DNA of 32,000 bases from Megasphaera elsdenii DSM 20460 (GTDB taxonomy: Bacteria > Bacillota > Negativicutes > Veillonellales > Megasphaeraceae). The notes beneath the pieces are model-generated. The model had not been told where the DNA came from. It searched no databases and worked only from the letters and a program-made list of their open reading frames with translations. The position numbers were made by a program, and so were the translations under genes. Location: contig NZ_CP027570.1 in NCBI RefSeq assembly GCF_003010495.1, forward strand, positions 1 to 32,000. The letters are read 5' to 3'. Shown piece by piece: positions 1 to 32,000 of this stretch (positions are counted from its first letter, which is position 1; each line of letters begins with the position of its first letter).

Positions 1-3000
1 CTGGCTCTTGTCTTCGTAGATGATGCGCGTTATGCCATCTGTCCCATCGACGCCTGCTTTACCTTTGTCGCCCTTGATGGTGAGGCCGTTGGCCCCATCC
101 TTGCCATTCAGGCCGATGCTGCCGTCCCTGCCGTTGATGACTACGGCCGAGCCGTCTTTGCCATTGACACCGATCGTACCGTCAACACCATTCTTGCCCG
201 GTTCGCCTTTTTCACCGACCGTGACGCTGTTGCCCTTGATGTCCTTGTCCATCTTGATGGTCAGGCTGCCATCGGTATTCCCGATGACCTTGAGGTTTTC
301 TCCGGAATAATTCGCATCCGCTTTCGTGCCTTCCCCTTGGATGGTCAGTTTCTGGCCCAGGTTGCGGTGAACGGTGACTTCCTTGTTGTTACCCTGGAAA
401 TCCAGGCCTTTCATTTTCAGGTCAGTTTCCGTAGTCTGAACAATGTTCTTCACGTCCCCGATATTCGCGCCGTTGGTCAGCGTGTTATAGGTCGGTTTGC
501 CATCAGCCGTGCCATCGGAGCCGCTGCCCATGTTCTTCACCTGGTTGCCGCCCAGCATTACATTGCCCTCTGTGATGGCAATATTCTTATTTGTATCATC
601 ATTCTTGATGGTCAGGCCGCTGTTGTCGATGGTGGTATTTCCCGTCGTGACACTCGTCAGGTCCGTCAGCTTCTTTGCCATCTGGACTTTCAGTTTGCCA
701 TCGGCCGTACTCTGGACAGCGATGTTCTTATCCGTCAGGTCGCCCTGGGCTCCGCCGACGATGTCGAGCTGTTCATTCAGTTTCTTCGTGATGACCTTAT
801 CATCATCGCCCTTGAACTTCAGGCCGTCATCAAGGGTAGCCACTTCATGTTTGGTCTGGCTCTTGTCTTCGTAGATGATGCGCGTTATGCCATCTGTCCC
901 ATCGACGCCTGCTTTACCTTTGTCGCCCTTGATGGTGAGGCCGTTGGCCCCATCCTTGCCATTCAGGCCGATGCTGCCGTCCCTGCCGTTGATGACTACG
1001 GCCGAGCCGTCTTTGCCATTGACACCGATCGTACCGTCAACACCATTCTTGCCCGGTTCGCCTTTTTCACCGACCGTGACGCTGTTGCCCTTGATGTCCT
1101 TGTCCATCTTGATGGTCAGGCTGCCATCGGTATTCCCGATGACCTTGAGGTTTTCTCCGGAATAATTCGCATCCGCTTTCGTGCCTTCCCCTTGGATGGT
1201 CAGTTTCTGGCCCAGGTTGCGGTGAACGGTGACTTCCTTGTTGTTACCCTGGAAATCCAGGCCTTTCATTTTCAGGTCAGTTTCCGTAGTCTGAACAATG
1301 TTCTTCACGTCCCCGATATTCGCGCCGTTGGTCAGCGTGTTATAGGTCGGTTTGCCATCAGCCGTGCCATCGGAGCCGCTGCCCATGTTCTTCACCTGGT
1401 TGCCGCCCAGCATTACATTGCCCTCTGTGATGGCAATATTCTTATTTGTATCATCATTCTTGATGGTCAGGCCGCTGTTGTCGATGGTGGTATTTCCCGT
1501 CGTGACACTCGTCAGGTCCGTCAGCTTCTTTGCCATCTGGACTTTCAGTTTGCCATCGGCCGTACTCTGGACAGCGATGTTCTTATCCGTCAGGTCGCCC
1601 TGGGCTCCGCCGACGATGTCGAGCTGTTCATTCAGTTTCTTCGTGATGACCTTATCATCATCGCCCTTGAACTTCAGGCCGTCATCAAGGGTAGCCACTT
1701 CATGTTTGGTCTGGCTCTTGTCTTCGTAGATGATGCGCGTTATGCCATCTGTCCCATCGACGCCTGCTTTACCTTTGTCGCCCTTGATGGTGAGGCCGTT
1801 GGCCCCATCCTTGCCATTCAGGCCGATGCTGCCGTCCCTGCCGTTGATGACTACGGCCGAGCCGTCTTTGCCATTGACACCGATCGTACCGTCAACACCA
1901 TTCTTGCCCGGTTCGCCTTTTTCACCGACCGTGACGCTGTTGCCCTTGATGTCCTTGTCCATCTTGATGGTCAGGCTGCCATCGGTATTCCCGATGACCT
2001 TGAGGTTTTCTCCGGAATAATTCGCATCCGCTTTCGTGCCTTCCCCTTGGATGGTCAGTTTCTGGCCCAGGTTGCGGTGAACGGTGACTTCCTTGTTGTT
2101 ACCCTGGAAATCCAGGCCTTTCATTTTCAGGTCAGTTTCCGTAGTCTGAACAATGTTCTTCACGTCCCCGATATTCGCGCCGTTGGTCAGCGTGTTATAG
2201 GTCGGTTTGCCATCAGCCGTGCCATCGGAGCCGCTGCCCATGTTCTTCACCTGGTTGCCGCCCAGCATTACATTGCCCTCTGTGATGGCAATATTCTTAT
2301 TTGTATCATCATTCTTGATGGTCAGGCCGCTGTTGTCGATGGTGGTATTTCCCGTCGTGACACTCGTCAGGTCCGTCAGCTTCTTTGCCATCTGGACTTT
2401 CAGTTTGCCATCGGCCGTACTCTGGACAGCGATGTTCTTATCCGTCAGGTCGCCCTGGGCTCCGCCGACGATGTCGAGCTGTTCATTCAGTTTCTTCGTG
2501 ATGACCTTATCATCATCGCCCTTGAACTTCAGGCCGTCATCAAGGGTAGCCACTTCATGTTTGGTCTGGCTCTTGTCTTCGTAGATGATGCGCGTTATGC
2601 CATCTGTCCCATCGACGCCTGCTTTACCTTTGTCGCCCTTGATGGTGAGGCCGTTGGCCCCATCCTTGCCATTCAGGCCGATGCTGCCGTCCCTGCCGTT
2701 GATGACTACGGCCGAGCCGTCTTTGCCATTGACACCGATCGTACCGTCAACACCATTCTTGCCCGGTTCGCCTTTTTCACCGACCGTGACGCTGTTGCCC
2801 TTGATGTCCTTGTCCATCTTGATGGTCAGGCTGCCATCGGTATTCCCGATGACCTTGAGGTTTTCTCCGGAATAATTCGCATCCGCTTTCGTGCCTTCCC
2901 CTTGGATGGTCAGTTTCTGGCCCAGGTTGCGGTGAACGGTGACTTCCTTGTTGTTACCCTGGAAATCCAGGCCTTTCATTTTCAGGTCAGTTTCCGTAGT

Positions 3001-3850
3001 CTGAACAATGTTCTTCACGTCTCCGATATTCGCGCCGTTGGTCAGCGTGTTATAGGTCGGTTTGCCATCAGCCGTGCCATCGGAGCCGCTGCCCATGTTC
3101 TTCACCTGGTTGCCGCCCAGCATTACATTGCCCTCTGTGATGGCAATATTCTTATTTGTATCATCATTCTTGATGGTCAGGCCGCTGTTGTCGATGGTGG
3201 TATTTCCCGTCGTGACACTCGTCAGGTCCGTCAGCTTCTTTGCCATCTGGACTTTCAGTTTGCCATCGGCCGTACTCTGGACAGCGATGTTCTTATCCGT
3301 CAGGTCGCCCTGGGCTCCGCCGACGATGTCGAGCTGTTCATTCAGTTTCTTCGTGATGACCTTATCATCATCGCCCTTGAACTTCAGGCCGTCATCAAGG
3401 GTAGCCACTTCATGTTTGGTCTGGCTCTTGTCTTCGTAGATGATGCGCGTTATGCCATCTGTCCCATCGACGCCTGCTTTACCTTTGTCGCCCTTGATGG
3501 TGAGGCCGTTGGCCCCATCCTTGCCATTCAGGCCGATGCTGCCGTCCCTGCCGTTGATGACTACGGCCGAGCCGTCTTTGCCATTGACACCGATCGTACC
3601 GTCAACGCCATCCTTGCCCGGCGTACCCGGTTCGCCTTTTTCGCCGACCGTGACACTGTTGCCCTTGATGTCCTTGTCCATCTTGATGGTCAGGCTGCCA
3701 TCGGTATTCCCGATTACCTTGAGGTTTTCTCCGGAATAATTCGTATCCGCTTTCGTGCCTTCCCCTTGGATGGTCAGTTTCTGGCCCAGGTCACGGTGAA
3801 CGGTGACGTCATTGTTGCCCTGGAAATCCAGGCCTTTCGTTTTCAGGTTT
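1..3850 (-). repeat. 855-bp (285-codon) tandem repeat array inside the adhesin gene; 4 near-identical copies plus a diverging fifth, truncated by the window edge
   Basis: Copies 1-855, 856-1710, 1711-2565 and 2566-3420 are identical except for one synonymous C>T at 3022 (GGG>GGA Gly on the coding strand). The copy starting at 3421 carries a 9-bp insertion at about 3621-3629 plus point changes. Homology fades by about 3850. The repeated plus-strand ORFs in the track (20, 875, 1730, 2585, 3440) show the same 855 period. Confidence 0.97.
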
Positions 3851-6800
3851 TCAGTATTCTCAGCAACCATATTAGCAACTGCATAAAGCTGGCTGCCATT
3901 AACAGCGTCTGTACTAGCTGCGGTAAGCAACCCTGGCGCGACATTTTGAATCCGGCGCGTAGCGTCTGGAGAACCAACACTCACAATACCTGAAGTAACG
4001 GTACCACCTGCATACGTCAGCGTCGCACCGCCAATTTTATCGCTAGTATAGGTTTTCGACTTTCCTTTTGTCGATTTACTTTCTAATTCTGAAGTATATG
4101 CTGATCCGCTTCCTAGGAACACGGAATTATCCGTTGTCTTCGTAACGAGATTCCCAAGAATCACAACATCATGATTGTCAGGATTCGTCACATTATTATT
4201 ATTCCCAACAACAGTGACCCCAGAGGCCTTTACCGTATTACTATGGCCTAAAATATTTGCACCAGAAAGGTCCGCTTTGCCGTCGGCCCGTTCAATCACA
4301 TTAGATTTGCCGATTGCCACAGATTCACTAGCTTTTACGGAAGTACTATCGCCAATGGCTATTGCCGGATAATTATACATCGATGTGTCCGTTAAGTTCC
4401 CCGAAGCTTTAGCCCCATAACCGATGGCAATGTCTTTCCCCGTCAGAGCCTCTGCCCCATTTCCGATAGCCAATGTATCCTTGCTTCCGGCTTGTGCACT
4501 GCGACCAAGCGCAATAGAATCATCTGCCGCAGCCGTACCGCCAAGACCAGCCAGAGAGTTGCCACCCAAAGCTTTGCTTCCCTCACCAAAAGCCAATGAG
4601 TTGTTGCCTTCTGCCGTGGAATCACTGCCGAAGGCTGTAGCACTTTCACCACTGGCAACCGTCCGTTCCCCAAAGGCCGTGGCATAGGTGCCGCTGGCTA
4701 CAGTGCCGATTTTAGACGTGGTCCCATCTCCATTGTCGACAACTTTGTCTCCGCCGCCCCAGGCTGTAGCATACTGCCCTGTTGCCTGGTTCTTGTTGCC
4801 AAAGGCTGTCGCCCCAGTTGCGGTTGCCTGGGTCAAATTGCCGAAGGCCGTAGCGTTCTGCCCGGAAGCCAGAGTATCGATACCAAAAGCCGTGGCATTG
4901 GATTGGGTCGCCTGGGTCCGCTGGCCAAAAGCCGTGGCCCGCTTTTCCGTGGCCTGGGTTCCCTGCCCGAAGGCCGTGGAATTGCTGCCGCTGGCCTTAC
5001 TCCGTTCCCCGAAGGCCACTGAATTATCTCCGATGGCTTGATTGTTGGCTGCTGGAGCCGTATTGTCCGTCTGTTGGCCTCCAAAGGCCAACGCATAGCG
5101 ACCGGAAGCTGTGCCATACTGGCCGATGACCGTAGCGCCTACACCATCCGCTTTGGCTCCGGTACCGATAGCTACGGCATTTTCGCCCGTTGCCGAGGCA
5201 CTGACCCCCGCAGCCAGGGCGTTACTCCCGGTGGCACCGGCATTGTTGTAGTTGCTATCGGTGGTCGAATCTACAGAGTTTACGCTGTAATCGTGGACAC
5301 CGCTGCCGCCGGTTCCGCTTCCCCCGCCATTGTTGACCAGATTAACCACCTGTTTCAGCTGGGCCACGTTGACGGCATCCGTATCTTCTTTCCCGGCGGC
5401 TACATTGGTAATCTGGCGGGTCTGCTGAGCATAGTGGACATTTTTCGATCCATCCCAGACATAATGGTCAGAAGAACCTACGGAAACAGCGGCCAGAGTA
5501 GAATTCCACACCGGATCGGAACCGGCATTGTGATTTTTGTTATTGCTTGCCGGGTCATATCCCCCCTGATTGTTGGCTTCCCGGTCTGCATAAGCCTGGC
5601 TGCCCAGAGCCACGGCATCGTGAACATTTAACGCAACCGCCGCGTTAGCTCCCATGGCCACACTACGCTGTGCACCATCATTAACGACAGCATTATAGCC
5701 GATAGCAACAGCACTACCACCGCTATTGCTTGTCTTAGAGCTGGCTGTACTAGCCTTGGCCCCGATGGCAATATCGTAGCCGGCCATAGCCTGTGCATTC
5801 GTACCAATGGCGATAATACTACCATCTTTGTTCGTCGCTACATCTCTATTATTTCCCGTATAGGCTTCATAGCCGATAGCAAGGCTCTGGCCGTTTTTTG
5901 CATTAGCGCCTTTACCGATGGCAATGGCTCCATTGATCCCTTGAGAATTATTATTGCCAATCTTGGCCTCATGACCAAAGGCGATAGAATCCTTTGTCAT
6001 GGCCTGCGAACCCGTGCCGATGGCAATGGAATCAGTGGCACCATTGTTATTGTTAGACTGTGCATTGACCGAATTACCGATAGCGATGCTGCCGTCATGA
6101 AGGGCACTGCTGTACTTGCCAATGACCAGGGCATTTTTTTCAGATTTGTTTCCAAGGCCTACGGCTATGCTGTAATCTCCGCTCTGCTTGTCTAAATTGA
6201 TTGGGCTGGTGTTTCCTTGATTATGGTCCATGGAAATCTTATTGCCGACACCTACGGCCATGCCGGAAATTTTATCAATACTATTCTTGTCGCCAGCAGC
6301 TAAATTATAATCGCCTTTAATCGTATTCTCTGAACCAATGGCATGGCTTTGATAAGCTTTCCGTTCTCTGCCACTCGACTGGAGCGCATCGACCGTATTC
6401 TGGTAGCCAATAGCACTGCTGTAATCACCATGAGCGGTATTTTCTACACCAAGGGTTGCCGTGTAATAGCCATCGGCATTGTTTGCGTGACCGATGGCTG
6501 TACTAGCGTACTTTGCTCTGTCATCCTTGCCGATAGCTACGGCGTTATAATCAGTATTACTGTTTTCACCGATAGCTACGCTATACTCTTTCGCATTGGA
6601 CTGATGACCAATAGCCACGGCCGAACGGCCTTCTGCCTGCACATCACTACCTAAAGCCACTGCATCGGAGGAGTCAATGAGACGTGGCACCATATAGTAC
6701 CGGTCTATAAAGGTCCCATCCGAAGCATAATATCCCTGCCGGCTGCTAGTAATGTTCCCATTTTCATCCAGCCAATAGCCGGCGGAATCCTTGTCACTAG

Positions 6801-7653
6801 TCAGTTTGCCATATTGGTCCACGTAGTAGGTGCTGACAGAGTTCAGGACCTTTGCCTTGTTGCCGATGGCTGTTGAATGGTTCCCCTCGGCTACGTTGTC
6901 TACACCCACCGCCGTAGCTCCACTGACGTAATAGGATTGTCGAGTCTGATTTTGGCTGTAATAGGTAGCCACGTTGTTGTATACTTCCACAGCTTTGTTG
7001 TAATCTTCGTCCGTACTATAATATCTTCGATCTGGATATTTAGCCCGAACATTGTACTCGTCATCCATGTATTGGCCTGGCGTCAGTTTATAGACTTCCA
7101 CCTGTTTATCATCATAGGTGCTTGTGTTAGGATTATAGACCTTTACGGTTATCCATTCCGTATCCATCTTCTGGTAGTCATAGGATGCATCTTCACTAAC
7201 CGGTTTCTTGGGATTTTCAGAATGAGTAAAGGTTCCCACGCCGTTGCGTGTCCCCAAGACAACGTTTTCCGGTCTATCTTCTATACGAGCATTCCCAGTC
7301 TTAGGGTCTTTCTGAATAGAAACGACTTCATTATCCTTGCCTACAATCAGATTTCCCTGAGAATCATAGGTGGCATAGGCATCTGTTCCTTGGGCGGTTG
7401 CATCTTTCTTATTTTCGATATTCACTGCCTGATTGGAAGACGGATTCCCACTGTTTGTAGCTGCTGCCTGAACCCAGTCTGGAGCAGTAAAGAGCGACGT
7501 CGTCAAGACAAAGGCTGCCAGGACAGTGGCTTTTCGACAACATCCTCTGCGGCTGCGACGTACATGGCCGACGTCATGGCTCTTGGCCAATTCTGAGACG
7601 ACGACATAACAATTTCTTGCTTTACTCCAAATAACTTTAAAGATTTTATTCAT
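1..7653 (-). CDS. Trimeric autotransporter adhesin (YadA/Hia-type, type Vc); 5' end complete, 3' end runs off the left window edge (at least 2551 codons)
   Basis: Absent from the ORF track because it has no stop inside the window. A reverse-strand ATG at 7653-7651 follows a GAGAGGGG SD-like run. Hand translation gives MNKIFKVIWSKARNCYVVVSELAKSH, the extended signal peptide region of type V autotransporters. The frame was open everywhere I translated (7653-7000, 6720-6661, 6060-6001, 4740-4621, 3960-3601, 855-1), and 7653 is divisible by 3, so both ends share one frame. YadA-head-like 14-residue repeats (SIAIGTGSQA, TAFGERTVASGESATAFGSD) span about 6900-4000. A canonical neck, ATRRIQNVAPGLLTAASTDAVNGSQLYAVANMV, lies at 3963-3865, followed by 285-aa stalk repeats. 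The C-terminal beta-barrel anchor must lie outside the window. Confidence 0.9.
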   Translation of the reverse strand, partial: MNKIFKVIWSKARNCYVVVSELAKSHDVGHVRRSRRGCCRKATVLAAFVLTTSLFTAPDWVQAAATNSGNPSSNQAVNIENKKDATAQGTDAYATYDSQGNLIVGKDNEVVSIQKDPKTGNARIEDRPENVVLGTRNGVGTFTHSENPKKPVSEDASYDYQKMDTEWITVKVYNPNTSTYDDKQVEVYKLTPGQYMDDEYNVRAKYPDRRYYSTDEDYNKAVEVYNNVATYYSQNQTRQSYYVSGATAVGVDNVAEGNHSTAIGNKAKVLNSVSTYYVDQYGKLTSDKDSAGYWLDENGNITSSRQGYYASDGTFIDRYYMVPRLIDSSDAVALGSDVQAEGRSAVAIGHQSNAKEYSVAIGENSNTDYNAVAIGKDDRAKYASTAIGHANNADGYYTATLGVENTAHGDYSSAIGYQNTVDALQSSGRERKAYQSHAIGSENTIKGDYNLAAGDKNSIDKISGMAVGVGNKISMDHNQGNTSPINLDKQSGDYSIAVGLGNKSEKNALVIGKYSSALHDGSIAIGNSVNAQSNNNNGATDSIAIGTGSQAMTKDSIAFGHEAKIGNNNSQGINGAIAIGKGANAKNGQSLAIGYEAYTGNNRDVATNKDGSIIAIGTNAQAMAGYDIAIGAKASTASSKTSNSGGSAVAIGYNAVVNDGAQRSVAMGANAAVALNVHDAVALGSQAYADREANNQGGYDPASNNKNHNAGSDPVWNSTLAAVSVGSSDHYVWDGSKNVHYAQQTRQITNVAAGKEDTDAVNVAQLKQVVNLVNNGGGSGTGGSGVHDYSVNSVDSTTDSNYNNAGATGSNALAAGVSASATGENAVAIGTGAKADGVGATVIGQYGTASGRYALAFGGQQTDNTAPAANNQAIGDNSVAFGERSKASGSNSTAFGQGTQATEKRATAFGQRTQATQSNATAFGIDTLASGQNATAFGNLTQATATGATAFGNKNQATGQYATAWGGGDKVVDNGDGTTSKIGTVASGTYATAFGERTVASGESATAFGSDSTAEGNNSLAFGEGSKALGGNSLAGLGGTAAADDSIALGRSAQAGSKDTLAIGNGAEALTGKDIAIGYGAKASGNLTDTSMYNYPAIAIGDSTSVKASESVAIGKSNVIERADGKADLSGANILGHSNTVKASGVTVVGNNNNVTNPDNHDVVILGNLVTKTTDNSVFLGSGSAYTSELESKSTKGKSKTYTSDKIGGATLTYAGGTVTSGIVSVGSPDATRRIQNVAPGLLTAASTDAVNGSQLYAVANMVAENTENLKTKGLDFQGNNDVTVHRDLGQKLTIQGEGTKADTNYSGENLKVIGNTDGSLTIKMDKDIKGNSVTVGEKGEPGTPGKDGVDGTIGVNGKDGSAVVINGRDGSIGLNGKDGANGLTIKGDKGKAGVDGTDGITRIIYEDKSQTKHEVATLDDGLKFKGDDDKVITKKLNEQLDIVGGAQGDLTDKNIAVQSTADGKLKVQMAKKLTDLTSVTTGNTTIDNSGLTIKNDDTNKNIAITEGNVMLGGNQVKNMGSGSDGTADGKPTYNTLTNGANIGDVKNIVQTTETDLKMKGLDFQGNNKEVTVHRNLGQKLTIQGEGTKADANYSGENLKVIGNTDGSLTIKMDKDIKGNSVTVGEKGEPGKNGVDGTIGVNGKDGSAVVINGRDGSIGLNGKDGANGLTIKGDKGKAGVDGTDGITRIIYEDKSQTKHEVATLDDGLKFKGDDDKVITKKLNEQLDIVGGAQGDLTDKNIAVQSTADGKLKVQMAKKLTDLTSVTTGNTTIDNSGLTIKNDDTNKNIAITEGNVMLGGNQVKNMGSGSDGTADGKPTYNTLTNGANIGDVKNIVQTTETDLKMKGLDFQGNNKEVTVHRNLGQKLTIQGEGTKADANYSGENLKVIGNTDGSLTIKMDKDIKGNSVTVGEKGEPGKNGVDGTIGVNGKDGSAVVINGRDGSIGLNGKDGANGLTIKGDKGKAGVDGTDGITRIIYEDKSQTKHEVATLDDGLKFKGDDDKVITKKLNEQLDIVGGAQGDLTDKNIAVQSTADGKLKVQMAKKLTDLTSVTTGNTTIDNSGLTIKNDDTNKNIAITEGNVMLGGNQVKNMGSGSDGTADGKPTYNTLTNGANIGDVKNIVQTTETDLKMKGLDFQGNNKEVTVHRNLGQKLTIQGEGTKADANYSGENLKVIGNTDGSLTIKMDKDIKGNSVTVGEKGEPGKNGVDGTIGVNGKDGSAVVINGRDGSIGLNGKDGANGLTIKGDKGKAGVDGTDGITRIIYEDKSQTKHEVATLDDGLKFKGDDDKVITKKLNEQLDIVGGAQGDLTDKNIAVQSTADGKLKVQMAKKLTDLTSVTTGNTTIDNSGLTIKNDDTNKNIAITEGNVMLGGNQVKNMGSGSDGTADGKPTYNTLTNGANIGDVKNIVQTTETDLKMKGLDFQGNNKEVTVHRNLGQKLTIQGEGTKADANYSGENLKVIGNTDGSLTIKMDKDIKGNSVTVGEKGEPGKNGVDGTIGVNGKDGSAVVINGRDGSIGLNGKDGANGLTIKGDKGKAGVDGTDGITRIIYEDKSQ

Positions 7654-7694
7654 AGGATATCCCCTCTCTTTGAATATATTTCATAATAAGATAT

Positions 7695-7712
7695 ATGAAA
7701 TATTCGTGCCAA
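7695..7712 (-). promoter_or_regulatory. Candidate sigma-54 (-24/-12) promoter upstream of the adhesin gene
   Basis: The reverse strand reads TTGGCACGAATATTTCAT, i.e. TGGCACG-N4-TTTC against consensus TGGCACG-N4-TTGC. The -24 element and the spacing are exact, but the conserved G of the -12 GC is a T. It lies about 40 nt upstream of the adhesin ATG and downstream of a sigma-54 activator gene. An alternative sigma-70-like TTATAC-N17-TATAAT (-10 at 7749-7754, minus strand) also exists. Confidence 0.3.
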
Positions 7713-7788
7713 ATAGAGGGAATTACAAATAGATGGGTCTATTATGCCATTATAGCCTCGTTTTGCAACGCGTATAAAAGTGTCATAT

Positions 7789-7805
7789 TGTTGCTAAATG
7801 CAACA
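7789..7805. promoter_or_regulatory. Perfect inverted repeat TGTTGC-N5-GCAACA; candidate activator (UAS) site
   Basis: tgttgc taaat gcaaca was read directly. A third TGCAAC half-site lies at 7764-7769. These sit 50-95 bp upstream of the -24 motif, the usual distance for bacterial enhancer-binding proteins. Confidence 0.2.
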
Positions 7806-7844
7806 TTTTATGGCAAAAAATATTATACTGAGACAGGGCATAGT

Positions 7845-7975
7845 AAAAAAGCTTGCCTCATGTGCGACAAGCTTTTTAAGTGGTTAGTGGCTAGTGGTTA
7901 GCAGATGGCTTTAAATATAAAAACCATTACCTCAAACATAGGAGAAAGGGACCTTGCATGATGTTCGCTAATTTC
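7845..7975. repeat. Composite palindromic intergenic element, copy E1 (hairpin - heptad arm - GGATGG/TTTAAAT core - AC arm - half hairpin)
   Basis: An A-run plus hairpin gcttgcctcatgtgcgacaagc plus T-run lies at 7845-7880. Heptads gtggtta gtggcta gtggtta follow, then the core gcagatggctttaaatat at 7901-7918, the AC-rich arm cctcaaacata, and a half hairpin aaagggaccttgcatgatgttcgc that abuts the activator stop codon at 7979. On the minus strand the 7845-7880 hairpin is followed by TTTTTT, so it is the likely terminator of the activator gene. Confidence 0.75.
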
Positions 7976-7978
7976 GCG

Positions 7979-9481
7979 CTACATATCCTTTTTATTTTGA
8001 TATTTTTGCCGCATCCGGTAAATCGTCGAGCGGCTGATGCCGAGTTCTTTGGCGATATCCGATACGCTTTTACCGTCTTGGTACAGTTTTTCAATGTAAT
8101 CATACGTCATGGCCTTGAGATTCCGGTCGCGGACATTCTTGTCCGGCACGACAGGCGGATTGGGCAGGACCCAGGCTAAGTCGGGCAAGGTAATCTTTTC
8201 CTCACGGACGACCAAGGACAGGCGTTCGATGGTATTGGCCAGCTGACGGACATTTCCCGGCCAGGGAAGGGTCTGGAAATAATCGAGGACGTCCTGCCCC
8301 AAATCATGAGGCTGACCGTATTGTTCATTGAACCGCTGAAGCAGGGTCCGGGCAAGGACGGCCACATCCTCTCTGCGCTGGCGCAAGGGCGGCATGTGGA
8401 TGAGCAGGACAGCCAGGCGGTAATAGAGGTCCAGCCGGAAGTGGTGCTCCTGGACAGCCTGTTCTAAATCCTTATTCGTCGCGGCAATGATACGGACGTC
8501 AATGGGAATGACATTGTGAGCACCCAGGCGGCGGACACTGCGTTCCTGCAAGACCCGAAGCAAGTGGTTCTGCAAATTATACGGCATATCTCCGATTTCG
8601 TCGAGGAATAAGGTTCCCCCATTTGCTGCTTCAAAGAGCCCTTCACGGCCATCACGGCGCGCTCCCGTAAAGGAACCGCCGGTATAACCAAAGAGTTCAC
8701 TCTCTAAGAGGCTTTCTGAGACGGCCCCACAGTTGATGGCGATGAACGGCCCGTGACACCGGCTGCTCAGATTGTGGATAGCCTGGGCCATCATTTCTTT
8801 TCCCGTCCCCGATTCACCGGTAATGAGGATGGTCGATTCCGTAGCGGCATAAATCCGGGCCAACCTTTTGACTTGCTGCATCATAGGCGAAGTACCGATG
8901 ATATCGTCCAAATGATAATAGGCCATCATCCCGGACCGCGATGAAATCGTCCTTCCCGGGGCCATCCGGGATTGACGCAGGCTCCACAGGGCTTTGAAAA
9001 AAGCCCGCACGAGGCCGCCCCATCCTGGCTGCAAGGGAATCCAGCCCAGTCCTTCGCCACGAGCATACGTTTCGATACCGGCACTCCCGACGACATACTG
9101 GATGCCTGAAAGTGCCGCCTGATGGACGGCGGTCTGCATCGCCCGCTCATCGCTATCCGAGGCCAGGCAATAAAAAGTGACCCCCATCGCCTTGAACTGC
9201 ACCTCTAAACCATCATAATAGGCGCGCAGCGAAAAGGGAATGATGACGCCGCAGGATTTCCCCTCGGGAACCTGACGGACACAATTCAACAAATCGAGGA
9301 CGCTGGGCTGGACGACAAAAACTCGTTGCTGCGGATACGTGGCGGCGACAGCCGAAGCCATCGGGTCCCACAAAATGACGGCATCCCGGCCGGCCTGGAT
9401 ACTTTTCCGGATCCGATACGCCGCATCAGCCGCACTGCCATCAATCAAATCAAGATGGGCCAGCTTCCGCTTCTGTGTCAC
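7979..9481 (-). CDS. Sigma-54-dependent transcriptional activator (PrpR_N-like sensor + AAA+ sigma-54 interaction domain + Fis-type HTH)
   Basis: The central domain has Walker A GESGTGKE, a GSFTGA loop (GAFTGA variant) and Walker B LFLDEIG. The C-terminal HTH is SVSDIAKELGISRSTIYRMRQKY. The tracked start is a GTG with no Shine-Dalgarno sequence. The frame is open for 34 more codons upstream, and an ATG at 9587 is one base out of frame across a G9 tract (see findings), so the true 5' end is uncertain. Confidence 0.88.
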   Translation of the reverse strand: MTQKRKLAHLDLIDGSAADAAYRIRKSIQAGRDAVILWDPMASAVAATYPQQRVFVVQPSVLDLLNCVRQVPEGKSCGVIIPFSLRAYYDGLEVQFKAMGVTFYCLASDSDERAMQTAVHQAALSGIQYVVGSAGIETYARGEGLGWIPLQPGWGGLVRAFFKALWSLRQSRMAPGRTISSRSGMMAYYHLDDIIGTSPMMQQVKRLARIYAATESTILITGESGTGKEMMAQAIHNLSSRCHGPFIAINCGAVSESLLESELFGYTGGSFTGARRDGREGLFEAANGGTLFLDEIGDMPYNLQNHLLRVLQERSVRRLGAHNVIPIDVRIIAATNKDLEQAVQEHHFRLDLYYRLAVLLIHMPPLRQRREDVAVLARTLLQRFNEQYGQPHDLGQDVLDYFQTLPWPGNVRQLANTIERLSLVVREEKITLPDLAWVLPNPPVVPDKNVRDRNLKAMTYDYIEKLYQDGKSVSDIAKELGISRSTIYRMRQKYQNKKDM

Positions 9482-9559
9482 AGGCAGAAATTGTTCAATT
9501 TTTGTATATAACTGGGATGATGGAGTAACGATAGAAATCTTAAAAATTTCTTGTACCCT

Positions 9560-9568
9560 CCCCCCCCC
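9560..9568. repeat. Homopolymer C9 (G9 on the coding strand of the activator gene)
   Basis: Counted directly: t9559, then c9560-c9568, then g9569. Confidence 0.95.
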
Positions 9569-9833
9569 GCATTTTTTCTGTTTTCATGGCTTATTTTTAA
9601 AAATTTAAATCATATTCTACTGTTCTATGATTACATTTCATATTGCAAACGGAGATAGCCATATTATATCATGTATTTATAAAATTTATATAACATAATA
9701 AAACTAATTGTTATTAACTGATTTATGTATTTTATATTTGATTAATGTTTTTATATAATAAGATAATATAGATATCATATAAAATATTATTTTATTCATA
9801 CATTATCATACGAAAATTTTATAATTCAGCTTT

Positions 9834-9882
9834 AAAAAAAGACCTCGCATGGACATAGTCCTTATCATGCGAGGTCTTTTTT
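9834..9882. terminator. Bidirectional rho-independent terminator downstream of the DUF362 gene
   Basis: An A7 run is followed by the 11-bp stem gacctcgcatg (9841-9851) / catgcgaggtc (9866-9876) and a T6 run. U-tracts are available on both strands. Confidence 0.8.
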
Positions 9883-9915
9883 AAAGCATATGTATAGCGT
9901 TACAAAGCCAATATA

Positions 9916-11040
9916 TCAGCGGACGCAGACGAGTTCGTATTCCCGTGTGCCTAAGCCGATTTTTTCAGCGTGTTCCAGTGTCGTCTTCCAATCGACGTTG
10001 GGGTTACTGTCGAGGAAGTGGTCATGATGATGGTGCCAATCAGGTTTGGCCAGGTTATCCGACAACTGGCTGTTGGGCATAGGCGCTGCTTTCATGCAGG
10101 CATCGGCACAGGCCTGATCGAGAGCAACCGGGTCAAAGGAAGCGAACATGCCGATGTCTGGCAGGATAGGCGCATCATTTTCAGCATGGCAGTCGCAATT
10201 CGGCGAAACGTCCATGACCAGATTGATGTGGAAGCATGGGCGATCCTGGCAGACAGCCTGGGCGTATTCGGCCATCTTGCGGTCCAGTTTTTCATTGGCA
10301 TCCCATTCGACGGTTTCAATGGCGTCGAAGGCACAGGCGCCGATGCAGCGGCCGCAGCCTTTGCACAGGTCTTCGTGGATATGGGCGACGTTATTTTCAT
10401 AGGTAATGGCGTCAGAACCGCATTCCTGCGCGCAGCGATGACAGTTCTTGCACTTGCTTTCGTCGACTTTCGGTTTGCCCGACGAATGTTGTTCCATCTT
10501 GCCGGCACGGCTGCCGCAGCCCATGCCGATATTCTTAATGGCGCCGCCAAAGCCCGTCATTTCGTGGCCTTTGAAGTGAGCCAGGCTGATGAAGACGTCC
10601 GCATCCATAATGGCCCGGCCGATTTTCGCTTTTTCAACGTATTCACCATTCTTAACGGGCACTTCTACTTCATCGGTGCCACGCAAGCCGTCGCCGATGA
10701 TAATCTGACAGCCTGTCGTGACCGTGTTATAGCCATTGAGGTTGGCACAGTCCAAGTGTTCCAGTGCGTGCTTACGGCTGCCCGGATACAGCGTATTGCA
10801 ATCCGTCAAAAACGGGCGGCCGCCCAATTCCTTAACCAAATCGGCAACAGCCTTGACATACTGCGGCCGCAGCGAAGCCAGACAGCCCAGTTCGCCGAAG
10901 TGCATCTTGATGGCGACAAATTTCCCTTCAAAATTGATTCTTTCAATGCCTGCTTTTTTGCAGAGCTTCTGCAGTTTCTGCAGGTTGTTCTTGCCCGGCC
11001 GGCAGCGGAAATCCGTAAAATATACCTTCGCTTTTTCCAT
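9916..11040 (-). CDS. DUF362-family protein with inserted 2x[4Fe-4S] ferredoxin domain
   Basis: The 374-aa ORF starts MEKAKVYFTDFRC. It has two CxxCxxCxxxC motifs (CKNCHRCAQEC, CKGCGRCIGAC). An AGGAGGG SD lies 7 nt upstream of the ATG. Confidence 0.82.
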   Translation of the reverse strand: MEKAKVYFTDFRCRPGKNNLQKLQKLCKKAGIERINFEGKFVAIKMHFGELGCLASLRPQYVKAVADLVKELGGRPFLTDCNTLYPGSRKHALEHLDCANLNGYNTVTTGCQIIIGDGLRGTDEVEVPVKNGEYVEKAKIGRAIMDADVFISLAHFKGHEMTGFGGAIKNIGMGCGSRAGKMEQHSSGKPKVDESKCKNCHRCAQECGSDAITYENNVAHIHEDLCKGCGRCIGACAFDAIETVEWDANEKLDRKMAEYAQAVCQDRPCFHINLVMDVSPNCDCHAENDAPILPDIGMFASFDPVALDQACADACMKAAPMPNSQLSDNLAKPDWHHHHDHFLDSNPNVDWKTTLEHAEKIGLGTREYELVCVR

Positions 11041-11070
11041 GAGTATTCCCTCCTAAAACCAGTTATCTTC

Positions 11071-11101
11071 ATTGTACCACCTGAAGTACGCTCTAAGTCA
11101 A
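11071..11101 (-). promoter_or_regulatory. Candidate extended -10 promoter of the DUF362 gene
   Basis: The reverse strand reads TTGACT-N19-TACAAT, with TGG immediately before the -10 (TGnTACAAT). The 19-nt spacer is long, so the call rests on the extended -10. Confidence 0.35.
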
Positions 11102-11147
11102 CTATTTACTTATAACCGAGATGTAAAAAATCGATATGCAAAAAAAC

Positions 11148-11176
11148 TTGACGGATAGCGCATACCATGATATACT
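11148..11176 (+). promoter_or_regulatory. Sigma-70-type promoter of tRNA-Ser
   Basis: TTGACG (11148-11153), 17-nt spacer, TATACT (11171-11176), preceded by TGA (extended -10). The tRNA begins 16 nt after the -10. Confidence 0.6.
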
Positions 11177-11191
11177 AGCAAAGTACCTTAT

Positions 11192-11280
11192 GGAGCGGTA
11201 TCGAAGTGGTCATAACGGGGCTGACTCGAAATCAGTTAGGCCGAAAGGTCTCGTGGGTTCGAATCCCACCCGCTCCGCCA
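11192..11280 (+). tRNA. tRNA-Ser (anticodon CGA), CCA encoded
   Basis: The acceptor stem GGAGCGG pairs with CCGCTCC. The anticodon arm is GCTGA-CTCGAAA-TCAGT, giving anticodon CGA. There is a long variable arm (TAGGCCGAAAGGTCTC), a T arm GTGGG-TTCGAAT-CCCAC, discriminator G and CCA. Length is 89 nt, typical of class II Ser tRNAs. Confidence 0.95.
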
Positions 11281-11285
11281 AATCG

Positions 11286-11331
11286 AAAGCGCACTGATAA
11301 GCCATTCATGGAACTTATCAGTGCGCTTTTT
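11286..11331. terminator. Bidirectional terminator shared by tRNA-Ser and the convergent doc gene
   Basis: The 14-bp stem agcgcactgataag (11288-11301) pairs with cttatcagtgcgct (11314-11327). It is flanked by AAA on the left and TTTTT on the right. The doc stop codon is at 11332-11334. Confidence 0.8.
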
Positions 11332-11736
11332 CTATGTTTCCATTTTCTTATGTTTCAATAACCATTGTTTGATTCCATCACTATCCAAATTATCAGCAGC
11401 AACATCAACCACCATATCTTCTAATTCTTGTTGTGTATAATCTAAATCAATCCCATTGATATAAAGAAATACCAACATGCTATGAATAGCAGAGCGTTTA
11501 TTACCATCGCGAAATGGGTGATTTTTTGTAAGGCCATAACATAATCTAGCTGCTTTATCTAAAATAGTAGGATAAAGTTCTTCCCCAGCAAATGACTGAA
11601 ACGGAGTACTTACGGCAGATTCCAGCAAATTCATATCATGAATGCCTTTATCCATAACATATCTCTGCTCCATCTCTTCATGAAAAGCAAGTACATCTTC
11701 TAGGATAATTTCTATCAATATTTGCTCGTGTTTCAT
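11332..11736 (-). CDS. doc: Doc (death-on-curing) family Fic-fold toxin
   Basis: The 134-aa ORF carries HPFRDGNKRSA, matching the Doc signature HxFx(D/N)(A/G)NKR. It overlaps the upstream small ORF by 4 nt (ATGA). Confidence 0.88.
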   Translation of the reverse strand: MKHEQILIEIILEDVLAFHEEMEQRYVMDKGIHDMNLLESAVSTPFQSFAGEELYPTILDKAARLCYGLTKNHPFRDGNKRSAIHSMLVFLYINGIDLDYTQQELEDMVVDVAADNLDSDGIKQWLLKHKKMET

Positions 11737-11891
11737 CGATTTTCTAAGTCCCTATAGGCTTTTTCATTGCGTTGAAACATGAGCTGAGAGGCCTTACGGA
11801 TTTTTTCTTTTATTTCTTGATTTCCTTTGCTGGTAAGAATTTTTCTTTCAACAGGTACCTTGATTACTTTGGCAGAATCAGATAAATTCAT
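11733..11891 (-). CDS. Putative antitoxin of the Doc module (52 aa)
   Basis: MNLSDSAKVIKVPVERKILTSKGNQEIKEKIRKASQLMFQRNEKAYRDLENR. The ATG at 11891 lies 9 nt after a perfect AAGGAG (11906-11901). The longer tracked start at 11987 has no SD. The 4-nt overlap with doc is typical of type II TA operons. The family could not be assigned by eye. Confidence 0.55.
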   Translation of the reverse strand: MNLSDSAKVIKVPVERKILTSKGNQEIKEKIRKASQLMFQRNEKAYRDLENR

Positions 11892-11992
11892 GACATTCAT
11901 CTCCTTACATACATTCTTACTCACTATAGGTGATATTAACTTATTATAAATAAGTATATCACACCTTGTAAAGTATTTACTACGCAAGCATC

Positions 11993-12171
11993 AAAAAGGC
12001 GCTGTCGCACGAAGACAGCGCCTTTTGGAGTTTGAAGTTGAAAGTTTGATGTTTGATGTGGATGGTTTTAAATTTAAAGCAATCGCCTCAAACATCATAC
12101 ATCAAACCTCAAACATTAAAGAGAAAGGGGCCTCGCATGATGGCAGAAACCTTCGTGCGACAGCCCCTTTT
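11993..12171. repeat. Composite palindromic intergenic element, copy E2 (two terminator hairpins flanking heptad arms and core)
   Basis: The left hairpin is ggcgctgtc-gcacgaa-gacagcgcc (11998-12022) with A5/T4 flanks. The left arm is tttgaag ttgaaag tttgatg tttgatg. The core gtggatggttttaaatttaaag lies at 12058-12079. The right arm is cctcaaa catcata catcaaa cctcaaa. The right hairpin aaaggggcctcgcatgatggcagaaaccttcgtgcgacagcccctttt lies at 12124-12171. The element is downstream of the typA stop (12212). Confidence 0.8.
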
Positions 12172-12211
12172 TGAATATTAAGTTTGTAAGTTGTAGTTTT
12201 TAGTGAAAAGC

Positions 12212-14026
12212 TTACTGCTGTGCACGACGCATCGCTTTTTTGCGGTCGTGTTTGTCGAGGATGGCTTTGCGGATACGGATGCTCTTCGGCGTAACTTCTA
12301 CGAGTTCGTCGTCGTTGATCCATTCCAGGGATTTTTCCAAGCCCATTTCCTGCGGCGGCGTGAGGCGGAGTGCTTCGTCCGAGGCGGAGGAACGGGTGTT
12401 GGTCAAGTGTTTCTTCTTGCACGGGTTGACATCGATATCGACGTCGCGGTTGCTTTCACCGACGACCTGGCCGAGGTAGATTTCTTCGCCCGGTTTGATG
12501 AACATCGTGCCGCGGTCCTGCAGGTTGAAGATGCCGTAGCCGGTAGTCGTGCCCGATTCAAAGGCAACTAAGCTGCCGCGGGTACGGCCCGGGATTTCGC
12601 CTTTCCAGGGAGCATAGCCGTGGAAGACGTGGTACATGATACCATTCCCTTTGGTAGCTGTGAGAAATTCGCTGCGGAAGCCGATGAGGCCACGGGCCGG
12701 GATGATAAATTCCAGGCGGGTGTAGCCGGAGATATCGGTCATGTTGACCATTTCGGCTTTACGGGTACCGAGTTTTTCCATGACAGCGCCCATAAATTCA
12801 GGCGGAACGTCGATGGTGAGAGCTTCCAGCGGTTCGCATTTCTGGCCGTTGATTTCTTTGGTGATGACGCTCGGTTTACCGATCTGGAGTTCATAACCCT
12901 GACGGCGCATTTCTTCGATGAGGACAGCGATGTGGAGTTCGCCACGGCCCGATACTTTGAAAGCATCGGCGCTGTCTGTTTCTTCGACGCGCAGGGATAC
13001 GTTGGTCTGGACTTCGCGGAACAAGCGGTCGCGGAGATGACGGCTGGTGACGTATTCCCCTTCCTGGCCGGCAAAGGGGCTGTCGTTGACGTAGAAAATC
13101 ATGGACAGCGTCGGTTCGTCGATGTTGATTTTCGGCAGGGCTTCCGGATTCTGCGGGTCCGTAACGGTTTCGCCGATCTTGAGGTCCGGAATACCGACGA
13201 TGCAGGCGATTTCGCCCATAGCGGCTTCATCCTGTTCGACTCGTTTCAAGCCTTCATAGGTATAGACGCGGCCGATTTTGGCTTTGCGCTGGCCTTCGCC
13301 GTCGGTGACGACGACGTTCTGGTTCGGATGCATTTTGCCGCGGACAATACGGCCGATAGCGATTTTACCGACATAATCGTCGTAGTCCAACGTCGTGACC
13401 ATGAACTGCAGCGGGCCTTCGGCATCGCCTTTCGGGCACGGGCAGTATTTGATGATGGTCTTGAACAGCGGTTCGAGATTATCGCTGTCGTCGTCCATGG
13501 AGTATTTAGCAATGCCATCGCGGCCGTTTGCATAGACGACCGGGAAATCGAGCTGTTCGTCTGTCGCATCGAGTTCCATGAACAATTCAAGAACTTCGTC
13601 TTCGACTTCAGCGACGCGGGCACCGGGTTTGTCGATTTTATTGATGACGACGATTGGTTTCAATTTCTGTTCCAAAGCCTTGCGCAAAACGTATTTCGTC
13701 TGCGGCATCGGGCCTTCAAAAGCATCGACGAGGAGCAGTACGCCGTCTACCATGTTCAGTACACGTTCTACTTCGCCGCCGAAGTCAGCATGCCCCGGGG
13801 TGTCGACGATGTTGATCTTGACGCCTTCGTGCATGACAGATGTATTTTTGGACAAGATTGTAATGCCGCGTTCACGTTCAATATCTCCAGAGTCCATGAC
13901 ACGTTCTTCTACTTTTTCGTTAGAACGGAAAACATGGCTCTGTTTGAGCATGGCGTCGACCAGTGTCGTTTTGCCATGGTCAACGTGGGCAATAATTGCA
14001 ATATTACGAATATCTTTGCGTTCCAT
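12212..14026 (-). CDS. typA: Translational GTPase TypA/BipA
   Basis: The 604-aa ORF has G1 [10 protein letters not shown]3 DTPGHADF and G4 NKID. It is collinear with EF-G-like domains. A GAGAGAGAGGA SD precedes the ATG. Confidence 0.96.
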
Positions 14027-14076
14027 CTAATGTCCTCTCTCTCATTAACAAATATTAGATTGTATGTAACTAGATT

Positions 14077-14105
14077 AGTATAGCATGGATTGCGCAGAAA
14101 TGCAA
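14077..14105 (-). promoter_or_regulatory. Candidate sigma-70 promoter of typA
   Basis: The reverse strand reads TTGCAT (14105-14100), 17-nt spacer, TATACT (14082-14077). Confidence 0.5.
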
Positions 14106-14106
14106 A

Positions 14107-14138
14107 GCCGCCTGCTGAATTTATTGTCAACAGGCGGT
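14107..14138 (-). terminator. Candidate terminator hairpin after the flavoprotein gene
   Basis: The stem gccgcctg (14107-14114) pairs with caggcgg (14131-14137). On the minus strand it is followed by a T-rich but interrupted tract (CTTTGCATTT). Confidence 0.45.
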
Positions 14139-14144
14139 AAAATA

Positions 14145-14687
14145 TCAGATAGATTTTCCTAATTCATAGGCTTTCTGCAGCCATTTCGGGTGATTTCCTA
14201 CGGCGTTGGCTTCGCTCATGCCGCCGGCGTTGAAGCCTCCGGCATGATGGGCCTTGTCAAAGCAGCGGATCCAGCCATCGAGGGTCGATACGGCCCGTTT
14301 CGCCGTGTCCGGTGCGTCGTCGGCCGAGACGGTGATGAGATAGATGTCGCGGAAGCGGTAGGGCTGGCCGTAGAGCGGATTGGTCCTATCGAGGAAGGTC
14401 TTCAGCTGGCCGCAGATATCGTAATAGTAGATAGGTGAAGCAAAGACGACGGCGTCTGCTTCCTGGACCTTCTTGATGAGGTCGGTAGCGTCGTCCTGGA
14501 TGGGACAGTAGAGCAAGCGGTGACAGGCCATGCAGCCTTCACAATAACGGATATCCCGGCCGGCCAAACTGAGAACTTCTACGTCGTTCCCCGCTTCGAG
14601 GGCCCCGCGGCCGGCTTCCCGGGCCAGCTGCTCGGAATTGCTGTCCGGACGGAGACTGGAAGATAAGATGAGGACTTTTTTAGCCAT
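14145..14687 (-). CDS. Iron-sulfur flavoprotein-like NAD(P)H-dependent FMN reductase (Isf family)
   Basis: The 180-aa ORF has a flavodoxin-like N-terminus (KVLILSSSLRPDSNS). It carries the compact cysteine motif CEGCMACHRLLYC (CX2CX2CX5C) characteristic of Isf proteins. Confidence 0.8.
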   Translation of the reverse strand: MAKKVLILSSSLRPDSNSEQLAREAGRGALEAGNDVEVLSLAGRDIRYCEGCMACHRLLYCPIQDDATDLIKKVQEADAVVFASPIYYYDICGQLKTFLDRTNPLYGQPYRFRDIYLITVSADDAPDTAKRAVSTLDGWIRCFDKAHHAGGFNAGGMSEANAVGNHPKWLQKAYELGKSI

Positions 14688-14711
14688 GAGACAACACCCT
14701 TTCCGAAAAAA

Positions 14712-16019
14712 TCAGGCTTTATTTTTATGGAGCATAATGCGCAGAACTTCTTCATCAGTCTGCTGCATCCCCTGCGAGGCCAAGAGGCCGACGTTTTTTA
14801 GACACTCTTCGGCGGAATAGGCGACCAAACCATCCGTCCCTTGGACGCGCACGTCGCTGAGGGCCAAGAGGACTGCCTCATAAGCGGCATGGACGGAGGC
14901 CGAGACCTTCATGGAACAGCTGTTGGCTGCGCCATCGCAGACCATACCGACGATGGAGCCGGACATGGTGGCCAGGGCCCGTTCGATGACGGCTAGCGGT
15001 TCGTTATCGGCCAGCAGCCAGGCCATCCCCGCAGCGGCTCCCATGGAAGCCGTGACGGTGGCACAGAAGGCTGACAGTTTCGGCAAATAGCCGTGAGCAT
15101 AGATGGCGACCATACTGGACAAGGCCAGGGCCCGCAGCCGTTTTTCCGGCGTGACGCCGAGGAAATCGGCGACGACTGTCACCGGCTCCGTCGCGGCGAT
15201 GCCCTGATTGCCTGATCCGGAATTGGTCATCGCCGGAAAGGCAGCACCGCCCATGCGGGCATCCGACGCGGCGACGGTACGGATCTGGATGCGATGGGAC
15301 AAATCGTCTGCTAAGACGCCCTTTTCGACTAACTGCTGCAGGGTATAGCCGATTTTCAAGCCGTATTTCCCGGTCAAGCCCTCCTGAGACAAGTAGTCGT
15401 TGAGCCGTTCCGCTTCCTTTAGGAAAGCAAGGTCTTCGATCGGCACTTGCTCAGCGAAATCGACGATATCTGCCAAGGTCAGCGTATGGAGGAAGGCGAT
15501 TTTCGGGTCTTCGCCGCTGCCCCCGTCAACGCGCTGGTCCCGGAGGACTTTGCCGTCTTTTTCGATAAAGACGATGTTCGTATGGTCATCGGTGATGACG
15601 ACGCGGACACGGTGGTTTTCGCCATAGACGACGGCTTCGGCATAGAGGACATGCGGCGTATCTTCCCGGACAGACACGGTGATCTTGCCGTCAGCGACGT
15701 ACTGTTTGCCCAGGGCGACGACGTCTGGCGTCAAGGCCTTGAGGACCTGCAAGCCCGCATCGGCATCGCCGCCGAGAGCGCCGACAGCTGCTGCAATGTA
15801 AAGGCCTGGCATCCCTGTCCCCGGCACGGTGACGCCCATGCCGTTCTTCATCAGGTTGGCCGAGACCCAGCCGTCGACGAAGCGCACCGGTTCGCCCAGT
15901 TCCCGGGCTGCCGTCGCCGCGGCATAGGCCAGGGCAATCGGTTCCGTACACCCCGTCGCCGGCGTCACATCTTGTTTGATGACGCCGATCATTTCGTTCC
16001 ACATAGCTCGTTTATCCAT
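14712..16019 (-). CDS. cyuA: L-cysteine desulfidase family protein (UPF0597, CyuA/YhaM-like)
   Basis: The 435-aa ORF appears collinear with my recollection of E. coli YhaM. Shared blocks are TGCTEPIALAYAAA, NLMKNGMGVTVPGTG, DARMGGA, SGSGNQG and CDGAANSC. Only 24 nt separate it from the flavoprotein gene, so co-transcription is likely. Confidence 0.82.
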   Translation of the reverse strand: MDKRAMWNEMIGVIKQDVTPATGCTEPIALAYAAATAARELGEPVRFVDGWVSANLMKNGMGVTVPGTGMPGLYIAAAVGALGGDADAGLQVLKALTPDVVALGKQYVADGKITVSVREDTPHVLYAEAVVYGENHRVRVVITDDHTNIVFIEKDGKVLRDQRVDGGSGEDPKIAFLHTLTLADIVDFAEQVPIEDLAFLKEAERLNDYLSQEGLTGKYGLKIGYTLQQLVEKGVLADDLSHRIQIRTVAASDARMGGAAFPAMTNSGSGNQGIAATEPVTVVADFLGVTPEKRLRALALSSMVAIYAHGYLPKLSAFCATVTASMGAAAGMAWLLADNEPLAVIERALATMSGSIVGMVCDGAANSCSMKVSASVHAAYEAVLLALSDVRVQGTDGLVAYSAEECLKNVGLLASQGMQQTDEEVLRIMLHKNKA

Positions 16020-16124
16020 GACAATCCCTGCTTTCTCTCATTAAGATAGGTATTATAACGTAAATCGTATCACGTACTTTTCTAATACCATCATAGCATG
16101 ATTCTTATGATAAAACAATATAGT

Positions 16125-16194
16125 AAAAGGAACTGTCACAGGTGCGACAGTTCCTTTTAAGGGGTTAGTGGCTAGCGGATGGATTTAAATTTTA
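16125..16194. repeat. Composite element, truncated copy E3; also the murB terminator
   Basis: The hairpin is aaaaggaactgtcacaggtgcgacagttcctttt (16125-16158). Heptads ggggtta gtggcta follow, then the core gcggatggatttaaatttta (16175-16194). The murB stop codon (16194-16192) lies inside the core-homologous segment, and there is no right arm. Confidence 0.75.
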
Positions 16195-17118
16195 GTCCTC
16201 GCCGATGATGCGGACTTCCGGTTCCAGGTGGACGCCGTGTGCTTTTTCGACGCGTTTCTGGACTTCGTGGATGACGTTGAGGACATCCCGTGCCGACGCG
16301 TGGCCCGTGTTGACGACGAAGCCGGCGTGTTTCATCGAGACCTGGGCATCGCCGCAGGAAAGGCCTTTGAGGCCAGTCTGGTCGATGAGGGTCCCGGCAA
16401 AGTATCCCGGCGGACGCTTGAAGGTACTGCCGGCGCTGTGCATTTCCAAAGGCTGCTTGCTGCGGCGGCGGTTCATGAGATCGTCCATACGGGCCTGGAT
16501 TTCCTTGGGGTCGCCGCTGCGCAAGGTCAGTTCGACTTCGACGACGAATTCCTGGGATTTCTGGAAGCGGCTCTGGCGATAGGAAAAACCGAGGTTCGGC
16601 GCATCATACGTATGGACACCGCCTTCGCTGTTGACCGTGCGGACGCGGGATACGACATGGCTCATTTCCCCGTCGTAAGCCCCGGCGTTCATGAAGACGG
16701 CGCCGCCCAGGGTACCGGGGATGCCACAGGCAAATTCGATGCCGGTCAGGCTGTTTTCCTGGGCAAACTGGCAGACATCTTTCAACATGTAACCGGCACT
16801 GGCCAGGATCTTGCGGTCGTGGCAGGCCAATACTTTAGTCATCGTATTCAACTGGATGACGACGCCCCGGATGCCGCCATCGCGGACGAGGACGTTGGAG
16901 CCGCCGCCGAGGACCGTCACCGGCAGTTCCAGCCGCCGTGCTGCCCGGATGGCCAGGGACATTTCCTTGACCGATTCCGGCAGGATCAGGACGTCGGCCG
17001 GGCCGCCGACAGCAAAGGTCGTGTGCTCGCTCATGGGTTCGTCGAGCAGGATCCGTTCCATGGGAACAGAGTTACTTAATTCGGAGACGAAAGTCGTCAG
17101 TGCATATTTATTGATCAA
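16192..17118 (-). CDS. murB: UDP-N-acetylenolpyruvoylglucosamine reductase
   Basis: The 308-aa ORF has the N-terminal block EPMSEHTTFAVGGPADVLILPES typical of MurB. The start is a TTG preceded by a GAAGGA SD. It overlaps the upstream gene by 11 nt. Confidence 0.93.
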   Translation of the reverse strand: MINKYALTTFVSELSNSVPMERILLDEPMSEHTTFAVGGPADVLILPESVKEMSLAIRAARRLELPVTVLGGGSNVLVRDGGIRGVVIQLNTMTKVLACHDRKILASAGYMLKDVCQFAQENSLTGIEFACGIPGTLGGAVFMNAGAYDGEMSHVVSRVRTVNSEGGVHTYDAPNLGFSYRQSRFQKSQEFVVEVELTLRSGDPKEIQARMDDLMNRRRSKQPLEMHSAGSTFKRPPGYFAGTLIDQTGLKGLSCGDAQVSMKHAGFVVNTGHASARDVLNVIHEVQKRVEKAHGVHLEPEVRIIGED

Positions 17119-17455
17119 GGATGCTCATTCCTTCTGCCATTGCATTTTGAATAATCTGGAACACTTCACCGGCCATGGTCTGCCATTTATTATAATGGTT
17201 CAAATATTCCACGGCAGTCTGATTGTTTTTAATGAGTTCGGCCATCTGGTTCAAATGGTCGATCTTCTTGCGGATCGGCTTGTCCCCCATGGACTGGGCA
17301 TAGGCCAGCTGGGCCTGGAGCATGAGAAAATCGCGGACCAGATGCTTGGTCTTTTCGTCTTTGGCCAGTTCCTGACCGGCTGCGACGAGGTCCTTGTATT
17401 CCTGACATTCTTTGATGGCAGCCTCTAATTCATGGGCTTTATCGTAAATTTCCAC
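17108..17455 (-). CDS. YlbF/YmcA-family (UPF0342) regulatory protein
   Basis: A 115-aa helical protein with the family-like opening IYDKAHELEAAIKECQEYKDL. The call rests on size, context and motif resemblance only. Confidence 0.7.
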   Translation of the reverse strand: MEIYDKAHELEAAIKECQEYKDLVAAGQELAKDEKTKHLVRDFLMLQAQLAYAQSMGDKPIRKKIDHLNQMAELIKNNQTAVEYLNHYNKWQTMAGEVFQIIQNAMAEGMSILDQ

Positions 17456-17480
17456 GTTCTACACCTCATCATTTCTGTAA

Positions 17481-17966
17481 TTAAAGATTCTTGATACCGA
17501 TACCGCTCTTGGCCATACCCGGGAAGCCGAGCTGGCGCATCGCTTCGTAAGACACGATAGCGACGGTATTGGATAGGTTCAGGCTGCGCGCCTGTTCGAC
17601 CATCGGTACGCGGAAGCAGCGTTCCGGATTGGCTTTCAGGAGGTCTTCCGGAAGGCCTTTCGTTTCCTTGCCGAATACGAGCATATCATCGTATTGGAAC
17701 TGGATATCGGCGTAACACTGTTCCGATTTGGTCGTCAAATAGAAAAAACGGTGGTCTTTGTATTTGTCCAGGACTTCCTGAAAATTTTCATGGATCTGGA
17801 CATCGACGAGCGACCAGTAATCGAGGCCGGCCCGTTTCAAATGCTTGTCATCGATGGAAAAGCCCAGGGGCTTGACCAAATGCAGCGTAATATGATTGGC
17901 TGCGCATAAGCGGGCGACATTGCCCGTATTGCCGGGGATTTCCGGCTCTACCATTACGATATGCAT
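17481..17966 (-). CDS. trmL: tRNA (cytidine/uridine-2'-O-)-methyltransferase TrmL (SpoU/TrmH family)
   Basis: MHIVMVEPEIPGNTGNVARLCAA plus the C-terminal SLNLSNTVAIVSYEA knot motif. I place the start at the ATG at 17966, after a GGAGAG SD, rather than at the tracked TTG at 17984. Confidence 0.88.
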   Translation of the reverse strand: MHIVMVEPEIPGNTGNVARLCAANHITLHLVKPLGFSIDDKHLKRAGLDYWSLVDVQIHENFQEVLDKYKDHRFFYLTTKSEQCYADIQFQYDDMLVFGKETKGLPEDLLKANPERCFRVPMVEQARSLNLSNTVAIVSYEAMRQLGFPGMAKSGIGIKNL

Positions 17967-18026
17967 ACTTATATCACTCTCCAAGGGATATTGTACAGGA
18001 TTTATGCAGGAAGTACAAGAGGAACA

Positions 18027-18055
18027 TTGCGTTTCCGGCCTTTTTATGGTACACT
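18027..18055 (+). promoter_or_regulatory. Candidate promoter of the 18123-20128 operon
   Basis: TTGCGT (18027-18032), 17-nt spacer, TACACT (18050-18055), with TGG immediately upstream (extended -10). Confidence 0.35.
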
Positions 18056-18122
18056 TATAAATAATAGTTATTATTTAATAGAAAGGTAAAGTTTCTATTG
18101 ATTTCAGAAAGAGGTGTCAATT

Positions 18123-18551
18123 ATGGATAACTTTGATAACATTGCCCAGTATCCCATGTATTTCGCTCCCGGCTGTAAATTGCTGCAGCTGCAGCCTCAG
18201 ATGGTTTCCGACGTCTACGATTACCTTCGCAAACTCTTCGGCAGCAAAATCAAACTGTATACGCGCTGCTGCGGCCTCGACGACGCCAACCAGCACAACG
18301 ACGAAGCCGTCTTCATCACCCTGTGCGACACGTGCTACAAGATTTACGGTGAAACCTATGCCAACCTGCACATGCGCGACTTCTGGAACGTCTATGACGA
18401 ATATAAAGACGTCTATCCGTTAGGCGAAAAAGAAGGCGAACTCCGCAAGACCTTGAAGAACACTTTTTGCGGCTCCCTCCCGCAGGAACACGTCAAGAGC
18501 TGGTTCGAAGAATGGAAGAAATGGAGTTTGAACAGTACTGAAAAAGACTGA
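18123..18551 (+). CDS. Hypothetical Cys-rich protein (possible CCG-type cysteine-rich domain)
   Basis: I use the ATG at 18123, 8 nt after an AGAAAGAGG SD (the tracked GTG at 18114 lies inside the SD). The cysteine pattern C-x30-CCG-x17-CxxC (APGC...RCCGLD...CDTC) is reminiscent of CCG domains, but the second spacer is shorter than the usual one. Confidence 0.55.
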   Translation: MDNFDNIAQYPMYFAPGCKLLQLQPQMVSDVYDYLRKLFGSKIKLYTRCCGLDDANQHNDEAVFITLCDTCYKIYGETYANLHMRDFWNVYDEYKDVYPLGEKEGELRKTLKNTFCGSLPQEHVKSWFEEWKKWSLNSTEKD

Positions 18552-18575
18552 TTGTCTTTAAGGAGCAGAGGCACT

Positions 18576-19241
18576 ATGAAATTCAATTATTACGGTCATT
18601 CCGCATTCACTCTTTCCGATGATGTGACGACCATCCTTTTTGACCCGTTCATTACGGAGAATCCCTGGACCCAGGTCTGTCCGACAGACATCCACTGCCA
18701 GTACATCATCGTCACTCACTGCCACGGCGACCATTATGGCGATACCGAAGCCATTGCCAAAGCCAATGACGCTACGGTCATCAGCACGGCCGAAGTCGCT
18801 GGCAAAGCGGGCGAAGCAGGCTGCAAGGCCCATGCCATGCATGTCGGCGGCAGTGCGGATTTCCCCTTTGGCAAAGTACGCCTGACACCGGCGTTCCACG
18901 GTTCGGGCATTGCCGGAGGGCTGGCATGCGGCGTCATCGTCGAATTTGGCGGCAAGCGCGTTTATTTCGCCGGCGACACAGGCCTCTTCTCGGACATGAA
19001 AATCCTCGATCGCTTCGGGCCGATCGACTGCGCCATCCTGCCTATTGGCGATAACTTCACCATGGGCATCGACGACGCAGCCCTGGCAGCCCTTTGGATC
19101 CAGCCGCGCTTCGTCATCCCCGTCCACTACAAGACCTGGCCCATTGTCGAAGCAGACCCTCAGGAATACAAGAAGCTCACGGAAACGAAATACAATATCC
19201 CCGTCCAGGTCGTCGACCCGGGGACAACGTATGAATTCTGA
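18576..19241 (+). CDS. Metallo-beta-lactamase-fold hydrolase, UPF0173 (YtkL-like) family
   Basis: MKFNYYGHSAF start, with an AAGGAG SD 10 nt upstream. It has an HCHGDH (HxHxDH) metal motif and is 221 aa long. Confidence 0.82.
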   Translation: MKFNYYGHSAFTLSDDVTTILFDPFITENPWTQVCPTDIHCQYIIVTHCHGDHYGDTEAIAKANDATVISTAEVAGKAGEAGCKAHAMHVGGSADFPFGKVRLTPAFHGSGIAGGLACGVIVEFGGKRVYFAGDTGLFSDMKILDRFGPIDCAILPIGDNFTMGIDDAALAALWIQPRFVIPVHYKTWPIVEADPQEYKKLTETKYNIPVQVVDPGTTYEF

Positions 19242-19243
19242 TC

Positions 19244-20128
19244 ATGATCCTTCCTGATTTCTACGACCGCTTCCAGTGCAAAGCCGGCGCCTGCCAGCAT
19301 ACGTGCTGCCGGGGCTGGGAGATCGACATCGACGACGTGACGGCCGACGTTTATCAGCACCTCGATGGCCCCTTAGGTGAGGCAATCCGCCAGCACATCG
19401 CCGAAGGGCTGGAGGGCTGGCATTTCTGTCTCACTGCCGACGGGAATTGTCCCTTCCTGCGGCCCGATGGCTTATGCCGTCTCATCCATGAAAGCGGCGA
19501 CGACATCCTCTGCGATATCTGCGCCCTCCATCCGCGGTTCTTCCAGGTCGTCACCGACGGGAACGGGCAGGACAGGGAACTCGGCGGCGTCGGGCTCTGC
19601 TGTGAAGCCGCGGCCGGTCTCTTGCTGAGCAGCCCCTCTCCCCTCACCTTTTATGATGAGGAAAGGGGCCAGTCCCTGGGAACGCTGGCGCAGCTCCTGG
19701 ATGCCCTGGATTATCCGGCGCCATCGGCGGGTCTCGTTTATCAGCCCGACACGACGAAAAAAGGCCATGAACGCCTCCTGGCCGTCCTGTCCCGGACCGA
19801 ACCGATTGACGATGCCTGGACGGCTGGTCTAAAAGCCTTACAGGCCCGGATAGCATCGACGGAAAAGGTCGCAGCTCCGGATCCGGAACAGGCCAAACGG
19901 TATCAGCGCGTGTACGACTATCTCTTTTACCGGCAGCTCGAGTCCTTTGCAGACGTCCCTTCTGACGTCCTCGCCACCTATGCTGCACGTAACACGGACT
20001 TCATCGGCCTTGCCGCTGCCGTAACGGGCAATCTGCCTGAAGCCGTGCGCCGCTGGTCGGAACAAATTGAATATGATACGGACAACGTGGCCCTTCTCAA
20101 GGAAGCGGCAGCGGCCGGAGAATTTTGA
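19244..20128 (+). CDS. FliB-like / YkgJ-type cysteine-cluster protein (flagellin lysine-N-methylase family resemblance)
   Basis: The N-terminal FQCKAGACQHTCCRGWEIDID and the later GNCPFLRPDGLCRLI...CDICALHPRF match the CxxxxCxxxCC...CPF...C cluster of this family. The ATG lies 2 nt after the upstream stop, suggesting translational coupling. Confidence 0.65.
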   Translation: MILPDFYDRFQCKAGACQHTCCRGWEIDIDDVTADVYQHLDGPLGEAIRQHIAEGLEGWHFCLTADGNCPFLRPDGLCRLIHESGDDILCDICALHPRFFQVVTDGNGQDRELGGVGLCCEAAAGLLLSSPSPLTFYDEERGQSLGTLAQLLDALDYPAPSAGLVYQPDTTKKGHERLLAVLSRTEPIDDAWTAGLKALQARIASTEKVAAPDPEQAKRYQRVYDYLFYRQLESFADVPSDVLATYAARNTDFIGLAAAVTGNLPEAVRRWSEQIEYDTDNVALLKEAAAAGEF

Positions 20129-20194
20129 CTTTTCCGGCATTTCGTGCCAGCTTTTGCCACTTTGCCCGTCCTATCGAAATAGGCGCGTCTTTCG

Positions 20195-20203
20195 TGCTAC
20201 ACT
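20195..20203 (+). promoter_or_regulatory. Candidate extended -10 (TGCTACACT) upstream of the DUF805 gene
   Basis: TGn plus TACACT was read directly. The -35 is poor (TCGAAA). It sits 39 nt before the TTG start. Confidence 0.25.
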
Positions 20204-20241
20204 AGAGAAAAATCCATGATTCATCAAAGGAGGTCCTTCTC

Positions 20242-20601
20242 TTGATCATAGCCGAAGACGCGCCTATTCGCGTACTCATCCGCAACCATTTAGATTTCAA
20301 AGGCAAGGTCAGCCGTAAACGCTACCTGCACTTCCGCCTGTTCAGTATCCTGCCCATCTGCCTCATCATCTGGCTCCAGCACCTGGCCTCGCAAGGCGGC
20401 CCGGCGGCCCTGGAATACACCATCGCCTCGTGCCTCATCGCCATCCTCCTCATCCCTGTCGACTTCTCCTATATGATACGCCGCTACCATGACCTGGGGA
20501 AATCCGGCTGGTACTGTATCATCAACGTCCTGGCCCGAAACATCTGGTTCGCCGCCCTGGCCGTCGAAATTTTCCTCTGCTGGAAAGAGAAAATAGAGTA
20601 A
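20242..20601 (+). CDS. DUF805-family inner-membrane protein
   Basis: The ORF has F-x-G-x-x-SRKRY near the N-terminus, hydrophobic segments and RRYHDLGKSGWY, the DUF805 signature. The start is a TTG 8 nt after an AAGGAGG SD. Confidence 0.78.
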   Translation: MIIAEDAPIRVLIRNHLDFKGKVSRKRYLHFRLFSILPICLIIWLQHLASQGGPAALEYTIASCLIAILLIPVDFSYMIRRYHDLGKSGWYCIINVLARNIWFAALAVEIFLCWKEKIE

Positions 20602-20930
20602 GGGGCTGATGGCCCCGCAGACCGCAGTTCGCAGGCCGCCTCGGATTCAAATGCCGCTGCGCGGTAACAGATTCAAATTGACGACATCGCCTCGAGTAAC
20701 CCTCGGCTCGTGAAAAAAATCGTGGCTCGTGGTTCGTGGTTCGTGGCTCGTAAAAGCCCGCCACTATACTCGAAAAGGCTGTGATGAAATCTCGCAACGG
20801 GCCGCACAAGGCTCCCTTTATAGGGGAGCTGGCCGCCAAAGGCGGTCTGAGAGGTTAAAGGTCGTCCCGCCGTGAATCCTGGGCACAGCCGGAATTTATG
20901 ACGAGTGGCACGCGGTCGTAATACCAAAAT
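20602..20930. repeat. Mosaic of small GC-rich hairpin modules and GTGGYTC heptads (non-coding)
   Basis: It contains gtggctc gtggttc gtggttc gtggctc (20724-20751), the conserved block starting GGCTGTGATGAAATCTC (20777), and an inverted copy of the dual-hairpin module (20810-20856). It shares several blocks with 23611-23892. Confidence 0.7.
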
Positions 20931-21113
20931 AAAAAAGGGCTTGTCGCACGACGACAAGCCCTTTAAAGTTGCTAGTGGCTAGCAGTTAGTTGTTAGCGGA
21001 TGGCTTTAAATTTGAAAGTTTTCTCTGCAAACTACAAACTCGGTGCTACAAACTATAACGTAAATGGGGCCTCGCATGACGGAAGAAACCTTCATGCGAC
21101 AGCCCCTTTTTTT
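20931..21113. repeat. Composite palindromic intergenic element, full copy E4, between convergent genes
   Basis: The left hairpin aaaaaagggcttgtcgcacgacgacaagcccttt lies at 20931-20964. Heptads gttgcta gtggcta gcagtta gttgtta follow. The core gcggatggctttaaatttgaa lies at 20996-21016. The AC arm is ctgcaaa ctacaaa ctcggtg ctacaaa ctataac. The right hairpin ggggcctcgcatgacggaagaaaccttcatgcgacagccccttttttt lies at 21066-21113, and its T-run overlaps the deacetylase stop codon. Confidence 0.85.
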
Positions 21114-21966
21114 ACGGCTGCGGGATATGCTGAGCCAGGTCTTTGGTCATTTCTATGTGTTCAAAGTATTTATGGGTCTTCCACAGGAGCGCACTGAAGG
21201 CGCTGAAGGTCAGGCGGAACCGGAAGTGTTTGAAGCTTATAGGGCCTTCAAACATGGGGACGCGGTCCAAGTCGTATGGATCGTCCCAAGGGAAGTCGCG
21301 GCCTGTATCTACGGTGAAGGCGTAGCGGTAGCCGGCGCCTCTCGTTTCTTCCATGACCATATCGTTATATTTGCCTTCCGGGAAGGCGATGAAATGACAG
21401 GGCTTGCCCGTCATTTTTTCGATGATGTCTTTCGAGTCCTGCAGTTCATGACGGACTCCGGCCCGGTCGAAGCTGGTCAGGGGTTTATGACTGATGGTAT
21501 GGGACCCAAATTCCATGCCGTCGGCAGCCATTTCCTTGACCTGGTCCCAGGTCAGGTAGCCCGGCGTATCCATGAGGTTGATGATCAGGAATATCGTGCC
21601 GCGCATGTTATATTTCTTCAGGATGGGATAGGCTTCTTCGTAATTGTCGACGTAGCCGTCATCAAAGGTGATGAGGACCGGCCGGTCCGGCAAATCGCCT
21701 TCGCCGCGCATGTAGGCATCGAATTGTTCCAAGGTAATGGAATGATAGTCGTTGTCGTGCAGATATTTCATCTGTTCGTCAAAATTAGCTGGCTTCATGG
21801 TCAGCACGGTATTGAATTTATTATTGACCTGATGATAATTCAGGACCGGGACGCCTGTCAGGTGATAGTTCGTCGACCCGAAATACCAAAAAGCAAAGAT
21901 ACCGATGAGGAGGACCAGGACGGTAAGGATGACGCCGATGATCCACGAGCATATTTTTTTCACCAT
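21112..21966 (-). CDS. Polysaccharide deacetylase (NodB homology domain) with N-terminal membrane anchor
   Basis: The 284-aa ORF has TFDDGY and GSHTISH NodB motifs and an N-terminal hydrophobic helix. An AAGGAAG SD overlaps the upstream stop codon. Confidence 0.88.
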   Translation of the reverse strand: MVKKICSWIIGVILTVLVLLIGIFAFWYFGSTNYHLTGVPVLNYHQVNNKFNTVLTMKPANFDEQMKYLHDNDYHSITLEQFDAYMRGEGDLPDRPVLITFDDGYVDNYEEAYPILKKYNMRGTIFLIINLMDTPGYLTWDQVKEMAADGMEFGSHTISHKPLTSFDRAGVRHELQDSKDIIEKMTGKPCHFIAFPEGKYNDMVMEETRGAGYRYAFTVDTGRDFPWDDPYDLDRVPMFEGPISFKHFRFRLTFSAFSALLWKTHKYFEHIEMTKDLAQHIPQP

Positions 21967-21976
21967 AAGACTTCCT

Positions 21977-22375
21977 TTATTTTGTTACGTTTTTCAGGGT
22001 CTTGACGAAATGGTTCTCAGTCAGCCATTTTTCATCGCCTTTTTCCAGAGCTTCTTTCAGCTCTTTGATACAGATATTTTCCATATGGATCGTTTCGATG
22101 GTCGTCGTCATGTATTTCGTTTCTTCATACATGTAATCATCCAGTTCCTGTTTGACCAGGACATCTTTCAGTTCAAAGAGCAGGTCTTCCGATTCCTGCT
22201 GGATAGCCAGCAGTTCCGTCCAATGATTGTATTCTTCTTCAGTCAGGACAAATTCACCGTACATATCCGTCACCAGCTGTTCCTGGGAACAGAGAATCTG
22301 TTTGGCATAATCTACTCCCGTAGAGCGGTCATAGACGTGGAGTTCACGGTTTTCTCCATTTACACTAACGCGCAT
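21977..22375 (-). CDS. Hypothetical acidic protein (132 aa)
   Basis: I use the ATG at 22375, 8 nt after a GGAGG SD (the tracked GTG at 22384 overlaps the SD). No motif was recognised. It appears translationally linked to the deacetylase gene 10 nt downstream. Confidence 0.55.
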   Translation of the reverse strand: MRVSVNGENRELHVYDRSTGVDYAKQILCSQEQLVTDMYGEFVLTEEEYNHWTELLAIQQESEDLLFELKDVLVKQELDDYMYEETKYMTTTIETIHMENICIKELKEALEKGDEKWLTENHFVKTLKNVTK

Positions 22376-22462
22376 GGCGTACACCTCCGCTTGAGTTTAA
22401 TCAAAGTACATACATCCTCTATTATACAGGATTTTGAGAAGACGACAAGGTTTTTTTGGTAT

Positions 22463-22498
22463 AAAAAAGGACTTGCCGCGTAATGGCAAGTCCTTTTT
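22463..22498 (-). terminator. Rho-independent terminator of the rplU-prp-rpmA operon
   Basis: An A6 run is followed by the stem ggacttgcc (22469-22477) / ggcaagtcc (22485-22493) and a T5 run. On the minus strand it is preceded by the AC-rich heptads aaaacta caaactg aaaacta aaaactc and followed by TTTTTT. Confidence 0.8.
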
Positions 22499-22550
22499 GA
22501 GTTTTTAGTTTTCAGTTTGTAGTTTTTACAAACTTCATGCTATAAGCTAA

Positions 22551-22835
22551 TTATGCTTCTACAGGGTATACGCTAACTTTGCGGTTGTATTTACCAGCGC
22601 GTTCGAAAGCAACTTTGCCTGCAGCCGTTGCGAACAAGGTATCGTCTTTGCCGATGCCTACGTTCGTGCCCGGATGGAAGTGCGTACCACGCTGGCGAAC
22701 GATGATGTTGCCGGCTTTAACGACGACGCCGTCATGGCATTTTACACCAAGGCGTTTGGATTCGCTATCACGGCCGTTACGCGTGGAGCCTGTCCCTTTT
22801 TTATGAGCGAAAAGCTGTAAGTTGAAATTGAACAT
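22551..22835 (-). CDS. rpmA: 50S ribosomal protein L27 with cleavable N-terminal extension
   Basis: [32 protein letters not shown]. The start is set at the ATG at 22835 after an AGGAGG SD. The [10 protein letters not shown] junction is the Prp cleavage motif of Firmicute L27. Confidence 0.95.
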
Positions 22836-22854
22836 TCCGTCCACCTCCTGACGT

Positions 22855-23163
22855 CTATGAGTCGAGTACGACGTATTCTCCATACTGCCGTACAATTTGT
22901 TCCAAACCTGCTACCATAGTCCCTAAGATAATCTGCGACGCTTCGCAGGGCTTTGGGACCTGGACGGATAAGAAGCCATCGTTTACTTCATACGGTACGT
23001 CTTGCGAAGCGTACTGCATGAGACCCAACAAGGCAGTCTGCGACAAGGCCGAAACGGCAGCACAGACGATATCGCTGCCGGCTTCGTCATAATCGGCATG
23101 GCCGCTTATGGTAAAACCCGTATAGCGATGTTTCTTATCGCGATGCATCGTAATGGTAATCAT
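22855..23163 (-). CDS. prp: Ribosomal-processing cysteine protease Prp
   Basis: The 102-aa ORF carries [18 protein letters not shown], with the catalytic His and Cys. It sits between rplU and rpmA as in other Firmicutes. Its start overlaps the rplU stop (TAATG). Confidence 0.9.
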
Positions 23164-23474
23164 TAGCCTTCAATCTTTTCGATTGCAACTTTCGTGAACG
23201 GCTGACGATGACCCTGACGACGACGGTAGTTGGATTTTGCTTTGTATTTGAAAACGAGGACTTTCTTTTCTTTGCCCTGAGCCAATACTTTTGCAGTTAC
23301 TTTAGCGCCTTCAACAACGGGAGTACCTACTTTAACATCACCGTCGTTAACGACTGCCAATACCTGGTCGAATACTACGTTGGAATCAACATCGGCATTC
23401 AGTTTTTCGACGAAAATGCTGTCGCCTTCCTGGACACGATACTGTTTTCCACCTGTTTTGATAATAGCGTACAT
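23163..23474 (-). CDS. rplU: 50S ribosomal protein L21
   Basis: [18 protein letters not shown]. The start is set at the ATG at 23474, 8 nt after a GGAGG SD, rather than at the tracked GTG at 23483. Confidence 0.95.
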
Positions 23475-23575
23475 GAGTGACACCTCCTCATCAATATACT
23501 CGCTGAATACGGCGTCCCTTGCGGGAACTTGCGAGCCTCTCCACGCGGCTTATCCATAGCCACTTATGCTACGAC
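23475..23575 (-). promoter_or_regulatory. About 100-nt structured 5' leader of rplU (possible L21 ribosomal-protein leader)
   Basis: It lies between the predicted start site and the rplU ATG. It contains the GC-rich hairpin ggagaggctcgcaagttcccgcaagggacgcc. Firmicute rplU operons are known to carry an L21 autoregulatory leader. I could not check identity with that RNA family by eye. Confidence 0.35.
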
Positions 23576-23581
23576 TTCCCT

Positions 23582-23610
23582 AATATATCATAAATAAGGG
23601 GCGATGTCAA
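23582..23610 (-). promoter_or_regulatory. Sigma-70 promoter of the rplU operon
   Basis: The reverse strand reads TTGACA (23610-23605), 17-nt spacer, TATATT (23587-23582), with TGA immediately upstream (extended -10). Confidence 0.65.
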
Positions 23611-23892
23611 GTTTTTTAGTGGCTCGTGGTTCGTGGTTCGTAGGGCCTGGCGGCCCCTACGCATCCTTCCGTTGGTCGGCACTTGACGGGCCCCAAAAGG
23701 CCGCAGCGAATTCTGTGTATAGCCGGAGACTCGACAGATAGCTCGTTGTCCGTGGTGCATAAAAACCTGCCATTATATCAGCATGGGCTGTGATGAAATC
23801 TCCCTAGCGGGCTCGCCACGTGCGAGCCCCTACGCATACGGCCAGGGGCCGTGTATTTTACGAACTGCGTTCATTTCACACAGCCGAGTCCG
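23611..23892. repeat. Mosaic of GC-rich hairpin modules and GTGGYTC heptads (non-coding), paralogous to 20602-20930
   Basis: It contains gtggctc gtggttc gtggttc (23621-23641), the hairpin gtagggcc-tggc-ggcccctac, and the conserved block cgtggt...tatatc...GGCTGTGATGAAATCTC (23751-23802). It also has the hairpins gggctcgc-cacg-tgcgagccc (23809-23829) and acggcc-agg-ggccgt (23838-23852), and the closing segment atttcacacagcc (23873-23885). Confidence 0.7.
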
Positions 23893-24002
23893 AAAAAAAG
23901 GGCTTGTCGCATGACGACAAGCCCTTTAAAGTTGTTAGTAGCTAGCAGTTAGTGGTTAGCGGATGGCTTTAAATTTGAAGTTTTTCTCTGCAAACTATTT
24001 TC
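23893..24002. repeat. Composite element copy E5 (hairpin, heptads, core, short arm); also the amidase terminator
   Basis: The hairpin aaaaaaagggcttgtcgcatgacgacaagcccttt lies at 23893-23927 and is nearly identical to E4. Heptads gttgtta gtagcta gcagtta gtggtta follow. The core gcggatggctttaaatttgaa lies at 23959-23979. The amidase stop is at 24003. On the minus strand the hairpin is followed by T7. Confidence 0.85.
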
Positions 24003-25169
24003 TTAGTTCCCGTTATGGTTGAAGTAATCGGCCAAGCCTTTGACGATGCTTTCAGCGAAGTTCTGCTGCTGGGCGTCGGAGTTGAGGGCTTTTTCTTCAC
24101 TCGGGTTGGAGATGAAGCCCAGTTCCAATAAGGTGGCCGGCATATTGGTGTGCAAGAGGACGTAGAAGTTGGCCGTCTTGACGCCGCGGTCCGGGAAGTT
24201 GGTGGCCTTCATGTTCTGAAGGTGGATGTAGTTGGCCAGGCCGTAATCATAAGGTGTCTTGCTGTTGTAGTAAGCGGTGACACCACCTGCCGACGGGGAA
24301 TCGAAGGAATCGATGTGGATGCAGACGAAGACGTCGGCTTTGGCCGCATTGGCAATGTTGCAGCGGGCCTGCAATTCTTCGACAGCGCCGTCATAAGGCG
24401 CATAGACGTCGACGTCGGTCGTGCGGGTCATGATGACATTGGCTCCGGCAGCACTCAATAAGGAAGCGACTTTCTTGGAAATGGCCAAGGTAATGTCTTT
24501 TTCCTTGGAATAGGCGCCGACAGCACCGGAGTCTGAACCGCCGTGGCCGGGGTCGATGGCGATGGTCTTGCCCTGGAGGCCCTTGGTCAGGCTGTAAGTC
24601 TTGCTGCTGCTATAGGCCGGGACATTGGCAGCCGGCTGTTTGGTGGCCGACGGTTTCCAGCTCTGAGTCGGCTTGGTCGCCCCTTTGATGCCGATATTGG
24701 TATCGCCCCAATGGCTCCACTGTTTGAGCTTGCCCGACTTATCGTTGATGTCGATGACGACGCGGCTCGACGCTTTGCTGTTGGTAGCGCCCGGCAAGGT
24801 AAAGACTTTGACGTCATTCTTGGTGACGGCCCGGGGAACCTTGATGGTCACGTCCGTACTCGACGAACGGGGCGATAAGGTGACGCGGGAAATGACGTTG
24901 CTGTTGGGCTTATAGCTCTTGGCCACGTTCTTGCCTACGCCGGTATTGGGCAAAGTAACGAAAACGTACTCACCGGAGTTGTCGATGTACAGCTTGGGAT
25001 TGACCTTGCCGTTGACATCGAGGACGGTCCGGACGAAAGGTGTATTGGCATCCGTCCGCGTAGCCGTACGCACATTGGTGATTTCCGGTTTGGAAGCTGC
25101 CTGGGCCGATACGAAAGGTATGAGGCACACGAGCAGTAAAAGCGGAAGTATCCATATTTTTTTCAACAC
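24003..25169 (-). CDS. N-acetylmuramoyl-L-alanine amidase (Amidase_3 catalytic domain, N-terminal AMIN-like domain, signal peptide)
   Basis: The catalytic block is TIAIDPGHGGSDSGAVG...LELGFISN. The signal peptide is (M)LKKIWILPLLLLVCLIPFVSAQA. The start is set at the GTG at 25169, 9 nt after an AAGGAG SD. The 39 tracked codons upstream fall in repeat-derived sequence. Confidence 0.88.
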   Translation of the reverse strand: MLKKIWILPLLLLVCLIPFVSAQAASKPEITNVRTATRTDANTPFVRTVLDVNGKVNPKLYIDNSGEYVFVTLPNTGVGKNVAKSYKPNSNVISRVTLSPRSSSTDVTIKVPRAVTKNDVKVFTLPGATNSKASSRVVIDINDKSGKLKQWSHWGDTNIGIKGATKPTQSWKPSATKQPAANVPAYSSSKTYSLTKGLQGKTIAIDPGHGGSDSGAVGAYSKEKDITLAISKKVASLLSAAGANVIMTRTTDVDVYAPYDGAVEELQARCNIANAAKADVFVCIHIDSFDSPSAGGVTAYYNSKTPYDYGLANYIHLQNMKATNFPDRGVKTANFYVLLHTNMPATLLELGFISNPSEEKALNSDAQQQNFAESIVKGLADYFNHNGN

Positions 25170-25212
25170 GCTTATCTTCTCCTTTGCGATCCTAATCTTT
25201 TTCAACTTATTT

Positions 25213-25242
25213 ATTATACAACTAAACCGGCGTAATTGGCAA
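25213..25242 (-). promoter_or_regulatory. Candidate sigma-70 promoter of the amidase gene
   Basis: The reverse strand reads TTGCCA (25242-25237), 18-nt spacer, TATAAT (25218-25213). Confidence 0.5.
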
Positions 25243-25360
25243 TCGTTTTCTGTAGGAGCGACCACGTGGGGCGCCCGTTCACGCAAATTTGGTTCACCAG
25301 TATTTCACATGTACCCGGCGGGCTCGCCACATGCGAGCCCCTACAAAAAACATAATGTAA

Positions 25361-25410
25361 AGCAAAAGGGACCGCCCATGATGACAGATGCCTTCATGAG
25401 ACAGTCCCTA
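25361..25410 (-). terminator. Terminator hairpin downstream of the OmpM-like gene (same hairpin family as the right arms of E2/E4)
   Basis: aaagggaccgcccatgatgacagatgccttcatgagacagtcccta. On the minus strand the stem is followed by TTTTGCTTT. Confidence 0.6.
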
Positions 25411-25430
25411 TAAAACAACTTCTATGAGAC

Positions 25431-25477
25431 AACCTCTCAGACCGCTTTCAGCGGTCAGCTCTCCTATGAGGCGAGCC
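25431..25477. repeat. Dual-hairpin module, copy 3, immediately 3' of the ompM-like stop codon
   Basis: aacctctcagaccgctttcagcggtcagctctcctatgaggcgagcc. The hairpin is gaccgc-tttca-gcggtc, followed by a CTCCTAT...GAG segment. It ends 2 nt before the stop codon at 25480-25482. Confidence 0.7.
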
Positions 25478-25479
25478 TT

Positions 25480-26832
25480 TTAGAACAGGAAGTTGATTTC
25501 TACATCGGTGAATTCGTCAGGGTCAGCGGCATTGCCGTGTTTGGTCTGCGTACCAAAGGTCTGGGCTGCCGTGAGGATGACGTTCTTGGCCAAGGTGTAG
25601 TCGATGCCGACGCCCCAGGATTTGACGTTGTCCAGGACGCTGTCATCACGCCAGGAGTTGGTCGCACCACCGAGGAGAGCGCCTTTATCGGAGTTGAGGT
25701 ATTCAACCCAGGCATCCCAAGAGCCACGAGCGTCACTGTCAGCGGAACCGTAAGTCAGTTTGCCGATCCATACTTCCGGATCTTTCGTATTCCCTGCTTC
25801 GAGGTAGCTATTGTTGCTGTTGATTTTTTCATAGTTAGCCAAAGCGTTCCATTTGCCGAAGTTGACGCTTGCATAAGCACCCCAGAGGTCATCCGCAGCA
25901 AAGCCGTCGCCATACTTTTCGTCACCTTCGCCGCCAGCTACGGTGAAGTCATTATAATAGACGCCGACTGCCGAACCGGCTGCCCGGCCGCCGCCGAAGA
26001 AGCCTTCTAATTCGCCATAGCCGGTCTTGACGCCATCCATGTCATCTGTACCAGCGAGGAGGTCGCCGGCTTTGAATTTACCATAGCCAGCCGTAGCTGC
26101 GAAGTGGTCGTTCGTGTATTTCAATTCAGCCCGGTCAAAGACGTCACCGTACTGGAAGCCGTAGGCGTTTTCACCGCCCAGGACATACGTATCGGTACGG
26201 CCGACGCTGAGGTTCCAGTGGTCGCCGCCGAAGTTGTAGTCGACTTTAGCGTCATCGGTGAAGATGTTTTTGTTGTCGCTCGCTGCGCCATTATCGGCGA
26301 AGCTGATGTCATCCGTGCTGATGCCGTATGTTACGGTCGTGCGGTCGTTGACTTTGGCGTTGGCGCGGACGCGGACGCGGTAATCCCAAGAAGCATCATT
26401 CTTATAGCCAGCTCCGTCGTTGCCGTTCGATTCACCGGAACTCTGGTGCTGGAAGCGGACGCGGGCATCGCCGCTGAGCTTGACGTTGCCTACGCGGTTT
26501 TCCAGGGCGCTGACGCGGACGCCGAGGTTGTTCAGTTCGTCAGCGTATTCGTCAGCCAGTTTGTTGATGAGGGCACGCTGTTCGACGGACGCCTTGTCCA
26601 TGTGAGCCATGGCTTTGGCAACCATTTCAGCGGCTTCATAACGGGTGATGTTGCGGTTGCCCTGGAAATACTGTCCATCGACACCCTGAATGATGCCGGC
26701 GTCAGCCAGTTCGACGACGGATTTGTAAGCCCAGCTGTCAGACGGTACGTCGACAAAGGGATTGGCAGCAAAGGCGCAGGCAGCGCCGACAGCCATCATA
26801 GCGGCTAAGGAGGTAACGATTTTCTTTTTCAT
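25480..26832 (-). CDS. ompM: OmpM-type outer-membrane porin with N-terminal S-layer-homology (SLH) domain
   Basis: The signal peptide is MKKKIVTSLAAMMAVGAACAFA. The SLH block is NPFVDVPSDSWAYKSVVELADAGIIQG...ITRYEAA, followed by a coiled linker. The C-terminal part is Gly/Asp/Tyr-rich beta-barrel-like sequence ending in ...EINFLF. The start is set at the ATG at 26832, not the tracked 26934. Confidence 0.88.
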   Translation of the reverse strand: MKKKIVTSLAAMMAVGAACAFAANPFVDVPSDSWAYKSVVELADAGIIQGVDGQYFQGNRNITRYEAAEMVAKAMAHMDKASVEQRALINKLADEYADELNNLGVRVSALENRVGNVKLSGDARVRFQHQSSGESNGNDGAGYKNDASWDYRVRVRANAKVNDRTTVTYGISTDDISFADNGAASDNKNIFTDDAKVDYNFGGDHWNLSVGRTDTYVLGGENAYGFQYGDVFDRAELKYTNDHFAATAGYGKFKAGDLLAGTDDMDGVKTGYGELEGFFGGGRAAGSAVGVYYNDFTVAGGEGDEKYGDGFAADDLWGAYASVNFGKWNALANYEKINSNNSYLEAGNTKDPEVWIGKLTYGSADSDARGSWDAWVEYLNSDKGALLGGATNSWRDDSVLDNVKSWGVGIDYTLAKNVILTAAQTFGTQTKHGNAADPDEFTDVEINFLF

Positions 26833-26995
26833 CAATATGACCTTCTTTCTCTGTGTATAAGCCTGTGACAGGGAAATCATAAAGGCCTCCCCTATCCGCT
26901 GCGGTCGAGTGTACCTAGTTTCCTCTCGCATCATATAAGGATTCCGCCTATATGGTTCCCTTTGTCACATGGCTTGTTCCAATAAGTACGTAGTT

Positions 26996-27024
26996 ATTAT
27001 ACATTTTATGATATTAGTTGTCAA
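26996..27024 (-). promoter_or_regulatory. Consensus sigma-70 promoter of the ompM-like gene
   Basis: The reverse strand reads TTGACA (27024-27019), exactly 17 nt of spacer, TATAAT (27001-26996). This predicts a 5' UTR of about 155 nt. Confidence 0.7.
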
Positions 27025-27039
27025 TATCGTGTTTGGAAG

Positions 27040-27073
27040 TAAAAAAAGAGGCTGTCGCATTAAGACAGCCTCT
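27040..27073 (-). terminator. Rho-independent terminator of hydA
   Basis: The 10-bp stem agaggctgtc (27047-27056) pairs with gacagcctct (27064-27073). On the minus strand it is followed by T7. Confidence 0.8.
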
Positions 27074-27108
27074 CCGGCCCTTTGGGCCACCTCCCCTAAC
27101 AAGGGAGG
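27074..27108. repeat. Dual-hairpin module, copy 1, immediately 3' of the hydA stop codon
   Basis: The two hairpins are ggccc-ttt-gggcc (27076-27088) and cctcccct-aaca-agggagg (27090-27108). The hydA stop codon is at 27109-27111. Confidence 0.75.
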
Positions 27109-28563
27109 CTATTCTTCTGTCGGGGGTTTGTACTTCGGCGACATGGGGTTGGTCTGGGGCGTGAGGTTCTTCATGCGGCCCAGCTGGTCGCTCTTGTCGG
27201 AGAAGTAGGTGTGCAAGGTAAATTCGGCCATTTCTGACAGCGGTTCATCGAGGAAAGCTTCGTAGAGTGTTTCGATTTCCGGGTTCTGCCAGCTGGCTTT
27301 GATATCGGTTTCTTCATCGCTCTTATAAATCGATGCCGTGCGGGCTTCCTGGACTTTCTTGACCTGCGGCAGCTTGACTTTCGGCTGACCGCCGCCGCCG
27401 ATGCAGCCACCGGGGCAGGCCATGACTTCGATGAAGGAGTAGTCTTCAAAGGCGTCATTCTTAATGAGGTCGTCGATGAAGGCGCGGGCGTTGCCCAGGC
27501 CGCTGATGGCAGCGACGTGAAGGACGAAGTGGCCGAAGATGACCGTCGCTTTCTTGACGCCCTGGAGACCGCGGACCGGTTCGAAGGGGATGAAGTCCTT
27601 CGGGGCCGGACGGCCTGTGAACATGTGGTATGCCGTGCGGATAGCCGCTTCCATGACACCGCCGGAGTTGCCGAAGATACGGCCGCCGCCGGAGGCTTCG
27701 CCAAAAGCCTTGTCGAACTTGCTATCTTCGAGGCTGGCAAAGTCGATGTTTTCGTCCTGGATCCACTGGGCCAGTTCCCGCGTCGTGATGCAGATATCGG
27801 TATCGCGGATTTCCGGTTCATCCCAGAAGAGGCCGGAAGCGCTCAGTTCAGGACGGCGGATTTCGGCTTTCTTCGCCGTGCACGGCGTAACGCAGACGTT
27901 GACGATTTTCTTGGGGTCGATGTTCTTCTGCTGGGCGAAATAGGTCTTGATGACCGGGCTGAGGATACTGATGGGGCTCTTCGTCGAAGACAGATGCTGG
28001 AGCAGGTCCGGATAGAAGGTTTCCGCAAATTCGACCCATGCCGGGCAGCAGCTGGTGAACTGCGGAATAGGGATTTCTTCCGATTGCAGGCGGTGCAGGA
28101 GTTCCGTCGCTTCTTCCATGATGGTCAGGTCGGCACCGAAATCGGTATCGAAGACATAGTCCGCACCGAGTGTACGCAGGGCTGCGACCATCTTTCCTTC
28201 GACGAACGTACCGGGGTCCATGCCGAAGGCTTCGCCTAAGCCGACGCGGACAGCCGGAGCCGTCTGGAAGATGACGATCTTTTCAGGGTCTTTCAGGGCC
28301 GCCTTGACTTTGTCCACATCGTTGACTTCGACGATGGCACCAAAGGGGCAGGCAGACGAACACTGGCCGCAATGTACGCAGATGGGCATGTCCCCTGTAC
28401 TGGACAGGGAGTAGTAGTCCAACACAGTCTGTGTGTCGGCACAGGCCCGGCGACATAAGGTGCAGTTCTTACACTTCGTTACGTCAAATTGAACGGCACA
28501 GTTGTGTTCATCAATGGGAACACGACGGTCAATTTTTTCAAAACGGGAATGAAATTCAGGCAT
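27109..28563 (-). CDS. hydA: Monomeric [FeFe]-hydrogenase (two accessory 4Fe-4S clusters + H-cluster domain)
   Basis: The 484-aa ORF has two ferredoxin-type motifs (CKNCTLCRRAC, CVHCGQCSSACP). The three H-cluster signatures are FTSCCPAW, TPCTAKKAE and MACPGGCIGGGGQP. An AAGGAG SD lies 9 nt upstream of the ATG. Confidence 0.95.
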   Translation of the reverse strand: MPEFHSRFEKIDRRVPIDEHNCAVQFDVTKCKNCTLCRRACADTQTVLDYYSLSSTGDMPICVHCGQCSSACPFGAIVEVNDVDKVKAALKDPEKIVIFQTAPAVRVGLGEAFGMDPGTFVEGKMVAALRTLGADYVFDTDFGADLTIMEEATELLHRLQSEEIPIPQFTSCCPAWVEFAETFYPDLLQHLSSTKSPISILSPVIKTYFAQQKNIDPKKIVNVCVTPCTAKKAEIRRPELSASGLFWDEPEIRDTDICITTRELAQWIQDENIDFASLEDSKFDKAFGEASGGGRIFGNSGGVMEAAIRTAYHMFTGRPAPKDFIPFEPVRGLQGVKKATVIFGHFVLHVAAISGLGNARAFIDDLIKNDAFEDYSFIEVMACPGGCIGGGGQPKVKLPQVKKVQEARTASIYKSDEETDIKASWQNPEIETLYEAFLDEPLSEMAEFTLHTYFSDKSDQLGRMKNLTPQTNPMSPKYKPPTEE

Positions 28564-28757
28564 ATGCAGATACTCCTTTTCGGTCAGAAATTCAGTAAGT
28601 GTAACTAACAGTAACTATGTAACATTTTATCACAAACTTCATTACCTATAGGATAATACAAAGTGCCATAGATTTCCATTACTTTTGTGTAATTCATCTA
28701 CCCTTTTTACCATATATTCTATGCTTTTTTGTAATATATAGGTAAATTTGTCATCGC

Positions 28758-30623
28758 CTATGCCTTTAAGTCCTCTAATTCACACCATCTTTCTGTCAGC
28801 GCATCGACTTTCTCCTGGGTTTCCTTCTGTTCCGACAGCAGCGACTCCACTTCTTCATAATTGCTCCCCGCCGCGGCAATGGCCGCATTGAGGCCCTTGA
28901 GCATGGCTTCGTAGCGCGGCAGTTCTTCCGTGATGCGCCGCAGTTCTTCTTCCTGCCGCGACGTCAGGCCGGCTTTTGTTTTGGCTGGCGTAATATTCGT
29001 TTTAGTAATAGAAGGTGCAGTGGCCTTTTCACCTTTCTTTTCCTGGTGATGGCTGTATTTTTCCTCCAAGTATTCGCTATAGTCACCATAAAAGCGGTCC
29101 CAGGTCCCCTTTTCTAATGTGAAAAGTTTATCAACCACCCGGTCCAGGAAGTAGCGGTCATGCGATACGACGAGGACCACGCCCTGGAAGGTGTCGAGGT
29201 AGCGTTCGAGGACGGTCAGCGTCGGGATGTCCAGGTCGTTCGTCGGTTCGTCCAGGAGGAGGACGTTGGGCTGGTCCATGAGCAGGCGCAGCAGGTACAG
29301 GCGCCGCCGTTCGCCGCCGCTCAGCTTGGCGATGTAGGTGTACTGCATCTCTTCGGTGAACAGGAACTGGTCCAACAGGCGCGTCGCCGAGATGCGCTGG
29401 CCGAACTGATTGGTCACGAAATGGCCGTGTTCCTGGACGTAATCGATGACCCGCATGCCTTCGTCGAACTGGGGCAGCTGCTGAGTGAAGAAGCCGAAGC
29501 GCACGGTCTGGCCGATGGTGACCGTCCCGGCTGTCGGCGCCAGCTGGCCTGCCAAGACTTTGAGCAGTGTCGACTTGCCGACGCCGTTCTCACCGATGAT
29601 GCCGATGCGGTCATGCTTGACGACGTGATACGTCACGTGCTGGAACAGCGGGCGGGCCGGGTCGTAGCCAAAGGCCATGTCGTCGATGTCGATGATAGTC
29701 TTGCCCAGGCGGACAGACGTATCGAACATTTCCACTTCGCCAATGGGTTTGCCCGCTTCGATGGCGCAGAGCTGTTCATACCGTTCCTTACGGGCCTTCT
29801 GCTTGGTCGACCGGGCCTGGGCGCCGCGCTGGATCCAGGCTTTTTCCCGGCGGATGAGGTTGCGCCGTTTGGCTTCGCTCGCTTCTTCCCGTTCCAGCCG
29901 GGCCTGGCGCTGTTCCAGGTACTGGCCGTAATTGCCGACGTAGGTATAGACGTGGCCCCGGTCGAGTTCGATCATGGAATCGGCGACGCAGTCCAGGAAG
30001 TAGCGGTCATGCGTGCTGAGGAGGATGGCCGCCTTGCTGTCGCGCAGGTATTCTTCCAGCCACAGGATGGTCTTGTCGTCGAGATGGTTCGTCGGTTCGT
30101 CCATGATCAGCAGGTCGCAGGGCATGATCAGGGCCCGGGCCAGGCCCAGGCGTTTGCGCTGGCCGCCGGATAATTCGTCGACGGACTGGGAAAAGTTGGA
30201 AATGCCCAATTTACTGAGAATGATCTTGGCATGGGCTTCCAGTTCCCACGCCTGCTGTTCGTCCATTTCGGCGCTGAGGGCGACGACAGCCGCATCATCA
30301 TCGCGCTGGACCGCTTCTTCGTAGCGCTGGAGGAGCTTCATGACCGGCAGGTCGCCGTCGAGGACGCTTTCCAGGACCGTATGGCCCGCGACGAACTGCG
30401 GTTCCTGCGGCAGGTAATGGATGCGCGCCTTGGGATTGCGCCAGATGTCGCCGCTGTCCGTGTCGGTCAGGCCGGCAATGATTTTCAAGAGTGTCGTCTT
30501 CCCGGCACCGTTGAGGCCGATGAGGCCCAGTTTCTGACCGCCGTCGATGGCAAAGGTCACGTCGTCGAAGAGGACCCGCAGGCCGTAAGATTTCTTTACA
30601 TGTTCTACTGTCAATATATTCAT
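28758..30623 (-). CDS. ABC-F family ATPase (Uup-like, two ABC cassettes + C-terminal coiled coil)
   Basis: The 621-aa ORF has Walker A motifs GLNGAGKTT and GENGVGKST and signatures LSGGQRKRL and LSGGERRRL. It has no transmembrane domain and a Lys/Glu-rich C-terminal tail. Confidence 0.9.
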   Translation of the reverse strand: MNILTVEHVKKSYGLRVLFDDVTFAIDGGQKLGLIGLNGAGKTTLLKIIAGLTDTDSGDIWRNPKARIHYLPQEPQFVAGHTVLESVLDGDLPVMKLLQRYEEAVQRDDDAAVVALSAEMDEQQAWELEAHAKIILSKLGISNFSQSVDELSGGQRKRLGLARALIMPCDLLIMDEPTNHLDDKTILWLEEYLRDSKAAILLSTHDRYFLDCVADSMIELDRGHVYTYVGNYGQYLEQRQARLEREEASEAKRRNLIRREKAWIQRGAQARSTKQKARKERYEQLCAIEAGKPIGEVEMFDTSVRLGKTIIDIDDMAFGYDPARPLFQHVTYHVVKHDRIGIIGENGVGKSTLLKVLAGQLAPTAGTVTIGQTVRFGFFTQQLPQFDEGMRVIDYVQEHGHFVTNQFGQRISATRLLDQFLFTEEMQYTYIAKLSGGERRRLYLLRLLMDQPNVLLLDEPTNDLDIPTLTVLERYLDTFQGVVLVVSHDRYFLDRVVDKLFTLEKGTWDRFYGDYSEYLEEKYSHHQEKKGEKATAPSITKTNITPAKTKAGLTSRQEEELRRITEELPRYEAMLKGLNAAIAAAGSNYEEVESLLSEQKETQEKVDALTERWCELEDLKA

Positions 30624-30707
30624 TATATGCTCTTCACTTTCTCTGTAGATTTGTCTTTACCGTATCACACATCACATCAAACGTCAAACATCAAACCCTA
30701 AGAGCAA

Positions 30708-30750
30708 CCCCTCCGGCCCTCTGGGCCACCTCCCCTATTAAGGGAGGCTT
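30708..30750. repeat. Dual-hairpin module, copy 2, in the divergent ABC-F / ftsH promoter region
   Basis: The hairpins are ggccc-tct-gggcc (30715-30727) and cctcccct-atta-agggagg (30729-30747). It is about 90% identical to copy 1. It is preceded by CATCAAA-type heptads (30668-30697). Confidence 0.75.
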
Positions 30751-30755
30751 TCCCC

Positions 30756-30783
30756 TTGCCAACAGCCCCCACGGGTGTACAAT
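30756..30783 (+). promoter_or_regulatory. Candidate sigma-70 promoter of ftsH
   Basis: TTGCCA (30756-30761), 16-nt spacer, TACAAT (30778-30783). Confidence 0.4.
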
Positions 30784-30821
30784 ATAAAGAATAGATAAAA
30801 CACAAAAGGATGTGACGGATC

Positions 30822-32000
30822 GTGAAAGAAGTCAAAGAAAAGAAAAAGCCGATTTTATTCTACTATATCGTCGCTTTGGCTGTCATTTTCATATTCAACG
30901 CCATTGCCCGGCCGTACTACGACTCGCAGAGCGTGAAACAGGTCGACTACGGGACGTTCATGAACATGACCGAAGACGAACAGATTGCCGACGTCCAGAT
31001 TGAAGAAAACCAGATTCTCTTCAAGGACAAAGACGGCAAGGAATACCGCACGGGCGTCGTCAACGACCCGCAGCTGACGGAACGACTGCACAAGGCCAAG
31101 GTCTCCTTCAACGAAGTCATTAAGGAAAAGGATTCGCCCTTTACGGACTTCCTCATCGCCTGGATCCTGCCGATCCTGATTTTCTTCGGCATCGGCCACT
31201 ATTTCAACCGCAGGCTCATGAACCGCGGCGGCGGCAATTCGCTCATGTTCGGCGCCAAGAACCAGGTCAAGGTCTACGTCCCGTCGGCTAACGGCATCCA
31301 TTTCGATGACGTCGCCGGTGAAGATGAAGCCAAGGAAAACCTGTCGGAAATTGTCGATTTTCTCCACCATCCCGATAAATACGCCAAAATCGGGGCCAAG
31401 ATGCCCAAAGGCGTCCTCCTCGTCGGCCCGCCGGGCACCGGCAAGACCATGCTGGCCAAAGCCGTCGCTGGCGAAGCCGGTGTACCCTTCTTCCCCATTG
31501 CCGGTTCGGAATTCGTGGAAATGTTCGTCGGCATGGGGGCTTCCAAGGTCCGCGACCTCTTCCAGCAGGCCAAACAGAAAGCGCCGTGCATCATCTTCAT
31601 CGATGAAATCGACGCTATCGGTCAGAAGCGTACAGGCAATGCCATGGGCAACAGCGAACGGGAACAGACGCTGAACCAGCTGCTGACGGAAATGGACGGC
31701 TTCAACGCCGACGACAACGTCGTCATCCTGGCAGCGACGAACCGGCCGGAATCGCTGGACCCGGCCCTGCTGCGGCCAGGCCGTTTCGACCGCCGCGTCC
31801 CTGTCGAACTGCCGGACCTGGCAGGCCGTGAAGCCATCCTCCAGGCCCATGCCAAGAAAGTCGTCCTCGGCGACGACGTCGATTTCCACACCATCGCCCG
31901 CATGGCTGCCGGAGCTTCCGGGGCCGAACTGGCCAATATCGTCAACGAAGCGGCTCTGCGCGCTGTCCGCGACCACCGCGATGCCGTCAGCCAGGCTGAC
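30822..32000 (+). CDS. ftsH: ATP-dependent zinc metalloprotease FtsH, 5' end complete, 3' end runs off the right window edge
   Basis: Absent from the ORF track because it has no stop in the window. The GTG at 30822 is the first start after an in-frame TGA (30813-30815) and lies 11 nt after an AAAGGA SD. Translation gives (M)[22 protein letters not shown]..., Walker A GPPGTGKT, Walker [10 protein letters not shown] and second region of homology [20 protein letters not shown]. The 393 codons are in frame to position 32000. Confidence 0.95.

What the first reader, a model, noticed from the sequence alone, without database searches (positions are those of the whole stretch)
9540..9587. G9 homopolymer uncouples an ATG from the sigma-54 activator reading frame (phase-variable switch or homopolymer sequencing error)
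- On the coding (minus) strand the tract at 9568-9560 is G9.
- An ATG at 9587 (with a second at 9572) opens the frame MKTEKMRGGEGTRNF, which stops at 9542-9540.
- The activator frame itself is open from a TGA at 9586-9584 down to the tracked GTG at 9481. It reads ...KCGGGRVQEIFKISIVTPSSQLYTKIEQFLP-V-TQKRK.
- Those 34 codons contain no ATG, GTG or TTG, and the GTG has no Shine-Dalgarno sequence.
- Deleting one G (G8) or adding two (G11) fuses ATG 9587 to the activator frame and gives a 535-aa protein.
- The added residues, KISIVTPSSQLYTKIEQF, look like the first strand-helix unit that PrpR_N-type domains normally start with. The true N-terminus is therefore probably upstream of the tract.
- As sequenced, the gene is in an OFF or truncated configuration.
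- Homopolymer-controlled regulators next to large adhesin genes are a classic phase-variation layout. A sequencing error in the homopolymer would give the same picture.
Basis: partly seen in the sequence, partly recalled or inferred. Interest (0 to 1): 0.72.

Follow-up and report, generated by a model that had tools for sequence, protein, structure and literature searches.

The report
Phase-variable poly-G switch in sigma-54 activator
A run of nine G's at the start of a Megasphaera elsdenii regulator gene is a real, naturally length-variable on/off switch, caught here in the OFF position, and it probably controls the giant adhesin gene next door.

Summary
The organism is Megasphaera elsdenii, type-strain lineage.

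**The true start lies upstream of the tract.**
- All homologues down to about 50% identity begin there.
- An AlphaFold model places strand 1 and helix 1 of the PrpR_N-like sensor fold in the "extension".
- The GTG at 9481 is GCG (Ala) in every other lineage.

G9 is the in-frame (ON) length in most strains. This lineage is OFF because it carries four extra bases (AGGG, 9559-9556) after the G9.

**It is not a read error.** G9-AGGG is assembled identically in 10 retrieved contigs from separate sequencing runs or assemblies.

**The tract is hypermutable.**
- Contigs with 0 differences over 4.3 kb of flanks carry G8 versus G10.
- G7 to G11 all occur.
That assembly differs from the window by this single G over 16.2 kb.

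**The tract looks selected.** Paralogous regulators keep their own G9 at the same codons, built from rare GGG codons.

**Likely target.** A conserved TGGCAC-N5-TTTCA element sits upstream of the adjacent trimeric-autotransporter adhesin gene and of the genes next to four paralogues. The link to the adhesin is inferred.

This is a new member of a known kind. Campylobacter flgR is the sigma-54 precedent.

The parts
9560..9568 (-). G9 homopolymer, the hypermutable tract. It encodes the Gly-Gly of the disordered N-terminal leader.
   Evidence: Length varies from G7 to G11 in natural contigs, including on identical flanks.
9556..9559 (-). AGGG, 4 extra bases specific to this lineage. They shift the otherwise in-frame G9 to +1 (OFF).
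   Evidence: Intact alleles read ATGC-G9-TACAAG. The window and L011-L020 read ATGC-G9-AGGG-TACAAG. A related in-frame G5-AGGG allele exists.
9572..9577 (-). A6 run immediately 5' of the second ATG. It is a secondary variable homopolymer.
   Evidence: A5 and A7 variants appear in natural contigs L040, L044, L046 and L048.
9585..9587 (-). ATG no. 1, the probable true start codon of the regulator.
   Evidence: Homologues P0001 and P0004 start MKTEK here.
9570..9572 (-). ATG no. 2, in the same frame as ATG no. 1. It is ATA in some lineages.
   Evidence: P0004 and P0126 read MKTEKIRGG.
9540..9542 (-). TAA stop that ends the 15-codon out-of-frame product MKTEKMRGGEGTRNF.
9488..9538 (-). Codes for strand beta1 (KISIV) and helix alpha1 (SQLYTKIEQF) of the PrpR_N-like sensor domain. 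Any GTG-started product would lack it.
   Evidence: AlphaFold2 model: mean pLDDT 86.9, strand 16-20, helix 23-32. Foldseek matches 2PJU and 2Q5C over 196-201 columns.
9479..9481 (-). GTG used by ORF callers and RefSeq for the 500-aa product. It is lineage-specific (GCG Ala elsewhere) and has no Shine-Dalgarno.
   Evidence: WP_232501459.1 is this 500-aa call.
7979..9587 (-). Whole sigma-54 enhancer-binding-protein gene in the frameshifted OFF state. Domains: PrpR_N-like sensor, AAA+ sigma-54 interaction domain, AAA lid and a C-terminal HTH.
   Evidence: Pfam: PF00158 at 6.8e-70, PF25601, PF02796. The downstream 500 codons are identical to the ON protein CCC73723.1.
8660..8677 (-). GSFTGA loop, a GAFTGA-type sigma-54 contact motif.
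   Evidence: Read directly from the translation.
7846..7877 (-). Terminator-like hairpin between the regulator stop and the adhesin promoter region.
   Evidence: 12-bp stem, -15 kcal/mol, z = -3.2. Inverted repeat I1.
7696..7711 (-). Candidate sigma-54 promoter TGGCAC-GAATA-TTTCA, ending 42 nt upstream of the adhesin ATG. Its -12 element is non-canonical (TC instead of GC).
   Evidence: Conserved in orthologous loci of other Megasphaera species. Recurs next to four paralogous regulators.
7676..7703 (-). Perfect 10-nt inverted repeat (ATATTTCATA / TATGAAATAT) overlapping the -12 element and the 5' UTR. Function unknown.
   Evidence: I3.
1..7653 (-). Giant trimeric-autotransporter-type adhesin gene with an ESPR signal (MNKIFKVIWSKARNCYV). 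It is open for at least 2,551 codons to the window edge and is the presumed target of the regulator.
   Evidence: Orthologues carry ESPR, YadA_head, YadA_stalk, YadA_anchor and SLH domains. 855-nt perfect tandem repeats.

Best explanation
The tract is a simple-sequence contingency switch in the 5' coding region of a sigma-54 enhancer-binding protein of Megasphaera elsdenii.

**How it works**
- Slipped-strand mispairing changes the number of G's at codons 7-10. That stretch encodes a disordered leader, so changes of +3 or -3 bases are harmless.
- Lengths that keep ATG 9587 in frame give the full-length 534/535-aa activator (ON).
- Other lengths end translation after 15 to about 45 codons (OFF).
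- In most strains G9 is ON. In the type-strain lineage sequenced here, an extra AGGG after the tract shifts the register. G9 is then OFF, and G8 or G11 would be ON.
- The 500-aa GTG-started protein in RefSeq is an annotation fallback, not a real product. It has no ribosome-binding site, the GTG is lineage-specific, and the product would lack beta1-alpha1 of its sensor domain.

**Inferred step**
- When ON, the activator drives a sigma-54-type promoter (TGGCAC-N5-TTTCA, 7711-7696) in front of the adjacent giant YadA/SLH-type adhesin gene.
- That gene is separated from the regulator by a terminator-like hairpin.
- Tract length would therefore switch the adhesin on and off at the level of the regulator.
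For: **Shown**
1. Frame anatomy.
2. Of 18 homologues read, 15 start upstream of the tract with a conserved motif and none starts at the GTG-equivalent codon.
3. beta1-alpha1 lies in the extension.
4. Ten intact alleles carry ATGC-G9-TAC. The window and 10 retrieved contigs from separate runs or assemblies carry G9-AGGG.
5. An unbiased flank-anchored scan gave G11, G8, G9 and G9.
6. All 20 contigs encoding 460-aa truncated products are out of frame. Most carry a pure G7, G8, G10 or G11. The rest are shifted wholly or partly by the adjacent A-run (A5 or A7), two of them with G9 itself.
7. Three pairs of contigs from different samples have 0 differences in 4,344 nt of flanks but G10 versus G8. 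A fourth pair, from one study, has 1 difference and G9 versus G10.
8. Across 14 loci and 3.2 kb, only this A/G tract varies in length within a haplotype group. The other indels are a 14-nt heptamer copy-number change and a T6/T7 that splits 7:7.
9. The exact G8 ON protein is deposited for DSM 20460. Its chromosome is identical to the window over 16,183 nt except for this one G, and none of the other 20 homopolymers of 6 or more differs.
10. Paralogues about 50% identical keep a G9 at the same codons. GGG is a rare Gly codon here, at 10.8%, and P(CGG-GGG-GGG) is about 0.003.
11. The residue before Gly-Gly is R, W or G, all NGG codons. That points to conservation at the DNA level.

**Supporting the inferred target**
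- GSFTGA loop and PF00158.
- Hairpin after the regulator.
- The TGGCAY-N5-TTTCA element is conserved upstream of the adhesin in other species. It also lies next to four paralogous regulators in unrelated spacers.
- The regulator-then-ESPR-adhesin layout recurs at paralogues.
Against: - Within the window's own lineage the tract is G9 in 11 of 12 observations. The single G8 comes from the 2011 assembly, whose read technology I could not verify because the paper is not held. My recollection is 454, which undercalls long homopolymers. Switching within this strain is therefore shown by one equivocal data point.
- Metagenome assemblies give consensus calls, and some are low coverage (L022 at 2.5x).
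- Retrieval by protein product was conditioned on ON or OFF state, so ON:OFF frequencies are not unbiased.
- Other lineages carry ordinary inactivating mutations in the same gene: W181 to stop, a 1-nt deletion at codon 190, and loss of both ATGs. That fits relaxed or negative selection as well as adaptive switching.
- The -12 element has TC instead of the canonical GC.
- In the window the same bases can be read as a sigma-70 promoter (TTGGCA-18-TATTAT).
- rpoN was not looked for.
- No expression data exist.
- The start codons lack a Shine-Dalgarno.
Confidence: 0.75

Rival explanations
1. Neutral decay. The homopolymer is simply a mutational hot spot in a dispensable regulator that is being lost. 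The OFF alleles are pseudogenes, not one state of an adaptive switch.
For: - Independent non-tract lesions occur in other lineages: W181 to TGA in L025, and a 1-nt deletion at codon 190 plus both ATGs mutated to ATA in L026-29.
- One orthologue (L055) has a degenerate tract and an out-of-frame ATG.
- Truncated forms are at least as common as full-length ones among the listed cluster members.
- Both cultured isolates examined are OFF: the type strain, and WILCCON 0056 at 523x coverage.
Against: - The 500 codons downstream of the frameshift are open and identical to the ON protein.
- ON alleles are common, and the same protein haplotypes occur in both states.
- G9 is maintained at the same codons in paralogues about 50% identical, using rare GGG codons. 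Neutral drift would erase it through synonymous changes.
- Some paralogues have dual-frame start codons, which makes sense only if tract length matters.
Confidence: 0.14
2. Sequencing or assembly artefact. The window's G9 is a miscalled homopolymer and the gene is really intact.
For: - Long-read-only assemblies of this strain exist. ATCC 25940 was assembled from PacBio RS II reads with Canu only (PMC6346161).
- One other assembly of the strain has G8.
Against: - Identical G9-AGGG appears in 10 retrieved contigs: one NCBI assembly and nine Logan assemblies from separate runs.
- The difference from intact alleles is a 4-nt AGGG that includes an A, not a +1 or -1 homopolymer error.
- None of the other 20 homopolymers of 6 or more in 16 kb differs between the two type-strain assemblies.
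Confidence: 0.02
3. The OFF allele still makes functional protein. One route is RNA-polymerase slippage or ribosomal frameshifting on the G9. The other is initiation at GTG 9481, giving an N-terminally truncated and possibly deregulated activator. The tract would then tune expression rather than switch it.
For: - Long homopolymers are known slippage sites (general knowledge).
- The GCG-to-GTG change is found only in the frameshifted lineage. That could be compensatory.
- Removing regulatory N-domains can deregulate some enhancer-binding proteins (general knowledge).
Against: - GTG 9481 has no Shine-Dalgarno (2/6) and lies 59 nt after the leader stop.
- The product would lose beta1-alpha1 of a single alpha/beta domain and probably misfold, rather than cleanly lose the domain.
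- Other OFF lineages have no GTG there.
- Transcript slippage is best documented for A/T runs.
- There is no direct evidence either way.
Confidence: 0.07

Closest known systems
Campylobacter jejuni flgR / flgS phase variation (Hendrixson 2006, 2008, as summarised in PMC8355987)
   Same: A sigma-54-dependent activator system is switched off and on by indels in intragenic homopolymers. Control of a surface structure is placed at the regulator level.
   Different: - The Campylobacter tracts are short A/T runs (fewer than 7) and are described as largely non-reversible. Here the tract is a G9 at the extreme 5' end with G7 to G11 seen in nature.
- FlgR is a response regulator with a receiver domain and controls flagella. 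This protein has a PrpR_N-like sensor domain and sits next to an adhesin.
- The organism is a Negativicute gut and rumen commensal.
Bordetella bvgS poly-C frameshift phase variation (recalled from general knowledge, not checked here)
   Same: A homopolymer G/C frameshift in a master regulator switches adhesin and virulence genes collectively.
   Different: That case is a two-component sensor kinase acting on sigma-70 promoters, with the tract in mid-gene. It is not a family of paralogous regulators that each carry a tract.
Haemophilus influenzae lic1A-type 5' repeat switches with alternative in-frame ATGs (recalled from general knowledge)
   Same: A 5' coding repeat is preceded by start codons in different frames, so more than one repeat register gives protein. 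This parallels the ATGAATG dual starts of the Megasphaera paralogues.
   Different: - Those switches use tetranucleotide repeats in an LOS-modification enzyme, not a homopolymer in a transcription factor.
- The window gene itself has both ATGs in one frame.
Phasevarions (phase-variable Mod methyltransferases of Haemophilus, Neisseria and Helicobacter; example PMC5700931)
   Same: A simple-sequence repeat in a regulator-like gene randomises expression of downstream genes.
   Different: Phasevarions act epigenetically and globally through DNA methylation. Here the presumed action is a dedicated activator on an adjacent promoter.
PrpR (propionate catabolism activator) and the C. acetobutylicum NtrC-family regulator, PDB 2PJU and 2Q5C
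   Same: Same domain plan: a PrpR_N-fold sensor, an AAA+ sigma-54 domain and a C-terminal HTH.
   Different: - Only 17-20% identity in the N-domain, and the Pfam PrpR_N score is below the curated cut-off.
- No prp genes are nearby.
- No homopolymer switch is known in those proteins.

Membership tests
Bacterial sigma-54 enhancer-binding protein (bEBP) | AAA+ sigma-54 interaction domain (PF00158) | tested here: met
   PF00158 E = 6.8e-70, 234.5 bits against a cut-off of 20.2, residues 229-396 of the fused form. The AAA lid PF25601 also matches.
Bacterial sigma-54 enhancer-binding protein (bEBP) | GAFTGA-type sigma-54 contact loop | tested here: met
   GSFTGA at residues 269-274 of the 500-aa frame, window 8677-8660. 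It is a one-residue variant of GAFTGA.
Bacterial sigma-54 enhancer-binding protein (bEBP) | C-terminal DNA-binding helix-turn-helix | tested here: met
   HTH_7 2e-09 and HTH_23 5e-09. HTH_8 (Fis type) scores 19.3 bits, below its cut-off.
Bacterial sigma-54 enhancer-binding protein (bEBP) | A -24/-12 (GG-N10-GC) promoter at the target gene | tested here: inconclusive
   TGGCAC-N5-TTTCA lies upstream of the adhesin. It is conserved across species and recurs next to four paralogues. However, the -12 dinucleotide is TC, not GC, and no transcription start was mapped.
Bacterial sigma-54 enhancer-binding protein (bEBP) | rpoN (sigma-54) present in the genome | not tested
   rpoN is not in the window. 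A literature search found nothing specific to Megasphaera.
PrpR_N-type sensor domain (PF06506) | Pfam profile match above the gathering score | tested here: not met
   24.7 bits against a cut-off of 29.1, covering residues 42-200 only. Several homologues do carry a precomputed PF06506 hit.
PrpR_N-type sensor domain (PF06506) | Same three-dimensional fold as solved PrpR_N domains, including the first strand-helix unit | tested here: met
   - AlphaFold2 model: mean pLDDT 86.9, pTM 0.78.
- Foldseek: 2PJU E = 3.3e-07 and 2Q5C E = 8.6e-07, probability 1.0, TM 0.5-0.58, with 196-201 of 206 columns aligned.
- A sequence-only search of PDB found nothing.
Simple-sequence-repeat contingency (phase-variable) locus | Homopolymer of about 8 or more within the 5' coding region or promoter, where length sets the reading frame | tested here: met
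   G9 at codons 7-10. G8 and G11 restore the frame.
Simple-sequence-repeat contingency (phase-variable) locus | Tract length polymorphic among otherwise identical or near-identical genomes | tested here: met
   - G8 versus G10 with 0 differences in 4,344 nt.
- G9 versus G10 with 1 difference.
- G8 versus G9 as the only difference in 16,183 nt between two type-strain assemblies.
Simple-sequence-repeat contingency (phase-variable) locus | Both ON and OFF registers observed in natural populations | tested here: met
   ON alleles: G9, G8-AGGG and G5-AGGG. OFF alleles: G7, G8, G10, G11 and G9-AGGG, plus alleles shifted by the adjacent A-run (A5 or A7).
Simple-sequence-repeat contingency (phase-variable) locus | High-frequency reversible switching within a clonal culture | not testable with these tools
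   This needs raw reads or amplicon deep sequencing of single-colony cultures.
Simple-sequence-repeat contingency (phase-variable) locus | A phenotype that switches with tract length | not testable with these tools
   No expression or phenotype data exist. The adhesin link is inferred from gene order and the promoter motif.

The most novel reading that the evidence does not exclude
Megasphaera carries a whole family of paralogous sigma-54 activators. Each has a conserved 5' poly-G switch, and each sits next to its own TGGCAC-N5-TTTCA promoter, with an adhesin gene downstream in the cases examined. Some paralogues have two start codons in different frames, so two of three registers make protein with different leaders.

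Together these would form a combinatorial, regulator-level surface-variation system in a gut and rumen commensal of the Negativicutes. It would be a counterpart to the invertible promoters of Bacteroides and the phasevarions of mucosal pathogens.
Probability: 0.45. Interest if true: 0.7.

Novelty: new member of a known kind. Interest (0 to 1): 0.52.

Why it matters
- Simple-repeat phase variation is textbook for mucosal pathogens such as Neisseria, Haemophilus, Campylobacter and Helicobacter. I found no report of it for Megasphaera.
- If the switch works as proposed, M. elsdenii populations hedge their bets on expressing a giant surface adhesin. M. elsdenii is a rumen probiotic candidate, a human and pig gut commensal and an industrial chain-elongation strain. 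Adhesin state could affect colonisation, aggregation, and phage or immune exposure.
- Stocks of the same type strain may differ in phenotype because of one G.
- There is a practical annotation point. RefSeq's 500-aa WP_232501459.1, the 518-aa call in WILCCON 0056 and the many 460/489-aa metagenome calls are truncation artefacts of OFF alleles.
- Tract length at this locus could be read directly from metagenomes as an in-situ ON/OFF readout.

Tried and rejected
The profile starts matching only at residue 42 and scores below its cut-off, so it cannot decide the N-terminus. I replaced it with homologue N-termini, an AlphaFold model and Foldseek.
- **Sequence-only search of PDB with the N-domain.** It returned only chance CD1 hits.
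- **"Simple +1 G" model.** Rejected. Intact alleles also have G9, and the lesion is a 4-nt AGGG.
- **Sequencing technology of the 2011 DSM 20460 genome.** Marx et al. is not held, and a review gave no method. This stays unresolved.
- **Tandem Repeats Finder on the adhesin.** It found nothing because the 855-nt period exceeds its 500 limit. The repeat finder recovered the array.
- **Terminator scan.** It did not list the 7877-7846 hairpin, whose 8-nt loop is flanked by an A/U-rich stem. I confirmed the hairpin by folding.
- **Sigma-70 reading of the TGGCAC element** (TTGGCA-18-TATTAT). It is not excluded in the window. By my inspection of the sequences printed, its -10 is not conserved at fixed spacing in orthologues, whereas the TGGCAY-N5-TTTCA spacing is kept.
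- **Rfam scan of 7400-10000.** It gave only a sub-threshold chance hit.
- **Literature search for Megasphaera rpoN.** Nothing specific was found.
Full report
**1. The observation**

Every coordinate holds on the minus strand.
- ATG 9587-9585, a second in-frame ATG at 9572-9570, and G9 at 9568-9560.
- The frame reads MKTEKMRGGEGTRNF and ends at TAA 9542-9540.
- The activator frame is open from TGA 9586-9584. It has no ATG, GTG or TTG until GTG 9481-9479, from which the ORF finder calls a 500-aa product ending at 7979.
- Removing one G gives 535 aa and adding two gives 536 aa.
- The GTG has no Shine-Dalgarno (2/6). Neither ATG has one either (3/6), whereas the neighbouring DUF362 gene has a perfect AGGAGG.

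A G/C run of 9 or more is not rare under a naive model: it appears in 26% of first-order Markov simulations. The real window, however, is depleted of G/C runs. This is the only one longer than 6 in 32 kb, while 98.5% of simulations have a run of 7 or more. The run's position and its comparative behaviour make it meaningful.

**2. What the gene is**

- The product is a sigma-54 enhancer-binding protein. It has PF00158 (6.8e-70), an AAA lid, a C-terminal HTH and a GSFTGA sigma-54 contact loop.
- The organism is Megasphaera elsdenii. The 500-aa product is WP_232501459.1, and the window matches the type-strain chromosome.

**3. Where the protein really starts**

- Pfam's PrpR_N profile matches only from residue 42 and scores below its cut-off.
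- Homologues do decide. I read 18 relatives at 49-99% identity. Fifteen begin upstream of the tract with M-x4-6-(R/W/G)-G-G-V-x-x-x-F-(K/R)-(I/F/V)-S-(I/V)-(V/I)-(T/A)-P. The other three (P0002, P0003, P0007) have truncated or aberrant N-termini. None starts at the GTG-equivalent codon.
- An AlphaFold2 model of the N-domain is confident (mean pLDDT 86.9, pTM 0.78). Residues 1-11 are disordered, and they include the tract-encoded Gly-Gly. Strand beta1 is at 16-20 (KISIV), helix alpha1 at 23-32, and beta2 only at 44-48.
- Foldseek aligns 196-201 of the 206 residues to the PrpR N-domain structures 2PJU and 2Q5C (E about 3e-07 to 9e-07).
- A GTG-started protein would therefore lack the first strand-helix unit of a single alpha/beta domain.
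- The GTG is GCG (Ala) in every other allele examined. It is a start-type codon only in this lineage.

**4. The actual lesion**

- Ten contigs encoding the intact 534-aa protein read ATGC-G9-TACAAG. G9 is therefore the in-frame length.
- The window reads ATGC-G9-AGGG-TACAAG, a 4-nt insertion that acts as +1.
- The identical G9-AGGG allele, with the linked GTG, is present in all 10 retrieved contigs that encode the 500-aa product. These are NCBI GCA_965137425.1 and nine Logan assemblies from separate runs. Two contigs over 1 Mb also carry the product.
- This excludes a homopolymer read error in the window.
- A related in-frame allele, G5-AGGG, exists in three samples. Within the G(n)-AGGG architecture, n = 5 (ON), 8 (ON) and 9 (OFF) are all observed.

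**5. Is the tract hypermutable?**

- *Unbiased scan.* A scan of metagenome contigs anchored only on the flanks returned four contigs with G11, G8, G9 and G9.
- *Truncated products.* The 90%-identity protein cluster (821 members) holds many 460-aa and 489-aa N-terminally truncated products besides the 534-aa forms.
- *All 20 truncated-product contigs are out of frame.* Most carry a pure G7, G8, G10 or G11. The rest are shifted wholly or partly by the neighbouring A-run (A5 or A7), two of them with G9 itself.
- *Identical backgrounds.* L030/L031, L030/L033 and L034/L036 come from different samples. Each pair has 0 mismatches and 0 gaps over 4,344 nt of flanks, yet G10 versus G8. L044/L046 come from one study, with contigs of 80,930 and 80,931 bp. 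They differ at one flank base and by G9 versus G10.
- *Specificity.* Across 14 loci and 3.2 kb, the only length changes within a haplotype group are at this A/G tract. The other indels are a 14-nt heptamer copy-number change and a T6/T7 that splits 7:7.
- *ON and OFF on the same protein.* P0123 (OFF) equals P0131 (ON) over 459 residues. The window's product equals P0139 over 499.

**6.

- The exact 535-aa G8 protein is in the databases as CCC73723.1, M. elsdenii DSM 20460, HE576794.
- That chromosome and the window are identical over 16,183 aligned bases except for one G in this tract. The only other differences lie at the edge of the adhesin's tandem repeats.
- None of the other 20 homopolymers of 6 or more in that span differs.
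- ATCC 25940 is the same strain as DSM 20460 (PMC6346161).
- Caveat: I could not retrieve the 2011 genome paper. I recall that it used 454 data, which undercalls long homopolymers. This single within-strain ON observation is suggestive, not conclusive.

**7. Is the tract a selected feature?**

- Orthologues in other Megasphaera species and paralogues only 39-50% identical carry G-runs at the same codons:

| Locus | Tract | State |
|---|---|---|
| L051 | G9 | ON |
| L052 (isolate WILCCON 0056, 523x) | G9 in a different register | OFF |
| L053 | G8-A-GG | OFF |
| L059 | G4-A-G4 | ON |
| L060 | G8-T-G4 | OFF |
| L061 | G6 | ON |
| P0023 loci | TATC-G9-TAATG | ON |
| P0021 loci | ATAA-G9-TAATG | ON |

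- One paralogue subfamily (FRSGL) has no tract.
- GGG is a rare Gly codon here, 10.8% against 67.6% for GGC. From codon usage, CGG-GGG-GGG would encode R-G-G with P of about 0.003.
- The residue before Gly-Gly is R, W or G, all NGG codons. That is what conservation of the DNA run predicts, rather than conservation of the amino acid.
- Several paralogues also have overlapping ATGAATG starts in two frames. Database proteins use either one, MNDDKIYRGGV... or MTIDFIRGGV....

**8. What it probably controls (inferred)**

- *Adhesin gene.* The gene immediately downstream on the same strand starts at ATG 7653 with an ESPR-type signal, MNKIFKVIWSKARNCYV. It stays open for at least 2,551 codons to the window edge and contains at least 4 perfect 855-nt repeats. 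Orthologues carry YadA head, stalk and anchor domains plus an SLH domain.
- *Terminator.* A stable hairpin follows the regulator at 7877-7846 (-15 kcal/mol, z = -3.2).
- *Promoter.* TGGCAC-GAATA-TTTCA lies at 7711-7696, ending 42 nt upstream of the adhesin ATG.
  - The element and its spacing are kept upstream of the adhesin in other species, even where sequence further upstream has diverged.
  - The same TGGCAY-N5-TTTCA recurs downstream of four paralogous regulators in unrelated spacers. By my calculation, the degenerate pattern is expected about 0.003 times per 350-nt spacer on the relevant strand.
  - The -12 dinucleotide is TC rather than the canonical GC.
  - In the window the same bases can also be read as a sigma-70 promoter. 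By my inspection of the sequences, that -10 is not conserved in the orthologues.
  - I rate the regulator-to-adhesin link as likely but unproven. rpoN was not checked.

**9. Rivals**

- *Neutral decay.* Supported by other inactivating lesions in some lineages: W181 to stop, a 1-nt deletion at codon 190, and loss of both ATGs. Also supported by OFF states in both cultured isolates. It does not explain conservation of a rare-codon G9 across paralogues, or the intact downstream frame.
- *Sequencing error.* Excluded for the window (section 4).
- *Leaky expression by slippage, or a GTG-initiated truncated activator.* Cannot be excluded, but nothing supports it.

**10. Comparison with known systems and verdict**

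- The closest sigma-54 precedent is C. jejuni flgR/flgS. Indels in short A/T runs switch the flagellar activator there, and they are described as largely non-reversible (PMC8355987).
- Bordetella bvgS, H. influenzae lic1A-type multi-ATG repeats and the Mod phasevarions are mechanistic relatives (recalled from general knowledge).
- No paper in the library links Megasphaera to phase variation.
- This is a well-supported new member of a known kind. It comes with a family-level twist worth following up, and with a concrete correction to current annotations.

Noticed in passing
L062-L070 (paralogue loci); compare window 9570-9587: Paralogous Megasphaera sigma-54 activators have overlapping ATGAATG starts in two frames upstream of their own G9. 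Two of three tract registers therefore give full-length protein, with different 6-8-aa leaders (MNDDKIYRGGV... versus MTIDFIRGGV...). The window gene has both ATGs in one frame.
   Followed up: partly
window 1-3720 (+ coordinates), inside the adhesin gene: There are at least 4 perfect (100% identical) 855-nt (285-aa) tandem repeats plus a diverged copy. The 2011 DSM 20460 assembly departs from the window exactly at the repeat edge. Either the repeats were collapsed there or the copy number truly differs.
   Followed up: partly
window 7881-7901 (-): Three CTARCCA heptamers (CTAACCA CTAGCCA CTAACCA) lie in the regulator-adhesin spacer. A 14-nt (two-unit) presence/absence polymorphism occurs among the 14 loci compared.
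   Followed up: no
window 7815-7820 (-): A T6 run upstream of the adhesin promoter is T6 in half and T7 in half of the 14 loci compared. It looks like a fixed lineage difference rather than hypervariation.
   Followed up: no
L025; L026-L029: The same regulator is independently inactivated in other lineages. L025 has W181 TGG to TGA. L026-29 have a 1-nt deletion at codon 190 plus both start ATGs mutated to ATA. The latter lineage gives the 316-aa NCBI protein WP_278949452.1.
   Followed up: yes
window about 11040-12212 (GC 0.37 at 11001-12000): A low-GC insert between the BipA/TypA and DUF362 genes carries a small Fic-domain gene (134 aa) and a 52-aa ORF in the type-strain lineage. The spacer is about 650 nt shorter and lacks these genes in L001.
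   Followed up: no
window 7676-7703 (-): A perfect 10-nt inverted repeat, ATATTTCATA-N8-TATGAAATAT, overlaps the -12 element and the adhesin 5' UTR. It is conserved with the promoter in orthologues. It could be an operator or a leader hairpin.
   Followed up: no
window 7789-7805: The palindrome TGTTGCATTTAGCAACA lies about 80-95 nt upstream of the candidate -24 element. A related GTTGCAAAA lies nearby. It is a candidate activator-binding site. The terminator scan flagged it on the + strand.
   Followed up: no
L050 19280-19879 (HE576794, beyond the window's left edge): A 199-aa fragment carrying only the AAA-lid and HTH parts of another activator paralogue lies downstream of the adhesin and a RelB-like gene. 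It is probably a remnant of a further regulator copy.
   Followed up: no
L002, L009, L010, L041-L047, L062-L063, L071-L073 (adhesin regions): In several lineages the adhesin locus is called as short pieces (ESPR 205 aa, then 152/174 aa, and so on, or a 55-aa ESPR ORF overlapping a 980-aa ORF) instead of one 1,400-2,800-aa gene. The adhesin itself may carry frameshifts or a different modular architecture.
   Followed up: no
window 7979-9481 (annotation): Three sets of database calls are gene-caller fallbacks on OFF alleles, not real N-termini: RefSeq WP_232501459.1 (500 aa, GTG start), the 518-aa call in Megasphaera sp. WILCCON 0056, and the many 460/489-aa metagenome proteins.
   Followed up: yes

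Follow-up and report, generated by a model that had tools for sequence, protein, structure and literature searches.

The Megasphaera terminator-carrying palindromic repeat family, a mosaic intergenic repeat with predicted terminator ends in the Megasphaera elsdenii clade

Introduction

The REP sequences and BIMEs of enterobacteria are high-copy extragenic palindromes, which are located at gene 3' ends and are restricted to particular species; roles in termination and in the protection of mRNA 3' ends have been proposed for them. The BIMEs, one type of which (REP-spacer-REP) has a protein-binding motif at its centre, are mosaics of a few motifs in which inverted hairpins surround a conserved central segment. 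REP genomes contain a gene for a RAYT (Y1 transposase) bordered by the repeats. REP sequences are short (20-40 nt) imperfect palindromes that end on one side in a conserved GTAG or CGTC tag (PMC3733652). In REPINs, which are REP doublets mobilised by RAYTs, two inverted hairpins form one larger unit that is amplified as a whole, near-identical copies make up populations within a genome, and no target-site duplication is produced (PMC3116915, PMC3337134). MITEs are non-coding elements of less than about 300 bp that end in terminal inverted repeats, are flanked by a target-site duplication, and share their ends with a parent insertion sequence. Bidirectional Rho-independent terminators contain a GC-rich hairpin between an A-run and a T-run, and are enriched between convergent genes. 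The Correia elements of Neisseria, ERIC/IRU, RUP, and BOX are non-coding imperfect palindromes or modular repeats of 100-200 bp, which are co-transcribed with neighbouring genes and can form long hairpins. The Correia elements are associated with TA duplications and an IHF site, and BOX contains a variable number of internal modules.

The repeat family described here shares some, and not all, of the defining features of each of these systems. Like REP sequences and BIMEs, it is extragenic, high in copy number, placed at gene 3' ends, and restricted in its host range; its hairpins (H1 and H2) have the size and the imperfect symmetry of REP sequences and are inverted around a conserved centre. 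Unlike REP sequences and BIMEs, the H hairpins lack a GTAG or CGTC tag and are bordered by A-runs and T-runs as in intrinsic terminators; arrays of phased heptads make up the spacer, the unit measures about 180 bp, and no IHF-type site was recognised in it. The amplification of the two inverted hairpins as a single unit, the near-identical copies, and the lack of target-site duplication recall REPINs; the inner spacer of about 110 nt, made of heptad arrays and a central palindrome, and the junctions inside resident terminators do not, and no RAYT was found in the 727 kb sampled. The family resembles a MITE in its inverted ends, its size, and its lack of coding capacity, and differs from one in having no target-site duplication. 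Correia, ERIC/IRU, RUP, and BOX are similar in size and in modular or palindromic construction, but they are not known to be framed by a terminator hairpin on each side, and to our knowledge none of them contains stop-codon arrays with a 7-nt phase. Ordinary bidirectional terminators share the hairpin type and the preference for convergent genes; they are neither composites of 180 bp nor near-identical at unrelated loci. The repeat family is new, and it resembles a familiar kind of bacterial interspersed repeat that bears terminators.

Results

In our study, five sites (E1 to E5) in the window, which is the whole 32-kb (32,000-nt) stretch of M. elsdenii DNA that was analysed, were found to be copies of a non-coding mosaic repeat restricted to M. 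elsdenii and its nearest relatives. We named it the Megasphaera terminator-carrying palindromic repeat family. The TypA and deacetylase proteins of the window are encoded without any change in M. elsdenii DSM 20460 (HE576794.1), which assigns the window to M. elsdenii. The original prediction had placed five core-bearing copies in the window, and both the sites and their coordinates were correct. The motif GATGGNTTTAAAT, with at most one mismatch, was found five times on the plus strand (7904, 12061, 16178, 20999, and 23962), where shuffled sequences gave a chance expectation of 0.16; a sixth match was present on the reverse strand, inside E2, and none of 100 shuffles reached six matches. A repeat finder run on the window recovered the arm plus core as a family of five copies (D9), the first hairpin as family D14, and the second hairpin as family D7. 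E4 and E5, which had been called nearly identical, were 94% identical across 104 nt (family D15).

E4 contained all the modules of a complete unit. The hairpin H1 (AAAAAAGGGCTTGTCGCACGACGACAAGCCCTTT; 20931-20964) was called with 14 pairs by minus-strand terminator prediction and was also recovered by RNA folding. On the minus strand TTTTTTATTTT comes next, and this hairpin is the predicted distal terminator of the polysaccharide deacetylase gene (21112-21966, minus strand). The arm A1 (20965-20995) contained the heptads GCTAGTG, GCTAGCA, GTTAGTT, and GTTAGCG, with a TAG every 7 nt. The centre GCGGATGGCTTTAAATTTGAA (20996-21016) was the left half of the central palindrome, whose right half is degenerate in this subfamily, and it was followed by the A/C-rich heptads (CTACAAA and similar) of the arm A2 (21017-21059), which mirrors A1. 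The hairpin H2 (GGGGCCTCGCATGA...TCATGCGACAGCCCC, then TTTTTTT; 21060-21113, plus strand) belonged to family D7 and formed a hairpin in the RNA folds, and its T-run overlapped the stop codon of the deacetylase gene (TAA, 21112-21114).

The four other core-bearing copies were all assigned to the minus strand. E2 (11993-12172), downstream of typA/bipA, was a full element of a second subfamily with TGA heptad arms and a nearly full palindrome at its centre (GGATGGTTTTAAATTTAAAGCAATCG). An extra heptad arm, A/C-rich on the mRNA strand, was present between E2 and the typA stop codon (12212-12214) at 12173-12211 (minus strand), and it was also retained in those M. elsdenii strains in which typA is followed by nothing more than a plain terminator. 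E1 (7845-7975), downstream of a sigma-54 activator gene (7979-9481, minus strand), contained H1 (7845-7877), A1, the core (7901-7918), A2, and a decayed H2. E3 (16125-16194) was a half element with H1 (16125-16159; terminator prediction, 16 pairs), a short A1, and the core, which is abutted by the murB stop codon (16192-16194). E5 (23893-24002) was also a half element, in which H1, A1, and the core (23959-23979) are joined by no more than a stub of A2. The A2 stub begins 3 nt past the stop codon of an N-acetylmuramoyl-L-alanine amidase gene (24003-25286, minus strand), and the E5 orthologue in M. intestinihominis (L003) was a full-length version. The order of hairpin, arm, core, arm, and hairpin was confirmed; the claim of one architecture at all five sites holds for this order and fails for E3 and E5, which are only halves. 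Since all five copies lie 3' of minus-strand genes, the minus strand is the natural reading strand.

Several partial copies were present in the window. A core-less unit at 22463-22550 (minus strand), with an A/C heptad arm followed by a predicted terminator of the H type, was located directly after the stop codon of rpmA (L27; 22551-22895, minus strand). A tract at 30660-30700 (CATCAAACGTCAAACATCAAAC) consisted of A/C-rich heptads only and was a weak relative of the E2-type arm (E = 0.017). The modules listed as partial copies in the original prediction were thus found, but the list was incomplete, and two solo hairpins were added. One of these, at 25351-25413 (minus strand), was of the H2 type (family D7, 71%) and located downstream of an SLH-domain gene (25480-26934, minus strand); the other, AAAAAAAGAGGCTGTCGCATTAAGACAGCCTCT at 27040-27075 (family D14), was located between a hydrogenase gene and the SLH gene.

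When many copies were read side by side, the complete copy was found to be an imperfect palindrome of about 181 nt, in which an A-run and the hairpin H1 (for example GGGCTTGTCGCACGACGACAAGCCC) are followed by the arm A1, an AT-rich palindromic centre, the mirrored arm A2, and the hairpin H2 with a T-run. H2 is longer than H1 (GGGGCCTCGCATGA...TCGTGCGACAGCCCC, then the T-run). Both hairpins contained the motif CTGTCGCA and were bordered by an A-run and a T-run, and the start of H1 was the same as the start of the reverse complement of H2, AAAAAGGG(G)CTGTCGCAyGA. The arms consisted of heptads, for example GTTAGTG and GCTAGCA in A1 and CTACAAA and similar ones in A2; whichever strand is read, the arm on the 5' side was rich in G and T and contained TAG or TGA. 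Across the family, successive TAG were spaced exactly 7 nt apart in 326 of about 410 cases and 14 nt apart in 47; the E2 arms contained TGA heptads instead of TAG. In many copies the centre was read as GCGGATGGyTTTAAATTTrAAG..., and in the commonest subfamily its right half was degenerate. E2 and several copies elsewhere contained the full palindromic centre, with GGATGGyTTTAAA and TTTAAArCCATC as its adjoining halves and half-sites about 20 bp apart. The core, which had been regarded as a separate conserved box, is therefore the better-kept half of a centre of symmetry. In the consensus fold of 46 full copies, the variable core position was found to covary with its palindromic partner: 24 copies had C..G and 12 had G..C, numbers that are not independent events because many of the copies share descent.

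Three features of the arms and centre were considered and set aside. A long arm-to-arm hairpin was rejected as the conserved feature, the arms of the commonest subfamily pairing poorly and only the E2-type arms pairing well. Stops in all three frames were present in A1 in 84% of copies, compared with 11% of shuffles, equally on both strands, and A2' had no excess; with no strand preference and no excess in A2', a selected role in catching ribosomes from the upstream gene is unsupported. In the basic unit, the arm plus terminator after rpmA and typA, the arm in mRNA sense was A/C-rich and free of stops, which also speaks against a stop trap. The ATG in GGATGG opens a frame through A2 and H2, but this frame is broken by indels of 1 nt and 7 nt from copy to copy, and the variable core position would be a second codon position; the family has no coding capacity, as had been stated.

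RNA folding gave three hairpins each for both strands of E4 and for the minus strand of E2, and all of these folds were far more stable than those of shuffled sequences (z = -7.0 to -8.7). In a scan with a terminator consensus, the H1 of E3 and of E4 (both on the minus strand) and the hairpin at 22464 were called, and H2 contained a run of 5-7 T on the plus strand. The H hairpins ranged from 25 to 40 nt; the 97 H1 hairpins, all extragenic, comprised 61 distinct sequences. At least 10 H1 variants had different, mutually complementary basal stems around a retained TGTCGCA, including the pairs GGGCTTGTCG / CGACAAGCCC, GGAGCTGTCGC / GCGACAGCTCC, GGCGCTGTC / GACAGCGCC, AGAGGCTGTC / GACAGCCTCT, and GGGTTTGTCG / CGACAAACCC. 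The hairpin stems are maintained by compensatory changes: in the consensus fold of the 46 full copies, three base pairs of H1 had undergone compensatory double changes (12, 17, and 19 sequences), counts that do not represent independent events because many full copies are related by descent. As an indicator of the strand, the G-U pairs of the H1 variants gave mixed signals, and those of the centre are due to transitions in the A/C-rich half. No promoter-like (sigma-70) site was found in any copy of the window.

All copies with called neighbour genes within 500 nt on both sides were classified by context (n=72), and 70 of them faced a gene 3' end, in agreement with the predicted location bias. 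Convergent contexts accounted for 28 of the 72 copies (background share of gene pairs 12%), tandem contexts for 42 (75%), and divergent contexts for 2 (13%), so that convergent pairs were enriched three-fold (chi-square p = 1e-11). In tandem contexts the H2 side was toward the upstream gene in 30 cases and the H1 side in 12 (p = 0.008). These context figures are only indicative because the loci were selected for containing a core and the genes were called with a home-made codon-usage caller, trained on genes with Pfam matches. No copy was found inside a called gene in the 727-kb Megasphaera set. In the window, the claim that every copy lies at a gene 3' end or between convergent genes was true of E1 to E5 but not of the partial copy at 30660-30700, which lies between divergent genes (28758-30623, minus strand, and 30822-32000, plus strand).

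A scan for TAGCRGATGGNTTTAAATWT, covering one genome per species, gave at least 120 blocks, and 98 of the matches listed came from five Megasphaera genomes (M. elsdenii, M. intestinihominis, strain WILCCON 0056, and two gut MAGs). The other matches listed were single ones in unrelated taxa, which agrees with the roughly 20 chance matches estimated for such a pattern. The 727 kb of Megasphaera sequence compared, the window included, contained 116 cores and 46 full-length copies, numbers that are biased, as is the apparent conservation of the core, by the choice of loci that contain it. A genome-wide system had been suggested from the density in the window, and the repeat does extend over several Megasphaera genomes. 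The proposed search among related Negativicutes was too wide in scope. In 137 kb of murB neighbourhoods from seven relatives (MurB 73-87% identical; Caecibacter massiliensis and other Megasphaera among them), where about 20 copies would be expected by arithmetic from the density of the window, there was no core, no heptad array, and no blast match to the consensus; the family is therefore confined to the M. elsdenii clade. At the gathering threshold, Rfam matched only a tRNA in the window. A permissive Rfam search with E4 and its flanks (20600-21200) gave a best bit score of 19.9, compared with a gathering score of 60 for that family, and the best E-value was 0.59. The literature searched contained no description of the family, which is consistent with the earlier view that it is undescribed.

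Homogenisation of copies within a genome and their exchange between alleles were both evident. In two subfamilies (7 and 6 copies, at least 96% identical) the copies occupied unrelated loci; WILCCON 0056 contained 6 copies of the first and 5 of the second, and each subfamily had one further copy in another genome. Among 19 orthologous site pairs, 12 were remodelled by large indels or replacement despite flanks that were 87-98% identical, and the remaining 7 were 85-100% identical. At one site M. intestinihominis (L046) contained the plain terminator AAAAAGGCGCTGTC...GACAGCGCCTTTTT, where WILCCON 0056 (L060) contained a full element; one half-stem was retained, the rest was replaced, and nothing was duplicated. 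At the Ppx site three genomes contained three full elements, each of a different subfamily. Differences of 7 or 14 nt changed the number of heptads from strain to strain and from species to species. The H1-A1-core part of E1 was about 95% identical to its orthologue (L107) beside a gene region with 78% identity.

Alleles were also compared within M. elsdenii, using ten contigs that encode an identical deacetylase protein. E4 followed the deacetylase stop codon in five of them, E4 with a different inner arm and centre cassette in one, and the plain hairpin AGAGCTGTCGCAATCGCGGCAACTCT, followed by a different downstream region, in four. Two of the five E4 contigs started with the half-stem of the plain terminator, AGAGCTGTCGCA, which is unpaired with the GCCCC of the element. 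Thus the suggested presence/absence polymorphism between strains exists, with E4 and a plain terminator at the same stop codon. The 3' site of typA showed a like allelism of element and plain terminator among M. elsdenii strains. The outermost bases of otherwise near-identical copies matched different resident hairpin variants, and the junctions fell inside the conserved CTGTCGCA hairpin motif at positions that varied between copies. No target-site duplication was found in the two comparisons of filled sites with plain terminators (L060/L046 and the deacetylase alleles), and none had been obvious to the original prediction.

Discussion

On the basis of the sequence comparisons, the family is best read as a palindromic mosaic repeat with terminator ends that is spread and exchanged by recombination, a reading to which we give a probability of about 0.6. 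The end hairpins would act as Rho-independent terminators of the flanking genes. A transcript arriving from either side would meet two serial hairpins and would end at the latest at the distal one, which would carry a long U-tract on the transcribed strand; we propose that neighbouring genes are thereby insulated from each other in both directions. The conserved hairpin and arm sequences may provide short homology for recombination or gene conversion, an exchange that would turn plain terminators into full elements and back, with the arms and the centre as passengers. We infer this mechanism from the chimeric junctions and the absence of target-site duplication, and an enzyme-driven insertion targeted to hairpins, for example by a RAYT-like Y1 transposase, would yield similar junctions. 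Since a plain terminator is evidently enough at these sites, termination does not require the element. Among the three functions that had been offered (terminator cassette, protein or nucleoid binding site, non-autonomous mobile element), the evidence favours a terminator combined with a recombining or mobile repeat.

The most probable of the rival readings is a REPIN-like element, moved by a RAYT (a Y1/HUH transposase) that recognises the inverted hairpins as single-stranded DNA. The two inverted hairpins, the extragenic location, the clade-specific bursts, the lack of target-site duplication, and the junctions at or in hairpins would all suit such an element. The same genome also contained REP-like palindromes with a GTAG tag (3 copies in the window, 62 across 695 kb of related loci), and the A2 arms are TTTGTAG arrays, i.e., repeated GTAG. 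GTAG tags are given as a hallmark of REP families in one report (PMC3733652). What stands next to the H stem, however, is an A-run and not a GTAG or CGTC tag, the H hairpins carry T-runs typical of terminators, and the junction positions within the hairpin differ between copies. When three Y1_Tnp proteins were used as tblastn queries, the 727 kb of clade sequence yielded no Y1 transposase homologue, which is weak evidence because these 727 kb are an estimated few per cent of the five genomes. We consider a REPIN-like origin unlikely. The inverted similarity of the ends (H1 against the reverse complement of H2) and the non-coding, near-identical copies of about 180 bp at unrelated loci would also suit a classical cut-and-paste MITE, an insertion-sequence derivative whose movement depends on a DDE transposase acting in trans. 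At the two sites where filled and plain alleles were compared, though, the resident hairpin was partly replaced and not flanked. The element ends were chimeric with resident hairpin variants. No parent insertion sequence was found among pairs of left and right halves bracketing genes in the 727 kb, and together with the lack of target-site duplication this makes a classical MITE decidedly improbable. In a distant relative, a Y1_Tnp gene was seen.

Other readings give the arms or the hairpins a role of their own. The motif CTGTCGCA in the stems could be a DNA-uptake-type signal of the kind that terminators carry in Neisseria and Haemophilus, which would make the rest of the element incidental. 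Such a signal would be over-represented throughout the genome, genes included. Uptake signals have been linked to terminators (Kingsford 2007, as cited in PMC12306157), and strain-variable regions were found to break exactly at family hairpins. YTGTCGCA occurred 10 times in the window (2.5 expected), with 8 of the 10 in intergenic hairpins in both orientations; the 2 matches inside genes were at chance level, so the excess is limited to the repeat hairpins, and since an uptake signal would also leave the arms and centre unexplained, we hold this reading to be very improbable. The strong RNA fold that ends in a terminator would agree with small-RNA genes that are transcribed independently, or with a cis-regulatory RNA that has a promoter of its own; the copies begin at or a few nucleotides from stop codons, the element is structurally unstable between strains, and it matched no Rfam family. 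As no copy contained a promoter-like site, an own promoter or small-RNA gene was rejected as the main reading and is given very little probability. The heptad arms (NAG at intervals of 7 nt, on the 5' arm of either strand) together with the centre could also be a platform for an oligomeric protein, in the form of phased UAG in RNA bound by a HutP- or TRAP-like protein that modulates the terminators, or of 7-bp iterons plus a palindrome bound by a ribbon-helix-helix or nucleoid protein. HutP sites have the form (UAG-N4)x3, and omega-type repressors bind arrays of 7-bp heptads. The dominant 7-nt TAG phase has the HutP-type spacing (at least three UAG, 4 nt apart), as a pattern match only, and the palindromic centre with its spaced half-sites, the covarying central pair, and the higher conservation of the H1-A1-core part of E1 than of the neighbouring gene would suit a binding site. 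Against it, E2-type arms use TGA or other heptads without UAG, heptad number is free to vary, even among strains, the right half-site is gone from the most successful subfamily, plain-terminator alleles exist, and the family is missing in close relatives. A protein platform is therefore improbable.

In the recombination model, the arms and the centre would have no role as passengers, yet the TAG phase is strict, the central pair covaries, and E1 is conserved beside a more divergent gene region. These three features may reflect a function beyond termination. If the platform reading were true, a protein would tune read-through at many gene ends simultaneously, and the family would be a dispersed, clade-specific regulon of termination or of 3'-UTRs and not a set of passive repeats. 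If functional, the strict 7-nt phasing of stop codons would be new for bacterial interspersed repeats.

The family provides a named and testable repeat for M. elsdenii, which lives in the rumen and the gut and serves as a probiotic and production strain. It is also a clean natural example of terminators that would be exchanged as cassettes by way of short, conserved stretches of homology in hairpins. The elements mark the ends of operons and disrupt short-read assemblies. Copies at operon ends and at the break points of strain-variable regions are useful for annotation, for strain typing, and for the study of genome plasticity.

A 3.5-kb insertion beside one copy (L095) was found to contain an ABC transporter operon and not a transposase. 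Copies were also seen at the exact break points of strain-variable regions, one of which contained IS1595 and an aminoglycoside-resistance gene, and many copies were located at contig ends.

Other repeat families of the window

Copies of the main element (the palindromic repeat of about 181 nt) were found at the extreme ends of draft-genome contigs in many of the loci fetched from other genomes (e.g., L003, L007, L010, L021, L032, L039, and L077), which means that short-read assemblies of the M. elsdenii clade are interrupted at this repeat. REP-like palindromes with a GTAG tag, GTAGGGGCTCGCAyGTGGCGAGCCC, formed a family of their own, with copies on the minus strand of the window at 23833, 25344, and 23660 and 62 further copies in the related loci. 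These palindromes were often followed by CCACGAA or CCACTAG heptad arrays, similar to the arms of the main element. The third family of repeated hairpins (window 20811-20860, 25420-25475, 27075-27120, and 30700-30750) contained GCTCCCyT..RGGGAGC or CCTCCCCTA..AAGGGAGG, adjoining GGCC....GGCC; it shares intergenic regions with the main element and recurs in related genomes. The 17-mer CAGCCGGAATTTATGAC was common to window 20886-20902 and L095 (4210-4230), beside GC-rich hairpins, and its L095 copy adjoined an operon for an ABC transporter of the vitamin/iron type. The 17-mer may belong to an unrecognised leader or represent a further repeat module.

The Y1_Tnp (IS200/RAYT-like) gene of L127 (10166-10651) encodes 161 aa and adjoins a gene-free stretch of 1.7 kb; its source is a distant Megasphaera-like MAG without the main element family.

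Strain variation and genes of the window

The DNA downstream of typA and the full copy E2 (window 11300-11990; loci L121-L126) was found to differ among M. elsdenii strains. The window version contained a Fic toxin pair, L121 contained IS1595 and an aminoglycoside nucleotidyltransferase, and L122 and L124 contained Bro-N phage genes. The break point of this variable region was at the terminator hairpin.

The minus strand at window 1-7653 contained one uninterrupted frame of more than 2551 codons, extending beyond the window edge, with tandem repeats of 855 nt, four copies of which were 100% identical and the fifth 80%. The frame probably encodes a giant surface protein of the adhesin type; comparable positions in relatives were held by YadA/ESPR/SLH proteins. 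Very long ORFs of 313-487 aa were present on the plus strand, antisense to real genes (12620-14083, 9970-11115, and 21064-22005); their codon usage scored as non-coding, and they are artefacts of codon bias. The sole Rfam/ARAGORN match in the window was tRNA-Ser (anticodon CGA) at 11192-11280, located on the plus strand, opposite to that of most window genes.
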